Assembly: GCA_964016885.1 (NCBI GenBank)
Contig: OZ024742.1
Coordinates: 317,192,001 to 317,256,000 of the forward strand
Length of the DNA stretch: 64,000 nucleotides
Direction of reading: 5' to 3'
Origin: Eledone cirrhosa
Taxonomy: Eukaryota
The position numbers and the translations under genes were made by a program. Numbering within the stretch: position 1 is the stretch's first letter; the number at the start of each line of letters is the position of its first letter. This document shows positions 1-64,000 of this stretch, piece by piece. A model generated the notes under the pieces. The model saw only the letters and a program-made list of their open reading frames with translations, ran no database searches and had not been told where the DNA came from.

Positions 1-184
1 CTTCCAGATATACCAGATTCTTCGTTGTACCGTTTGTGCATAGTATATGAACAATTCTAGGTGCTCCCACCTAGAATAGTGACCTCTAGGAGATGGTTCA
101 TCTTCTGTCTGATTGTAAAACGTGTATCATTGCATAGACGTGGTTGTTCCACGTTTCTCAAAAGGATGATGGGAGTTCCAATCT
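1..184 (-). pseudogene. Helitron RepHel PIF1-helicase C-terminal fragments (internally deleted)
   Basis: Minus strand translates KIGTPIILLRNVEQPRLCNDTRF...LLEVTILG, then VGAPRIVHILCTNGTTKNLVYLE in another frame. These resemble the Helitron PIF1 motifs KVGxPIMLLRN..PRLCNGTR and TKNVVYxE. Confidence 0.7.
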
Positions 185-239
185 TTTATATTATATGTAG
201 ATATAGATATACATAATTAATATAAAAGATGATGCTCAG

Positions 240-445
240 CCAGTCGTCTTCAACCATCACAGCACGCCGTCGCTGCTTGGCTCCAGTGTTTCGTTGGCGT
301 TGTTCAACCAGCTCCTCTTCATTCATGGCGGCACGTCTTCGCCTCTGAAGTTCGGCGTTCCGATGGCGCTGTTCGGCCCGTTTTTCTTCATTCCTGGCTG
401 CACGCCGTCGCCGCTGTAATTCACTGTTTGATAAAGTCGAATTGC
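240..445 (-). pseudogene. Helitron N-terminal STPR-like charged repeats
   Basis: ORF 186..593 has three ~23-aa units (ELQRRRRAAxNEE..EQRxRN) on the same strand as the adjacent helicase fragment. Confidence 0.45.
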
Positions 446-769
446 TTTTACTTTCTGTGGAACGCTGCACGAACGCACGCACACATAAACACACGCGCAT
501 GTACATACACACGCACACATGGTAATAGTTACAGCGTTCACTTGGCCTCTGTTTCTTACTCTCCCCTCTCACTCCCTCATTGGCATTATGCATATTAATT
601 TAACTTTCGCGTCGTTGAGGTGGGCGGTGTCGTTTGAAACCTATGAACCACTGATAATCGAGAATTATGACACACAGAATACTGACATTGTTGAAATTCA
701 TATATAGATGTAGGAATTTATTTACAGAGACCGGCACCACAAGGCCTTTTTTGTCGGTATCGTGACGGG

Positions 770-1100
770 TTCATTATTGGTGTTATTGTTGTTGGCACTG
801 TTGCCGCTTCCTGCGAGATGGGGCGATGTTGCTGTTGTTGTCGTTGTTATTGTTGCTGTCATTGTCGTTAATTGTCGTTGATTGTTGTTGTAGTTGTCGT
901 TGTCGTTGTCGTTGCTGTTGTCTTGATTATAGCTGTCAAGTGTGTATATCGCCCAATCTCAGAGTTCTGTTTATTTCTGTTGTTGTCGTCGTTGTTGTTA
1001 TTGTTGTTGTTGTTAGCTGGTCATTACTATCACTGCGACTGCAACGGCCAGTGTAGGTGATGCTGTTCGGTGTTTGCTGATATTGTTGTTGTTGTTGTTG
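770..1100. repeat. Degenerate (GTT/GTC)n trinucleotide repeat
   Basis: Seen directly; explains the poly-V/L/C ORFs. Confidence 0.9.
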
Positions 1101-1566
1101 TCTTGAATGTGGTTTTCATCAAAATGTGAATGTTACCCTCCCTCAGAGTTACATTTATTGCTTTCACTATCTGCTGGATTCTAGCTACGTATAGACTATC
1201 GTTCGATACTGGTCAACACAACACACTTGAGGGATTACTCTTTTGATAATTTATGACCCTAATTCAGTGGGGGCGGGATGCACGTGAGTTCTGATTTCGC
1301 TACTTGACACATATGAATAACACTTTGCTCCAGAAAACACGACGGCTGGGAAACCCTCTTAGAACTCATGCCTGCCAGGCGCACGAGCAGAAGGACGTGT
1401 TTTTCCTACCGGCGGCATATAACGAAATCGAATTTCATCTAAGGATACCGTTCTCATAACAACAAAAAATGCATGAATTACACCTTTATTGCATGGGAGA
1501 ACCCTTGATATAATTATACTGAATAAACGATTTATGTAACATCAGCATCTTTCTTAATGTTATTAT

Positions 1567-1753
1567 TGGATTGGCAGTATCGCTAGAGGGTCTGACGCGA
1601 TACTTTGTAGCATAGAGCTATGTCCCTTTATCGTCTGAGTTTAAATCCCGCCGAGGTTATCTTTGGCTTTCATCCTTACGGGGTCGATAAAATAAAGTAC
1701 CAGCAATGTACTGGGATAATTGCTGGCCTTGTGCCAAAAAGTAGAAACAATTA
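1567..1753 (+). mobile_element. tRNA-derived SINE (family S1)
   Basis: Head TGGCAGTATCG..GAGTTTAAATCCC (A/B-box like), central CTTTCATCCTTACGGGGTCGATAAAATAAAGTACCAG (Meta-SINE-like from memory), tail GGCCTTGTGCCAAAAAGTAGAAAC(ATT)n. Many copies in the window. Confidence 0.85.
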
Positions 1754-1879
1754 TTATACTAAATCTCCATCGTAACTACAAATTATGAATGAGAGCTTTC
1801 TCCTGCTTGCTCCTGTTTTTACCAAAACAATCTCTTCGGAACACACACACACACACACACACATATATATGTATATAGT

Positions 1880-2570
1880 TTTGCGAGGTGTTTGATATGA
1901 AATCGTGTGTTAGTACTATACGAACATGCCAGACAACAACACGACGGTAACATAGACAACATAGAAGTTAGAATAATATCTAAACATAGAAATGACCCAG
2001 CAGATAGGCAAATCAGAGAGGCCAGCGAAATAGAACTTAGAAGGCCAAGGCTAAACAGAAAAAATGAATGGAATAACAACACCCAAACAAACAACACTGA
2101 CCTAAGAGAAGTATAAATAAATAAATACATACACAAGCACAATAACAACAAACACATATAAACACACACTAGTAAACTAAGATAGAATACATTAACCAAT
2201 ACACAGTCACCCAAACAAGAACACACATCAAACAAAACACTATACACACACGCAAACGCGTGCGCAGAGAAGACAAAAAAATAAACAAATAAATAAATAA
2301 ATAAATAAACAAACTAAATAAAGATGGCGTAAGCATACAATGCAACGGGAGGAAACATAATAGCACCACTGACGATGTTGCAGATGTGCAACGAAAGAAC
2401 TTTGATAGACTATATATATGTGTTTGTGTCTTTATTGTATCTGTATTTTTGACCGTTGGTCAGTCAATGGCAACATTGAGGACCGAATTAATTAGATTAC
2501 CGATATAAAAGACACAGAAGCGAAAACCAACCAAACAGTGAGTGTCTTCTGTTATTAATTCTGACAATAT
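1880..2570 (+). mobile_element. 5'-truncated PLE: GIY-YIG C-terminus plus 3' UTR
   Basis: VLYEHARQQHDG...RQIREA..I...PRLNRKNEW (ORF 1907..2116) is homologous to ORF 11623..11892; HHR downstream; (TA)n at the left edge. Confidence 0.8.
2367..2405 (+). ncRNA. Minimal type I hammerhead ribozyme
   Basis: CA-CTGACGA-T-GTTGCA-gatg-TGCAAC-GAAA-GAAC-TT-TG; core intact, stems I and III weak. Confidence 0.7.
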
Positions 2571-2584
2571 TACACAAATATGAC

Positions 2585-3465
2585 TTGATAAACACAAATA
2601 CCAACATATTCATATTTGTATTGTAAATGACCAGGTTAGCTAGATTGAAATATACTAATAATAATAATACATTTTGGCCTGTCTCGATTTAAGATAATAA
2701 ATCAATAAAAACAAATCATATTGGCAATGGCCGTAGTGCTTGGACAAATTTAAATTTCAAAATCAAACCTGTTCCGTAGACAGGTTTAAACGTTAAAATC
2801 CAAATATGTTTCGAATAATGAAAAAGTGAAAGAATACCGCATTTTGATCTCCTCAGCAAGCACTATAAAAATTAGTATGTTTCACTTCAAAATATTTAGA
2901 AAGACTGATCAACGCACATGGTATTTCACGCGGTTATCCAGTGTCTAGCTGTCACATACTCGTGCTGCTAGAAATAACAGCCGTTTGTATGGGGCTAAAT
3001 TCAGCTCAACAAAGGAGCAGTGATACTATCAATAATAATGAGTTCAAAACTCAGGCAGTCTTTTACTTTGCTGTTATTTCTAGCAGCACGAGTATGTGAC
3101 AGCTAGACACTGGATAACCGCGTGAAATACCATGTGCGTTGATCAGTCTTTCTAAATATTTTGAAGTGAAACATACCAATTGTTATAGTGCTTGCTGAGG
3201 AGATCAAAATGCGGTATTCTTTCACTTTTTCATTATTCGAAACATATTTGGATTTTAACGTTTAAACCTGTCTACGGAACAGGTTTGATTTTGAAATTTA
3301 AATTTGTCCAAGCACTACGGCCATTGCCAATATGATTTGTTTTTATTGATTTATTATCTTAAATCGAGACAGGCAAAATGTATTATTATTATTAGTATAT
3401 TTCAATCTAGCTAACCTGGTCATTTACAATACAAATATGAATATGTTGGTATTTGTGTTTATCAA
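2585..3465. repeat. Long inverted repeat, ~397-bp arms (2585-2981, 3070-3465), 88-bp spacer
   Basis: Arms are near-perfect reverse complements, only a few differences by eye. Confidence 0.95.
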
Positions 3466-3497
3466 ATATATTAATTTACATTAACTTGTATATATAT

Positions 3498-3873
3498 ATA
3501 TACTATAAATACATTTATGTATATACATCGCTATTTTAGAGCACCAATACTAATACTTAATTTTTGCTGGACCGGCAATCGCTCTGTGTAATCAGCTCCT
3601 GGTTATTACTGGAATTCTATAAGAATCCAGCTTCTATAATTTTCGGCAAAGGCTAGGTAGTGCGTGGTTTTGATAAACGGCAAACAACGAGAAACAGATT
3701 GACAGCTTCTCTCACTGCCTTTGCCAAAAATAAGTAAGTGACATAGTCACTACTTTAAAACTAGTAGTGAATGGTCTTCTAAATGTTTTTTTGATTAAAC
3801 ATACGGTATATTGCCAAATATACTATACATACATTCATGTATACATCGCTATTTCAGAGCAACAATATTAATA
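3498..3873. repeat. ~57-bp direct repeats (3498-3555, 3818-3873) bounding a ~320-bp unit in (TA)n
   Basis: atatactata.atacatt.atgt..atacatcgctattt.agagca.caata.taata occurs twice. Confidence 0.75.
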
Positions 3874-3884
3874 TATATATGTAT

Positions 3885-3916
<32 letters not shown>

Positions 3917-4600
3917 TCAATGCAAGGGGATGCAGAACAATTATATGAAAGACGTAAAATAAGAAAATTATAAAAATTAACTTACTTACTAAAATTTCCG
4001 AATGGAACGCATGGAGAAACCTTTCGTCATCAGGAAGCTCATTCTCAGCTAAGTTACCAGGCGATGCGTGGACACAGGGAACTTATACAAAAATAATTCA
4101 GTGGATGGAAAAAAGCAAGCGTGGACTAAATTCCAAACATTGAAAAAATCACTGCCTACTTGGTCGGTGGCAAATTCAAAAGAATCAATCACGTGACATC
4201 GAGGTTAATGTTGAGCAAAAATTTGCCGAAACTGCTACTATAGTTCATAGTAATGGCTCGGCCACTGTCTTTTTAACACCCCACTCCTCACTGATTAACC
4301 TCGATGTCACGTGATTGATTCTTTTAAATTTGCCACCGACCAAGTAGGCAGTGATTTTTTCAATGTCTTGGAATTTAGTCCACGCTTGCTTTTTTCCATC
4401 CACTGAATTATTTTTGTATAAGTTCCCTGTGTCCATGCATCGCCTGGTAACTTAGCTGAGAATGAGCTTCCTGATTACGAAAGGTTTCTCCATGCGTTCC
4501 ATTCGGAAACCATGTTTATTCCCTTTCAGAAACTAATTACTTGGAGTGAAATTTTAGTAAGTAAGTTAATTTTTATAATTTTCTTATTTCACGTCTTTCA
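3917..4600. mobile_element. PLE pLTR family C as a fold-back (arms ~3946-4209 and ~4294-4600)
   Basis: Arms are reverse complements, the left lacking ~38 bp; (TA)n on both sides; diverged relative at 58063-58686. HHR-like CTGATGA-CGAA..TTCG-GAAA at 3995-4033(-) and a mutated copy at 4471-4509(+). Confidence 0.8.
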
Positions 4601-4621
4601 TATATATATATATACACACAC

Positions 4622-5202
4622 ATTTTATTCATATGTAACCCATGTGCAACTACGCAGCCCTCCATTCTTCTCATATTTATATTTTTTCCTCAGCTGCGAT
4701 TGTCTGTTTCTTTCTTACTGCTTCGCCTTCTCTCTGTATCTCTCACCTTCTTTTACCCCCTCTGTCAGTCACACTCTCTCTCGACTGGCCTCTTCCTCAC
4801 ACTTCCACTCACTCACTCTCTGCTTCTCCCCCTCTCTCACTTCCTTCCGTTTGACCTGTGTGAAATCCTTTTCTCGCTCACATCTCACCCATGTCGGATG
4901 GTCTGTATATCTCTCTCGTCCATGAATTCACCAAGCTTAAGCTTAATAGATATCATGTACTTGTGTCTTCCTACCTTTCCGTTGCAATACCATCTTTGTT
5001 TGTTTACATGTCTCGCTCGCTTCACGCTATATTACTGGTCCCAATAGCTTTATTTAGATATTGCTCGCACCAACTAGAGGTATATGATTTTTAAAGCGAT
5101 GAAATACCAATGAAGGTTGGAAAATCACTGACGAAGGACTAATTTTATTCATATGTAACCCATGTGCAACCACGCAGCACTCCATTCTTCTCATATTTAT
5201 AT
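4622..5202 (+). mobile_element. Non-coding unit with ~61-bp direct terminal repeats and a partial HHR (pLTR/retrozyme-like)
   Basis: Repeats 4622-4682 and 5142-5202 differ by 2 mismatches. TA-TGATTTT..AAAATCA-CTGACGA-AGGAC at 5083-5139; (TA)n flanks. Confidence 0.55.
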
Positions 5203-5881
5203 ATATATATATATATATATATACATAGGTGTATATATATGTGTATACATATACGTATATATATATGTGTGTGTGTGTATGTGTGTGTGTGTGTTTATGT
5301 ATATGCATGTGTTTTTATTTTACTTTACGTTTGTGTGCGTGTCCGTAAATATATTCGCACACGCACACACACGGAAGCAAGAATGGTCATTCAGAAAGTT
5401 ACAATGTATGACGAAACAACTGTGACAATTAAATATGATAACTAAATAGTCATCCGGTTGCTACATTAACCATGGAATGGATTAGTTACCTAATTAATAA
5501 TGAAAGTGGTGCATGAGTTTTTATTGGCCACACAACCATCAAACATTATAACAATAGCTGTTTCAATATATATTTTCATATAAAGAAACTTGGAAAACAA
5601 ATAACAAATAAATATCAAAGTATATATATGTATATATATATGTACATAGTCACTATCCAGGAAGCTCCAACCGTTAAGGTTGTCTTTTTTCCGGGTATGT
5701 CAATATTTATTTATAAAACAAATCTGTATTTTATCTGATCAAAGCGCACCATAATTTGCCTTGGTTGCCCTTGAAATATGTATAATAAAATAAATATGGT
5801 TTTATAAATATAGTTTCCATTCAGTAATATATTGTATATATATATATATTTATTATTTATTTATATATATAACTATATATA

Positions 5882-5949
<68 letters not shown>

Positions 5950-5952
5950 TAT

Positions 5953-6021
5953 ATTTCTTTTATTTGCCACTAGGGCATCAAAAGTGGGGCAAGTACAAAG
6001 GGGGGAGTTTACACAAAAAAA
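5953..6021 (-). mobile_element. Tx1/L1 3'-terminal fragment
   Basis: Matches the 3' end of the copy at 51627-51695; (GATA)n adjacent. Confidence 0.85.
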
Positions 6022-6088
6022 TATATATATAGATAGATAGATAGATATATATATATATATATATATATATAATTGTTGAATGGTGGAA

Positions 6089-6161
6089 AGTGTTACACGT
6101 GTTTCAATGCTTTACAACTACTTCCTGTAGAAGAGAAATTTCAAGCATGTTCAGAAAAACT
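6089..6161 (-). ncRNA. Degenerate hammerhead ribozyme
   Basis: RC: CTGAACA-TGCTT..AAGCATT-GAAA-CACGTG-TA; core has a G8C change and stem I is poor. Confidence 0.45.
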
Positions 6162-6431
6162 GTAAACTTGAAATTTGTAAATTAAAACAATGAAAAGGTA
6201 AAGTATCAACTAGTATCCGAAATACGGTATATTATAATCAAGAAAAGGCTTTATGTTCACCCTGTATAGATAGAGAGATAGATAGAGAGGGGGGGATACA
6301 TAACCGTGTGTATGTGCATGTGTACAGTAAAATGGAAGTGGTGATGAGATTTAAAAAAGGAAATCCTTCTAATACGTTCATTTTCTCAGGAGCGAAACTT
6401 TTGGGACCATCACCATGCATTAATGTCTCCA

Positions 6432-6585
6432 CATCTCTGTCTTAGTGAGAAATTTCGAATATTCCAAGGTTTGTCATCTCCGAACAATAATTATTTGAAC
6501 ACAAAGAGAGAACATTTTAGAGGAACCCCAACTACTTCCTAAATGGAAATTCTCAACAAATTCGACTGATTTTCAACCGCCTTAA
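6432..6585 (+). pseudogene. PLE GIY-YIG C-terminal remnant
   Basis: HLCLSEKFRIFQGLSSPNNNYLNTKREHF resembles the CxLCLxEK...LNKRxE tail seen at 10495-10728. Confidence 0.55.
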
Positions 6586-7058
6586 TTTGATTTATATAAT
6601 TTCGTTAAATCTTTTCTTTATCATTTACGCTCCACTCTTACACATTACAATACATTTTCTATACTACACAACTCCTTAATAAATATTAGCATCTCCATAT
6701 TACATTCCACTACATAATGCAATGATTCTCCAATAGCATACGAAAACTAACACGTGAACGATGTTGCTTTTTGAATTAACATCTTGAAGATATATTCCGA
6801 TGTCTTTTTTGTCTCGTAAACTAGCGATTTTAGCACACATTGCTTTTAACGTTATTCTATAGGTCACAATTTTGATCCTTCTTGTATTCTGGAGGTGTGG
6901 TCAAAACTGGGTCTTGAAACCCTGAGTAGCGGTTTTGTTCCGTGTAAGAACATAAACAAATATAATATTTCTGTTTTTTTTCTGATTGAAGACTATTTTC
7001 TTTTTTCCATTTTCACACACAGACACAGACACAGACGCACACACTCACACACGAGCAT

Positions 7059-7126
<68 letters not shown>

Positions 7127-7145
7127 CCCCCCCCCCCACACACAC

Positions 7146-7177
<32 letters not shown>

Positions 7178-8156
7178 ATAATGCTTCTGTGATTTGATAT
7201 TTATCTTTTCATTGATATGTCTATGTATATTAGTGACATATAACTTTTTGTTTGATACACACACAGAGTGAGTGAGTGAGAGAGAGAGAGAATAAGAGAG
7301 AAAGAGAGACAGACAGGCAGAATAAAAACCGACAAGGACGATAAATTTTTCTCGCCAACTTATCGTTGCCACTTAATTAGCTTCTAGTTTGTGAAACTGA
7401 ATCAGTGAAAAGTAATGAGGTAAAAATTATGGACTAAATATAATGGTAAAAACACTCTGGCCAACAACATTTCCTGAACATATTGACATTCGAAGAAGAA
7501 GAAAAACTGATGTTATTTTTGAAAACTAGATAATATAATATAGCGTAATAATGAAAGAAAAGAATAGAAAATCATACTTGTAAACAAAGGACCGTGATAG
7601 ATTATTGGTAAATTGAACACAAGATTTTAATAAAAAAGAAAGAAAAGAAGAACGCAATTCGAGTACGAAGCAGGGAATTTTAGGGGAAGGCAAATGTCAT
7701 GGTTTTTATAGGATATCAGACAAATTTCGCTTTCAAATTAATTGTTTTCACTATGTAACGTTGGGAATTAGTTTGAATGTTTGTGGCCTGAAACCTAATT
7801 GAAAGTAAGAGTTCATACTACACTGTGCATTTGAGCTGGTAATTGAGACGGGCCATTGGCTGTTCATGTGAAGCTCTAGACACAATAGATAAAATGGTAG
7901 AAGGTCTTCAAAATACAATGGAACAGATGTAATTATCTTTTCCACTCTCATTAAGTTTGCTATTACTAATGGTCTTCGGATACACTACGTCATACGATTT
8001 TCTGTCAAAGAATCCCCAGAACAAATACTGTACTGTATGTAATAGTAAAATACTTTTTCAATTACTATCTAATCTGTGACTTGAATAAAGACTTTTGCGT
8101 CACCGAGGGATATTAAAACCAATCCTCATATTAATGAGATATATTGTTATAATTAT

Positions 8157-8345
8157 TTCTACTTTTGACACAAGGCCAGCAATGTGAAGAGAAGGGGGAA
8201 AAGACGATTGAATCAACCTCAGTGCATTACTGATACTTTAATTTATCGACCATTAAGTATGAAAGATGCGATTTGAACTTAGAATGTAAAGGTCCATAAC
8301 TCTATGCCACAAAGCATGTTGTCCGACATTCTACCGATACTGCCG
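8157..8345 (-). mobile_element. SINE S1, diverged
   Basis: ttctacttttgacacaaggccagc...tttatcgac...ctaccgatactgcc. Confidence 0.7.
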
Positions 8346-8994
8346 ATTCAATATACATATACTGTTATAATAACACGAGTCTTAACAAAACCAAAGGCAG
8401 CGTATGGGATAGCAACACAACGTAAACAGGTGGCTATATTTTTATAAAGACCAAACATTTTCTATTCAACAAATTGCAATTGGGTTATATTTGTTTACGA
8501 GCTGATGAAACTCGTTGGCATACGGAGCGGTAGCCGACCATATATATATGTGTGTGTGTGTCTGTCTGTCTGTTTTGTGTGTGTGTTGTGTGTATGTGTT
8601 GTGTGTGTGTGTGTGTGTGTGCGTGTGTGTGTGTATTTAATATAGAAATGGTTTCTACAGAACTAGAACCGTTTCATAAAAAGCCGACTGTCCAAGTAAT
8701 GTGGTTACCCCCGATTAAACCCGGGATAAACTTATATATATGTGTGTGTGTGGGGGGGGGGGGGTTGTAAAAAGTAGTTTTCTTTCTTTTTTGTTTTATC
8801 CCATCAGACAAGTCTTGTATGATGATTCTACCAGTGCACAAGTGAAATTCCAGAGTAACAGAGCCCCTAACTTAACGATAATAAATGAATATTTAAACTC
8901 TACTTTGGTATTGGATACACTTTTGCTCGTTCGTCATTAACAAACACATGCATGCGCGTACACATGTACATACACACACATACACAAACACACA

Positions 8995-9044
<50 letters not shown>

Positions 9045-9175
9045 ATATGATTATTATATATATATATACACATGCAAAGGTAGATGTATTTCAAGAGAAA
9101 GGAATAAAAATAATTTAATTAATGAATTGACTGGGTAATTAAATAATTAAGCCCGTAATTAGTGATGCAAAGAAC

Positions 9176-9247
<72 letters not shown>

Positions 9248-9337
9248 GTATATATATACATATATATGTGTATATACATATATACACTTATATATGTATT
9301 ATATGTATATATACATATGTATTATATGTAAATATAC

Positions 9338-9475
<138 letters not shown>

Positions 9476-9652
9476 ATCTACCAAAATATACGGTAGTGTC
9501 CAATCCGTATGAAGAACTGAATGTAATCCAAATATCATGAAAAGAGATGTATTCAAAAATGTTTTCAATGAAAATCACAGGAAAACAGAGTCAAGATAAA
9601 TTAATAAAAACAATGAATAAAACCAAAGAAACAGTTCCTTATATTAAAAAAT

Positions 9653-9790
9653 TCATCAGTTTACGATCGTTTGTAGGATATATATGTGTGTGTTGGTATG
9701 TATATCATATAGATCTATGTAAAAATTTTACAAACTATCAGAGGGAATATACATACCTACATATATATATGCTGTCTTCAGAAATAATGA
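9653..9790 (-). ncRNA. Hammerhead ribozyme, inactivated mirror copy
   Basis: Mirror of 11395-11532 with GAAA changed to CAAA. Confidence 0.6.
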
Positions 9791-10494
9791 TATTTGTTTA
9801 TTGAAAAAAACAACAAAGATTTAATATAATAGGTCTGTTTGGGAACACGTTTTGAATTGACCAATAGAAAAGTAGTAAGTGGTTAAGTTGATAGAATAGT
9901 AGTAGTAGAAATTTAATTTAGGGGTAGAGGAATGCAAATTTCAGTTTTGAATGGAAAGAATACTTTGAATGAAAAGATTACTTTGGGGATGAAAAGAGAT
10001 CAAGCCGGTGAAAGGTACACGAAAATTTGATGCTAATGTTAAAATCGAAGGAGAATAGCATTTTAGGATAAATGTGTTAGTGAGAAATACCAATCTTATT
10101 TAAAACATAAGGAATTTAGATCTATAAAAAGAAATTAAATTAATTTAATTGATAGGTATACTTATAGGGATAAATTTATATTAATTCATATAGATGTGAT
10201 AAATAAGAGTTAGATGTTATTAAAGAATGTTGTTAAAAACGAAGGAAAACATTTTTTGGGGATAAATGTATTAGTGAGAAATAACAGACTTATATAGACT
10301 ACAAGGAATTTAGATTCATAACAGGAAATTAAAATAGTTTATATGTATACTTATAGGTATTAATTTTAGGAAAAGAGAGCTGTAAAAGGGAAATAAAATT
10401 ATAAAGTTCTCAGTAGTAAAATACTAATTATAGGTTAACTAAATTAAAAAAACTAAATTATAATAATTCGTAAAATATAAGTGTAAGGTGTATA

Positions 10495-10727
10495 TTAATT
10501 AGGTTTATAATATTTGAAAGTTCTTCTAATTCTATGATTGCACGATATAATTAATTCTTGTCGCTTATTTAATAGGATATCCCTAGATTTCATTATTTCA
10601 AAAAGTTCCTGGGAACATAATTTACACTCATATTTGTTATTTTGATAAGGGGTTTCCTTTTTGAGCACACTCCAGGTCAGGTTATAATCGATTTTCTTTT
10701 TTCTATAATTATTAATTATTTCAGCCA
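10495..10727 (-). pseudogene. PLE GIY-YIG endonuclease C-terminal part
   Basis: IDYNLTWSVLKKETPY...CKLCSQEL..I...LLNKRQELIISCNHR. Confidence 0.8.
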
Positions 10728-11394
10728 AGTTAACCTATAATTAGTATTTTACTACTGAGAACTTCATAATTTTATTTCCCTTTTACAGCTATCTTTTCCT
10801 AAAATTAATACCTATAAGTATACATATAAACTATTTTAATTTCCTGTTATGAATCTAAATTCCTTGTAGTCTATATAAGTCTGTTATTTCTCACTAATAC
10901 ATTTATCCCCAAAAAATGTTTTCCTTCGTTTTTAACAACATTCTTTAATAACATCTAACTCTTATTTATCACATCTATATGAATTAATATAAATTTATCC
11001 CTATAAGTATACCTATCAATTAAATTAATTTAATTTCTTTTTATAGATCTAAATTCCTTATGTTTTAAATAAGATTGGTATTTCTCACTAACACATTTAT
11101 CCTAAAATGTTATTCTCCTTCGATTTTAACATTACCATTATTCCTTAATAACATCAAATTTTCGTGTACCTTTCACCGGCTTGACCTCTTTTCATCCCCA
11201 AAGTAATCTTTTCATTCAAAGTATTCTTTCCATTCAAAACTGAAGTCTGCATTCCTATACACCTAAATTAAATTTCTACTACTACTATTCTATCAACTTA
11301 ACCACTTACTACTTTTCTATTAGTCAATTCAAAACGTGTTCCCAAACAGACCTATTATATTAAATCTTTGTTGGTTTTTTTCAATAAACAAATA

Positions 11395-11532
11395 TCATTA
11401 TTTCTGAAGACAGCATATATATATGTAGGTATGTATATTCCCTCTGATAGTTTGTAAAATGTTTACATAGATCTATATGATATACATACCAACACACACA
11501 TATATATCCTAGAAACGATCGTAAAATGATGA
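11395..11532 (+). ncRNA. Type I hammerhead ribozyme with ~100-nt stem II
   Basis: TCATTATTT-CTGAAGA-[long imperfect stem II]-GAAA-CGATCG-TA-AAATGATGA; 9-bp stem I (one G-U), palindromic stem III, GUA site. Confidence 0.75.
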
Positions 11533-11560
11533 ATTTTTTAATATAAGGAACTGTTTCTTT

Positions 11561-11594
11561 GTACATCTTATGCTATATATAGCATAAGATGTAC
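11561..11594. repeat. Perfect 34-bp palindrome at a PLE 5' junction
   Basis: GTACATCTTATGCTATA|TATAGCATAAGATGTAC. Confidence 0.95.
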
Positions 11595-12345
11595 TGAAGG
11601 ACAATGTAGAGATAAAAATATAGTGTACATAGGTGAGACAGCTCGTAGTGTAGGGGAACGGATAAATAAACACTGGCCAGACCTTCAAGATAGTAAAGAA
11701 TCATCTGTACTCTACCAACATGCTAAAATAGAACATAAGGGTAAATTAGAGAACATAGAAATAAAAATAGAATCTACACACAGAAAAGACGCTAAGTTTA
11801 GACAAATCACAGAGGCAATAAACATAAAAGAATTACAACCAAAATTAAATAGAAAACATGAGTGGAACAGCAACATCACAACTTACAATTAAGGACAAAA
11901 TGAAAACACACACGCACATAGAACAAACGACCAACCAGTAACATGTAAATAAACAAATAAATAAACGAATATAAACACACACAGACACCCGGATGTGGCG
12001 CATGCGCAGACTGAGCACACAACACACACACAGAAACAAGATGGCGTAGGACAGAACAAAGGAGAGGCACAAAAACAAAGAAAAGAATCCCCAGGCACTG
12101 AACGGGTCACAGAATGTGTGACAAAAGAACTTTGACAATATATAAACAACCATCTGGTTGTGGAACCAACCAACCAACCGGAAATTTATAAATTCCTAAA
12201 TTTATAAATTTATTATAATAAATTGAAGTGAAAGCAACTGGTGCGTGTGTTTCCTATTGGCAACATGACCCTCCCAAAGTATAACAATATCGGTCTCAGC
12301 ACACGTTTTCAGATAAAGAATCTTGCTAAACAAATTCAGAAACGA
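11575..12345 (+). mobile_element. 5'-truncated PLE (possibly Naiad-like): GIY-YIG domain plus 3' UTR
   Basis: IYSIRCTEGQCRDKNIVYIGETARSVGERINKH...RQITEA..I...PKLNRKHEW, stop at 11892. Confidence 0.85.
12096..12134 (+). ncRNA. Degenerate minimal hammerhead ribozyme
   Basis: CA-CTGAACG-G-GTCACA-gaatg-TGTGAC-AAAA-GAAC-TT-TG; positional homolog of 2367-2405. Confidence 0.6.
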
Positions 12346-12406
12346 AATATATATATATATATATATATATAATATAAGATCAAAAGATGGTTAAAAGAGT
12401 TCCAAG

Positions 12407-12477
12407 TATTTTATTATGCGCATTTCAAAAACAAATAAAATCATGGGATGATATCTGCGTTCTCATCAGATAAAATA
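12407..12477 (-). ncRNA. Type I hammerhead ribozyme
   Basis: RC: TATTTTAT-CTGATGA-GAACGCAGATA..TATTTGTTTTT-GAAA-TGCGCA-TA-ATAAAATA; perfect 8-bp stem I, intact core, palindromic stem III. Confidence 0.85.
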
Positions 12478-12542
12478 GGGAGCCATGATATGAAGCTTAA
12501 AAAACACATGTGAATAGTGAAATTTTAAATCAAAATATATAC

Positions 12543-12632
<90 letters not shown>

Positions 12633-12873
12633 ATAATAATAAAATTGATGACTAAATTCCTGTATTACAGCCCCACGTTATACCCTAAAGGATAGCACGA
12701 TCTATACGTGGATATTTTACGTCTTGATGTGGGAGCTAAGTATATGTTTGGTTTATTCCTTTACTTATTTGCATAGCGAACGTTACCACGAACCAAAGTA
12801 TCGTCTTCCTGTCTTCCTCCGGTTGCAACGTTTTTTGAAATATCCAGTTCTGCGTTTACAGATTGACTTTGTT

Positions 12874-12924
12874 AGTTTCAGAAGATCCCGTTAAGGGTGA
12901 AAGCAGCGATTCTTTGCTTAAACT
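12874..12924 (+). ncRNA. Hammerhead ribozyme (one core mutation)
   Basis: AGTTT-CAGAAGA-T-CCC-gttaa-GGG-T-GAAA-GCAG-cgattct-TTGC-TT-AAACT. Confidence 0.65.
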
Positions 12925-12940
12925 TTAATCTGTTATCTTA

Positions 12941-13006
<66 letters not shown>

Positions 13007-13195
13007 ATATATATATAAGAGAGTATTGAAGTTTGCTTGAAGCATTGTGGAATAATAAGTAAATATCTTTAAGTCGTTTGGAAGCCTCGACAATGCAAAT
13101 GGGTAAATCTCCGGGTAACAAGATCCGGTGGTGGAGAGAGAGATGTAATTGGGTGTACGTTGAGATGCGTGGTGTGTATAAGATGTGTGGAAGAA

Positions 13196-14863
13196 CCTCA
13201 TCTATCTCCCCTCCGACAAGGGAAAAGAATTCTGCGTCTTCAGTAGAGAGGCCTACAACACTCTGGCCCTCCAACACCTTGACGATGATAACCTCTACTC
13301 CAAGGTCACGGGAATCACTCCCGCGCAGATAGAAGAGCACATCAACGCCGCCTGGACCAACATGTGCGACCGGCGGAAGCTCCCGAAGAAGCTGAGATAC
13401 AACCTCCTCACGAGGAACAGCATACTACCCGCCTTCTACCCCCTCGTGAAAACACACAAACAGGGACCCGACCTGAAGATCAGGCACATCGTATCGAGCG
13501 TGGAGGGACCACTCTACAAAATTTCATGGCTCCTAGCCAGAATACTCAAACCCATCTTAGACACCTTGCCGGGACACGTTAACAGCTCCGAGGAGGTGTT
13601 GAAGTGCCTGCATCAAATGGATCCCGACACCAGAAGGAATAACAGATATGCCTTCAGCCTTGATGTAGTCGCTCTCTACACCTCGGTCCCGGCACTCCCG
13701 GCCGTCAATATACTGATGGAACGCGTTCAATCCACTGACCTACACTGCTTCGGGCTCACCACCACTGACATCCACCAACTCCTATCCATCGTCGTCGACA
13801 ACACCTACTTCGGATTCCTTGACCAAACATACCAACAAACCTCGTGATTGCCCATGGGATCAAGCCTATCAGGTGTGCTAGCGATCTCTTACATGGACAA
13901 CCTCGAATGCAAGGCACTCAACACCTGCTACCCCAACGCCGTAGCCTTTTTCTCAAGGTACGTGGACGATATCCTCATCCTCACATCTTCCCAAGACACG
14001 GCGAACAGAATCTATGAGACGTTCAACAACACGGACGAAAACATTGACTTCAGTGTTGAACACCCCACGAAGACGAGTCACTTGCCCTCCTCGACTTCCG
14101 AATCAACATCACGGAACAGGGAAGGATCCACTGCAACTTCTGCGCAAAGGCAGCCTGCAGGGACCTGTTCGTTCACTACAACTCCGCCCTCCCTAACAGT
14201 GCCAAAAGAGGATACATCACGAACGAGGTCGCGCAAATCAAAAACAAATGCAGCTATCCCGCGAGTGGTGTCACTCATACCAAGCGATTCCTCGAGGTGC
14301 TGGAGACGAACGAGTACCCTACCTCGATCACAGACAGAATAGGAGACACCAGACACAAAGGACAGAGAGGCACCCAAGGCAAGTGCTTCCTTAAAATGCC
14401 ACACCTGGGCGAGAACCACCAACGCTATCCGCAAGGCTATACGGAGGGAGGGCCTCGACATCCACCTGGCCCACTCGGGCCCCTCCCTGCGAAGATGCCT
14501 CTCCAGGAAACCCGGGAAATCTACTGACGCATGCTCTTTCAGAGACTGCCCGATACGCCATACGAACTGTTGCCTACGCACATACGTCGTGTATAAGATA
14601 GAATGTGACAGGTGCAATACTACATAGGTAGCACAATCCGACCTTTGCACATCCGGATCAAAGAACACACTAAAACCAGGGCCTCGTCTTTCCGGAAACA
14701 CATAGACAAATGCGGAAACAAAGACGGAAGGCCCATTGTCACAATTCTAGCGACTGAAAGAAACGTCGGCACGTTACGTATCAAGGAAGCGCTTTTTATC
14801 AAACGCCTGCAACCGCAAATAAACAATCGATCAGAGAGAAGCGAAATGAGATGGCTGGTTTAA
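13196..14863 (+). pseudogene. PLE reverse transcriptase plus GIY-YIG endonuclease (one stop, frameshifts)
   Basis: SDKG, FYPLVKTHK..IRHIVS, SLDVVALYTSVP, Q..*LPMGSSLS, RYVDDIL, VVYKIECDRC, YYIGST.R.L..RIKEH, IKEALFI..QPQIN. Confidence 0.92.
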
Positions 14864-15260
14864 GTTAACAAACGATGCAGCAACACACGCACACACACAC
14901 AAACCAGACAACTACAATCACACACGCACCCACACACAGTAGCATTCCACCATACGAACATACTACACTGCCAATACAGAGGAACAAGGCAACAACACAC
15001 GCACACACACACACACACACACCCAATCGAGACAACAACACACGCACACACACACAGTAACATTTAACAAACAGGCAGAGAATGGACTGACAGCTAGCGC
15101 CACCCCACTCCCTCATTCGGCCGCTGACCTCTGCCCGACCGACCCCATTTCACGCGCACGCGCGCTCTGCCGAATACCTCAGATATTCAAAACAACAAAC
15201 AGCGGAGGACGCGTTTCGCACCTGTCCGACAGACAACCTTTCCCCCACCCCGGAAAAAAA

Positions 15261-15296
15261 CCCCAGTTGATGGATGTGAATTCGAAATATATAGGG
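15261..15296 (+). ncRNA. Degenerate minimal hammerhead in the family D 3' UTR
   Basis: CCC-CAGTTGA-T-GGA-tgtgaa-TTC-GAAA-TATA-TA-GGG; two core mismatches. Confidence 0.55.
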
Positions 15297-15504
15297 ACAA
15301 TTAAATCTCTCCCAAGGTAACTCTCTCTCGTGTTATTATTTTTATTTTATCCTTTATACTCTTTCCTTCATTCTTCCACACATCTTATACACACCACGCA
15401 TCTCAACGTACACCCAATTACATCTCTCTCTCCACCACCGGATCTTGTTACCCGGAGATTTACCCATTTGCATTGTCGAGGCTTCCAAACGACTTAAAGA
15501 TATT

Positions 15505-15594
<90 letters not shown>

Positions 15595-15699
15595 GTGAGA
15601 GAAGTATTTAAATGGATACAGTTCAGTTAAAAGGAATTTATTGACACGTGTTTCAATATTCATATTACAACACTACGGAAAATACTATATATATATATA

Positions 15700-15819
<120 letters not shown>

Positions 15820-16265
15820 CCTATATATATGTGTGTGTATGTGTCACATCACCGCAAATATATTTTCCCAGAACAGCTTTGTTAGTGGTGATTGAGTGTT
15901 TCGAATAGCAACCAGACTATTTTAGAAATTGGTAACTAACAGTAAGTAGTGCACTTATATCTTGCTTTCGTCGGAGAATAATTAAAGATTGCTTAGCAAT
16001 CGCATGGTAGAAATCAGGTCACGAACGAAATTCTACTCTGCAATTGATTGATATGTTTTTCTATCCTTATTTTTTCATCACGTGACATCTTTTGTGAGGG
16101 TGATTCACCGATTTCCTGTTCAAAAAAGATAGCATAATGTTAAGTTCCTCAATTTACTTTTCGTGTGTTTACAAAATATTGCTTTACAAGCACTACTTCT
16201 TAGGCCTTTCTCTAGTACTTGTTTGTATTGAGGCACATGTGAATTGCAAATACATATCATTATTA

Positions 16266-16636
16266 TGGATTGGCAGTATCGGTAGAGGCTCGGACGCCAT
16301 GCTTTCTAGCATAGAGTTACGGCCCTTGTCATTCTGAGTTCAAATCCCGCCGAGGTTAACTTTGCCTTTCATCCTTACGGGGTCGATAAAATAAAGTACC
16401 AGTTATGCACTGGGTAATTGCTGGCCTTGTGCCAAAAGTAGAAACAATTATTATGGATTGGCAGTATCGGTAGAGGGTCAGGTGCCATGCTTTGACGCAT
16501 AGAGTTACGGCCCTTGCCCTTCTGAGTTCAAATCCCGCCGAGGTTAACTTTGCCTTTCATCCTTACGGGGTCGATAAAATAAAGTACCAGTAATGCACTG
16601 AGTAATTGCTGGCCTTGTGCCAAAAGTAGAAATAAT
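16266..16636 (+). mobile_element. Tandem SINE S1 dimer (16266-16450, 16454-16636)
   Basis: Two complete head-core-tail units joined through an ATT tail. Confidence 0.9.
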
Positions 16637-16718
16637 TATTATCATTATGTACACAGATACAAACACATACACGCACAAACATATATATATAAACATTGCT
16701 GTCTCTAATCGAGAAGAG

Positions 16719-16752
<34 letters not shown>

Positions 16753-16974
16753 GAATAATCGAGTATCGAAAAATCGGCGCACGAGTTCACGATAAACAAA
16801 ATTCGAAATGAGCGGCAGAGGGCTCAATAATTCAGATAAATCAGAGCTATAACTATCGTTAAAATACCGACACACATAGAACATGTCTAAAATCAACCAT
16901 ACGACCGAAAAATTACGATCTGGAAGATTCGGGACACTCAGATAAAATATCAATAAATCAAATGAATGTAAAAA

Positions 16975-17075
<101 letters not shown>

Positions 17076-17569
17076 AGAGGGGATACAGAGAAAGAGAGAG
17101 AGAAAGACATTGATTCTACAGGACTATGAATCTTTTATTTGTATTATATATCTATAAATATATATATATATATACACACATATATATGAGTATGTGCGTG
17201 TGGATGTGGGTGTGTCTGTGCGTATGTATATATTACATATATACACACGAACTGAGATTAATATAGATTCATATAAACACGTAGACGGATTGAAATACTT
17301 ATAAGTTTTTCGAAAACTACTGAGCTGATCTGTAATATTTTATCGGAGAGTAGAAAAGTTATAAATATTCATGCATGCACACAAATTAGTAAGAAACTCG
17401 AGTAGGTGCGTGAACGAGTGTGTTCGTATGCACACTTGTGTATGTATGTTGATTTTTCTCTCGAAAATAATTGTTTCTACTTTAGGCACAAGGGCAACAA
17501 TTTGTAGGGGAGGGGAAAGTCGATTAAATCGACCCCAAATGTTGATGGATGCGGTGGGCCTAGTAAATG

Positions 17570-18190
17570 ATATTATCATCATCATCATCATCATCATTAT
17601 CATCCGGCGACCTCAGCCGAAATCGACTCAACAATTGATCTCCACGAGGGTCTGTCGTTCATTGCCGCCGCCAAGTCCTGGATTTCAATACCAGAATCTC
17701 TGGAGATGACATCGGGGTAGGAGAGCTTGTGCCCCCTGTTATTAGTGACTGTTTGTGGTTTCCAACGCACTAGTGAGGACACAGCCTCATAGGTGGCACG
17801 ATGGCAGTGGCTAGAAAATCTTACTCTCCTTTTACATACAACGACAGATATGCGTGGGAGGCCGGCGTATATTCTTTCAAAATCAAATGTCGCCAGCTTA
17901 TGTTCTGAATCTGTCTAAGCAGGTGAGTGTAGGTTCCATTAAGGCGCTTTTGTTGTTTGGATGAAAGCCTCCATGTTTCACATCCATATAGCAAGATTGT
18001 TTGAATTGTTACTTGGAAGATACTGATTTTGGTGTGGTTGGAAAGATTTGAGCAGCAAACTCGATCCATCTTGTTGCAAGCTGACCATGCTTGGGCCTTT
18101 CTGATGGCAAAGTCATTCTCAGAGTCCATGATCTAGGACCCAAGATAGTTGAAATCCTCGACTTGCTTGATATCATTGCCGTTGATTGCT
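17570..18190 (-). mobile_element. RTE-like LINE 3' fragment with (GAT)n tail
   Basis: DFNYLGS, AIRKAQAWSACNKM, TILLYGCETW, L.GTYT.LLR; the tail is (ATC)n on the + strand. Confidence 0.8.
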
Positions 18191-18851
18191 TTGATGTTGT
18201 TGCCTGTACAGTTTGATATGTACTCTGTTTTACCCCCGTTGATGTATTCGAATTAGTAAAGTGGTGAACTAAATGTTTTAGAGGTTTTCGTCTATCTGTC
18301 CTAAATTGAATTACTATTGTGGCCAATTATCGTTTTATTTCTCTTGGATTCATGACTTGTATACCTGTAATATACTGTGTAGATTCAATCAGTTATATGT
18401 TTATATATTTTCAAACAAAAGTAGTTTGTAACGTTCAAAGGGATCAATAATTTCGTCGATGATATCATTCCAAAATCTATTTACTTGTTTCTAGTTTCTT
18501 TAGAATCATTCAATCGATTTTATCAGCAATTGCGCCAAGTAAAATCGGAAACCCTCTACAGTTTCAGGTGTAGGAAAGAAAAGGAATGAATATACTAAGA
18601 AGAAATAATATGGATTTTTAAATTTATATGGATTTATTTTACTAGTATGATTTTGATTTTCTCTTTCTTTTAACATTGCATTTTATTGCAGCATTTTCCG
18701 AAAGCTTCGGGAGTACTTTAAAAGAACTTTTATGTGCTATGAATGTATTCGTAAGGTATCAGTTGAAAGAAAAGAAAGTACTGTTTACACTAAAGTATAC
18801 AATATATACATATATATATATACACTCACATATATCTATATATATTTATAT

Positions 18852-18943
<92 letters not shown>

Positions 18944-19062
18944 ATATAAATAGATACAGATATATGTGAGTGTATGTGTGTGCGTGTGCGTGCGCGCGTG
19001 CGTGTGTGTCTACATTTCGGTGTATGTGTATTTGTGAATGTGTATAGTTGCATGTACCTGAC

Positions 19063-19495
19063 ATAATTGTTTCTATTTGTAGGCACAAGGCCAGAAATTA
19101 CCCAGTACATTACTGGTACTTTATTTTATCGACCCCGTAAGGATGAAAGGCAAAGTTAACCTCGGCGGGATTTGAACTCAGATCATAAAGGGACGTAACT
19201 CTATGCTTCAAAGCATGGTGTCCGACTCTCCACTGGTTTATAAATACACTCTAAAAAATACGAACTTTTTTGGCACAAGGCCAGCAACTATCCAGTACAT
19301 TTGGTTTGACATAATTGTTTCTATTTGTAGGCACAAGGCCAGCAATTACCCAGTACATTACTGGTACTTTATTTTATCGACCCCGTAAGGATGAAATGCA
19401 AAGTGAACCTCGGGGGTATTTGAACACAGACCGTAAAGGGACGTAACTATGCTGGAAAGCATGGCTTCCGACGCTCTACCGATACTGCCAATCCA
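19063..19495 (-). mobile_element. SINE S1 cluster (19063-19226, 19270-19300 fragment, 19311-19495)
   Basis: Reverse complement of S1 units. Confidence 0.85.
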
Positions 19496-19659
19496 CATAT
19501 ACATATGATATAATGATATTTGATTAATATAATATACATTACATGAAGTATAAATAATATATAAAATGGCTGGCTGAATATGCACGTGTATTTTTTCTCC
19601 CGTTCCTTCCTCTTTTTACTCTCTATCTTTCAATTTCATCTTTCATTTCTCACTCCTCT

Positions 19660-19697
19660 GTCTTCTGTTGAAAGACTGGTGTTCGAAACGTTAAGAC
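19660..19697 (+). ncRNA. Minimal hammerhead ribozyme (one core mutation)
   Basis: GTCTT-CTGTTGA-AAGAC-tggt-GTTC-GAAA-CG-TT-AAGAC; 5-bp stem I. Confidence 0.65.
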
Positions 19698-19978
19698 TAT
19701 TATTTTAAGCGCATATATATATATATATATGTTTCTTATTGGCAACATGACCATCCCAAAGTATAACAATATATATATATATATAAACAATCGATCGACA
19801 TTTGTCAAATCGGACCGAGGAAACAATGTTTCTATTGGTCTTTCTAATTGTTGCTACTATCTATCGGTTACAACTCCAGGTAGAAAAGGCAACGTGAAAT
19901 AAATTCTCTTGTTCAAGGCCATTACGCATCACCCGGTTCGATTGCGAATTCAATTCAGTAACCAATCAGCCACGCGCC

Positions 19979-20076
<98 letters not shown>

Positions 20077-20232
20077 TATATGTATATATATATATATGTA
20101 CATATATGTACAAATATATTTATATATATATATATACATATATATATACATATGTATATATATATATATATACATACATATATACATATGTATATATACA
20201 TTCATATATATATATATATATATGTGTGTGTG

Positions 20233-20283
<51 letters not shown>

Positions 20284-20381
20284 GGGTGTGTATGATTGTG
20301 TATAGAAGATTATATTAATAAAAAGAAGTTTGCAATTTTCAATGTTGAAAATTGCAAACTTGACTGTCATCACTGAGTGTC

Positions 20382-20416
20382 AACCTGAAGATTGCGAAAG
20401 TATGAAAGTACTTGTT
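20382..20416 (+). ncRNA. Minimal hammerhead ribozyme
   Basis: AAC-CTGAAGA-T-TGC-gaaa-GTA-T-GAAA-GTAC-TT-GTT. Confidence 0.7.
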
Positions 20417-20481
20417 CAATTAACACTTAACATTTAATATTCTACCATACTATTTCATTCTAATATCATTATAAGTTTAAA

Positions 20482-20593
20482 GTTCAAATCCCGCCAAGGT
20501 TAACTTTGCCTTTCATCCTTACGGGGTCAATAAAATAAAGTACCAGTAATGTGCTGGTTAATTTGCTGGCCTTGTGCCAAATGTAGAAACAAA
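20482..20593 (+). mobile_element. SINE S1, 5'-truncated
   Basis: gttcaaatcccgcc...gcctttcatccttacgggg...gtagaaacaa. Confidence 0.85.
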
Positions 20594-20661
20594 TTAATAT
20601 ATATATATTAATAAAAGGAATTCCAACTTTGAGTAAATCAAAGTTGGAATTCCTTTTATTA

Positions 20662-20708
<47 letters not shown>

Positions 20709-20796
20709 TGTATGTATGTATGTATGTATGTATGTATGTATGTATGTATGTGTGTATGTGTGTGTGTGTACGTGGTTGTGTGTGTGGGGGAGGGTA

Positions 20797-21715
20797 CAGT
20801 GGGCGCTAGTTATTTGAGAACAAAATTTTAATTTAAGGAAAACAAATATATTTAATAGAAAATTCATATATTGTTATAGGATTAGGTAGAGATATTCTCA
20901 CAGACATAGCAAAAGGTCATTAATAAAACAACATCAGCCCCGATACTGCTTCTGAAATGACATGCGTTTTTCGAATGATCCTTCTTTACCTTCGCCATAA
21001 CAGCCACAATACCAGATTTCATCGAGCTCTTTGGATTATGGGCATGATTGTAGGTCTACTTCTCAACAATGCCTGAGACAAATTAATCCAGAGTTTTAAA
21101 TCAGGAGAGCTATGAAGCCAAATGTTAAGATTAACATGATCATGAATATTTTCAGTCACCTAGGCTGGATTTTGCAAGCTGTGGGTGAGGCAGCAAGGTT
21201 TTGCGGGAACAAAGAAGACCTTCCCTGGGCAACTCTTATGATACAGGACTTGACAACCGGCTTCAATATCTGAATGTAGGCTGCGCCATTGATCCTAAGG
21301 CCTTCCGTGAAAAAGTGAAGAAGCATGACGTGGCTTTCATCTCTCACGACTCCAAAGACAATCACAGACGATGGTGACTTCAGTGAGGCTGGCCTAAAGA
21401 CGTCTGCCATTCCTCCTTTTTATTTTGGACAAGGTTCTGCTCATCTTAGAAGAAACAATACATATCTGTCTCCTTAGGTTACTTGAGGTTATTCAGGAAG
21501 CGCTTCATCCGGATCACACTTATTTTCTGTGTTTTATGAGATATGAAGGACTCTCTTTTCCTAGCATAAGATTTGTAACATGTTTTCGTGTACCTCGTGT
21601 CCGATGTCTGACATTGAGCTGATTAGTAATAGCTCTAATTGACCTGCCCGTATATTCGTTGATGATGTCCAGGAACTGCTGGAGAACTTTTGACCCGAGA
21701 TTATGTATCTTTCCT
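20797..21715 (-). mobile_element. Decayed Tc1/mariner-superfamily (maT-like) transposase
   Basis: KSPSSVIVFGVV..ESHVMLLHFFTEGLRINGAAY..IL..VVK....VAQGR..LFPQN.A resembles KHPASVMVFG..FQQDSAP. Boundaries approximate. Confidence 0.7.
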
Positions 21716-21733
21716 TTTTACCACAGTTAGTGT

Positions 21734-21800
<67 letters not shown>

Positions 21801-21801
<1 letters not shown>

Positions 21802-24800
21802 TATTTCTTTATTTACCATAAAGGCATAAAAAGAAGGGACAAATACAAAGGGGGAGTTTACATAAAACAGAGTAAAAAGGGTATAAAATGAAAATAATCG
21901 AAAACAACCTCAAAAGGGAGGGGACGTGATAGGGGTTGCACACACCCCCGAAAAAGTGTGCAATCCTTTGCCCGGGGAGCATATGGAGAAGGTGCTCCCC
22001 TCTCCTTCACTTCTTTACTCACAGGATGGTATACAGAGAAGGCCCAGTTACACGAGCTATTCTCGCCACTATCACCCACCTTTCATAAAACTGCCTGTGG
22101 CCAAGCACCTCTCTCTCCATTCTTATCCTTCTTCCGAAGTGATATCGGAAGAAGTAGACCAGACTATGGCCAGAGAGGAAGAAGCCTGACCTCAGACCTT
22201 TCAATCGTGTCCACCAAACAACCTCTTTCAACATGGCTATTACGCACAGAAAAACCGCTTTTGCTTCTTTTGTGAAGAGGCGAGGCGGCTTGATTGTCAT
22301 CACGGACTCGGCGGTCAATCGAATCGGCGCCACCCGCAACAGCAGTCGTTCGGCGTAGTCCCACAGATCAGCCACGCCCGGACATTGCACCAATGCGTGC
22401 GCAACGGTTTCTTCGTGACGCACGCATCTAGGGCAAATCTTTTACGGATGATCCCTGCCCGGGCGCCCGTGTCTGTAGAGCCTCTCTCCAACGGGTAGAG
22501 CCCCCCCCCCCCCCCCCGGTAGCACTGCCAGGCTAGTGACTTCTGGAAGTTGTCCATTGGTCCCGGGCCGAAAGTCCTGCCGAACAGGCTGGCCAGTTCG
22601 TCCTCTTCCATGTCCAGCGACTCTCCAAGGGTGTCATCGCTCCTGCTAGCCACCAGCCCTCTATAGAATGATGAGCTGGATTCTCCACCGATGGCCGGGC
22701 CCGCTTGACAGAGAGCCCTGAGCGCCTGGCCACACTCAGTGTGCCAGTCTCCCAGTTTTCCGGATCTTTGCTTGACCCAGGACTGCAGCTCGGTGAGCGA
22801 GACGAGTCTCGGAAAGGCTCGTTTCACGAACGGAGCCCACACCGATTGACCAGTGAGGAATACCTGTAGGTGCCGTAGCCTTAATGCGTGTCTACGCATC
22901 ATCAACCACGGCATCCCCAGCCCTCCTTTCGAAGGTTGTTGGCAGCAGATGGATCTTCTCACCATAGGAGGGTGCTTCTTCCAAAGGAATTGGAAGAGCA
23001 TGCGTTCCATGGCGGTGAGTGTTTCCTTAGGGCAAGGCACGACAGTCAGGCGGTAGTAAGTGACGGACGCTATGTAAATGTTCGCCACCTCCGCCCGACC
23101 TTTTAGGGACAGCTTACAGTTGGCCCATTTCTGGGTTAGTGCAAACACCTTGTTCGTAACCTCGTCCCAGTTGTTTTCCACCTGGAGGTCCGGTCCAAAC
23201 CAGACCCCAAGCAACTTCACCGGGCCCTCTGTCCAGTGTCCGACGACACCGTCGGGAGGCATCGGTCTGCCTCTCCACGTTCCGAGTTGCAGCCCGATGG
23301 ATTTTTCCCGGTTCAGTTTCGCTCCTGACAACCTTTCGTAATCCTCCAGTAAGGTACCGATCGCCTCGATCTCTGAGTCGGTCGATACCATTACTGTTAC
23401 GTCATCGGCGTAGGCCGACACAGCTTTGCTCAATCCTGGTTCCAGGGGGATATCCTGCAACAACTCCAACTTCCTCAGTAAAGGCTCGAGAGTCAATACG
23501 TACAGAAGGGAGGAGAGAGGGCACCCCTGTCGAATGGATCGTGTGATTTCGAACGGCTTCGAAAGGTAGCCGTTCACCTTGATCCTAGAACAGATGTGGT
23601 TGCTATGTAAGGTAGTGATCCAGCCTCTGAAAACAGGACCAAACCCAGCCGCCGCTAGCACCGCATCCAGGTAACCATGGTCGACCCTATGGAATGCCTT
23701 AGATTGATCCAAGTTGATCAGGGCCCCGCCACAGCCGGGTTTGTTGCCAACCCTCTCTATGATGTATCGCATGAGGTGGAGGTTATCGTGAATGGACCTG
23801 GATGGGATAGCACATGTCTGCGCATCTCCCACCAGGCCACCCACGACAAGCGCCAACCTCTTTGCTAACACCTTGGCCAAAATCTTTAACTCTGTGTTTA
23901 GCAGGGTTATGGGCCGAAAATTATTTATACTATCCCTCTTGTTCTCGTCCTTCCTCACCAGCGAAACTACGCCCTTGGCTACAGAACAAGGAATTCTCCC
24001 GTGCTGCTGCCAATTGCAGTAGACCGCTTCGAGGAGTTCGGAGAAGAAGACCGGCATTGCCAAATAAAGTTCGTAAGGTATACCATCGAGACCTGGAGAT
24101 TTGCGTCTGCTGCATTGGCTCAGCGCATCCCCGATCTCATCAGCCGAGATTGATCCCTCGCAGGACTCTGCCTCTTCGCTCGAGAGACGCGGCAGGCCGT
24201 CGAGGTATGGACCGAAATCCACGTCCCCGCCCGGACCCTCGCCTCCCCCGAACAATCGGGCAAAGTGCCTTTGAAAGGCCTCGCACATCTGCTTAGGCTC
24301 CCGGATTACCCGTCCATCCTCGTCTTGCAAAGACCGGATGGTGGATCGATTTCCACTCTTAGCTTCTGTCACGCGGGCCCAGCCAACCGCTTTGGCCCCC
24401 TCATTACCTAGAGCACGTATTTTACTTCGAATGACGCAGCCTTCGTGCTTTGCATCGAAAAACTGGCTCAAGGCCGTCCTCGATGCCAGCACTCTGGCTA
24501 CATCTTCGCTCTTGATTGCCTCTTCTAATTTACCTGTTAATTATTTCTCGTTTCTATTCCTATCGGCAGCTAACATCTTGCTATAACTTATTGATTCTGT
24601 TCTAATCTCTCTTCTGAGAGATGCCCACCATCGGTTGTTGACGATTGCAGCCGTTAACCTCTCCTTAACTAATCTGCTAATCCGGTTTCTGTAAGTCTCT
24701 TTTGCCGGTAAAGACAAATTAAGTTTCCAGTAACCGGGACCCTGTTTATGTGTTTTCTCAAGATTGACTACGCAGGTCACTAATTTGTGATCCGTATAGC

Positions 24801-26084
24801 CAACCGTGAGCATTTCTGGACAGCTTAATATGTCCCTATCCTTACTTCTAACTAAGAATCTATCTAAGTACGTTCTAGATTGACCACTGTGGTCCTTCCA
24901 AGTCCAGGTTGGCACAGTTGGAAAATCTAGTCGATATCTATCGACCAAGTTAAAACGGTCGAGTAACCCCTTGAGGCTGTTACACCCCCCTCTATTAGGA
25001 CATGCTCCTGCATAGTCCCAACGTGCATCTAGGATGTCATTCCAATCCCCCGCTAGAAGCAGGGAACGCGACGTTCCCAGAAAAGTCTCCAGACGCTGGA
25101 AGAAGTCGGGTCGTTCAGCTCCGTAAGGGGAGTAGACGGTGACCAGTCTCAAGGCCGCACCTTCACTACTGTCAACGTCTAGCACCAACAAACGACCCTC
25201 CGGGTCCGAGTGAACAAACTGTACGGCGAGACTCAGGTGTTTTTCCAGCAGTACGACAACCCCACCCCCACCTCCAGGTTGACAGAGAGATGCATGTACC
25301 TTAAAGTCATCGAAGGTAGGGGCCAGCTGCCGCACGACGCTGATCCGAGTCTCACAGATAACCATTACATTTATACCGTGACCTGAGGTCATTTAGAAGC
25401 TTTGCTTGCTTCCAAGTTGAGTCTAGGCCACGTGCATTCAAACATCCTACTCTTAACACATCCATGTGGGCGGCAAAGCCAAAGGAGAGTATAGAGACCT
25501 ACCTTTCTGCTTCCCGGGGTTCGGGTCGCACGACTTCCATGTCGTCGGGGGTGTTGGGTGAAGGGGTGTCTTGTAATGGTGTGGGGTCGTCAGTGTGTGG
25601 TGGGGTTGGGGTGTTTGGAGTTGTGTTGGGGAGGGGAAGAGGAGGGGGAAAGCTTTTTAGTAGGACGCGGTTTATGGGTTTGACAGAGGGTGGTCCTACG
25701 TCCTCCTTAAAATCCTTTTTTAGTTTTTGGTAGAGGTTCATTGGGATCTTTATTAATTTTAAATGTGGGTAGTTTTCTGAAGAAACAAAGTTTACACCTT
25801 CGGTTTGTACCGAAGGGTTATTGTTTATGAGTTCATTTAATTTATTATTGTTTCTGTTGATGTAAGTATAGTGTAAGGTCTTTTTTTCGGATGTTGCGAG
25901 TGTTTCGAAGAGAGGAGGGGTAGGTTTGGTTTTGTTTGTTGCTGGAGGGTGTTTTGTGTTTTGTTGGATTGTGTTGACATTTGGGTAGGGGTTGTTTGGT
26001 CTTGTGTGTTTTGCACATGTTTTCTTTTTTTCCTTTTAATCTATCTGAAGGATTTCGTTTCTTCCTCCGAATTCGTTGGGTTAA
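21801..26084 (-). mobile_element. Tx1/L1-clade LINE copy 1 (ORF1 C-terminus, APE-RT ORF2, frameshifted)
   Basis: GDWN, YLDRF, YTDH, GYWKLN, KSPGLDG, RPITLLN, RQGCPLS, YADD; (GATA)n on both sides. Confidence 0.95.
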
Positions 26085-26180
26085 ATAGATAGATAGATAG
26101 GCAGATAGATAGATAGAGAGAGAGAGCTAGGTGGTTAGAGTGATTGATAGATAGATATATAGATATATAGATATATAGAT

Positions 26181-26908
26181 ATATTTCTTTATTTGCCACA
26201 GGGGCGTACAAAAATGGGACATTACAAGACGTGACGGCGGGGGTTTTACATAAAAATAACTTTAACATTAATAAATAAGGATAAACTATATATAATAAAA
26301 TAAGAATTGAAATCCCAATAGGGGGGAACGTTACTGCAGGGTTGTTTTACACCCCGTGGATAGAACAACCCTCAACACCAGGAACACGTTTTGTAGGTGT
26401 TCCTGTCTTCCCTCTGTTTATCTTCCTCAACCTACAGGTTTATATACAGAGAAGGCCCATTCACTCGGGCCATTTTTGCCACATTCACCCACCTTTCAGC
26501 GAATTTACTGGGATGTAGCACCTCTCTCTCCACTCTCACCTTTCTTCTGAAGTGATACTTAAAGAAGGGGATAAGTTGTTGTCCCTACAGAAAGGTGTTT
26601 GCCCTCAGTCCTTTTAACCTCGTCCACCATATTACATCTTTCGCCATAGCCACCAGACAGAGGAAAACCGCCTCTCCTTCGTTTTTGAAGGCGGGTGGCG
26701 GTTTGATCATGGCAATGGACTCAGTGGACAATAGTCGTCCTACATAGCCCCAGAGGTCGGTAACGCCCAGTCATAATGGAGAAGAGAGGGCATCCCTGAC
26801 GGATGGAACGCATGATTTGGAATGACTCTGATAGGTAGCTATTAACCTTGACTGCCGAGCTGATGCTGATGTGCATGGCAGCGATCCAGCCTCTGAAGAC
26901 GGGACCAT
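26181..26908 (-). mobile_element. Tx1/L1 copy 2 (short mosaic)
   Basis: 3' end plus an RT fragment (IRQGCPL); (GATA)n flanks. Confidence 0.85.
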
Positions 26909-26919
26909 AGATGAAATAT

Positions 26920-26980
<61 letters not shown>

Positions 26981-26983
<3 letters not shown>

Positions 26984-29288
26984 ATTTCTTTATTAGCCAC
27001 AAAGGCACAAAAGAAGGGGACACATACAAATGGGGAGTTTACATACAGGTATGTGAAAATAAAACTATTAATAAAATAACAATTGAAATCCCCAATAGGG
27101 GAGGCGTTACACAGGGGTTGTACACACCCTGAATAAAATGTACAACCCTCATCTCCAGGAGCACCAAGAGTGAGTATTCCCTTCCTCTTTTTGCTCAACC
27201 TACAGGCTTATATAGAGAGAAGGCCCAACCACTCGGGCCATCTTTGCCACATTCACCCACCTTTCATAAAGTTTGCTGGAGTACAGCACCTCTCTCTCCA
27301 TCCTGATTCTTCTTCCAAAATGATATTTGAAAAAACGAATCAGTTGTTCGCCGGAGAGAAAGGTGTCTGACCTCAGCTCTTTTAAACTCGTCCACCATAT
27401 AACCTCTTTCACGATAGCCATAACACATAGGAAAACCGCCTCTCCTTCGTCTTTGAAGGCGGGTGGCGGTTTGATCATGACAATGGACTCAGTGGACAAT
27501 AGTCGTCCTACATAGCCCCACAGGTCGGTAACGCCCGGGCAGTGTACAAATGGGTGCGCAACGGTTTCTTCGTCGCGCACGCATCTCGGACAGATCTTTT
27601 TCGAAGGGTCCCTGCCCGGGCGCCCGTGTCTGTAGGGCTTGTCTCGAACTGGTAGAGCTCCTCGGTAACACTGCCAGGCCAGGGACTTTTGGGAGTTATC
27701 CATCGGTCCCGGGCGGAAGGTCTTACCGAACAGACTGGCCAGTTCGTCCTCCTCTACGACCAGAGTTTCTCCGAGCACATCGTCGTACTTGATGCAGACC
27801 AACACTCTATAGAATGACGAATTGGAGTCTCCACTGATCGCCGGGTCTGTTTGCCAGAGGACTGTGAGCGCCTGAGCACATTCGATGTGCCAGTCACCCA
27901 TTATCCTCGGTCTTTGCTTGACCCAGGATTGCATCTCGGTCAGCGAGACGAGTCGTGGGAAGGCTCGACTCACGAACGGGGCCCACACCGGTTGTCCGGT
28001 GAGGAATACGTGGAGGTGCCGCAGGCTGAGCGCGTCTTTGCGCATCGTCAGCCACGGCATCCCAAGCCCTCCGTTTGAAGGGTGTTGGCAGCAGATGGAT
28101 CTTCTCACCAAAGGAATTGGAAGAGCGCGCGCTCCATTTTGGTGAGCGTTTTGGCTGAACAAGGCACGACGGTGAAGCGGTATTAGATGACAGACGCTAT
28201 AAAAGTGTTCGCCACCTATGCTCGACCTTTCAAGGATAGTTTGCACTCAGCCCACTTCTGGGTGAGCGCAAACACCTTGGCTGTCACCTCGTTCCAGTTC
28301 TTCTCCACCTGGAGGTCTGGACCAAACCAGACCCCGAGCAGCTTTACCATTCCTTCCGTCCAGCGTCCGACGACGCCATCGGAAGGCATCGGTTTGCCTT
28401 TCCACGTTCCGAGTTGCAAACCGACGGATTTGTCCCGGTTCAGCTTGGCCCCTGTGAACCTTACGCTTTCCTTCAGTAAGGTGCCGACCTCCCACATTTG
28501 CGAGGTGCTCGACACGATTACTTCCAGGAGACCGGAGAACAAGTCCGGCATTGCTACGTAAAATTCTTAGGGTAGACCGTCGAGACCTGGACATTTGAGT
28601 TTGCCGCATTGGCTCAGCGCGACCCCTATCTCAGCGGCCGAAATCGGCTTTCGCAGAACTTCGCCTCGCTGTCCGAGAGTCGCGGCATGCCGTCGAGGTA
28701 TGGACTGAAATCCATAGCCCCTCACGTCGCGCCGCCCTGCCCGAATAGTTAAGGAAAGTGCCGCTGAAAGGTAGCACACATCTGCTTAGGCTCACGTATC
28801 ACGCGTCCGTTTTGGTCATTCAAAGACCGAATCGTGGACTTGTTGCCACTTTTCGCCTCTGTCGCTCGGGCCCAGCTAACAGCTTTGGCTCCCTCGTTTC
28901 CCAGAGCACGTATTTTGCTCCTGACAACGCGGCCTTCGTGCTTTGCGCCGAAGAACTGGTCCAATGCCGTTCTCGTCGCTAGCACGTTGGCTACGTTGCC
29001 ACTCCTAAGTGCCTCTTCTACTTTATCTATCAGTTCCTTTTCGGTCTTATTTCTATCTAACACTAATTCTTTACTAAAACCTATCGAGTCTAATCTGACT
29101 GCCCTCCTGAGAGAGTACCACCATCTGTTGTTGACAATGGTCCCCGTCAAGTGCTGCTTAACTAAAGTGCTAATCCGTCTACTGTAGGCTTTGCATGTCG
29201 GTAACGACAAGTTCAGCTTCCAGTAACCAGGTCCCTGTCTATGGGTTCTATCAAGATTGACAAAGCAGGTCACTAGTTTGTGATCTGA
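26981..29288 (-). mobile_element. Tx1/L1 copy 3 (5'-truncated, RT core deleted near 28520)
   Basis: SDHKLV..GYWKLN through to the 3' end; jumps from PDLFSGLLE to the post-YADD region. Confidence 0.9.
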
Positions 29289-29330
29289 GGTAGATAGATA
29301 AATAGATGAGATAGATAGATAGATAGATAG

Positions 29331-29781
29331 ATATGTTTCTTTTATTTGCCACCAGGGCATCAAAAGTGGGACAAGTACAAAGGGGGGAGTTTACAAAACA
29401 AGGCGTCCTCAATAAGGAGGATGCAATAACAAAATATAAAAATAAAATAAAATATAATAATAGAATTTATAACAAAATCCTCAATAGAGAGGAGGCGCCT
29501 TGGGGGGTCGCACACACCCCCGAAAAAGTGTGCAACCCTTTTCCTCAGGAGCACAGAGAAGGGGTGCTCCATTGGTCTGTCATCTTCCTCACCTATAGTC
29601 TGATGTAGAGTGAAGGCCCATTCACACGGGCCATTCTCGCCACTTTCACCCATCTTTCATAAAAACGGCTGGGGTGCAGCACCTCTCTCTCCATCCTGAT
29701 CCTTCTTCCGAAATGATATCGGAAGAAACGGACCAGTTGTTGGCCAGAGAGAAAGGTGTCTGACCTCAGTCCTTTCAGACG
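29331..29781 (-). mobile_element. Tx1/L1 copy 4 (3' ~450 bp)
   Basis: Near-identical to 51627-52081. Confidence 0.9.
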
Positions 29782-30035
29782 CTATAGATAGATATATTTC
29801 TTTATTAGCCACAGGGGCACAAAAGAAAGGGACAAATACAAAGGGGGAAGTTTACATACAATAAAAACGTGTAAATTGTTATCACAAATGCAATTTAAAA
29901 AGTTAGTCGATTTTCCCCAATAGAGGGAGACAGTTTATATGGGTACCACATACCCCCGAAAAAAAATGTGCAACCCTCATCTCCAGGAGTACGAAGAGTT
30001 TGTACTCCTTTCCTCTCCTCCTCCTTTTCCTCAAC

Positions 30036-33000
30036 CTACAGGCTGATATAGAGAGAAGGCCCATTCACTCGGGCCATTCTCGCCACTTTCACCCACCTTT
30101 CATAAAACTCGCTGAGGTACAGCACCTCTCTCTCCATCCTGATTCTTCTTCCAAAGTGGTATTTGAGAAAAAGAATCAGTTGTTGGCCGGAGAGAAAGGT
30201 GTCTGACCTCAGCCCTTTCAACCTTGTCCACCATACAACCTCTTTCGCCATAGCTATCACACAAAGGAAAACCGCCTCTCCTTCGTTTTTGAAGGAGGGT
30301 GGCGATTTGATCATGACAATGGACTCGGTGGTCAACTGGATTGGTCCCACCCGCGACAATAGTCGTTCTACATAGCCCCACAGGTCAGTGACGCCCGGGC
30401 AGTGTATGAATGCGTGCGCGACGGTTTCTTCGTCTCGCACGCACCTCAGACAGATATTTTTTGCAGGGTCCCTGCCCGGGCGCCCATGTCTGTAGAGCTT
30501 GCCTCGAACTGGTAGAGCTCCTCGGTAGCACTGCCAGGCCAGGGACTTTTGGAAGTTGTCCATCGGTCCCGGGCGAGGTCCTACCGAACAGACTGGCCAG
30601 TTCATCTTCCTCTACGCCTAGAGTTTCACCGAGCGCGTCGTCGCACTTGCTGCGGACCAACCCTCTATAGAATGACGAAGTGGAGTCTCCACTGATCGCC
30701 GGGTCCGCCTGCCAGAGGGCTGTGAGCGCCTGAGCACATTCGATGTGCCAGTCACCCATTTTCCTCGGTCTTTGCTTGACCCAGGACTGCAGCTCGGTCA
30801 GCGAGACGAGTCGTGGGAAGGCTCGCCTCACGAACGGGGCCCAAACCGGTTGTCCGGTGAGGAATACGTAGAGATGCCGCAGCCTGAGCGTGTGTTTGCG
30901 CATCGTCAACCACGGCATCCACAGCCCTCCGTTAGAAGGGTGTTGGCAGCAGATGGATCTTCTCACCAAAGGAGCCCACCTCTTCCAAAGGAATCGGAAG
31001 AGCGCGCGCTCCATTTTGGCGAGCGTTTTGGCTGGACAAGGCACGACGGTCAAGCGGTAGTAGATGGCGGACGCTATAAAAGTGTTCGCCACCTCCGCTC
31101 GACCTTTCAAGGATAGTTTGCACTCGGCCCACTTCTGGATGAGTGCAAACACCTTGGCCGTCACTTCGTTCCAGTTCTTCTCCACCTGGAGGTCCGGACC
31201 AAACCAGACCCCGAGCAGCTTTACCGGTCCTTCCGTCCAGCGTCCGACGACGCCATCGGAAGGCATCGGTTTGCCTCTCCACGATCCGAGTTGCAAACCG
31301 ATGGACTTGTCCCGGTTCAGCTTCGCTCCTGTGAGACTTTCGTATTCCTTCACTAAGGTGCAGACTTCCTCGATTTGCGAGGCGCTCGACACCAATACTG
31401 TCACGTCGTCGGCGTAGGCCAACGCCGCTTTCCGCAGTCCCGGTTCCAGAGGGATGCCCTGCAATAGCTCCAGCTTCCGCATTAGTGGCTCGAGAGTCAG
31501 TACGTACAGAAGGGAGGAGAGAGGGCATCCCTGTCGAATGGATCGCGTAATATGGAACGGCTCCGAGAGGTAGCCGTTCACCTTGACCCTTGAGCAGATG
31601 TTTCTGTTGTGCATTGCAGCAATCCAGCCCCTGAACACGGGTCCGAAGCCTGCCGCCTCGAGCACCGGATCCAGGTAACGATGGTCAACCCTATCGAAAG
31701 CCTTAGACTGATCCAAGTTGATCAGGACCCCACCGAAGCCGGGTTTACACCCTACCCTCTCTATGATGTATCGCATGAGGTGGAGGTTGTCGTGTATGGA
31801 CCTGGTCGGGATTGCGCATGTCTGCGCTTCTCCCACCAGGTTCTCGACGACAAGCGCCAGCCTCTTTGCCAACACCTTGGCCAAAATCTGTAACTCTGTG
31901 TTTAGCAGAGTTATGGGCCGGAAGTTTCCTATGTCATCCCCCTTATTCTCGTCCTTCCTGATTAGTGTGACCACGCCCCCGGTTACAGAACTGGGAATTC
32001 TCCCGTTCTGCTGCCAGTTGCAGTAGACCGCTTCCAGAAGACCGGAGAATAAGTCCGGCATTGCTACGTAAAATTCGTAGGGTAGACCGTCGAGACCTGG
32101 AGATTTGCGTTTGCCGCATTGGCTCAGCGCGTCCCCTATCTCAGTGGCTGAAATCGGCTTTTCGCAGAACTTTGCCTCGCTGTCCGAGAGTCGCGGTAGG
32201 CCGTCGAGGTATGGACCGAAATCCATAGCCTCGCCCGGCGTGCCGCCCTCCCCGAACAGCTGAGCAAAGTGAAAAGCCGCACACATCTGCTTCGGCTCAA
32301 GTATCACGCGTCCGTTTTGGTCCTTCAAAGACCGAATCGTGGACTTGTTGCCACTTTTTGCCTCTGTCACTCGGGCCCAGCTAACAGCTTTGGCTCCCTC
32401 GTTTCCCAGAGCACGTATTTTTCTTCTGACAACGCAGCCCTCGTCCTTTGCGTCAAAGAACTGGTCCAAGGCCGTTCTCGTTGCTAGCACGCTGGCTACG
32501 TTGCCACTTCTAATTGCCTCTTCTACTTTATCTACCAGTTCCTTCTCGGTTCTATTTCTATCTAACGCTAATTCTTTACGAAAAACTATCGAGTCTAATC
32601 TAACTGCCCTCTTGAGAGAGTACCACCATCTGTTGTTGACAATTGCCCCTGTCAAGTGCTGTTTAACTAATGTGCTAATCCGTCTACTGTAGGCTTTGCT
32701 TGTCGGTAACGACAAGTTCAGCTTCCAGTAGCCGGGTCCTTGTCTATAGGTTCTATCAAGGTTGGCCATGCAGGTCACTAGTTTTATGATCTGAATAGGC
32801 AACCATGAACATTTGTGGACAGCTTAACATGTCACTATCCTTATTTCTAACTAGAACCCTATCTAGGTACGATCTAGATGTTCCGCTACGATTACTCCAC
32901 GTCCACAGTGGCGCAGTCGGAAAATCTAGTCGATATCTATCGGCCAGGTCAAATCGGTCGATTAACTGTTTCAGGCTGTTACACCCCCCTTTATCGGGAC

Positions 33001-33465
33001 ATTCTCCCACATAGTCCCAACGTGCATCTAGGATTCCATTCCAGTCCCCCACTAAAAGCAAGGAGCGCGACGTTCCCAGAAAAGTCTCTAGACGTTTGAA
33101 GAAGTCTGGCCGCGGTGTCCCGGTGGCGCATATGCGGCCACCAGCCGGAAGGCTCCACCTTCACTACCGTCAACGTCTAGGACCACTAGTCGACCCTCCG
33201 GGTCCAGATGTACCGTCTGTTTTACGAGGTCCAGGTGTTTCCGCAGCAAAACGGCAACTCCGCCCCCACCCCCCGATTGACAGAGAGATGCGTAGATCTC
33301 AAAGTCATCGAAGATGGGGGGCAGCTGTCGCTCGCTGTGGATCCTGGACTCGCAAATGGCTACCACATCCATACTGTGCGACCTGAGGTCGTTTAAGAGT
33401 TTGCCCTGTTTTCAGGGCATCCCCAGGCCGCGTACGTTCACACATCCAACTCTTATATTGGCCAT
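30036..33465 (-). pseudogene. Tx1 ORF2 (APE endonuclease, RT, C-terminal zinc finger)
   Basis: VGCVNVRG, ICESR, GDWN, YSDH, YADD, CLRC..EETVAHAFIHC across frameshifts. Confidence 0.92.
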
Positions 33466-33499
33466 GTTGGTGCTGAAAAGTTAAAAGAGGAAAAGAGAT

Positions 33500-35413
33500 C
33501 ACTCACCCTTCGCCTCCTGGGGAGCAGGCCGCACGATTTCCATGGGGGTGTTGGAGGGGTTGTCTGGATGGGTGGTGGTTTCCGGCGGGGTGGGGACGCA
33601 GATGTTTGGTGGGGTGGGGTCTGGTGGGATGGGGGTGTCTGGGGTGGAGACATTTGAGAAGGACGCGGTTGAGTGGTTTCACTCAGGAATTCCCCACATC
33701 CTTCTCAAATGTTTCTTTTAGGGACCTATAAGTTTGTATAGGGACCCTAATCAGTTTTAGGTTCAGTTTTTTGCTATTTTTAATAGAGTGGGCGAAAGTT
33801 TTCCCTTCGGTTTTCACCGAAGGGTCGTTCGTGATGGTCTCCATTAGTGTTTTGTTTTCAGTGTTTATGTAAGTGTAAGTGTAATTTTCTTGTGTTGCGT
33901 TTGTTTTTGTCTGTAGTTCTTGTGTGTGCTTTCGTTTTGTTGTAGGTATTTTGTTTTCAGGAGGTGGGGGTTTTGTTTATGATGTTTTTGTTGTTTGTGT
34001 TGGTGGTTGTATGTTTGTGGTAGTGTTTGCTGGTTTTTTGCTTTTGTGATGTCTTTTCTTTCTTTTCGATCGATGGGGTTCTCCCTCGTCTTCACTGGGT
34101 GATGGCGAGATAGCCTCATCTGTTGTATCGTCTGTGTGATTGGGGAGGGGTATGTCTTGGGGAGCTGTTGTGTCTGTATGTGATTTTGCAGTGGTTTTAG
34201 GTGGAGTGGGGTTGGGTGGGACTGTGTTTGTTGTGGTTATTTTTGTGTGTTCGTGTTGTTGTTGTTGTGGTGGTGTTGGTGGTTGTGTTGTTTTGATGGG
34301 TGTCGGCAGAAGAGCCTTTTTTTGGTTCATTAATTTAGGACAGGAAGCCCTCGGGTGACCCCTGCTAAAGCAATGGTAACATGAAGGCCGCCTACCCTCA
34401 ACCGAAAAGTTTATGTAGGTGAGTCCGTCCAGGAGTACACGCTGTGGGATCATAGCTATTCGCTCTGGGCTCATTTGCACCAGAACTTCAATGCTAGTCC
34501 CATTGAATACATCTCTGGGGGACTTTCCTACTGACAGTATTCTGTCTTCATCAAAATTGATGATGCCGCACAGTATCCACCATATGTTCACCTTTGGTGT
34601 GACACTTGTGATTCTGATCTTTTGTGTCCTTTTTCCCATGTATGTAGGGAAAAAGGTGTACAGGTTGGATACAATTGGCGACACAGAGTAATTTTGGGCC
34701 GTCAATTCATCCTTCATGAGTACCGAAATACTCCCAAAAAGTTTGCTTCTTTGAATGAATGCAATATCATTCATTGAATTTTTGAAAACCAGTACAATTT
34801 CTCTCTGTGACTATTGGACTGGTTTTCGGGTAGAATTGGAAACTGTCCTAAAAACTATCGTTTTGAGAGCAGTTTCCTTGCGAATTTCTACCGGAGAATT
34901 GATGCTGAAAGCACCATTTTTTTCGAAAGTGACATATCTCTTAGCGTCCTTTAAAAGTTGTTCAGGATTTGTTATGTCGAGATATATCAATTCTTCCTTC
35001 TTTTGAACTTTCTCTGCAAAGGAGATTTTTGGTTTCTTTGTGGAATCCGTATTGGTGGTGTTGTCATTATTGTTGTTATTGTTGTTGTTATTCTTGTTGT
35101 CACCGATGTTGGTATTATCCGTATTTTCCTTGGTGTTGTTGTTGTCTTTGATGCTGGTGTTATTGGTGTTGTCTTTATTTTTTTCTTTGTTGTTGTTATC
35201 ATAGTTGCTTTTATCATCATTATTGGTGTTGCTGTTATTTTTGTTGTCATTGAATTGTTTGGTGTCATTTGTGTTGTTTGAATATGAATTCGTTTTTACA
35301 TTTTCATTTTGTCTTTCCATCTCTATAGTATCTAGTGAAGAAAACGTTGTTGACTGCGAGCTTTGTAGTCTTACCGCCTCTCCACCACCATTATCGTTGG
35401 ACGCAGCGTTCAT
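33500..35413 (-). pseudogene. Tx1 ORF1 (gag-like zinc knuckle)
   Basis: ORFs 34811..35413 and 33977..34774 are in frame across one TAG; CYHCFSRGHPRASC fits CX2CX4HX4C; C-terminus matches copies 1 and 6. Confidence 0.85.
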
Positions 35414-36036
35414 AACGTAATCAAAATTTTACAATATTTTTTCCAAGATTCGATGGAGAAAAATTTGTTAAATGGATATTCCGCCCCTGTAGGGGCATAA
35501 ATGAGTTGACCCACCACCTGAAGGTTCAGACGGGTGGCCAAGTTACACAATGATATAAAATTTAACTAAAAACTCACGTTTTTTTCTTACATAAATTAAC
35601 GGAAACTTCTCCGCGAAGTTACACACGTCTGATAGAGAGATAGATAGATAGATAGATAAGTAGACATATAAATAAATAAATGTGTTTTTGTCCGAAGAGA
35701 GCTCCTCGGTTGACAATTGACCACCTTGTCAGCAATGCTACAAATCAGAGAAATATGTAGGAAGATATCAAATTTCCATTTTCCAACAAATGTAGTACAA
35801 AGCGGTTGCAATGGGACTTTTGTGTTTTATTTATATAGATGACCAATAACGGTATTTTCAGAAAAGAATGTATTTGTGGTGACAATACATTATATATTAT
35901 ATCTATATTTCTGCCCTCACTAACAGTTGAATATGTCTCCGAACATACAAGCAAAATTTATTCTTTTGTATTCGTCCTTCTATTTAACTTCTATCTTCTC
36001 CTTTTCAATAACTTTCTCTTAGTCATTCGTCTGCCT

Positions 36037-36127
36037 CTTCTTCTTCTTCTTCTTCTTCTTCTTCTTCTTCTTCTTCTTCTTCTTCTTCTTCTTCTTCTTC
36101 TTCTTCTTCTTCTTCTTCTTCTTCTTC

Positions 36128-36158
<31 letters not shown>

Positions 36159-36165
36159 GCTTCTA
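36037..36165. repeat. (CTT)n microsatellite
   Basis: Seen directly. Confidence 0.97.
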
Positions 36166-36801
36166 TGTCGTCGCCGTCTTCTACCTTTATTACATCCCCA
36201 CCCGTTTCTAAATCTTTAATTTCTTCATCTTCAACTATTCGTTCGTCTTTGTTTTCTTTTTCTTCTCTCAGTCTTTCTCTCTCTCCTAATATTTTCTTCC
36301 TCTTCCTTTCTCTCCCTCTCTCTTTCTCTCCATCAATATTTTCCTCCCTCTATCTTTCTCTCCTTCAATATTTTTTCTCTCCTTTAATCATTTTCTTCCT
36401 CTTTTTTTCTTTCATTCACCCCTCCTTCTCTCCCTCAATATTTTTCTTCCTCTCTCTTTCTCTTCTTCATTCTTTTTATGCCTCTCTCTTTCACTCTCTC
36501 AATCCTTTTCTCTTTCTCTTTCTCTATTTCAATTGTTTCTCTCTCTTTCTTTCTCTCTCTCGCAGTTGTCCTCTCACGCTCATTGAAACCTAAAAAGATG
36601 GACGCCATCAAACACACAGTCACATAAGAACAGATAAATCCATAAAATGAAACAGAACTGGCATCCTGAATAGCCCTGGCTCTTCCTCAAGGCATGAAGT
36701 ACGGCCGAAGAATTTCCCTCCAATAACGTTGTGGGTGTATATAGAAATGTAAACAAGCCAAATATATATATTTCATTGTAAACTGAGAAAAATTATAGAT
36801 A

Positions 36802-36842
36802 CCTTAATCGATTTTCGGACCTATCTATGTCCTCATCAGAAG
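36802..36842 (-). ncRNA. Minimal type I hammerhead ribozyme, canonical core
   Basis: RC: CTT-CTGATGA-GGAC-atagatag-GTCC-GAAA-ATCGAT-TA-AGG. Confidence 0.88.
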
Positions 36843-36959
36843 AAATATATATCATCAAAATAACCACCAGAAAATACACAACCGAAGGGTTATCGCCTTT
36901 AATAATATCTTAAATATGTGTACTAAGTTGCATATTATTAAGGCTTCTGTATCGCGCGC

Positions 36960-37750
36960 ATGATTGTCGTGGTGGCACGGCTTGCGAGCTCTAATGATTC
37001 CAAGACTGCTGGCATGAGTTCATCATCTGGTAGGGCCACTCATGCGAGACATGTTGAGGGCCAGGAGCCAGACTAAAATAATCATCCAAGAGGAGAAAGC
37101 CACAATGACGAAAATGTCCCGAGTCAGGGTCACGGTGAAGCTATGGTGAGCAGCATGATGATGTGTTTGTTTCGGTGGTGGGACTGTCACATAACTAAGG
37201 GTGGAAGAACTTACAAATGCAAAGGTCAAGGCCACCCAGTTCAGTAAAGCAACTATTGGAACATCTATATGTGTGGCATCTGTAGGCGGGATATACCGCT
37301 AACGATAGCAAATCATAACCCTAACAGACGCTTAAACCACATCACCCGTCATACAGATCAACAAGGGGCGCGTCCTTCCGAGGTTGTGATTTCGGCCACA
37401 GTGTTCAAATATTCATGGTATTGTTTGTGCCGATGGGGGAATTTCGTTGGTATGCATTATTGCCTCTATGTGTGTATGTTTGTATGTGTGTGTGTGTGTA
37501 CTCGTGCATGTCTTTCATATTCTATGTGGGGTTGTGTTTGTGTGTGTGTGTGTGTGAAGCACTCCACCTAAGATCTAACAGCCAAATCCGATCAAACATT
37601 CCTTCTTGCTCAACTCAAAATCTTGTCATATGTACTAAATGCAGCCTCATGTGTAAATCAACAGCTGGACTGAGGTCCCATTTAAGGCATAACCATAAAC
37701 AACGAACTGAGAAAACTGTTGAAACCTCATACGTCGAAATAGGACAAGAG
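36960..37750 (+). mobile_element. Possible RTE-like LINE debris with C2H2 finger
   Basis: ICTKCSLMCKSTAGLRSHLRHNH; the upstream stretch loosely resembles an RTE 5' region. Confidence 0.3.
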
Positions 37751-37866
37751 AGTTCAACATGCATGTATACATACATATATACGTACATATATATATATGT
37801 GTGTATGTGTGTGTGTGCGTGTGTGTGTGTGTATGCATATATGTGTGTGTCTGTGTGTATGTATGC

Positions 37867-37912
<46 letters not shown>

Positions 37913-38559
37913 ATTCGTACTTAATACTTGCACCTATTTTCAAATATCCTCATACATCCATGGCCCATGTCAGATGCCACACATGCACAAAATCAGACAA
38001 CTATACACACATACTCACATACATACACACACATGTTTTCTTTCTCACTCTCTCGCACACACCCACACACACACACACATACATACCCGCATACATAAAT
38101 ACATACATTCATACATACATACATGCATACATACATACATACATGCATACATGCATACATGCATACATACATACATACATACATACATACATACATACAT
38201 ACATACATACATACATACATACATACATAAATACATACACACGCCCTCATGCTCTTACTGATTCACGAAATATTTATAATCACTTGGACCAAGTTATAGT
38301 CATTTCAATTAAGTGTACTCATATAACTGTCACACACAAGCCCCACTTTGCATGCGTTTAGACACACCAGTTTAAATAAAGACACTTAGACTTTGGCAAA
38401 TCCATATAAAACTCCTCCATTGCTTAAGAGGTGTTGGGATAGCTCACGTTATAATCCATCTCCTACAACTCCAGATAATCCGACATTAAATAATTGTTCG
38501 TAAACAAAAATGAAATGTTGAAAGAATCAGCTTTCCTCTCATTTTCTTGGTTGTCATAT

Positions 38560-38662
38560 TCACTATCACAACAATCAACATCATCGCCATCATCATAATC
38601 CTCCTCATCATTACCACCATCAACATTATCATAATCATCATGATCATCATCATCATCATCAT

Positions 38663-38693
<31 letters not shown>

Positions 38694-38702
38694 GTCGTCG
38701 TC
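38560..38702. repeat. (ATC)n degenerate microsatellite
   Basis: Seen directly. Confidence 0.9.
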
Positions 38703-39202
38703 GAACATTTTAATACTGTTGCTTTGTTAGTTGCAGTTGTTACTGGACAGTGTAAGACGTATGTCTTTGCGATTGCGTGTTTGTATTTGGCAAAGTGATT
38801 TCGAGTGAGATTACACAGCAAATGATGTTAGCTTAGAACACAATTAAAAATAAACAATGACACATGTACAGCAAAAGGTTTCTCATTCTTATATTTGACA
38901 AAGTATTTTTATCACCTCAACAACTTTGTTTTACTCGTGATGTTCATATTTGATAATCATGCTGCATGACGGGTTTGACAAACATAGATGATTGTCAAAT
39001 AAAATACGTGATAATAACAAAAGAATAGTATATTTTGATTTTATACTAATGTTTCTTGTTAGGACTGGCATTTAGTAGGTTTGAAGAGGAAGAAATGAAC
39101 TAGAATAAGCATGATGGCAGCTCAAACTTTGGCACCTGTTTATAGCAGATTTAAGTAAATAAATGTGAAATGTGTATTCATAAATAATTGTGTGTATTCA
39201 TA

Positions 39203-39387
39203 AATAATTGTTTCTACTTTTGGCATAAGGCCAGCAATTATCCAGTGCATTACTGGTACTTTATTTTATCTACCCCGTAAGGATGAAAGGCAAAGTTAAC
39301 CTCGGCGGGATTTGAACTCAGTCAGTAAAGGGATGTACCTATGCTGCAAAGCATAACGTCCGACCCTCTACCGATACTGCTAATCCA
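39203..39387 (-). mobile_element. SINE S1 full copy
   Basis: Reverse complement of the S1 consensus. Confidence 0.9.
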
Positions 39388-41477
39388 CAATGATTTCTAA
39401 TATACACACAAAGGTACCAATTTCGAGTACATCCTTTCCAGTACGTGACTGGTACTTTATTTTATGTTTGAACTGAAAATATAGGACGCTGTAACTAAAA
39501 TACCAACGAGATTGGTTCTAACAGCAATAGCCATAACAACAATAGCAAAAAAAACTGGAGCCTTTATTCGTACCTATAAATACGTTCTATTATAAACTGG
39601 GAGAAGGAATTTGAATGGTTTACCCAAAGGTAATGTTCTACATGCCAGAGCTGATTACCCTTGTTTTGGCAAACAGGTCAGCCTTTGACTTTTAGCTGAC
39701 ACCAAACTCAATTAAACGAACCAGTATATGATAGCATTATCAAGGAAAATTTGCGAGGAAAGATGTTGGTTTACAAATTTTGGTCTATATATCTTTTAAA
39801 TACAGTATTCCTTCTTTGTACAATGATATTACTCAATATTTTGTCACTTGGTAGATGCTTCAGTGCTGTACAATCTTGGACAAAACCAGAATACATAATT
39901 AATCAACTGTTAATACAAGATAAGATTATATAGTGTTAAGACAAGATTAATTTAGATCCCATATGAGTTGACTGTGGTTATATATTAGCTATACGTGATA
40001 GATATATTCAAGCAAGACGTTAAGCACTAAATCATATCTTTGCACAGAATACATTTGTTACAGACACACTGGACATCGAGTTTTGTGTTGGCGTAGATGA
40101 CGTCGCAAAAGCGATTCCTGTTAATAGAGAATACTGTGATAAACCATGTTCGAATTGGAACACAGTTAAACTATGTTAACTTTACACAGAATATCGTGGT
40201 TGTGTAGTTACTAGACTTAGAATGTTAGACTGTGCTCTGCTCGTAGAGTCAAACATTAACTACAACAGATTTGATTAGCGTGCAGGTTGTCTGGCGGAAA
40301 GTGAAAGTCATTTGTCCTTTTAATGTTGTCTCTTTGAATTTCTCAGATGTGTGGCCTCATTCACCCCAAAGTTCAAGTAGACAAGATTGTAAGGGCTGGT
40401 AAATCTCACTTAGAAAATTGCTAAATGGAATCTTACTCAAAAATCAGGTCGTAGATATTATAAAGTTTACATTTTGATGATAAATTTCTACCACACAGGA
40501 CCTACTAGAAACAAGATATAAATATCACTTAAACACCCCTTCCCATATTTAAACGAAGATCATGTTGGATGATGTAGCTCCGGGTTCATTTTCCTTGATA
40601 ACTGTGGTTTGAATAAATATAGTCACAGATCTGATCGATCAGATTTGACTTAGGAGTTAAATACGATGAGATTTGACTTTGGGGTTAAATACGAAGAGCC
40701 CATTGACCTCCAAATATAGAGCTTAATTAAAATATATCAATTAAGAAGATGTAAACAAAGAGACATTGTTTCTTGCAGAATGTAAATCTAGTGATGATAT
40801 TTGTCTGAAGTAGATATCGACGTCTACTTTAAGTAAGCAGGTAAATTTGACATCCACATATAAGTATTTATATCATTAATTATTTCCACACACTGTTCAA
40901 AATGTATGTTCTGATGTACATTACGTTCTTAGATAACATTATGCAAAATTTAAGTTAGGTAAGTCATAAAATATATTGCAACTTTCCTGAGAAAAGCTTT
41001 TATTCTAACCTAGGAGAAATGTATCTCTCAGCTGAAACTAGCCGCTCTGTCTGGTCACAAACTAGAGACACTTATTTTACACCTTTTAATAGCACGTAAG
41101 TAGCTGCTCTGTCAGAAATTTAAGTGGCTTGCACATACACGTTCAAAGAAAAATTAATTTAAAAAGTTGCAAAACATTTAAGATCCTGTTCCAAATGAAA
41201 CTGCTTCACCTAAGACACTAACCCTTACTGCTATCATTCTCTTCCCGAGTCTTTCCAAGCTACAGAGAACTTGATGTTCTGCTAGCTGAAGCACATCGAC
41301 ACACATAAGCACTTTTATAGAGGTCTTGAACATACGACGGGTGTTGGGAAACTAGGTGACTGCGTAGGAAACGGGCCTACTGTATTTCCTAATCAAAACC
41401 TCCTTTTGTTTAACGTCACGTAAACCAAAGTTAGCTACAGATACTACATATGTTTCAGAGCATCACTACCTCCCATT

Positions 41478-42083
41478 AATTAGAGCCCGTCAGCTTTTGC
41501 TCTGTATACAAATGAGCTTTGTCAGCCAATGGTCATAAGCATAAAATCTATAAGCTTTTAATTTATTTCCATCTTAGCATCCAAGAAGGAATTAGCCCCT
41601 CTAATGACGGTTAAATAACCAGAAACTGCACCGTCAGGGTGCTCTCAGTTGGTTGCTAAAGAATAGTGAGGAGTTAATCAACGCTTCTAACATTCATAAG
41701 AGGATATAAAAATGTTTATTTACATGAACATTTCATATATGAGTCAATATAAAACTCAACTCTCGTATCAATCACGCTATGTTGGAGAATTCTACATTTC
41801 ATCAATTAGAGCCCGTCAGCTTAGGCTCTGTATGTATATGAGCTTTGTCAGCCGATGTTCATATACATAAAAGCCTATAAGCTTTTAACTTATTTCCGTT
41901 TTAGCATTCCAGAAGGAGTAAGCCACTCGGACAACGGTTAAAGAACCAGAAACGACGCCCTCAAGGGGTTCTCCCATGGCTGCTAAATACTAGTAGTAAA
42001 TTAATCACCGCTTCTACAATTCATAGCAAGGCTATTAAAATGTTTATTTACATGACTATTTCGTATATGATTCAATATACAAC
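41478..42083. repeat. Diverged tandem duplication (41478-41755, 41804-42083), period ~326 bp
   Basis: Colinear from aattagagcccgtcagctt; roughly three-quarters identical by eye. Confidence 0.85.
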
Positions 42084-42926
42084 CACAGTTACGTATATAT
42101 GTATAGCAATGGGTTTTAAAAATGAATTACCAAGTTGTTTACGTGTTACATTTCTAGTGGAAATTGACATTTTATACTGAAACGTTCTGGCTCTGCTTCA
42201 TTGTTTGTGAGTTTCGTGTTATGTGTTTAGTTTTCTTATCTTTTGTGTTACAACTTCGGTTTTATATATTTTATTTTGAGCACGATTCTGCTTTTTATGT
42301 ACTGCATTAAAAAAATACCGACTTATTCGCTACAATTTACGGTATTGGATACGATAAATAATGACATTTACTGCTCATGAAGAACACTTTGTGAAAAGTC
42401 TACAGACTGCAATAACAACAATAACATTAATAAATAAAATAGAAACGAAATCCAAATAAAAAAAGAACTATAAATCCAAATCCAAACAAAGAAATAGTCA
42501 CTCTGTATTCTGACAACCCAATCTAAAAATATTCTACATTTCCTTAACCTCATCGGTTTAGTTGATACGACGGAACTGAGTAAATAAAAAAGGAATCGAC
42601 ATTTTATTTTTACAGATAAATCAAAACAGCTTTAGACATGTTGAACGGTTTTTTATTTACATTTTTATTCCTAATATGTATTTATTTAATTCTTTTTATG
42701 TTTTCTTACTAGTGATCTATTCAATAGGAAAGAAATATTTGAAATAACAATAAACAAATAAATGCGTCCTTTGAAGGAATAAGTACCAAATCTAATTTCA
42801 GGACGTTTTGTGGTGTGTGCCAAAATAGAATATTTAATGTATGAGTTCAACCGCTAAGTGTTTTCTTTACCACATACAATGACAAAACTCTAACAAGTTA
42901 TATTATAGAGTAAAATAAATGAAGTA

Positions 42927-43091
42927 CCAGGGTCGGCTGAAAAGTTCATAGGCTGAATAAGATACTCTCATGAAAAACCAATGGAAAGAAACAATGTAGT
43001 TATTAACAAGAAGAGTTGAAATTAATGCAAACAAGATTCACATCGTTAGCATCACTCCTTCATACTATATGAACTTTTCAGCCTACCCTCG
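42927..43091. mobile_element. Mariner-type MITE
   Basis: TIRs (C)CAGGGTCGGCTGAAAAGTTCATA and TATGAACTTTTCAGCCTACCCTCG; TA at the left. Confidence 0.75.
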
Positions 43092-43298
43092 TGCTACGAT
43101 GAAGCAGTACTATCTACAAATGGGAATAAACATTACGAGCAACTATAACACTGCGGCAATTACATTAATGGGTTTACATGTCTGATGAATGCTAGGATAC
43201 ATAAATGTTAATTTCCAGAACAATCTATTCCTTTGTTCGAACGACTGTAACACACAACGAATAAACCGTGAGAGGTCTAAGTCATATATATATATATA

Positions 43299-44224
43299 CA
43301 ATGGCGGACGGGTCTAAAAATATTGGTTGCCAGGAGATGAAGAGGGCCCACCTACATATAGAATGCTATCATTTAATTTTTGAATAAATAACATTTTCGA
43401 AAAATACATAAGTGGAAACAAAACAGTGCAATCACATTTTTGCGGGAAAATGTCTTACCTTCTCCAATAAAAAATATTATGTATTTTGCAAAATCCAGAG
43501 ACTTTCAATAATGATCAGAAGTCGACCCTAAATATTACTAATAGCTCTAGGAAAGCCATAAATGACACCACCTCTTTTTAACTTGGATTTTGAAAGTAGG
43601 TTTATAATTATCAATTTTCATTATACTTTTGTAATTGTCTCCGTGGCCTAGCTGGAAGAATCATAAACGGTGGTGATCTAGGTCTGAAGTTCGATCCTGT
43701 TCGGAAGTAGGGTTCCCGCTAAACCTTTTCACTGTATTCTATTGGTTGTAAAATAAAAACTGAAAAAGATTTCATATACATCTTGACCAGGATCAAACCC
43801 AAGGCCAGGACTTCCACCGTCTCTAGTATTTATAGCTAGGCCACAGAGACAACTACTAAAATCTAATGAAAATTCATACTTATAAACCTACTTTCAAAAT
43901 TTTCAAAACAAAGTGTTGTGGTGTCGTTTATGTCTTTCTTAATGTTATTGCTCCTACTTAAGGTCGACTTCTAAATCATTTGGGTGTTCCATAAACTACA
44001 TCCTCGTTTTGTTTCTCATCTATCTAGACTATATTTTAATCTGTAATCCATGTTTCATTTCTGTTGCACCTCATTTCTCCCTCTCCCCACTCTCTCCCCA
44101 CTCTCTCTCTCTCTCTCGCTTTCTCTCTGTGATATTTGAATCTACTATGATTTGGGCTTACCTTATTCCTGCCGTGGGCCCCCTTGCCATTGGGCAACCT
44201 GGCAACCTGGCCAGTCCGCCAAGG
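43299..44224. mobile_element. Old MITE-like element with nested inverted repeats
   Basis: Termini share TGGCGGAC.GG.C, GGTTGCCAGG and GGGCCCAC in inverted order; internal arms ~43511-43699 and ~43788-43980; TA flanks. Confidence 0.6.
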
Positions 44225-44232
44225 TATATTTC

Positions 44233-44288
<56 letters not shown>

Positions 44289-44390
44289 TGTGTGTGTGTG
44301 TGTCTGTATAAGGGTAAAGACCCTCCGAGGCCCATACATACCAGCCTCGCCTGTCCACGCCACTGCTGTTGTCCAATGGCCAATACAGCT

Positions 44391-44504
44391 TGGCAACTCA
44401 TTTCTACTGCCGAATAAGCTAGAGCATGAAGTAAAGTGTCTTGCTCACCCGGTCCGAGAATTTAACTCACAACCTCCCGATTGCAAGCCCACTAGGCCAC
44501 TGCC

Positions 44505-44507
<3 letters not shown>
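44391..44507 (-). mobile_element. SINE family S2
   Basis: RC contains gagcaagacacttta, as at 48437-48535. Confidence 0.65.
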
Positions 44508-44601
<94 letters not shown>

Positions 44602-44694
44602 TTTATATATCATTTATATATATAAATATATATATATGTCTCTGTGTGTGTGTGTGTGTTTGTGTGTGTTTGTGTGTGTTTGTGTGTGTTTGTG

Positions 44695-44744
44695 TCATCT
44701 ACAGGTTTATAACTGTTTCATTCGAATGAAATCATTAGGAATGA
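44695..44744 (-). ncRNA. Degenerate hammerhead ribozyme
   Basis: RC: TCATTC-CTAATGA-T-TTC-attc-GAA-T-GAAA-CAG-ttataaac-CTG-TA-GATGA. Confidence 0.5.
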
Positions 44745-44917
44745 AATGATGATTTCCTACGATTGATGAAACAGTTTGAGATCTTCAGAAGTCATTCCTA
44801 TAAGTTCTCAATAATCTTCGAGCGTATTGCGTACCCTTTTTAAATGGGGTTACTCCCCAACATAACTTGGGAGACTCCACATACAAACGCACACACAAAG
44901 CTATATATATATATATA

Positions 44918-45111
44918 TAACAAAGGAATTGTGGTAAGGAACCAGATGGACCATAACGCACCAGATTAGTCAATACTTAGGGTAGTAGAGTAGGAAATAG
45001 GAAAAAGTATGACCCCGACGGCAGAGCTCAAGCCGTTTCGACGGCTATTTCTGGACGCAGAAATATCCATCGAAACGGCTTGAGCTCTGCCGTCGGGGTC
45101 ATACGTTTTCC

Positions 45112-45114
<3 letters not shown>
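44918..45114. mobile_element. Family A element as a fold-back (arms 44997-45053, 45058-45114; 4-nt loop)
   Basis: Carries the 3' half of an HHR (GTC-GAAA-CGGC..GCCG-TC); (TA)n on both sides. Confidence 0.85.
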
Positions 45115-45144
<30 letters not shown>

Positions 45145-45201
45145 GTATATATCACGTGGAGTAGTCAATGATTTGATGTGTCATGTACATGGTTAAATTC
45201 A

Positions 45202-45325
45202 AGCTATCGAAACGGCCGGAGCTCAGTCGTCGTGTTCCTGACTTTTTTCCTATTACTCACTCTACTACCCTAAGTATCGAGTACTCTGGTGCGTTGTGGT
45301 CCAACTGGTATCTTACCACACCTTT
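45202..45325 (+). mobile_element. Family A element, single arm
   Basis: cgaaacggccggagctcag...ctctactaccctaagtatcgagtac. Confidence 0.8.
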
Positions 45326-45327
45326 TT

Positions 45328-45368
<41 letters not shown>

Positions 45369-45585
45369 TTCAAAATATTAACAAATATAGACATTCATGT
45401 AATCAAGTATATTTTATTATACATATTTCAGAGGTACTGAGCTATTTCAACAGTACGTCCACATCAGATAAAATAAGTTGACGCTTGACATACCTTGACT
45501 ATGTTGATGGTTAAAATTCAGTCATGGCTCTCCATCATGTTCCTTGCTTAACAGTATTAAGTGCTCAACAGAATTAGCAGCTTTA

Positions 45586-45910
45586 AGTTGTTATATAGTA
45601 AGGTGTATTATTGGTTGGGTCAAACGGTCCAATAAATTTTTGTTAGCACTATTAAGTTCTCCACGATTTTGTATATCTCCAATTCCATCGATCTATCTCT
45701 TAATGAAACATGAGTCGTGATTAAAATGATTGGAAATTCATACCATGCCTTCGGTTCTTTATTTTGATACAAATACTCCGTTTTACATCATCTAGCTGTT
45801 CCCATGAATGGAATTGGAGATGTACAAAAGCGTGGAGAACTTAAAATTGCTAACAAACATTTATTGGACCGTTTGACACAACCAATAATACACCTTACTA
45901 TATAACAACT
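45586..45910. repeat. Inverted repeat, 103-bp arms (45586-45688, 45808-45910)
   Basis: About 90% reverse-complement identity by eye; (TA)n to the right. Confidence 0.9.
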
Positions 45911-45959
45911 ATATGCATATATATATATATTTTTTTGTTTTTGTCAGCACGAAAGTAAC

Positions 45960-46197
45960 ACAGAAGAGACTGAGGTTAGCTGGACATTCTCACCGGCATC
46001 CAGAGTTGACACTGCAGTTAGTGCACATGTGGGAGCCCCTACACGCACGAACACACTAGAAGAGGGAGACCGAAGTTGACATATGTTGATGCCCTAAGGA
46101 CAGACACACGTCTCTTGGAGATGCAGGACATGGCAGCGAGGATGAGGGGCCGCTGGAGAGAACTCGTCGATGGATCTCGGGATTTTACCCGCCCTAG
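45960..46197 (+). mobile_element. RTE-like LINE 3' fragment
   Basis: RRLRLAGHSHRHPEL...GRPKLTYVDALRTDT. Confidence 0.65.
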
Positions 46198-46232
<35 letters not shown>

Positions 46233-46273
46233 CGTGTGTGTGTGTGTTTATGTGTGTGTGTGTGGTTGTGTGT

Positions 46274-46341
<68 letters not shown>

Positions 46342-46448
46342 CTGGTTTACCAAGTTGTGTGGAAAATTTCATAGTCAAATGATATGTGTCTAAAATTTTC
46401 ACTAAAATGTTCATTAAAATATATCCGCTCAACCTTTCTAAAAAATAT

Positions 46449-46499
<51 letters not shown>

Positions 46500-46744
46500 G
46501 TATATATATATATATGTATGTATGTATGTATGCATTTATGCATGTATGTATGTATATATTGATGTTGATCTTTTCTTCTTTTCGGGTTATAGCTACTGTC
46601 GCTCAGAGAGTGGGATTGGCTCAGTGCACAGTCTTTCGTCACTTTAAAAAATATCTTCACGCACATGCATTGCACGATAGATTTAATTAATTATTATTAA
46701 TAATGGTATATCGTGCAATGGCCATACTCGATAACGAGGGGGCA

Positions 46745-46785
<41 letters not shown>

Positions 46786-46842
46786 TGTACATACATACAT
46801 GCATGCATACATACATACAAACATACATACATACATACATAC

Positions 46843-47815
46843 AGATAAGGAAAGTAGTCTATCTTGGACCAACAACCGCTATATTGGCTCCCACTTTGAA
46901 GGATCCGCTTTTGCAATCCAAGAACGAGAAATTAACACGAAATACCTGATTCACAAAAGAGTTAGGGATGCAGACAAAACACCTAGATGTGATAACAAGT
47001 GCAGACTCTGCAGAACTAACATCTAGGATATCACCCATGTCATCAGCAACTGTCCAAAGATGTCATCGCCGTACTATCTACCTATGAGGCATGATATAGT
47101 GGCCAAAACACTGTACAATGCAATCCGTAGAAAAGATAGCCCCGATAATAAACACATTAAAAGTTACAACAATGTGAAAGACATCCATATACATAATATG
47201 AAAAGTACTGGTGGAATGTTCCAGTAAAAAACCCAATAAAATGCAGGCATAACAGACCAGATATTATGATATGGGACAGGGAGAAGAAAACATGCACAGT
47301 AGTGGAAGTTAGCTGCCCAGCAGATGCCAATATAATATCAAAGATTAACGAAAAGGAGAATATTTATACAGAACTGATGAGAAATCTGCAGATACTCCAC
47401 CCTGATTACACCTTCAGATTTATGCCTGTGATTATTGGGGCACTGGGATATGTTAGTAACTGCCTCAATACAAATCTTGAGAAGCTAGGCTTCACAGGAA
47501 CAGAACGAGCCCAACTAGTTAGGAAATTACAAATACAATCCATTAATGGAACAGTAAAAATATGTAAAACATTCCAAAAATGTTGCATCTAATAACTGCA
47601 TATACACATGTACAGATATAAAGCATATACACATGCACACATACAACTCAAACCATACACATCCACACATCCAATAACATCCATATCTACACATGCATGC
47701 ATACATAGATAATCTACCTAGTTTATGTGTAAATTCCAATGAGAGAGTCTTGTGTCTATGTTAGAAACTGACTCTCTCTATTGGTAAAAATTTATAAAAT
47801 TATAAAACCAGAAGA
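46843..47815 (+). mobile_element. R4/Dong-like LINE 3' part (CCHC finger plus restriction-like endonuclease)
   Basis: FAIQE, CRLC..DITHVISNC, RHD, NRPDIMIWD..VVEVSCP, PVIIGALG; (CATA)n at both edges. Confidence 0.85.
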
Positions 47816-48162
47816 ACATACATATAATATTCACTCACATATATACACCATTCGATGCTAATGAGCATAATTATACTATATATCCATATCATTATTGTCA
47901 TTTTATTTTCAGTGGGAAGATGTTAAGCCAGCAACAATCAATTATCGTAGAAATCATTTACCAATTGTGTATTAAAGACCGTTACTATAATTGTGTAGCG
48001 ACTTCCTTTGACTACAATTATATATATTTTAGTTATTCTTTGTTTTCACAGAGCAACATAGAATACTAATTCAGAATTCAGAGAATGTCAGTAACGCTTG
48101 TTATCTCATATTACATTTTGATTTGTATGTTGCGATCGTAAAAATTATACATGCTTTTGAAT

Positions 48163-48230
<68 letters not shown>

Positions 48231-48285
48231 ATAAATGAAACAAACAAAACACAGGATGCAATTTTACACAGTTATATTATGTGTG

Positions 48286-48350
<65 letters not shown>

Positions 48351-48436
48351 ATATATATATTTATTTATAAATATATATATATATATTTACATGTATATAT
48401 ATATATAATTTTAACAATATATATCTATCTATCTAT

Positions 48437-48660
48437 GGCTTAGTTCAATTCTCAGACCGGGTGATGTGTTGTTTCCTTGAGCAAGACACTTTATTTCACA
48501 TTGCTCCAGTTTACTCAGCTGTAGAAATGAGATGATAGAGACTGGGGTCCCTATCATTCTACTGCAAAGTGGTCGTGGAGGTGCCACGGCAAAAAATCAC
48601 CCAGCACTCACTGTAAATGAGGTTGGTGTTAGGAAGGGCATCCAGCTGTAGAAATCAAGC
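48437..48660 (+). mobile_element. SINE family S2 or composite SINE
   Basis: gttcaattc, ccttgagcaagacactttatttcac, ggttggtgttaggaagggcatccagctgtagaaa. Confidence 0.7.
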
Positions 48661-48974
48661 CAGAATCAGTTCCCGTCCCACCCTTGCAAGCTATTTGATT
48701 GTTTTTACAACAATTTTTGTAGCAAGTAAATTTATTTTACGAACTGATATACATGTGTATAACTGTGTGATTATATCTATGACATGTGCATATATAAATT
48801 TGTTGTTGCATTGACGTTTATATATGTATATATACACCATTTAGCAACAAGATTCAACATCAAAGATGGATGATTTGCATAACGTCGAGTGCTTCTACTA
48901 ATATTACATCCTGGTTGGCTATACGGAATGACCAGTTCTATCCAATGGTTAACTACCAAACTTAAATGAATATA

Positions 48975-49026
<52 letters not shown>

Positions 49027-49029
<3 letters not shown>

Positions 49030-49155
49030 CGAAGGGAGTGTAGTAAGGAACCAGGTGGACCATAACGCACCACAATACTCGATACTGGGTAGTAGAGTGG
49101 GTAATAGGAAAAGAGTCAGGACCCCACAGCTAAGCTCCGGCCGTTTCGACAGCTA
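49027..49155 (-). mobile_element. Family A element, single arm
   Basis: Homologous to 44918-45050; ends in (TA)n. Confidence 0.8.
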
Positions 49156-49964
49156 GGTCTGAACTAGGTCAAACTTTGCTCTGTGTGTGTGTGTGTGCAT
49201 GTGTGTGTTTGTATATATATATATGTGTGTGCGTGCGTGTGTGTGTGAGTCGCTACACAAGCATGACAATTTCTACTGCTAGCTGAGTCAAAGAAATTGT
49301 ATGCTCAGGGCAACAAAGGTAGAGATTCACCGATATATTGAATTATAATTTAACTGATGCTTGTCATCAATGTGCATTAGTGTAAATCATTACTGAATAG
49401 TTGACATAAAAAGAAATATTCATTTATAACTGGGCCAAACCTTCCATATACCCCGTACCAAATGTGTATGTAGAACGCAGCGAGCGTAAAACGAAAACTA
49501 GAGCATTTTTACTAACACGAGACGAAAAATAATGGTTTGTGAATGAATATACGTATTTGCCTACATACACACATTATGGTCCACAAATGTCAATTCTTAT
49601 TTTTTACTTTATCTTTAACAGAGAGAAATTCCCTCAAAAATCTATCCCTATATGAAATCATGGTAGAGAAATATATATGTATATATAAGCGAGTTTAGAT
49701 AGAATACTTTTTCCATAATTAGAGTTTTTTTCTCACTTAATTTTAATATATAGTATTGCTTCTCTGAGAAATTCCTTTCATTGAGATGTTTAAGTATTAG
49801 AGACTAGTTGACCTTTTAATTAATATTAAACTGCTCCTTAATTTGTCACATTTCGGTCTTTACCACATCAATCTGCAGTACATTTGTAGAGGCTTTATTG
49901 AAACTTAGTATGTAACTTGTACGTGTTATATTGCATATTGCAATAAAGGGAAGTAAATTTGTTG

Positions 49965-50112
49965 TATCGGCGAAGCGTCGGGCAGCATGCTTTGCGGCAT
50001 GGAGTTACGTCCCTTTCCGTTCTGATTTCAAAACCTGCCGAGGTTAGCTTGCCTTTCATACCTACGTTGATTTAATCGAATTTCCTGTTTTCTCCAAATT
50101 GTTGGCCTTGTT
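49965..50112 (+). mobile_element. SINE S1, diverged
   Basis: atgctttgcggcat..gccgaggtta..gcctttcat. Confidence 0.65.
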
Positions 50113-50440
50113 CTTAAATCCGCGGATGACGATAGCGAATTTGATCACAGCATGAAGTTTATATACTGCGTAAAACAATTTTCTTTCGCTTTCATTTCAA
50201 GAAGTGGTTCATAAAATCCTGAGAACTATATTTTCTCTAGGTGAGTACCTACATTTGGCTACTTCAATCAATGCAACATACTTCATAATAGCGCAAAGCT
50301 ATTGATATATAAGAAATAAGATATCTTCTTGAAAATCTCAGTTGTCCATTTTAAATAGGCTAGTTCTAAAACATACTAAATTGCTTTCAAAGCAATATAG
50401 AAACTAAAACATTTGATGGTTTATATGTTCATTTATATAA

Positions 50441-50495
<55 letters not shown>

Positions 50496-50593
50496 TGTAT
50501 GTGTGTGTGTGTACGTGTGTGTGTATGTGTGTGTGTATGTTTGTGACCATGTCTCTCTCTCTCTATGTGTATATATATATATATATATAAATT

Positions 50594-50650
<57 letters not shown>

Positions 50651-51891
50651 AACACATTTCTTTTTGCATCTTCAAGTGTGCTATTTATCTATTTGAAAAT
50701 ATTACCTCTTTACAAAGTAGAATATGTGAGATTAATGTTTGGTAAGAAAATTCATATAAATACCACTAAATACTCACAATTAAAGACAATTTTCAGGTTG
50801 TATTTTATTTTATATTTTTCCTAACAACGTATATACTACAACAAAATATATATTACAGCATAGAACAGTTTCATTAAATCTATTAATTGTTTTTGTTTTT
50901 TGTTTTTTCAATTTAAGTGGCTTCTTATTTTTCTTACAATTTTAGTGTTCTTGAAAATTTACACAGTAAATATAGATACAGCATCTACCAATGGTAGAGA
51001 TCTTCGCAGCACAATTACAATATTGTGGGTTTGATCTAGCAATATGCTATCTTTGTATATTTCAGTATTGAGCTAAGACTTCTAAGTGAAATTGTGTTGA
51101 GGGGAATTGTGTGAAAGCCAGTTCATTGTCACACACTGTCGCGCTTATTCAGTTCTGGCAGGCGGATACAAGCGTCTGCGGAATACTCAGCAACATACGC
51201 TATAAAACGATAAACAGATAGTTCTGTTGATTTTAAACTGAATGCTCATCGTCTAAACCGACGGAAATTAATTTAATTTTACATAGAGAATAACATCTTA
51301 TATTATAATCGAAGGTTAGCAACGTAAATAAATAGCAGTAACATAATTTTTTCTGTCTTTTATACGATATTTACATAACAATCGTATTGTAGGTAAATAT
51401 GTGTGTGTGCGAATGTGTACACAAGTATTTCAATGTATGATTTCCATAATGCGTATTATGATACTTCTCGGAGTTACTAATGCAGATCATATGTACATTA
51501 GTTAGATAGTATAGTTCACTTTACACCTCAGCGAGAGTAGAGCTTGGCAAGATATTCTGTAGAATATAAAACAGTTAGAGAATAAAAGATAGATAAGTAG
51601 GTAGATAGATAGATAGATAGATAGATATGTTTCTTTTATTTGCCACTAGGGCATCAAAAGTGGGACAAGTACAAAGGGGGGAGTTTACACAAAAAGGCGT
51701 CCTCAATAAGGAGGAGGCAATAACAAAATATAAAAATAAAATAAGATATAACAAAAAATAAAATTTTTAACAAAATCCTCAATAGAGAGGAAGCGCCTTG
51801 GGGGGTCGCACACACCCCCGAAAAAAGTGTGCAACCCTTCTCCTCAGGAGCACAGAGAAGGGGTGCTCCCTTGGTCTTTCATCTTCCTCAC

Positions 51892-54800
51892 CTATAGTCT
51901 GATGTAGAGTGAAGGCCCATTCACACGGGCCATTCTCGCCACTTTCACCCATCTTTCATAGAAACGGCTGGGGTGCAGCACCTCTCTCTCCATCCTGATC
52001 CTTCTTCCGAAATGATATCGGAAGAAACGGACCAGTTGTTGGCCAGAGAGAAAGGTGCCTGACCTCAGTCCTTTCAGACGCGTCCACCATACAACCTCTT
52101 TCGCCATGGCTATTACGCACAGAAACACCGCCTCTGCTTCATCTTTGAAGGGGGGAGGCGGCTTGATCATTACAATAGACTCGGTGGTCAACCGGATCGG
52201 TCCCACCCTTGACAGCAGTTGTTCGACATAGCCCCACAGATCGGCTACGCCCGAGCAGTGTACCAATGCGTGTGCAACGGTTTCCTCGTCGCACACGCAT
52301 CTGGGACAGATCTTTTTGGCGGGGTCCCTACCCGGGCGCCCGTGTCTGTAGAGCCTTTCTCGAACGGGTAAAGCCCCTCGGTAGCACTGCCAGGCCAGGG
52401 ACTTCTGGAAGTTGTCCATAGGTCCTGGGCTGAATGTCCTACCGAACAGGCTGGCCAGTTCGTCCTCCTCCATGTCTAGGGCTTCTCCGAGGGCGTCGTC
52501 GCACCTGCTGCGTACCAGCCCTCTATAGAATGTTGCGGTGGAGTCTCCACTGATAACCGGATCCGCCTGCCAGAGGGCGGTGAGCGCCTGGGCACACTCA
52601 GTGTGCCAGGCGCCCAGTTTTCTCGGTCTTTGCTTGACCCAGGATTGCAGCTCGGTGAGTGAGACGAGTCTGGGAAAGGTTCGTCTCACAAACGAGGCCC
52701 ACACCGGTTGTCCGGTGAGGAATACGTAGAGGTGCCGTAGCCTTAATGCGTGTTTACGCATCATTAGCCACGGCATCCCCAGCCCTCCTTTCGAAGGGTG
52801 TTGACAGCAGATGGATCTCCTCACCATAGGAGACCGCCTCTTCCAAAGGAATTGGAAGAGCGCGCGCTCCATCTTGGTGAGGGTTTCCCTTGGGCAGGGC
52901 ACTACGGTCAGGCGGTAGTAGATGACGGACGCTATGTAGGTGTTCGCCACTTCCGCCCGACCTTTCAGGGATAGTTTGCAACTGGCCCACTTCTGGGTCA
53001 GTGCAAACACCTTGTTCGTAACCTCCGCCCAGTTTTTCTACACCTGGAGGTCCGGTCCGAACCAGACCCCGAGCAACTTCACCGGGCCCTCCGTCCAGCG
53101 TCCGACGACGCTATCGGAGGGCATCGGTCTGCCCCTCCACGTGCCGAGTTGCAAACCGATCGACTTGTCCCGGTTCAGCTTAGCCCCTGTGAACCTTTCG
53201 TACTCCTCCAGTAAGGTGCCGACCGCCTCGATTTCGGAGGCCGTCGACACCATTACTGTCACGTCATCGGCGTAGGCCGACACCGCTTTCCGCAATCCCG
53301 GTTCCAAGGGGATGCCCTGCAACAACTCCAACTTCCGCAGTAGTGGCTCGAGAGTCAACACATACAGAAGGGAGGAGAGAGGGCACCCTTGTCGGATGGA
53401 CCGCGCGATTTGGAACGGCTCCGAGAGGTAGCCGTTCACCTTGACCCTAGAGCAGATGCGGCTGCTGTGCATAGCAGTGATCCAGCCCCTGAAAACGGGT
53501 CCGAAGCCTGCTGCCGCTAGTACCGCATCCAGGTAACCATGGTCGACCCTATCGAACGCCTTAGATTGATCCAAGTTGATCAGAGCCCCACCAAAGCCGG
53601 GGTCGTTCCCAACCCTCTCTATGATGTATCGCATGAGGTGGAGGTTGTCATGGATGGACCTGGACGGGATAGCGCATGTCTGCGCATCTCCCACCAGGTT
53701 GCCCACGACAAGCGCCAACCTCTTTGCTAGCACCTTGGCCAAAATCTGTAACTCTGTATTTAGCAGTGTTATGGGCCTGAAGTTACTTATTTCGTCCCCC
53801 TTGTTCTCGTCCTTCCTCACTAGCGTGACTACGCCCTTGGTCACAGTACAGGGAATTCTCCCGTTCTGTTGCCAGTTGCAGTAGACCGCCTCGAGGAGAT
53901 CGGGGAACAAGTCCGGCATAGCTAGATATAATTCGTAAGGAAGACCATCGAGACCCGGGGATTTGCGTTTGCCGCATTGGCTCAGCACGTCCTCTATCTC
54001 AGCGGCCGAAATCGGCTCCTCGCAGGACTTCGCCTCCCTGTCCGAGAGGCGCGGCAGGCCGTCGAGGTATGGACCGAAGTCCACGTTCCCAACCGGCTCC
54101 CCGCCCCTCCCGAACAGTCGGGCAAAGTGCCTTTGAAAGGCCTCACACATCTGCTTAGGCTCAAGAATCGCCCGTCCATCCAGGTCTCGCAAAGACCGGA
54201 TGGTGGATTTAGTTCCACTGTTGGCCTCTGTCACGCGGGCCCAGCTAACAGCTTTGGTCCCCTCGTTCCCTAGAGCACGTATTTTACTTCGGACAACGCA
54301 GCCTTCGTGCTTCGCGTCGAAAAACTGGCTCAAAGCCGTTCTCGACGCTAGCACTCTGGCCACGTCGCCGCTTCTAATTGCCTCTTCTACTCTATCTATT
54401 AGCTCCCTTTCCTTCCTATTCCTATCCGCAGCTAGAACCTTACTAAATTCTATCGAGACTACTCTAATCTCTCTCTTTAGAGATACCCACCACCTGCTGT
54501 TGACGATCGCTCCAGTCAACCGTTCCTTAACTAACGTACTAATCCGATTCCTGTAGGCTCTACTTGCCGGCAAGGACAAGTTGAGCTTCCAGTAACCGGG
54601 GCCCTGTCTATGAGTTCTGTCAAGGTTGACCATGCAGGTCACTAATTTGTGGTCTGAATAGCCAACCATGCGCATTTTTGGACAACTTAAAAAGTCCTTA
54701 TCCTTAATTCTAACTAAGAACCTATCTAGGTACGACCTAGATGATCCGCTACGATTTGCCCAAGTCCAGGTTGGCGCAGTCGGAAAATCTAGTCGATATC

Positions 54801-55329
54801 TATCGGCCAGGTCAAATCGACCGATTAACCCTTTGAGGCTATTACACCCCTCTCTATCGGGGCAGGCCCCTACGTAGTCCCAGCGTGCATCTAGGATACC
54901 ATTCCAGTCCCCCACTAATAGCAAGGAGCGGGACGTCCCCAGAAAAGTCTCCAGACGATGGAAGAAGTCCGGCCGCATTGACCCGAAAGGGCCGTAGGCG
55001 GCTACCAACCTAAACGCTCCGCCTTTACCACTGCCAAGGTCCAGAACCACTAGTCGACCCTCCGGGTCCAAATGTACCATCTGTGTTGCGAGACCCAGAT
55101 GTTTTTGCAGCAGAACGACAACTCCACCCCCACCTCCGGGCTGACAGAGAGATGCGTGCATCTCAAAGTCATCAAAGGTGGGGGCCAGCTGTCGCACGTT
55201 GCTGATCCGGGCCTCGCAAATAACCATCACATCTATACGTTGTGACCTGAGGTCATTTAGAAGCATTGCTTGCTTCCAAGTTGAGCCCAGGCCACGCGCA
55301 TTTAAACAGCCTACTCTTAGCATAGCCAT
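51892..55329 (-). pseudogene. Tx1 ORF2 APE-RT, interrupted by one in-frame TAG at 53038-53040
   Basis: VGCLNARGL, GDWN, SYLDRF, YSDH, LDQSKAFDRVDH, RQGCPLS, YADD, CPRC..EETVAHALVHC. Confidence 0.95.
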
Positions 55330-55353
55330 GTTGGTGGTGAAGAGAAAAGGCAC

Positions 55354-56553
55354 TTACCTCTCTGCGTCCCGGGTATCGGGCTGCACAATTTCCATTAGGG
55401 TGGGGGATGGGTTGTTGGGTGGGGTGGTGGTTTGTGGAAGTGTGGGGGCATCAGTGTGTTGTGTGGTTGGGGAGCTTGGAGTTGTGTGGGTGTTTGGGGA
55501 GGGGGTGGGATAGTTTTTTAGGAGGACGCGGTTAATGGGCCCGACGCAGGGGGGACCCACGTCCTCTTTAAAATTGTTTTTTAAAGTTTTATAGGTGTCC
55601 TGTGGAGCCTTAATCATTTTGAGGTGGGGGAAATCCCCTGCCTGGGTGAAGTTAGGCCCTTGTGTTTTTATTAGATTGTTGTTGTACACAATATTTAACA
55701 GTTTTTTGTTTCTTGTATTTATGTATGTGTATGCATGTTTTTGTTTTTGTGTGGTGTTTTTTGTTTGCTGTTGTGAGCTCTTTTGTGTTGGTGTCAGTGT
55801 TATGTTTTGGGGAGGGTTTTTTTTCATTTGTGTGTCTGAGGTGTGTTTTCTTTTTTTTCTTTTGATTGTGTGGAAGTGCTCCTCCTCGTCTGACGACGAA
55901 CTAGGGTCATCTTCCGCGTTGGAAGGGAGGGGTATATTTTCGGGTTGTGTTTGCGGTACGGGTGTTTTGGAAATTGTTTTTGTTTTTTGAGTGGAGGGGA
56001 TGGGTTGGACATTGTTTTGTTTTGGTTTGAGCTGTGGTGGTTGTTTTTGTAGTGGTAGTTGTGGTGATTGTGTTGGTTGTGCAGTTGTTGGTGGTGTAGG
56101 CAGGATTGGGGTTTTCTTATTAAGTTGGGGACAGACAGCCCTCAGGTGACCTCTGGTTCCGCAGAGGTAACACGAGGGCCGTCTACCCTCAACGGTAATG
56201 TTGATGAAGGTTAGATCATCCAGTATGACGCGTTCAGGGATCTGGGCGATCCTTTCGGGCCTCATTTGAACTACAAGTTCGAGGCTCGTTCCACTGAACG
56301 CGTCACCCGATGCCTTTCCCATGGACACCAGCATGTCATCCTCCAGGTCCAGAAAACCTGTCAAAACCCACCATATGTCTATAATCGGCAGGATGGTGTG
56401 GATTTTTATTTTTTGTGTTCTTCTACCCATGTACGTAGGGTAGAAGGTGTATGCGGTGGATGTGATTGGTTTGATGGACAGTTTCACTGCTGTGTCCCTG
56501 TCCTTCATGAGAATGGATAGACTCCCGTAGAGTCTATCCTTCTGAATGAAGGT
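55354..56553 (-). pseudogene. Tx1 ORF1, 5'-truncated
   Basis: Zinc knuckle CYLCGTRGHLRAVC; the track ORF upstream of 56553 is microsatellite read-through. Confidence 0.85.
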
Positions 56554-56554
56554 G

Positions 56555-56593
<39 letters not shown>

Positions 56594-56631
56594 GTAGGTA
56601 GATAGATACATAGATAAATAGGTAGGTAGGT

Positions 56632-56672
56632 ATGTTTCTTTATTAGCCACAGAGGCACAAAAGAAGGGGTGG
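56632..56672 (-). mobile_element. Tx1/L1 ~40-bp 3' stub
   Basis: tttctttattagccacagaggcacaaaagaagggg inside (GATA)n. Confidence 0.75.
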
Positions 56673-57476
56673 TAGATAAATAGATAGGTAGGCAGCTAGA
56701 TAGATAGATAGACAGATAGATAGATAAATAGAAAGATAGATAGAGAAAGAGAGATAGAAAGAGAGTGTGTGAGAGAGACAGATGGGGGGGTGAGAGAGAG
56801 GGAGAGAGAAAGAGAGAGATTCGCTGCCGAATTACTGAGATGTAACTTTGAAAACATTGTGGAGAGTGTGTCCATGCATTTTTTAAAGACAAATTCCATT
56901 TGGTATTCATGCCATCTACTCAGGAACAAATAGCCCTAACCGCACATGAGCAAATATCCTGAACCTAAAAAAATGTGATAATGTACACATCAACACAGTT
57001 CACTAACAGAAAGCAACCTAAAAAATAAAAATAATAATTTATAAATAATAGTTTCGAAATATTCATTAAATTTAGCACAAAATGACATAAACGAATAAAC
57101 ACAGAAAAGAAAAGTATCTCTTCCTACTAAAGAATGCAAGGCATGGTCAAACCACTTCAAAAGAAGAACGTACATATCGTCTTTGTCATGTTTGAAAATT
57201 AAAACACAGGCCAAAATAGACATAAGTGGCGAGGTATACATCCACAGATACATTAATGAAGACGGGAAAGATATATATATAGAAGACCCTGAAAGGGCTA
57301 GCACCAAACCTTGGCATTGAGAGGTACACAATCCAAAGAGCATTTCGTAATTCTAAAAAACTCACGTTTCACATTCAGAATAAGGACAAGTTACTGCAAT
57401 AGCTTAGGGCTCAATAGACCTCCAGCTATCTAATATGTTGCCAAAACAACTGAGAGGTCTACATATGATTGATGTA

Positions 57477-57644
57477 ACGAAGGAAGTGTGGTAAGGAACC
57501 AGGTGGACCATAAGGCACTAGAGTACTCGATATTATGGGTAGTAGTGTGGGTAATAGGAAAAGAGTCAGGACCCCGACAGCTATTTCTGAAATAGCTGTC
57601 GAAACGGCTGGAGCTCAGCCGTGAGGTCCTTACTCTGTTCCTAT
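57477..57644. mobile_element. Family A fold-back insertion with 13-bp TSD
   Basis: TATGATTGATGTA at 57464-57476 and 57645-57657; centre GACAGCTATTTC-T-GAAATAGCTGTC. Confidence 0.88.
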
Positions 57645-57982
57645 TATGATTGATGTAGATATTTTAGAGAAGCAGTGTGATGTTCTGCTGCGTAACGTGT
57701 ATGATGATCCTATATATATATGTGGAATGAAAGATTGAAGTTTTCAATCCAACATGTTTTTTTCCTTGATTTGAAAATTTGAGATCTCAATCTTAATATA
57801 AACGCTCTGCAACTGATGCGAATGCCAAATGTTGACGGTATTAATCACCATTTTAAATACCAAATAACCCGTTCATGCAAATGCCTTGAGTGCTGAAATT
57901 GTTTCTTCTGTAGTAATTATTTATGCCCATTATCTGAAACACACACACTCACTCACACACACGCATATATATATATATATGT

Positions 57983-58034
<52 letters not shown>

Positions 58035-58062
58035 TTATATATACATATATATATATATATAT

Positions 58063-58686
58063 AAAAGACGTAAATTAAGAAAATTTTAAAAAATTTAAAA
58101 ATTAACTTACTTACTAAAATTTTCACTCTAACTAATTAGTTTCTGCAATGGGATAAAGACAGTTACGTAATCTAACTGTCGAGAATTCATTGCGTCATCA
58201 GGGAGTCTATTCTCAGCTAAGTCTCCAGGCAATGCGCGGACACTGGGGACTCATATAAAAATAATAATAATTCGTTAGATGGAACAGCTAGCGGGGACTG
58301 GATTCCATGCACTGAAAAGCTCGCTGTCACTGGTCAAATGGCAGATTCTAAAGAATCAATCCCGTGACACTGAGGCTAGTCGGTAGGAGTGGGATGGTAA
58401 TATGACAGAAGCCTACTATCACACCAATAAATTAGTAGTGGTTTTGGCAGGTTTGCTCGACAAATAAATAATTTGGAGATAAATATAGAGAATTTAGTAT
58501 ATCTACTAACATATGCGTACAGATGTACGCTAATGCTAGCAAATACAAAGGTTATGTCATAGTACCTAGGTGGTTCAATGCAGGAGGATGCAGAACAATA
58601 ATATAAAAGACGTAAAATAAGAAAATTTTAAAAAATTTAAAAATTAACCTACTTACTAAAATTTTCACTCCAACTAATTAGTTTCT
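58063..58686 (-). mobile_element. PLE pLTR family C, partial tandem
   Basis: 58063-58144 is repeated at 58605-58686; homologous to 3917-4600. Degenerate HHR CTGATGA..A-CAGTTA-gattacg-TAACTG-TC at ~58157-58203. Confidence 0.75.
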
Positions 58687-58687
58687 A

Positions 58688-58783
<96 letters not shown>

Positions 58784-58955
58784 CAGACGTACAGTAGTAT
58801 GTATATATATACATACATGCACACATATATATATGTACGTATGGTTTTACCGAACATTTATTATAATGCTCGGTTTGTTTGTAAACAAACAGCCCGAATT
58901 ACGCCGTACAGTGTTCAGGCAACCACGTCACCTTTTGTTCGACACTGACACAGGA

Positions 58956-58998
58956 ACGATGTACTAGTTTCAAGCTCATTAGCTATCGCCAGCATCGT
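58956..58998 (-). ncRNA. Minimal hammerhead ribozyme (one core mutation)
   Basis: RC: ACGATG-CTGGCGA-T-AGCT-aatg-AGCT-T-GAAA-CTAG-TA-CATCGT; 6-bp stem I. Confidence 0.75.
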
Positions 58999-59055
58999 AG
59001 ACCTTTCTATCAGATGGTTGAACGTCTGAAAGTATATATATATATGTGTGTGTGT

Positions 59056-59575
59056 GTAGTAATAAACACAGTAATCGTGTGTTTAAAATTACGAGGGTTG
59101 AAAACCACGTTTGTTTGAAATATTTAACCATGAAACCGACAGTGAGTGAAAGTGGCATGAGTGGATTAATTGTAGGGTTTCAGTATGAGTTACTAACTCT
59201 AACTTTTATTTATATTTCGGCTCCCTTCCTAGGTGAGCTTATAAGTTGTGTGTATTAGGCTATTATTTCTAGCCAATCCACTCACGCCACTTTTGGCTTA
59301 CGTCGCAAGAGGTGAAGTATTTATTCATTCGTGTGAATGTTAGCATTAAGTGTTTATCGCATTTAATCTGATTCTCTCGCTCATGATGCCCAAGGATTAT
59401 ATGTTACAAACACACTCAGGGCGAAACAGATTAATCCCTAATCTGTCCAGGAGATGTAATAGTTATTGAGGCGGTTTGTATATTTTTCTGTCTGTTTCAT
59501 GGTTAAATATTTCAAACAAACGTGGTTTTCAACCCTCGTAATTTTAAACACACGATTTACTGTGTTTATTACTAC
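59056..59575. repeat. Inverted repeat, ~81-bp arms (59056-59136, 59494-59575), around an HHR
   Basis: Near-perfect reverse complement; inner IR 59149-59167 / 59275-59293. Confidence 0.9.
59373..59454 (+). ncRNA. Type I hammerhead with full stem III (one core mutation)
   Basis: TCTCTCG-CTCATGA-T-GCCC..GGGC-GAAA-CAGATTA-atccc-TAATCTG-TC-CAGGAGA. Confidence 0.75.
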
Positions 59576-59715
59576 TTATATTATTATTATAATGCTCAGT
59601 ATTTATACATTGAGCTTGTTAATTGCAGGGTTTCAGTATGAGTTACTAACGCTACCTTTTATTTATATATATATATATTAAATGTATAAATTGAGTTAGG
59701 AACTCAAAATAGTCT

Positions 59716-59752
<37 letters not shown>

Positions 59753-59757
<5 letters not shown>

Positions 59758-60037
59758 TATTGAAGTTTGCTTGAAGCATTGTGGAACAATAAGTAAATAT
59801 CTTTAAGTCGTTTGGAAGCCTCGACAATGCAAATGGGTAAATCTCCGGGTAACAAGGTCCGGTGGTGGAGAGAGAGATGTAAGTGGGTGTACGTTGAGAT
59901 GCGTGGTGTGTATAAGATGTGTAGAATGAACGCATCTCAACGTACACCCACTTACATCTCTCTCTCCACCACCGGACCTTGTTACCCGGAGATTTACCCA
60001 TTTGCATTGTCGAGGCTTCCAAACGACTTAAAGATAT
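59753..60037. mobile_element. Family D pLTR-only fold-back (arms 59797-59904, 59930-60037)
   Basis: Homologous to 13017-13195; identical 108-bp arms; (TA)n flanks. Confidence 0.92.
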
Positions 60038-60050
60038 ATATATATATATA

Positions 60051-60162
60051 TAACGAAGGAAATGTGGTAAGGAACTAGATGGACCATAACGCACCAAAGT
60101 ACTCAATACTTAGGGTAGTAGAGTGGGTAATAGGAACGAGTAGGGGTCCTACTCGTTCCTAT
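60051..60162. mobile_element. Family A with 15-bp terminal hairpin (60130-60162)
   Basis: ATAGGAACGAGTAGG-ggt-CCTACTCGTTCCTAT. Confidence 0.85.
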
Positions 60163-60258
60163 ATATATATATATTGAATGTATAAATTGAGTTAGGAACT
60201 CAAAATAGTCTCTTAAAACAAAATAGCTCTAAGAAAGAGATATTTCTGAGCCGTATAT

Positions 60259-60415
60259 TATAATAGAATATAAAAGAAAAGCGAACACAGATATATAGAT
60301 ATATGTGTTCAAATCGTAAGGGACCTGATTCGCCAAGGTGAAAAATCAGGTCCCTTATGATTTGAACACATATATCTATATATCTGTGTTCGCTTTTCTT
60401 TTATATTCTATTATA
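60259..60415. repeat. Fold-back, 72-bp arms (60259-60330, 60344-60415)
   Basis: One mismatch; ends in (TA)n. Confidence 0.92.
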
Positions 60416-60427
60416 TATATATATATA

Positions 60428-60550
60428 AACAAAGAAATTGTGGTAATAAACCAGGTAGACCATAACGCACCAGAGTAGATACTTAGGGTAGTTTGGATCT
60501 ATTTGTCGAAACGGCCGGAGCTCAGCCGTCGGGGTCCTGACTCTTTTCTT
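60428..60550. mobile_element. Family A, two oppositely oriented segments
   Basis: 60428-60491 is minus and ~60498-60550 is plus; (TA)n flanks. Confidence 0.75.
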
Positions 60551-60582
60551 ATATATATAAATATATATAGAAGTAGTAACCA

Positions 60583-61448
60583 AACAGTTAGTTTACCATA
60601 CCGAGAACAATTGTTTCACCTTATGCGGATCTTCAGCTCGGACTGGTCTTGGTTATACGGAACAGGGAGAACAACCGTATGAACGCCCATGCGCAGAAAC
60701 GGTGACTTCACCCAAGCGATACAAAACCACGGTGAAAGGTGTAAGGGAGATAACTGTGAAAGTCCGGAATAAAATGCTCGAGTTGATTAAAAAATTAGAA
60801 TGTTGTTGTTATTCAATCTGGAGCTTTGTAGTTATTCATGAGGTGTTTCCAGACATGTGGACAACGTGAGAAGATTTCATTTCCTGAATTTAGGCAATCG
60901 CCATTCCGTAATCTCCTTAGAATATTTATCATTTCTTCAATACACAGTCCACAAGACGGATTTCCCCTTGCCTATGGCTTCGACTTAGTGATGGCTTTCC
61001 ATTGAATAGAGTAGTCTATACCTGAGTCTTTGGGGGACCATATGTGGCTCAGGAGCTTCGTGGGTGATCGTTTGTCCAGGTATCTAAAGGTCGACTGATG
61101 GTTCAGAAAGCGTTCCTTAAATCGGCTTGAAGCTTGTCCTCTTCAACAGCAATGCAACAGACCCGTTGTAGTGTATGAAGCTGTGGTCACTTCCAACCGA
61201 CCAAATCAACCACAGGAGGTCAAATCCTATGTGGGTATGGCGGAGGGTTAGGGTTAAGTTAGGGTTATATCTTTCGCAGTTACTCCCCTTACACCTTTCC
61301 CCCGTGGTTTTATATCGCTTGGGGGAAGTGACCGTTTCTGCGCAGGCGCGTTCATACGGTTGCTCTTCTTGTTCTGTATAACCATGACCAGTCCGAGCTG
61401 ATCCGCATAAGGTGAAACAATTGTTCTCAGTATGGTGAACTAACTGTT
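60583..61448 (-). mobile_element. PLE family B: split GIY-YIG between inverted pLTRs (60583-60762, 61271-61448)
   Basis: Minus 61124->60813 reads [42 protein letters not shown]; plus 61135-61248 reads [22 protein letters not shown]. Confidence 0.85.
60601..60641 (-). ncRNA. Minimal hammerhead ribozyme, intact core
   Basis: RC: CCGAG-CTGAAGA-T-CC-gcataa-GG-T-GAAA-CAATTG-TT-CTCGG; the mirror copy at 61393-61430 lacks 3 nt of core. Confidence 0.8.
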
Positions 61449-61524
61449 GTGTTTCCATTTCTACCAAACTCGTCCCATGGACTGAGTGCTCTACCACTAC
61501 GGATATTACCTTCCAGTGTTCTAC

Positions 61525-61665
<141 letters not shown>

Positions 61666-63121
61666 CATATTTATATATATGTGAAACCTAAACTATATAT
61701 ACAAATTTGTGTGTATCAGTGTAACGTCAGTCGATTTTCTTTTAACAGTAATTTTGGTTCTGAATTCATTGTTTATATAAATTTCATATAAATATCTTGT
61801 TTTGAAAGTTTGAGATAATAGTGACTGGTTGCCTTGGAATGTTTCTCAATCCGTGACTATGTCATCACATAATGTATAAGTTCAGAAGAGCATTGACAGT
61901 GTATTTAAATATAACTATAGAAAAACAGGAAGCTAAAACTGTGAATGTGTGTATGTGTGTATGCCTACGTGTTTATTTAAATTGTAAGGTGGGAAAAGCA
62001 TAGCATTGAAAGACAGTGTGAGGAAGAGAAATCTTACCAAAGGCGGGAAAGAGTAAAACAATGAGAAAGAAAGTATTGAAGGGAACAGAAATAATAAAAT
62101 GTTCAAAAGAAACAAAAACAATGAATAAATGATTTAAAGAGAACAGAAAAGTAAGACATAAATAAGTAACAAATTGATGAATATAATTTTGTTTAAGAGG
62201 TAAATCTAAACACAAAATAATAATATGAAATCTTACTATTTCTTTTGCTTGTGATTCATTTAATAATTCTTATTGGAATTAAAGAGATTTAATTTACTTG
62301 TATGTTTTGCCTCCGGCATTCTGTGGTGCTTTAGCAATTGTTTAAGTATTATATTTCCCAAAACATATTCCTACTCCCGAACCACACCATGTTTTATAGC
62401 GAGACACACTGTTCTTTGGAGAAGTCGTTACTTTAACGCAGAAAAGTTTTCGCGCTTTTTCCGACATTGTGTGGCTTCCAATTTCACTTGGTGGTATTGC
62501 ACCCACGATATGATAATAAGAATGATGGATCTTCCACTGATTTTTGACGATGAGTATTTAGTTTTTCTGTCAACTGAGCCTCTAACTCATGACTTGATGT
62601 GTAAATGAACAAATATTCTACAGACACTTGTATCTTTTACTTAATTTTCACAAGGCTTATCCTTTGAACTAGAGTATACTCAATGGAATGTTAGGAAAAG
62701 CTGTATCTGTCTATTGAATTTTGTTCTGATACATTGAGTCGGCCCAAGGTGTTACTCACTGGGATCGAAACCGGAACTTTATGATTCGGAAGCGAAATTC
62801 TTAAATATTCAACCATGTTGCGAATGCTCAGCCATTTTCACGTTAATTTAATCTACAACTGAAATAAATATTTTCGAAACTGACGGCTGTCCATTTTCTA
62901 TTTCTCGCGTGTACCTTATTTTACATTTACTTTGTGATATTAGCAATTCTTTCATCACTACTTCGTCAAGTATAGGGAATTCGTTGACTTTGAAGATATC
63001 TGACAATAGAGAAATATGTCCGTTTTCAAAGCTATTATTCAAAGCAATGACTGTGGTTATATTATTCCGGGGCTCTATAGAATAACAATGTCGTATTTCA
63101 TATTTTCCTACAAAATTTATG

Positions 63122-63158
<37 letters not shown>

Positions 63159-63163
<5 letters not shown>

Positions 63164-63381
63164 AAAAAGTATGACCCCGACGGCAGAGCTCAAGCCGTTT
63201 CGACGGCTATTTCTGGACGACAGTTAGTTTACCATACTGAGAACAGTCCAGAAATAGCCGTCGAAACGGCTTGAGCTCTGCCGTCGGGGTCATACTTTTT
63301 CCTATTTTCCACTCTACTACCCTAAGTATTGAGTACTCTGGTGCGTTATGGTCCATCTGGTTCCTTACCACAATTCCTTTG

Positions 63382-63383
<2 letters not shown>
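63159..63383. mobile_element. Family A fold-back, perfect 60-bp arms (63159-63218, 63246-63305)
   Basis: 27-nt loop derived from family B; (TA)n on both sides. Confidence 0.9.
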
Positions 63384-63418
<35 letters not shown>

Positions 63419-63446
63419 TATGTGTGTGTGTGTGTGTGTGTGTATT

Positions 63447-63515
<69 letters not shown>

Positions 63516-63518
<3 letters not shown>

Positions 63519-64000
63519 TGGCTGCCAACTCGTTTTCGAGTACGGCCACTACTTTATATCCATGTAGGAGAACCCCTACCGATACGCTGAACCAGTGTGA
63601 CTTTTTAGTCCAGCCAGTGACTTGAAAATTCTGGTACAAACACTACACTTGTGACAATTATTGACACATAGTGCTCGGCCCATGGTACCATGTGACGACA
63701 AGTGCAGAGAGATCTCCAGATATAAAGCAATGCCTGTGCCGTGAAGCTTTTATTGTGAGCAAAGGCACTGCACAAAGCCAGTCCCACTCTCTTAACCAAG
63801 ATGATATTTACCAAAATGTAGAACAAGTCAACATCATTGGATACCATCAGGGTTGCAGGTATTATATCAGAGTTTTCCTTCTCCTAGAATTCTGCCTTGA
63901 CAAAGGCTAAGGGGTCATCTCTCCCGGTGATTTTGGATGGCCATTGACTCTTAAGAGCTCCTTTGCATTTTGACAGGTTTTGTTTTTAGTCCTGCAGGAT
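63516..64000 (-). mobile_element. Possible RTE-like LINE 5' region
   Basis: RC contains ctaggagaaggaaaactctga, recalled from RTE 5' regions; GC content above the flanks. Confidence 0.3.

What the first reader, a model, noticed from the sequence alone, without database searches (positions are those of the whole stretch)
57464..57657. Fold-back unit bounded by a 13-bp target-site duplication
Seen: a 168-bp family A hairpin sits between two exact copies of TATGATTGATGTA in non-microsatellite DNA. Inference: both inverted arms entered in one staggered-cut integration event, which argues against two independent insertions or an assembly artefact.
Basis: partly seen in the sequence, partly recalled or inferred. 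Interest (0 to 1): 0.7.

Follow-up and report, generated by a model that had tools for sequence, protein, structure and literature searches.

The report
Readable integration scar of Penelope retroelement
A real 13-base duplication flanks two cut-short, mirror-image ends of a known kind of jumping gene (a Penelope-like element) that sit inside an older repeat; with ten similar scars elsewhere in the genome it indicates that such pairs most likely arrive together at a DNA cut staggered by about 13-16 bases, likely because both cut ends start copying the element's RNA.

Summary
The exact 13-mer repeat is real and is a true target-site duplication (TSD). The flanks are an older repeat; 23 of 29 paralogous copies carry one 13-nt site in register and none carries two. 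The 168-bp insert is only partly a hairpin: a 77-nt one-sided tail plus two head-to-head, 5'-truncated 3' ends of a Penelope-like retrotransposon (36,958 exact tail ends in the genome). Its coding partner (about 2.9 kb; RT, C-terminal GIY-YIG, CxCx5C linker, U3-A8 hammerhead) has the motifs of the Hydra clade and nearly always lies in (TA)n, where TSDs cannot be read. Eleven exact scars measure 13-16 nt, with TA/AT at both ends that also matches the RNA just past the element's two fixed ends. 43 of 46 pairs have the tail on exactly one arm, and the two arms match each other. Best model: both nicked strands prime reverse transcription, at two sites 77 nt apart. The layout (inverted ends, tail, TSD) is published, and this scan already noted it and the two-primer idea on other DNA of this genome; the TSD length and the empty-site test are what this locus adds. 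Many copies show no legible TSD, and no true empty allele was found.

The parts
57464..57476 (+). TSD, left copy (TATGATTGATGTA); in register with the single 13-nt site of the host repeat
57477..57553 (-). 77-nt tail of the Penelope-like element (sense on the minus strand), present on this arm only; ends at the family's distal fixed 3' end
   Evidence: (55 of 63 measured tails are 77 nt)
57554..57588 (-). tailed arm: 3' end of the pseudo-LTR, 5'-truncated, lacking the 23-nt hammerhead stem III segment (skip between two near-direct GTC repeats)
   Evidence: such a skip seen in 2 of 89 tailed and 0 of 95 tail-less arms
57575..57601 (.). perfect 13-bp palindrome around one T (57588) at the head-to-head junction of the two arms
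57589..57644 (+). tail-less arm: 3' end of the pseudo-LTR, carrying only the 3' half of a type I hammerhead (GAAA at 57601-57604, stem III, cleavage-site C lost); ends at the family's proximal fixed 3' end (CCTAT)
57645..57657 (+). TSD, right copy
57270..57712 (+). host: old dispersed repeat (about 70% identical to its paralogs, with coding remnants) interrupted by the insertion; limits approximate

Best explanation
The unit is a stub insertion of a Penelope-like retrotransposon with Hydra-clade motifs, and its 13-bp flanking repeat is a true target-site duplication, most likely made when the element's endonuclease nicked both strands just after a TA, 13 nt apart, and both freed 3' ends likely primed reverse transcription of the element's RNA. 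Shown: the duplication, the single ancestral site, two fixed 3' ends 77 nt apart, tail on one arm only, arms alike within a unit, arms truncated independently, TA at both primer ends matching the UA that follows each fixed end in the element. Inferred: 3'-overhang geometry; that one end starts at the distal site (giving the tail) and the other at the proximal site; that both copy the same RNA molecule; that the two short cDNAs are joined head to head by end joining (here at most 1 nt of overlap) and the gaps filled. The stub has no coding capacity and only half a ribozyme, so it is predicted to be inert.
For: Empty site by paralogy: 23 of 29 host-repeat copies have exactly 13 nt between the anchors where the window has 194. 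Family TSDs: exact in 9 of 42 fold-backs (this one included; shuffled flanks mean 0.22, max 2 in 2000) and 2 of 19 from the other end (shuffled 0); maximal repeat 13-16 nt (two cases read by eye). Fixed ends: 32 of 38 arms in 394 kb not chosen for the family end at one of two positions. Tail on exactly one arm in 43 of 46 classifiable pairs, binomial p = 2e-10 against 0.5. Arms differ by 1.0 of 20 nt within a unit against 4.7 between units, 37 pairs. Tail-less arm reaches further into the element in 23 of 43 pairs, tailed arm in 9, level in 11. Coding partner contiguous with the same ends. A purified Penelope-like protein cuts and extends both strands, starts at two internal RNA sites that bound the tail, and is predicted to be a dimer (PMC11167929).
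Against: Most copies chosen for a non-TA flank show no legible TSD even with one mismatch (27 of 42; 15 of 19), so 13-16 nt may be only part of the outcome range. 40 of 82 tail-bearing copies in that set had no recognisable arm end or no inverted arm. Two tail-less/tail-less pairs exist (L118, L129). The TA at each end can be assigned to target or element, so the true overhang here lies between 10 and 13 nt by sequence alone. Arm identity would also follow from two RNAs of one source locus or from later homogenisation within the hairpin. No true empty allele was observed.
Confidence: 0.62

Rival explanations
1. Same double nick and double priming, but each DNA end copies a different RNA molecule (two protein-RNA particles or a dimer holding two RNAs).
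For: The two arms copy the same stretch of the element, which on one RNA needs displacement of the first cDNA; arms are truncated independently; a dimer is predicted for a related protein (PMC11167929). An earlier scan note on another genome (e1-9539494, unchecked) reports halves from different parent copies.
Against: With several subfamilies in the genome, the two arms of a unit are of the same subfamily type in nearly all of 37 pairs (mean 1.0 versus 4.7 mismatches); independent choice of start site would give tail/tail and no-tail/no-tail pairs half the time, seen in 3 of 46.
Confidence: 0.2
2. One end primes a single cDNA, which then folds back on itself and copies itself (self-priming), making the inverted arm; the second DNA end only captures the product.
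For: Perfect 13-bp palindrome at the junction; arms alike; self-priming was proposed from such palindromes (PMC3846280, passages); 11 of 43 pairs have arms level within 4 nt.
Against: A fold-back copy cannot hold more than its template: the tail-less arm reaches further than the tailed arm in 23 of 43 pairs, by up to 2.3 kb, and the tailed arm holds a tail the other lacks. Here the tail-less arm keeps stem III, which the tailed arm lacks. A nucleotide-precise stop at CCTAT has no explanation in this model.
Confidence: 0.12
3. A miniature inverted-repeat DNA transposon with a 13-bp TSD.
For: Short, non-coding, inverted repeats, direct flanking repeat, high copy number.
Against: The inverted repeats are not terminal (77-nt overhang), the centre varies from a few bases to about 4 kb, and the same ends run directly into an RT/GIY-YIG reading frame.
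Confidence: 0.02
4. Two independent insertions at one spot, a chance repeat, or an assembly artefact.
For: The family is very dense (38 arms in 394 kb); the short-read contig at the left junction enters the insert by only 22 nt, under the tool's 31-nt standard.
Against: Chance 7e-8; non-TA targets are rare for the family (85 pattern matches against 36,958 tail ends), so two hits at one such site are very unlikely; single ancestral site in paralogs; short-read contigs run from unique flank into the insert on both sides, 48 nt on the right.
Confidence: 0.02

Closest known systems
Hydra clade of C-terminal-endonuclease Penelope-like elements (Craig et al. 2021, PMC8557442; section 11, passages and supplement part 2 read)
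   Same: Under 3 kb, single reading frame, DKT motif, CxCx5C linker, CxxC and CxH around the conserved E and N, hammerhead near the 3' end, insertion in (TA)n, inverted 5'-truncated copy attached (noted there for Penelope-13_HM).
   Different: Hammerhead core is the U3-A8 variant with a long stem II, whereas the Hydra motifs listed in the supplement part read have CTGA-GA cores; RWR in place of RWK; tail 77 nt against the 30-40 nt given for the group; no TSD length is given for Hydra elements in what was read.
Inverted pseudo-LTR plus tail plus TSD insertions of Adineta vaga Penelope elements (Arkhipova et al. 2013, PMC3846280; passages read)
   Same: Inverted ends, tail on one of them, whole unit flanked by a TSD, empty site with one copy, palindromes at the inverted junction.
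   Different: TSD 8-10 bp and tail 31 bp there; 13-16 nt and 77 nt here; self-priming was the proposed mechanism there.
Poseidon element of Anolis carolinensis in vitro (Frangieh et al. 2024, PMC11167929; parts 1-2 of 4 read)
   Same: Two internal start sites bounding the tail; both target strands cut and extended; AT-rich targets.
   Different: That study found priming without homology between cut DNA and RNA and does not give a TSD in the parts read; here 2-7 nt at the tail-side junction match the element's continuation, and the tail lies before the apparent start codon, not inside the reading frame.
LINE-1 twin priming (5' inversions; model recalled, mentioned in passages of 10.1101/2024.12.14.628481)
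   Same: Both ends of a staggered cut prime cDNA, giving an inversion inside one TSD.
   Different: In LINE-1 the second priming site is variable and the two pieces do not overlap (recalled); here both sites are fixed and both pieces copy the same stretch.

Membership tests
Endonuclease-bearing Penelope-like elements | Reverse transcriptase followed by a C-terminal GIY-YIG endonuclease in the autonomous partner | tested here: met
   L122-L125 encode GLYRDDG and VIY...YIG motifs; 315 relatives at E <= 1e-20, one with Pfam RVT_1 above cut-off. Pfam on the partner itself gave only a sub-threshold GIY-YIG hit, E 0.069, and no RT hit.
Endonuclease-bearing Penelope-like elements | Pseudo-LTRs in tandem or inverted arrangement, 5'-truncated inverted copy | tested here: met
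   L122: inverted end with tail, partial direct end, reading frame, final end without tail; pairs.
Endonuclease-bearing Penelope-like elements | Tail extension on one end only | tested here: met
   43 of 46 pairs; length 77 nt, longer than the published 30-40.
Endonuclease-bearing Penelope-like elements | Type I hammerhead motif in the pseudo-LTR | tested here: met
   Stem I, YUGANAA core with N variable, stem II, GAAA, stem III, GUC in long copies; U3-A8 variant known from PMC4209133 (Results read). Rfam did not report a hammerhead. Cleavage not tested.
Endonuclease-bearing Penelope-like elements | The window insert derives from the coding element | tested here: met
   85% identity over 107 nt to the L122 end; closer subfamily copies (L153, L195) continue into sequence 76-78% identical to the L122 coding and 3' region.
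Hydra clade | DKT in place of DKG | tested here: met
   HSDKTG in L122, L123, L125.
Hydra clade | RWK motif near the N terminus | tested here: inconclusive
   RWR in L122 and L123; RWK, RWR or RWT in five relatives.
Hydra clade | CxCx5C linker; CxxC and CxH around conserved E and N; no CCHH | tested here: met
Hydra clade | Length under 3 kb, insertion in (TA)n | tested here: met
   About 2.9 kb unit; TA flanks; 85 matches to a non-TA flank pattern against 36,958 tail ends.
Hydra clade | Phylogenetic placement of the RT inside the clade | not tested
Miniature inverted-repeat DNA transposons | Terminal inverted repeats and fixed internal length | tested here: not met
   77-nt one-sided overhang; unit length 110-4028 nt.
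Non-LTR retrozymes | Tandem repeats each with a complete type I hammerhead (10.64898/2026.07.22.740005, part 1 of 5 read) | tested here: not met
   Head-to-head, not tandem; only the 3' half of the motif is present.

The most novel reading that the evidence does not exclude
Hydra-type Penelope-like elements integrate by an ordered double priming: the endonuclease nicks both strands 3' of TA, 13-16 nt apart; both 3' overhangs pair through their terminal TA with the UA that follows two fixed start sites 77 nt apart on one RNA; one end always takes each site. This single rule would generate the inverted arms, the one-sided tail and the long TSD, and gives the in-vivo cut geometry that the (TA)n targets normally hide.
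Probability: 0.45. Interest if true: 0.6.

Novelty: new member of a known kind. Interest (0 to 1): 0.36.

Why it matters
How Penelope-like elements make their inverted, tailed insertions is described as unresolved in PMC8557442 and only partly addressed in vitro in PMC11167929. Because this family lands almost only in TA repeats, its cut geometry is normally unreadable. The rare copies in other DNA give a number (13-16 nt stagger, TA at both primer ends) that a purified protein can be tested against. The locus itself is an ordinary inert stub of a very abundant retroelement.

Tried and rejected
Empty allele from reads: contigs of X1-X3 (one sample) show no joint skipping the insert; RAD runs X4-X6 do not cover the flanks, so no verdict. 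Rfam found nothing at gathering score in the window and no hammerhead in L122 at E <= 5. A canonical CTGANGA-core pattern (35 matches) caught mostly junctions with other sequence; the real core is U3-A8. The sequence upstream of the arm at window 63231 is unique to that copy (1 match), not family sequence. A three-S flank pattern gave 10 loci, none with a clear TSD on reading. The pattern mostly caught read-through copies, useful only for the element's continuation past the tail. In one search the script paired the window copy with a distant arm (fixed); it missed L244 and picked another copy in L246, so those two rows were read. PDB sequence search with relative P0001: 0 hits. Pfam on the host repeat: 0 hits. 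Folding the tail region of L122 gave no significant structure (z = -0.46), so the twin-hairpin idea of earlier notes was neither confirmed nor properly tested. No look-alike earlier finding by sequence.

Full report
Observation. The 13-mer TATGATTGATGTA lies exactly at 57464-57476 and 57645-57657 and nowhere else in the window at up to one mismatch. The 168 nt between fold strongly (z = -5.4), but the pairing covers only 57554-57644; the first 77 nt have no mirror partner. No tandem array overlaps the site. The chance of such an exact abutting repeat is 7e-8.

The family. The insert has six further matching sites in the window and is very abundant in the genome: 36,958 exact matches to a 21-nt tail-end pattern and 38 arms in 394 kb that were not chosen for the family, which extrapolates to the order of 100,000 insertions. 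The 29 other loci returned (30 of 40 scored candidates, chosen by likeness to this insert) show the same layout, mostly between TA runs, and none carries the 13-mer. The element's sense strand has two fixed 3' ends, at CCTAT and 77 nt further on at CCTTYGT: 32 of 38 arms in the unbiased set and 99 of 121 in loci chosen by internal motifs end exactly there; 55 of 63 measured tails are 77 nt.

The autonomous partner. Walking upstream gave 676 matches to an internal motif, many as inverted pairs 0.4-3.8 kb apart. L122 shows the whole anatomy: inverted end with tail, partial direct end, a reading frame starting MRKHN, about 800 nt of 3' sequence, and a final end without tail; about 2.9 kb. The copies read are broken by frameshifts or deletions. 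The protein has RWR, DKT, GLYRDDG, a CxCx5C linker, a C-terminal GIY-YIG-type domain and CxxC/CxH motifs, the diagnostic list of the Hydra clade in PMC8557442 (section 11). It has 315 relatives at E <= 1e-20 among 3475 longer candidates, none informatively named; Pfam support is weak. The pseudo-LTR holds a type I hammerhead with a U3-A8 core whose seventh position varies between subfamilies, a variant described in PMC4209133; Rfam did not detect it. The window insert belongs to a sister subfamily: 85% identical to the L122 end, closer to L153 and L035, and L153 and L195 continue into sequence 76-78% identical to L122's coding and 3' region. It holds only the 3' half of the ribozyme.

Is the repeat a TSD? 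The left flank matched at least 39 other places at about 70% identity (40 of 242 candidates scored): the insert sits in an older coding repeat whose translation resembles the end of a LINE reading frame (recalled resemblance; Pfam gave no hit). I fetched 29 of those 39 paralogs. Removing the insert and one 13-mer restores collinearity: 23 of 29 have exactly 13 nt between the flanking anchors, three have 5, 11 or 12, three lack an anchor, and none has a doubled site, against 194 nt in the window. A true empty allele was not seen: contigs of one sample run from unique flank into the insert on both sides (22 nt left, below the tool's 31-nt standard; 48 nt right) with no skipping joint, and three RAD runs miss the flanks.

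TSD lengths in the family. A pattern for tail ends followed by non-TA sequence gave 85 matches, 82 distinct copies after fetching all of them. Of these, 19 had no recognisable arm end, 21 no inverted arm, 42 were fold-backs. Exact informative repeats abut both ends in 9 of 42 (this locus included; shuffled pairing mean 0.22, max 2 in 2000), 15 of 42 with one mismatch (mean 0.89, max 5). From the tail-less end, 30 of 34 matches gave 27 distinct copies, 19 with a tailed partner: 2 exact, 4 with one mismatch (shuffled 0 and 0.06). Maximal exact repeats are 13 (1), 14 (3), 15 (3) and 16 (2) nt, plus two of 14 read by eye. The nine scored start with TA at the tail side, matching 2-7 nt of the element's continuation TATYTA, and overlap or abut TA/AT at the other end. 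Against: 27 of 42 and 15 of 19 show no legible TSD; many have a TA run on one side and unrelated sequence on the other, which may reflect repeat-length change, target deletion or later rearrangement, and the patterns used bias the flanks sampled. Shared TA at both ends makes the true overhang here 10-13 nt by sequence alone.

One event, and how. Of 55 head-to-head pairs, 46 had both ends classifiable: 43 tail/no-tail, 2 no-tail/no-tail, 1 tail/tail (p = 2e-10 against 0.5); the tail/tail case is L122, whose outer ends are in fact tail and no-tail. In 37 of the 43 pairs that could be measured, arms differ by 1.0 of 20 nt within a unit against 4.7 between units; 15 are identical against 4.6 expected, though the own arm is best or tied-best in only 23 of 37. 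The tail-less arm reaches further into the element in 23 of 43 pairs, the tailed arm in 9, level in 11, so neither arm is generally a copy of the other. Read from each flank inward, both arms are antisense to the element's RNA and start right after a TA. The simplest reading (inferred) is a staggered double nick leaving 3' overhangs, both ends priming reverse transcription, one at each fixed site, then joining of the two truncated cDNAs and gap filling. PMC11167929 shows both-strand cutting and extension and two start sites in a related element, but reports no homology between primer and RNA. Whether one or two RNA molecules are used is open.

Comparison and novelty. Inverted ends with a one-sided tail inside an 8-10-bp TSD, an empty site and junction palindromes are published for rotifer elements (PMC3846280); the layout is called typical in PMC8557442. 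I found no TSD length for Hydra-clade elements in six literature searches or in the PMC8557442 supplement (one 'TSD' hit, a Naiad; part 2 of 59 read); subscription papers, Repbase reports and bioRxiv supplements were not visible and may hold it. PMC9977147 (passages) notes very short 5'-truncated insertions in microsatellites for another clade. Earlier notes of this scan describe the same layout, clade and two-primer idea on other pieces of this genome; my reading was set before seeing them, and they are not independent evidence. I did not determine the host species.

Verdict. The added value is a clean empty-site test and a measured cut geometry for a family whose usual targets hide it. Interest 0.36.

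Noticed in passing
window 44920-45114, 45202-45321, 49029-49167, 60053-60162, 60429-60552, 63159-63382: Six more stubs of the same family, all beside TA runs; four are complete fold-backs with a one-sided tail. The one at 63159-63382 has about 25 nt of foreign sequence in its centre that resembles window 60583-60606.
   Followed up: partly
window 60583-60650 and L037, L042, L051: Other hairpin families with canonical CTGAAGA hammerhead-like cores lie next to or are joined to this family's arms; likely further Penelope-like families sharing TA targets.
   Followed up: no
window 22315-25392, 27200-32823, 33977-35428, 51892-56919 (minus strand): Several copies of a LINE-like element with endonuclease and reverse-transcriptase reading frames and an upstream CCHC-type frame; long open frames up to 812 aa, head-to-tail and separated by (TAGA)n.
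   Followed up: no
G000:C1:91476610-91487268 (L280-L287): Four read-through tail ends spaced about 3,542 nt apart, suggesting a tandem array of full-length copies of a second subfamily.
   Followed up: no
L157, L208, L220: Tail-bearing copies with little or no inverted arm that still seem flanked by a 10-13 nt direct repeat, suggesting that one primer end sometimes adds little or nothing.
   Followed up: partly
L119, L123-L126, L132, L140: In long fold-backs the tail-less arm is usually much the longer one, a possible sign of an order between the two priming events.
   Followed up: partly
window 58059-58144 and 58601-58686: 86-nt direct repeat, 97% identical, each copy next to a TA run.
   Followed up: no
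window 16259-16642: Two tandem 188-nt copies of a SINE-like unit.
   Followed up: no

What the first reader, a model, noticed from the sequence alone, without database searches (positions are those of the whole stretch)
60583..61448. GIY-YIG gene split by a twin-priming-like inversion and capped by TTAGGG repeats
Seen: the N-half (CPL..VVY..YVGMAEG, + strand 61135-61248) and C-half (RFKERFLNH.., - strand from ~61124) rejoin as YVGMAEG-RFKER with little or no loss. The free end of the inverted piece runs straight into AGGGTTAGGGTTAAGTTAGGGTTA (61244-61267), then a diverged inverted pLTR. Established: this geometry matches L1 twin priming; TTAGGG is the mollusc telomere repeat; PLE RTs are the sister group of telomerase. 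Inference: telomerase healed an integration intermediate at GAGGG microhomology, or a telomeric repeat primed the internal cDNA.
Basis: partly seen in the sequence, partly recalled or inferred. Interest (0 to 1): 0.75.

Follow-up and report, generated by a model that had tools for sequence, protein, structure and literature searches.

The report
Palindromic retroelement copy with telomere-repeat patch
A dead, truncated copy of a Penelope-like jumping gene lies folded back on itself inside a TA repeat, and a 23-base telomere-like stretch sits where about 360 bases are missing, likely a break that telomerase patched; two other copies in the genome carry the same kind of patch, so it is a rare, repeatable by-product and not a new mechanism.

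Summary
In 26 of 28 other copies the 'N-half' and 'C-half' are colinear (YVGMAEG|RFKER). In the window they face each other with at most 1-2 shared bases. A 23-nt run, TTAGGGTTAAGTTAGGGTTATAT (61248-61270), follows the N-half, and a second 3' arm in inverted orientation follows that.

[quoted passage not shown] It is about 2.5 kb long, targets (TA)n and has thousands of copies.

The 'inversion' is better read as the family's usual head-to-head (fold-back, self-primed) insertion. The arms are element positions 1930-2479 and the N-half is the 119-123-nt spacer. About 360 nt of the spacer-linked arm were later lost, and the telomere-like filler replaced them.

The filler is absent from a full-length copy and from 29 other loci. 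The junction is unique in the genome. However, two other loci (L085, L086) have TTAGGG fillers exactly at head-to-head junctions. All three follow 3-5 nt that are in register with the repeat, which is the signature described for telomerase-mediated break repair. The frequency is low: 3 of 9,123 anchored copies, and 0 in their 3' flanks.

Twin priming is only partly supported. Telomerase-type healing is plausible but unproven.

The parts
60550..60569 (.). (TA)n microsatellite, left target flank
   Evidence: Sequence read directly. Other copies of the family also end in (TA)n or (CT)n.
60570..61126 (-). Arm 1: 3' part of the element, sense on the - strand (positions 1929-2479 of the full-length copy ref47). 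It holds the nuclease C-half (RFKER...), a frameshifted rest of the ORF and the 3' UTR. Read here as the fold-back copy.
   Evidence: BLAST to the full-length natural copy L047; 90-92% identity to 28 other copies; ORFs; alignment.
61125..61247 (+). 'N-half': element positions 1811-1929, sense on the + strand (linker cysteines, the GIY and YIG strands, ending ...YVGMAEG). Read here as the spacer (loop) of the palindrome.
   Evidence: 87-95% identical to the colinear N-half of most of the 26 colinear copies; 79% in L017.
61248..61270 (+). Telomere-like filler TTAGGGTTAAGTTAGGGTTATAT, in register with the preceding AGGG. It replaces about 360 nt (ref47 1930-2287).
   Evidence: (the 20-mer junction has its only exact match in the window; 5 further matches with 2 mismatches against 29 for the control).
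61271..61452 (+). Arm 2 remnant: the last ~185 nt of the element (ref47 2288-2472), sense on the + strand. It is the inverted partner of 60570-60760 (88% identity).
61453..61528 (+). Short link plus 'tail'. 61476-61528 is the reverse complement of the first 56 nt of a full-length copy. This is the optional PLE tail, present at one end only.
   Evidence: The tail is described in passages of PMC8557442 and PMC3846280.
61529..61680 (.). (CT)n(TA)n microsatellite, right target flank

Best explanation
This is one 5'-truncated, decayed insertion of a Hydra-type Penelope-like retroelement in a (TA)n microsatellite that likely arose as a fold-back (self-primed) palindrome and was likely broken later at the spacer/arm boundary, with the exposed ...GGAGGG 3' end predicted to have been extended by telomerase with about three TTAGGG repeats before rejoining, at the cost of about 360 bases. 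Shown directly: the anatomy is [arm 1, antisense 1929-2479][1811-1929 sense][23-nt telomere-like filler][2288-2472 sense][tail], set between microsatellite flanks. The two nuclease halves are colinear in other copies. The filler is foreign to the element and its junction is unique in the genome. Head-to-head pairs are a mass feature of the family. Two other loci have TTAGGG fillers exactly at such junctions, each preceded by bases in register with the repeat. Inferred, step 1: reverse transcription from the RNA 3' end reached position about 1811. The cDNA 3' end then folded back, paired by GGC/GCC at about 1930, and copied itself. This gave 550-nt inverted arms around a 119-123-nt spacer, the 'N-half', which therefore abuts the other arm's 'C-half' by construction. 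Inferred, step 2: the long palindrome was cut at the 3' edge of the spacer, either as a hairpin or cruciform or as a late integration intermediate. Inferred, step 3: the + strand end ...GGAGGG-3' was extended with G-strand repeats. Inferred, step 4: this end was joined to the other end, which had been resected to position 2288. The nuclease gene itself does nothing here, because the copy is frameshifted and truncated.
For: Family and structure. There is a natural full-length copy of 2,479 nt with an RT and a C-terminal nuclease. 5' ends vary between copies. 19 of 39 distinct loci have an inverted arm or segment at the 5' end. 1,213 head-to-head pairs have both 15-nt anchors exact, against 0 for the control. 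In 15 of 15 sampled pairs the centre is a perfect palindrome or contiguous element sequence, with no foreign filler. In 20 further anchor loci the fillers derive from the element or the tail. In 4 of 5 other pairs the two arms rank among each other's closest relatives (ranks 1-3, and 9 in one direction, of 40), as expected if one arm is copied from the other. L002 and L004 have the same layout, with spacer-linked arms that carry 315-nt and 399-nt internal deletions starting 57 and 76 nt from the spacer. The fold-back junction has 3 nt of GGC/GCC microhomology. Passages of PMC3846280 already read PLE palindromic junctions as self-priming. Filler. It is absent from the element and its junction is unique. 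A search for the telomeric 13-mer within 300 nt upstream of the anchor gives 3 loci against 0 for the control, and all three sit exactly at the junction. The C-strand search finds only the second arm of L085. There are 0 telomeric 13-mers within 200 nt downstream of the 9,123 anchors, on either strand. The in-register bases before the G-strand run are AGGG (window), GGTTA (L085) and GTT (L086). PMC2246262 (passages) gives 1-8 in-register nt as the mark of telomerase at break sites, with chance at or below 1.56% for 3 or more and at or below 0.39% for 4 or more. In the window and in L086 the extended 3' end only exists after the palindrome has formed. In the window it is a sense-strand end at the spacer edge. 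In L086 the arm to the left of the filler is 22 nt and the arm to the right is 67 nt. This places the repeat addition after the fold-back.
Against: The window's two arms are no closer to each other than random copies are (0.868 identity over 149 columns; ranks 34 and 31 of 40; between-locus mean 0.898). The differences are mostly private to one arm, which fits old age but gives no positive sign of a common origin. There is no empty or pre-deletion allele, and no relative's genome was available. Public read sets did not bridge the filler. Telomerase cannot be told apart from other microhomology-guided routes, such as an RT switching to a C-rich template or capture of a telomeric DNA fragment. 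The filler is imperfect: about 2 changes in the first 17-18 nt, and the last TTATAT may not be telomeric. The event is very rare (3 of 9,123 anchors; 1 of at least 1,213 pairs), so the enrichment estimate rests on three loci. The break at the spacer edge is inferred from a single locus.
Confidence: 0.5

Rival explanations
1. Twin priming. One target 3' end primes at the RNA 3' end and copies up to position 1930. A second DNA end that terminates in C-strand telomeric repeats (...CCCTAACCCT-3') anneals to AGGG at position 1929 and copies 1929 to 1811. The two cDNAs are then joined.
For: The geometry fits an in-place inversion with 0-2 nt of overlap. There are 4 nt of AGGG/CCCT microhomology at the proposed priming site. 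L002 and L004 have an internal inverted segment that overlaps the main copy's 5' end by 57 and 76 nt.
Against: It needs an extra, separately primed 3' arm, and it needs C-strand repeats added to that arm's cDNA end, where there is no microhomology (...GCGAAAG|ATATAACCC). Telomerase does not make the C strand. It does not explain L086. It does not explain why the family's pairs are palindromes, with or without a spacer of contiguous element sequence. In 4 of 5 other pairs the arms rank among each other's nearest relatives.
Confidence: 0.12
2. The structure is the same fold-back palindrome, but telomerase did not make the repeats. Instead the element's own reverse transcriptase, or a repair polymerase, switched to a C-rich template such as telomerase RNA, a telomeric transcript or DNA fragment, or the element's own CUAACCCUA.
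For: In-register microhomology fits any template switch. Other junction fillers in the family are templated snippets. The element's sense strand carries CTAACCCTA at position 555, kept in 9 of 14 copies, and CTAACCCT in 11 of 14. PLE RTs are the sister group of TERT (PMC8557442 abstract). Telomerase-RNA retrotranscription at breaks is described in PMC2246262 (abstract and passages).
Against: None of the three fillers carries bases from beside the internal CTAACCCTA. A 9-mer of this kind is expected by chance in roughly 6% of 2.5-kb sequences (my estimate), and here it is held in place by coding (K-A-N-P). No telomerase RNA of this organism is known to me, so fillers derived from it cannot be recognised.
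Confidence: 0.15
3. A short telomere-like tract already lay in the (TA)n target, and two independent truncated insertions landed on either side of it in opposite orientations.
For: The filler ends in TTATAT next to arm 2, which resembles the TA target. The two arms are no more alike than random copies. The genome holds many interstitial TTAGGG tracts.
Against: There are 0 telomeric 13-mers in the 3' flanks of 9,123 anchors. 0 of 7 distinct interstitial TTAGGG loci have the element within 1.5 kb. The same arrangement would have to arise three times. The exact abutment of the two nuclease halves would then be a coincidence.
Confidence: 0.06
4. The arm order or the filler is an assembly artefact of a palindromic repeat.
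For: PLE tandem and inverted structures are said to trouble assemblies (PMC8557442 passage). No public contig bridges 61253-61285.
Against: The arms are only 88% identical, so they are not collapsible. Locus-specific contigs with 0-1 differences cover 60674-60787, 60855-60936 and 61009-61109. The tool states that human-like (telomeric) contigs are dropped, which explains the hole. Two other loci show the same kind of filler.
Confidence: 0.03

Closest known systems
Hydra clade of Penelope-like elements (Craig et al. 2021, PMC8557442; section 11 read whole)
   Same: C-terminal nuclease after the RT. Short full length (2,479 nt). CxCX5C linker (C11-P-C13-RKPEA-C19). No cysteines between the GIY and YIG strands. 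CxxC (CGLC in L003 and the window) and CxH (CPH) near the conserved E and N. DKT present (L047). Insertion into (TA)n. Inverted 5' arms and a one-sided tail.
   Different: RWR where the paper names RWK. No hammerhead found by Rfam, whereas the paper reports canonical ones; a CUGANGA...GAAAC motif is visible by eye only. The tail is about 55 nt here, not 30-40. No Repbase Hydra sequence was available for a tree, and the paper's supplements S1, S2 and S7 were not read.
Inverted pLTRs with palindromic junctions in Penelope elements, read as self-priming (Arkhipova et al. 2013, PMC3846280; passages)
   Same: Head-to-head arms, palindromes at the inverted junction, an optional tail, and microhomology at junctions.
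   Different: That paper discusses self-priming on an antisense template. Here a fold-back of the cDNA itself suffices. Neither the spacer-linked deletions nor telomeric fillers are described in the passages I read.
Insertion of short telomeric tracts at double-strand breaks by telomerase (Nergadze et al. 2007, PMC2246262; passages)
   Same: A short (TTAGGG)n insert at a repaired break, sometimes with a deletion, preceded by 1-8 nt in register with the repeat.
   Different: That work concerns mammals and is proven by empty orthologous sites. Here the host is an invertebrate-type genome, there is no empty site, and the break lies inside a retroelement palindrome.
L1 twin priming (Ostertag and Kazazian 2001; not read, known from the citing passage in PMC2246262, and from recall)
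   Same: An inverted 5' piece that is contiguous in the element with the sense 3' piece, joined by microhomology.
   Different: Twin priming does not duplicate the 3' end. Here there are two 3' arms and the 'inverted piece' is linked to one of them.
Endonuclease-deficient PLEs (Athena, Coprina) at telomeres (passages of PMC3846280 and PMC8557442)
   Same: Telomeric repeats are added to the truncated 5' end of a PLE copy.
   Different: Those elements lack the nuclease, sit at chromosome ends and carry reverse-complement telomeric repeats at their 3' ends. This family has the nuclease, is interstitial and has no such repeats.

Membership tests
Penelope-like elements, Hydra clade | RT followed by a C-terminal GIY-YIG nuclease in one ORF, element under 3 kb | tested here: met
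   L046 has a 638-aa open frame and L047 has two frames of 303 and 389 aa that cover the RT motifs (FTQFDIVDFYPSI, YRDDG) and then the nuclease. The full-length copy is 2,479 nt.
Penelope-like elements, Hydra clade | Linker CxCX5C; no CCHH cysteines between GIY and YIG; CxxC and CxH near the conserved E and N; DKT in place of DKG | tested here: met
   Translations compared with the text of section 11 of PMC8557442. C11, C19, C25, Y32, Y50 and G52 are invariant in 50 sequences. The paper's alignment figures (supplements) were not seen.
Penelope-like elements, Hydra clade | Insertion into (TA)n; inverted 5'-truncated copy; one-sided tail | tested here: met
   Flanks of 28 copies; 19 of 39 loci have an inverted arm; tail.
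Penelope-like elements, Hydra clade | Canonical hammerhead ribozyme in the terminal repeat | tested here: inconclusive
   Rfam finds no hammerhead at E up to 1 in window 58000-64000 or at E up to 10 in L003 1940-2060. A CUGA(A/G/U)GA...GAAAC-AAUU-G motif is conserved across copies, but I read it by eye against a recalled consensus.
Penelope-like elements, Hydra clade | Placement in an RT phylogeny with named Hydra families | not testable with these tools
   No Repbase sequences are held. The nearest named homologues are from a stony coral, a phylum in which the clade is reported.
GIY-YIG nuclease superfamily | Sequence match to the family profile | tested here: inconclusive
   Pfam gives no hit for the window pieces, the L003 frame or the L022 frames. 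2 of 50 aligned homologues hit PF01541 (best E 0.0013) and 2 of 50 hit RVT_1. In the protein atlas, 12 of 30 named hits are in clusters where 22% of members carry PF01541. A PDB profile search finds nothing relevant.
GIY-YIG nuclease superfamily | Fold: GIY and YIG strands as a beta-hairpin, then helices, a third strand and a helix | tested here: inconclusive
L1-type twin-priming inversion | Inverted 5' segment contiguous with the sense 3' segment, with small overlap or loss | tested here: met
L1-type twin-priming inversion | One RNA copied once: no duplicated 3' end; the inverted piece abuts the target flank | tested here: not met
   A second 3' arm (61271-61452) plus tail lies beyond the inverted piece.
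Telomerase-mediated telomeric insertion at a break | 3' end of the break in register with the inserted repeats | tested here: met
   AGGG (4 nt) in the window, GGTTA (5 nt) in L085 and GTT (3 nt) in L086, judged against colinear copies.
Telomerase-mediated telomeric insertion at a break | Ancestral empty site without the repeats | not testable with these tools
   No relative's genome is held. Other copies of the element serve only as a proxy for the unbroken sequence.

The most novel reading that the evidence does not exclude
The Penelope-like RNP itself makes the telomere repeats. Its RT, the sister of telomerase RT, uses the conserved CUAACCCUA in its own RNA (a 1.5-repeat, telomerase-template-like word) to extend stalled G-ending 3' ends reiteratively. 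An endonuclease-bearing PLE would thus retain a latent telomerase-like activity.
Probability: 0.05. Interest if true: 0.85.

Novelty: new variant of a known kind. Interest (0 to 1): 0.4.

Why it matters
The way Penelope-like elements integrate is unresolved, and their inverted repeats and tails are described but not explained. This genome offers thousands of head-to-head copies whose centres look like fold-backs, plus a few long palindromes with spacer-linked deletions. Three junctions were patched with telomere repeats in register with the broken end. If the reading holds, it shows two things. First, the exact fit of split halves in such copies is a by-product of fold-back synthesis and not an inversion. 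Second, free 3' ends at these palindromes are occasionally accessible to telomerase-type synthesis in an invertebrate germ line. That would extend the break-healing origin of short interstitial telomeric tracts beyond the vertebrates covered in the titles and passages I saw, and would link it to the relatives of telomerase. I found no paper describing telomeric fillers at junctions of endonuclease-bearing PLEs. This rests on three searches whose listings I judged by title and abstract: 11 papers hold the terms, 10 listed; 10, 9 listed; 5.

Tried and rejected
- Rfam search for hammerheads: nothing found.
- Pfam on the window pieces and on natural ORFs: no relevant hit.
- Homologue search among longer proteins: none found.
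- PDB profile search: one irrelevant weak hit.
- Public reads: only short contigs dominated by other copies. The bin 61253-61285 has no cover in any of 4 runs, so the filler junction is neither confirmed nor refuted. Locus-specific contigs do cover three unique stretches to its left.
- Scaffold ends: 0 of 6 hold TTAGGG, so the repeat's telomeric role could not be shown from this assembly.
- Arm-to-arm identity as a test of one event against two: undecided for the window.
- L105: a telomeric 13-mer near a copy, but it lies inside a different repeat and not at a junction, so I did not count it.
- The 5 near-matches to the junction 20-mer: fewer than the control gives (29), and none has the element nearby.
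- In-frame TGA of L003 considered as selenocysteine: rejected, because other copies have CGA or CGT there, so it is CpG decay.
- 'Short 820-nt nuclease-only element': rejected once a second reference showed that L003 is simply truncated.
- Earlier scan notes: none on this kind of junction.

Full report
WHAT IS THERE. Between two microsatellite flanks, (TA)n at 60550-60569 and (CT)n(TA)n from 61529, the + strand reads as follows:
- 60570-61126: the last ~555 nt of a retroelement in antisense.
- 61125-61247: 123 nt of the same element in sense.
- 61248-61270: TTAGGGTTAAGTTAGGGTTATAT.
- 61271-61452: the last ~185 nt of the element in sense.
- 61453-61528: a short link plus a ~55-nt 'tail'.

The inverted arms are 88-89% identical.

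THE TWO HALVES BELONG TOGETHER. An own-genome search with 60583-61448 scored 40 of 5,365 candidates. In 26 of 28 other loci the 123-nt piece is colinear with the 544-nt piece. The other 2 loci are truncated near that point. L003 reads ...[21 protein letters not shown]... without a break. The alignment shows no loss and at most 1-2 shared bases at both junctions.

WHAT THE ELEMENT IS. My first reference (L003) made the family look like an 820-nt unit. A second reference (L022) showed variable 5' ends and an RT upstream. A protein search with the RT part found 18,777 candidates, of which 150 were scored, with open frames up to 693 aa. L047 holds a natural full-length copy of 2,479 nt between (TA)n tracts, and I used it as a coordinate ruler ('ref47'). 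The text of Craig et al. 2021 (PMC8557442; abstract, passages, and section 11 read whole) lists the traits of the Hydra clade:
- a C-terminal nuclease and a length under 3 kb;
- a CxCX5C linker and no CCHH between GIY and YIG;
- CxxC and CxH motifs, and DKT;
- (TA)n targets.

All of these are met here. RWR stands where the paper names RWK. Rfam finds no hammerhead. The supplements with the clade alignments were not read.

The nuclease identity is only weakly supported by sequence. Pfam gives no hit for the query. 2 of 50 homologues hit GIY-YIG and 2 of 50 hit RVT_1. An atlas lead also points to GIY-YIG. A confident model (pLDDT 91.7) has the expected order of strands and helices. Its only nuclease-like matches are weak rows for T4 EndoII and I-TevI.

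HEAD-TO-HEAD COPIES ARE THE RULE. In ref47 coordinates the window is [- 1929-2479][+ 1811-1929][filler][+ 2288-2472][tail].
- 19 of 39 distinct loci have an inverted arm or segment at the 5' end.
- Genome-wide, 9,123 exact copies of a 15-nt anchor near the 3' end exist, against 23 for the control.
- 1,213 head-to-head pairs have both anchors within 300 nt of each other, against 0 for the control.
- In 15 of 15 sampled pairs the centre is a perfect palindrome, or one arm simply runs on for some bases to form a spacer of contiguous element sequence.
- In 20 further anchor loci the junction fillers derive from the element or the tail.
- In 4 of 5 other pairs the two arms rank among each other's closest relatives.

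This is what a fold-back of the nascent cDNA on itself gives. Passages of PMC3846280 already read such palindromes as self-priming, and PMC8557442 describes the inverted 5' copy and the one-sided tail as standard.

RE-READING THE 'INVERSION'. Suppose the cDNA reached about position 1811, folded back and primed at about 1930. The junction shows GGC/GCC microhomology. The product would then be [antisense 1930-2479][1811-1929][1930-2479]. The 'N-half' is the spacer, and it abuts the other arm's 'C-half' by construction, so the exact fit needs no twin priming. The window differs from this product only in one respect: positions 1930-2287 of the spacer-linked arm are missing and the 23-nt filler stands in their place.

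L002 and L004 are independent events with different breakpoints and the same layout. Their spacers are 160 and 68 nt, and internal deletions of 315 and 399 nt start 57 and 76 nt from the spacer, without filler. Twin priming on one RNA would not give a second 3' arm.

THE FILLER.
- The element has no TTAGGG or CCCTAA hexamer, and 29 other loci (103 kb) have no TTAGGGTTA.
- The junction 20-mer is unique. Five matches with 2 mismatches compare with 29 for the control, and none of them lies near the element.
- Other junction fillers of 13-36 nt in the family are snap-back or element-derived snippets.
- (TTAGGG)3 is very common in the genome (163,447 matches against 0), but 0 of 7 distinct tracts examined lie near the element.

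The enrichment test gave the following.
- The G-strand 13-mer within 300 nt upstream of the anchor: 3 loci against 0 for the control.
- The C-strand 13-mer: only the second arm of one of those loci.
- A second anchor: the same two junction loci, plus one non-junction case inside another repeat.
- Between paired anchors: 1 of at least 1,213 pairs.
- Within 200 nt downstream of the anchors, on either strand: 0.

Both new loci have the filler exactly at the head-to-head junction:
- L085: [antisense 2396-2479][GGTTTAGGGTTAGGGTTAATGTTAG][sense 2397-2470 + tail].
- L086: [tail + 22-nt antisense arm][AGGGTTAGGGTTAGGG][sense 2413-2479].

In each case the outer flanks are microsatellite. A pre-existing tract would therefore need two independent, opposed insertions, three times over.

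POLARITY AND TIMING. In all three loci the G strand follows an element end whose last bases are in register with the repeat: AGGG, GGTTA and GTT. The far side has 0-2 nt. Nergadze et al. 2007 (PMC2246262; passages) use exactly this signature to implicate telomerase in the insertion of short telomeric tracts at breaks, with chance at or below 1.56% for 3 nt or more.

In the window the extended end ...GGAGGG-3' is on the sense strand at the 3' edge of the spacer. In L086 the arm to the left of the filler (22 nt) is shorter than the arm to its right (67 nt). Neither end exists before the fold-back, so the repeats were added to a break in, or a late intermediate of, the finished palindrome. That break lay at its centre or at its spacer edge, and one side was resected. 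L085 alone would also fit addition before the fold-back. The choice of enzyme is an inference. It could be telomerase, the element's RT on a C-rich template, or capture of a telomeric fragment.

LIMITS.
- The window's arms are no more alike than random copies (0.868; ranks 34 and 31 of 40), and their differences are mostly private. This is compatible with an old single event but gives no positive evidence for one.
- No empty site or relative's genome was available.
- Public contigs do not bridge the filler.
- Scaffold ends lack TTAGGG.
- My estimate of how much non-element sequence lies at 5' ends, and hence of the fold enrichment, is rough. The firm numbers are 3 junction cases among 9,123 anchors and 0 in the 3' flanks.

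VERDICT. The finding is a real, decayed copy of a known kind of element in its usual head-to-head form. The striking 'split and rejoin' is explained by fold-back synthesis plus a deletion. The telomere-like patch is a rare but recurrent feature. It is most simply read as telomerase-type healing of a broken palindrome, a known repair route that I did not find reported for endonuclease-bearing Penelope-like elements.

Noticed in passing
window 61476-61528; L047 3962-3907 (- strand); many loci: The optional PLE 'tail' of this family is the reverse complement of the first ~56 nt of a full-length copy. It appears at one end of an insertion only, sometimes in the middle of a head-to-head junction (L113; a pair at C1:174906342), and in forward orientation directly upstream of some truncated copies (L026).
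   Followed up: partly
L047, position 555 of the full-length copy; 14 copies: The RT-coding region carries CTAACCCTA (codons K-A-N-P), a word like a 1.5-repeat telomerase template. It is kept in 9 of 14 copies, and CTAACCCT in 11 of 14. It may be chance plus coding constraint.
   Followed up: partly
window 60590-60640 (- strand) and 61395-61435; L003 1985-2030: A CUGA(A/G/U)GA ... GAAAC-AAUU-G-UU/CUCGG motif resembling a minimal type I hammerhead with a palindromic loop is conserved near the 3' end across subfamilies, with the N position varying. Rfam does not recognise it. The right-arm copy in the window has lost about three bases (AGA) of the CUGANGA box.
   Followed up: partly
window 60060-60170, 60420-60545, about 63190-63330; L105 1320-1545: A second short repeat with long hairpins also sits in (TA)n tracts; it may be a non-autonomous partner. 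In L105 about 9 nt of its interior are replaced so that it reads TTAGGGTTAGGGTTAG.
   Followed up: no
L054 and L080 (C1:3.23 Mb and 21.99 Mb): Two interstitial (TTAGGG)n tracts share the same flanks (..GTGGTTGGG[TTAGGG]nTTAGGAAGGGCATC.AGCTGTA..). Some tracts therefore belong to a dispersed repeat that carries an internal telomere-like array.
   Followed up: no
L003 1374-1376: An in-frame TGA lies inside the CxCX5C linker. Other copies have CGA or CGT (Arg) there, so this is CpG decay and not selenocysteine.
   Followed up: yes
L036 and L037 (C1:205.21 Mb and 205.55 Mb): The two loci have identical composite structures and identical HSP coordinates. The same pairing shows for C1:205,216,107 and 205,555,481. 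This looks like a segmental duplication about 340 kb apart.
   Followed up: no
L014, L018: Two other copies are 5'-truncated within about 20 nt of the window's breakpoint (ref47 1933 and 1912). This may be a preferred stop or fold-back region near GGAGGG.
   Followed up: no
C1, C3, C4 scaffold ends (L107-L112): None of the 6 ends examined holds TTAGGG. Three end in other satellites (about 20-40-nt units), and one (the end of C1) ends in a copy of this element's 3' region.
   Followed up: partly

What the first reader, a model, noticed from the sequence alone, without database searches (positions are those of the whole stretch)
63159..63305. Hairpin loop captured from a different ribozyme-bearing family
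Seen: 26 of the 27 loop nt (63219-63245, GACAGTTAGTTTACCATACTGAGAACA) match the family B terminus with one mismatch, both at 60584-60609 and as the RC of 61422-61447. That segment spans the family B HHR cleavage site and downstream tail. Inference: the RT switched template between two PLE RNAs, or patched the junction from DNA ~2 kb away, while joining the two arms.
Basis: partly seen in the sequence, partly recalled or inferred. Interest (0 to 1): 0.7.

Follow-up and report, generated by a model that had tools for sequence, protein, structure and literature searches.

The report
Jumping-gene junction patched with neighbouring DNA
The hairpin is two head-to-head copies of one Penelope-like jumping-gene end, and the 27 bases between them were likely copied from another jumping gene lying about 2 kb away during end-joining, a local patch also seen at sister insertions, not a swap between two ribozyme RNAs.

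Summary
Observation confirmed: perfect 60-bp arms; 26 of 27 loop bases match family B with one mismatch at both cited places. The loop is not native: A and B are separate Penelope-like elements (PLEs), and the A-B joint occurs once in 3 Gb.

The hairpin is one of over a thousand head-to-head A insertions in (TA)n, with a fixed inner end, one short and one long tail, and variable fillers. The donor is likely local DNA. The loop carries both private variants of the two neighbouring B copies, a pair found in 12 of 7,205 other exact B ends, and B lies within 3 kb of only 1 of 80 A copies. A sister junction holds a 25-mer found exactly twice in the genome, 737 bp apart, with microhomology. The captured piece crosses the predicted B cleavage site, and no other A junction ends there, so a jump onto cleaved B RNA is unsupported.

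Best model: two cDNAs primed on both cut strands, joined by polymerase-theta-like templated end-joining; the enzyme is not shown. Unexplained: the loop mixes both neighbours' variants. The layout is known (this scan noted it in another genome); I found no paper on local fillers in PLEs.

The parts
63125..63161 (.). (TA)n target, left side; last bases shared with the left arm
   Evidence: sequence
63159..63218 (-). Left arm: short-tail copy of the family A terminal repeat (first 58-60 nt of the unit), inverted
63219..63245 (.). Junction filler, 27 nt; 63220-63245 is family B sequence (sense on the minus strand); the first 1-3 nt may be a re-copy of the A arm; A63245 is also the usual base before A's inner end (66 of 89)
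63246..63305 (+). Right arm: family A unit from its fixed inner end; holds only the 3' half of A's hammerhead motif (GAAAC, helix III, predicted cut after 63285, helix I 3' strand)
63306..63383 (+). Long tail of family A, present on one arm only
63383..63412 (.). (TA)n target, right side
   Evidence: sequence
60584..60609 (-). Candidate donor 1: short-tail end of the neighbouring family B insertion; shares the rare GGTAAAC variant with the loop
61422..61447 (+). Candidate donor 2: long-tail end of the same B insertion; shares the CTCAG variant and gives 4 of 5 matching bases across the left joint
60568..61535 (.). Older head-to-head family B PLE insertion: inverted terminal repeats about 87% alike, minimal hammerhead motif, broken GIY-YIG coding pieces between

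Best explanation
The hairpin is a head-to-head insertion of two copies of one Penelope-like element end in a (TA)n tract, and its 27-nt loop is a junction filler that was likely copied from the family B copy 1.8-2.6 kb away while the two cDNA ends were being joined. Shown: the layout, the foreign origin of the loop, its uniqueness, and exact local donors at sister junctions. Inferred steps: (1) the element's endonuclease cuts both strands of the (TA)n tract; (2) each 3' end primes reverse transcription on the same short RNA at one of two start points about 78 nt apart, giving one short and one long tail; (3) both cDNAs run to the RNA's 5' end, a likely transcription start; (4) the two free cDNA ends have little to anneal to, so one is extended in short bursts on whatever it can pair with, most often the arms themselves and sometimes chromosomal DNA 0.7-5 kb away; (5) the ends are then joined over 1-2 matching bases. 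The signature fits polymerase-theta-mediated end joining; the enzyme is not identified.
For: Recurrent layout: 58 of 86 classified A ends in 80 position-ordered regions are head-to-head with one short and one long tail, none long+long or short+short; about 1,400 junctions with 13-20 nt fillers against 14/19 for the reversed control. Both arms from one template: 192 shared variants in 106 pairs against mean 47, maximum 74, in 500 shuffles. Two separate cDNAs: in 3 of 89 ends (L146, L156, L204) the short arm is whole while the long arm stops before the shared part; the purified anole PLE protein cuts and extends both strands and starts at two sites (PMC11167929). Local donor here: GGTAAAC in 121 of 7,206 exact B ends, both variants in 12 of 7,205 others; B within 3 kb of 1 of 80 A copies; likelihood ratio local versus distant 57-4,800 over my assumed range. 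Local donors elsewhere: 3 of 35 other fillers match their own flank better than all 118 control regions, p 0.003, and 5 of 35 have at most one control as good, p 0.0003. L227: 25 of 25 nt, opposite strand, 737 bp away, exact 25-mer only twice in the genome, 4-nt microhomology. L129: 24-nt exact match 1.26 kb away, 5-nt microhomology.
Against: Neither neighbour matches the loop exactly, and the arms have no private difference, so a later mutation in the loop is a roughly 1-10% event by my estimate. Microhomology at this junction is short (2 nt left, 1 nt right). About 30 of the 35 sister fillers, which I picked by eye as foreign-looking, have no clear donor within 5 kb. The L129 donor is low-complexity and the L122 match is only 13 nt. 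Sequence cannot tell DNA from a local unspliced transcript as template, nor polymerase theta from the element's own reverse transcriptase. Long-arm truncations could be later deletions in palindromes. Twelve distant B copies match the loop exactly.
Confidence: 0.7

Rival explanations
1. The element's own reverse transcriptase made the filler: after reaching the RNA's 5' end it jumped to nearby DNA or to a nascent local transcript, perhaps to both B arms in turn, before the join.
For: Fits every locality result. For donor 1 the top-strand filler is antisense to B RNA, as a continued cDNA would be. R2 cDNA ends prime extra synthesis on the cDNA or on nearby rDNA (PMC11371274, passages; enzyme not settled in what I read). 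Template jumps were proposed for rotifer PLE inserts (PMC3846280). A two-donor copy would explain both variants.
Against: No direct evidence. Short patchwork fillers primed by minimal pairing are the described mark of polymerase theta (PMC12426944). Sister donors lie on either strand and either side.
Confidence: 0.17
2. The reverse transcriptase switched from family A RNA to a family B RNA from elsewhere in the genome, possibly at the ribozyme-cut end.
For: Polarity fits; B is abundant (at least 7,206 exact ends); 12 distant copies match the loop exactly; R2 junctions can capture extra RNA templates such as U6 (PMC11371274).
Against: The piece runs 4 nt past the predicted cut, only the last of which A normally supplies (A in 66 of 89 ends; ACA in 2 of 89). 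The loop differs from the majority B sequence at exactly the two bases private to the neighbours. No second A-B joint of this kind exists. Nearness of B would be a 1 in 80 coincidence.
Confidence: 0.06
3. One cDNA folded back on itself (snap-back) after adding the filler and copied its own last 60 nt, so the second arm is not a second priming event. The local origin of the filler is unaffected.
For: Arms share variants; the short arm ends in TAT, which could pair with the (TA)n target; self-priming was proposed for PLE head-to-head palindromes (PMC3846280); snap-back junctions occur with R2 (PMC11371274).
Against: L146, L156 and L204 have a whole short arm beside a long arm that lacks the shared part; short-tail copies occur with no inverted partner nearby (3); earlier ATA/TAT words in the arm are not used as ends.
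Confidence: 0.2
4. The loop is native sequence of one composite element, or an assembly artefact.
For: Contigs of another run set gave almost no depth over 63226-63233 (0 and 7.3), so the joint was not confirmed independently.
Against: Native A upstream sequence is different and shared by many loci; the joint is unique; fillers vary from copy to copy. Missing depth can come from filtering or an absent allele.
Confidence: 0.02

Closest known systems
Inverted, 5'-truncated pLTR structures of endonuclease-bearing Penelope-like elements (PMC8557442 Fig. 2 legend; Adineta vaga Pen2a, PMC3846280)
   Same: Head-to-head terminal repeats, a tail at one end only, microsatellite or AT-rich targets, hammerhead motif in the repeat, microhomology joins.
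   Different: Here the whole insertion is two short repeat ends with no ORF, the tail is about 78 nt rather than 30-40, the inner end is fixed, and the junctions hold fillers traceable to local DNA, which the passages I read do not describe.
Anolis Poseidon PLE in vitro (PMC11167929)
   Same: Both target strands cut and extended; two reverse-transcription start sites define the tail; AT-rich target.
   Different: That work stops before joining of the cDNA ends; this locus records the join.
Polymerase-theta templated insertions (PMC12426944)
   Same: Short (mostly under 25 nt), patchwork inserts primed by minimal pairing and copied from sequence near the break.
   Different: The joined ends here are two cDNA ends, and the best donors lie 0.7-2.6 kb away; the passages read speak only of flanking sequence. 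Dependence on the enzyme is untested.
R2 snap-back and extra-template 5' junctions (PMC11371274); L1 twin priming (cited there and in 10.1101/2024.12.14.628481)
   Same: cDNA 3' end primes extra synthesis on itself or on nearby DNA before joining; both target strands can prime.
   Different: Different retroelement class; in L1 twin priming the two cDNAs cover different parts of the RNA (own knowledge), here they overlap and give a perfect palindrome.

Membership tests
Endonuclease-bearing Penelope-like element (family A) | C-terminal GIY-YIG endonuclease with two cysteines before the YIG motif | tested here: met
   238-aa frame upstream of the native A end in L034 holds CP..NKC...VIY...AYIG...FK.R...H; Atlas neighbours at 0.96-0.97, one set with GIY-YIG in 23% of members. 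Pfam gave 0 families and the homologue search none.
Endonuclease-bearing Penelope-like element (family A) | Telomerase-related reverse transcriptase in the same ORF, placed by phylogeny | not tested
   No intact ORF was gathered and no tree was built; clade (Neptune or Poseidon) is not assigned.
Endonuclease-bearing Penelope-like element (family A) | Hammerhead motif in the terminal repeat | tested here: met
   Native A reads helix I, UUGA-N-AA, helix II, GAAAC, helix III, GUC, helix I; N is free (A9 C7 G3 T1 of 20). U3-A8 cores are reported in Schistosoma PLEs (PMC4209133). Cleavage not tested. The hairpin holds only the 3' half.
Endonuclease-bearing Penelope-like element (family A) | Inverted 5'-truncated copy and a tail at one end, in microsatellite targets | tested here: met
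   58 of 86 classified ends.
Endonuclease-bearing Penelope-like element (family B) | GIY-YIG coding pieces next to a minimal hammerhead motif; distinct from A | tested here: met
   B piece versus A protein 31% identical over 54 aa, E 4e-10; apart from the loop, the B DNA query found no A sequence in the window.
Polymerase-theta templated insertion | Short insert matching sequence near the break | tested here: met
   This loop, L129, L227, L122; many other fillers match the arms.
Polymerase-theta templated insertion | Microhomology at the priming point | tested here: inconclusive
   4 nt at L227 and 5 nt at L129; only 2 nt (4 of 5 with donor 2) and 1 nt at this locus.
Polymerase-theta templated insertion | Genetic dependence on polymerase theta | not testable with these tools
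   Needs a knockout.
Chimeric retrocopy by RNA template switch at a ribozyme-cut end | Captured piece ends at the cleavage site and the joint recurs | tested here: not met
   Piece crosses the predicted site by 4 nt; one joint in the genome on each side.

The most novel reading that the evidence does not exclude
Penelope-like elements build their head-to-head ends by copying one capped RNA twice from the two strands of a cut, and their telomerase-related reverse transcriptase itself then reaches out to DNA kilobases away to finish the join; here it copied both arms of a neighbouring inverted repeat in register, making a two-donor mosaic. The 1,400-plus junctions of this genome would then be a natural record of that unknown last step.
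Probability: 0.17. Interest if true: 0.72.

Novelty: new variant of a known kind. Interest (0 to 1): 0.42.

Why it matters
How Penelope-like elements form their inverted ends is named as open in PMC8557442 and PMC3846280, and the one in vitro study (PMC11167929) stops before the join. This family gives over a thousand junctions with fixed ends, so every extra base is a readable trace of the joining step. They favour two primings on one RNA followed by end-joining with locally templated fillers. The single loop is a by-product of repair, not a ribozyme exchange, and has no evident function.

Tried and rejected
Loop as the native loop of A's helix II: rejected, native upstream sequence differs. 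Idea that the last four loop bases come from A, so that the B piece ends exactly at the cut: suggested, rejected as query bias by the position-ordered sample (ACA before the inner end in 2 of 89). Rfam: no match at gathering score. Pfam, homologue and phage searches with the A protein piece: nothing. Public runs: the hairpin lay showed near-zero depth in mid-loop for two contig sets and two RAD read sets, and the donor lay did not bridge 60572-60579; neither tells whether the insertion is polymorphic or whether an allele of donor 1 has both variants. One search's test of this loop used only 1.5-kb flanks and missed the donor; searches used 10 kb. In one search, three matches (L218, L219, L222) were dropped as not family A, and L133 and L221 gave no pattern match at the centre. 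Other window hairpins: the 59905-59929 loop matches 13166 over 23 nt including arm, so it looks native to its family; the 60329-60343 loop has no donor (best 10 nt). Literature: 'Penelope' with 'polymerase theta' gave 4 unrelated papers; searches listed no paper on PLE junction fillers. The library lacks most subscription journals and no supplements were read.

Full report
Observation. The arms 63159-63218 and 63246-63305 are perfect reverse complements around a 27-nt loop, and its last 26 bases match 60584-60609 and the reverse complement of 61422-61447 with one mismatch each; nothing else in the window is within 7 mismatches. The right arm continues as a 78-nt tail to 63383 and both ends lie in (TA)n. 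The genome is 3.0 Gb; Atlas neighbours of the A protein are commonest in Mollusca, on few records.

Two separate elements. Where A is not truncated it continues upstream into its own 3' region and an ORF end with a GIY-YIG-type motif (Pfam and the homologue search found nothing). B has its own GIY-YIG pieces, 31% identical to A's over 54 aa, and a minimal hammerhead motif with a predicted GUU/C cut between 60606 and 60605 (Rfam silent). A's motif is whole only in untruncated copies and has a UUGA-N-AA core with N free, the U3-A8 variant reported in PMC4209133 (part 1 of 4 read). The loop-to-arm joint occurs once in the genome. The loop is therefore not native.

The hairpin is a standard product. 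An exact A 35-mer occurs 7,638 times, and head-to-head joints with 13-20 nt between them about 1,400 times, against 14 and 19 for the control. I fetched 80 regions around matches among the first 100 listed. Of 86 classified ends, 58 are head-to-head with one short and one long tail, 17 have native upstream sequence, 10 are solo or other, and 1 is head-to-head with another end; none is long+long or short+short. The inner end is strongly fixed: 66 of 89 ends have A before GTCCAG. The native context TTAGTC resembles an initiator, and the GA seen before 11 of 89 ends could be a copied cap; both readings are recalled and inferred, not tested. The two arms share variants far beyond chance (192 in 106 pairs; shuffles mean 47, maximum 74), so they come from one template; this hairpin has no private difference, against 281 in the 106 pairs, so it is young. 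In L146, L156 and L204 the short arm is whole but the long arm stops before the shared part, which simple fold-back cannot give without a later deletion. With the finding that a purified PLE protein cuts and extends both strands and starts at two sites (PMC11167929, parts 1-2 of 4 read), this favours two primings on one RNA. The layout itself is known (PMC8557442 and PMC3846280, passages read; the latter proposes self-priming instead).

Where fillers come from. Many repeat pieces of the arms or of native upstream sequence. I picked 40 foreign-looking ones by eye from those lists and fetched 10 kb around each; 35 entered the test after three non-A matches were dropped and two gave no pattern match. 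With A sequence masked, 3 of 35 match their own flank better than all 118 control regions and 5 of 35 have at most one control as good (p 0.003 and 0.0003). L227 is the clean case: 25 of 25 bases, opposite strand, 737 bp away, starting with 4 bases shared with the arm end, and that 25-mer occurs exactly twice in the genome, with one more copy at one mismatch elsewhere. L129 copies 24 bases of a GATA-type tract 1.26 kb away after a 5-base match. About 30 of 35 have no clear donor within 5 kb. Of 70 distinct fillers held, only this one resembles the B ends tested.

This filler. The majority B sequence differs from the loop at two bases. One, GGTAAAC, is shared with the 60584 copy and with none of the other 29 loci; genome-wide it is in 121 of 7,206 exact ends. 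Both together are in 13, one being the loop. The other, CTCAG, is a CpG-type change shared with the 61422 copy. A B end lies inside 3 of 80 A-centred 10-kb regions and within 3 kb in 1 of 80. Taking the chance of the second variant arising as 1-10%, my assumption, the odds favour a local over a distant donor by 57 to 4,800. Which neighbour is unresolved: donor 1 gives the rarer base, donor 2 the better match across the left joint. A later CpG change, a converted allele, a copying error or a two-donor mosaic all remain; public runs did not decide it.

The ribozyme link. The piece crosses the predicted cut by 4 nt, and A usually supplies only the last of them, so the template was uncut. Patterns for this B piece joined to an A start on either side find only this locus; they are exact and would miss mutated or differently placed joints. 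B and A share (TA)n targets and A motifs lie within 1.5 kb of 5 of 29 B loci, which can explain why a neighbour was a PLE.

Mechanism and comparison. Short patchwork inserts primed by minimal pairing and copied from near a break are the described mark of polymerase theta (PMC12426944, passages). R2 cDNA ends also prime on themselves or nearby rDNA, and sometimes capture U6 RNA (PMC11371274, passages). I also read passages of 10.1101/2024.12.14.628481 and part 1 of 5 of 10.64898/2026.07.22.740005; neither part covers PLE fillers. Sequence alone cannot name the enzyme or exclude a local transcript. My searches listed no paper on locally templated fillers at PLE junctions; supplements were not read.

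Verdict. Real and foreign to the element, but best read as a repair patch from neighbouring DNA in a known PLE layout. Its value lies in the family-wide set of junctions, which makes the last step of PLE insertion testable. Interest 0.42.

Noticed in passing
L034, L135, L166, L199 (native A upstream of the inner end): Family A's hammerhead core reads UUGA-N-AA (U3-A8 variant) with N free, and its 5' half lies upstream of the fixed inner end, so short copies carry only half the motif.
   Followed up: partly
window 63245; L135-L214: Fixed inner end at A-GTCCAG in a TTAGTC context, with an extra G before it in 11 of 89 ends: possible transcription start and copied cap.
   Followed up: partly
window 61243-61262: The junction inside the older B insertion holds telomere-like TTAGGG repeats; best other match in the window is 12 nt.
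   Followed up: partly
window 44902-45114: A second head-to-head A insertion, opposite orientation, with almost no filler.
   Followed up: partly
window 59789-60045 and 60259-60415: Two more fold-back insertions of other repeat families in (TA)n; the first loop looks native (match at 13166), the second has no donor.
   Followed up: partly
L035:3200-3700: An A end is fused, after a CA, to what looks like a decayed reverse-transcriptase fragment of another element.
   Followed up: no
L031, L033, L034, L038 about 190 nt upstream of the inner end: A splice-donor-like CAG/GT(C)AAGT and an acceptor-like TTTAG at the inner end could bound an intron in A's terminal repeat; untested.
   Followed up: no
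L218, L219 (G000:C2:78931516, 146542443): A different palindromic repeat with the same TCTGGAC...GTCCAG ends and a palindromic centre, not family A.
   Followed up: no
window 60052-60161 and 60428-60570: Diverged or truncated A ends packed with B and other repeats in one (TA)n cluster; the 60428 copy joins a truncated long arm to a short arm.
   Followed up: no
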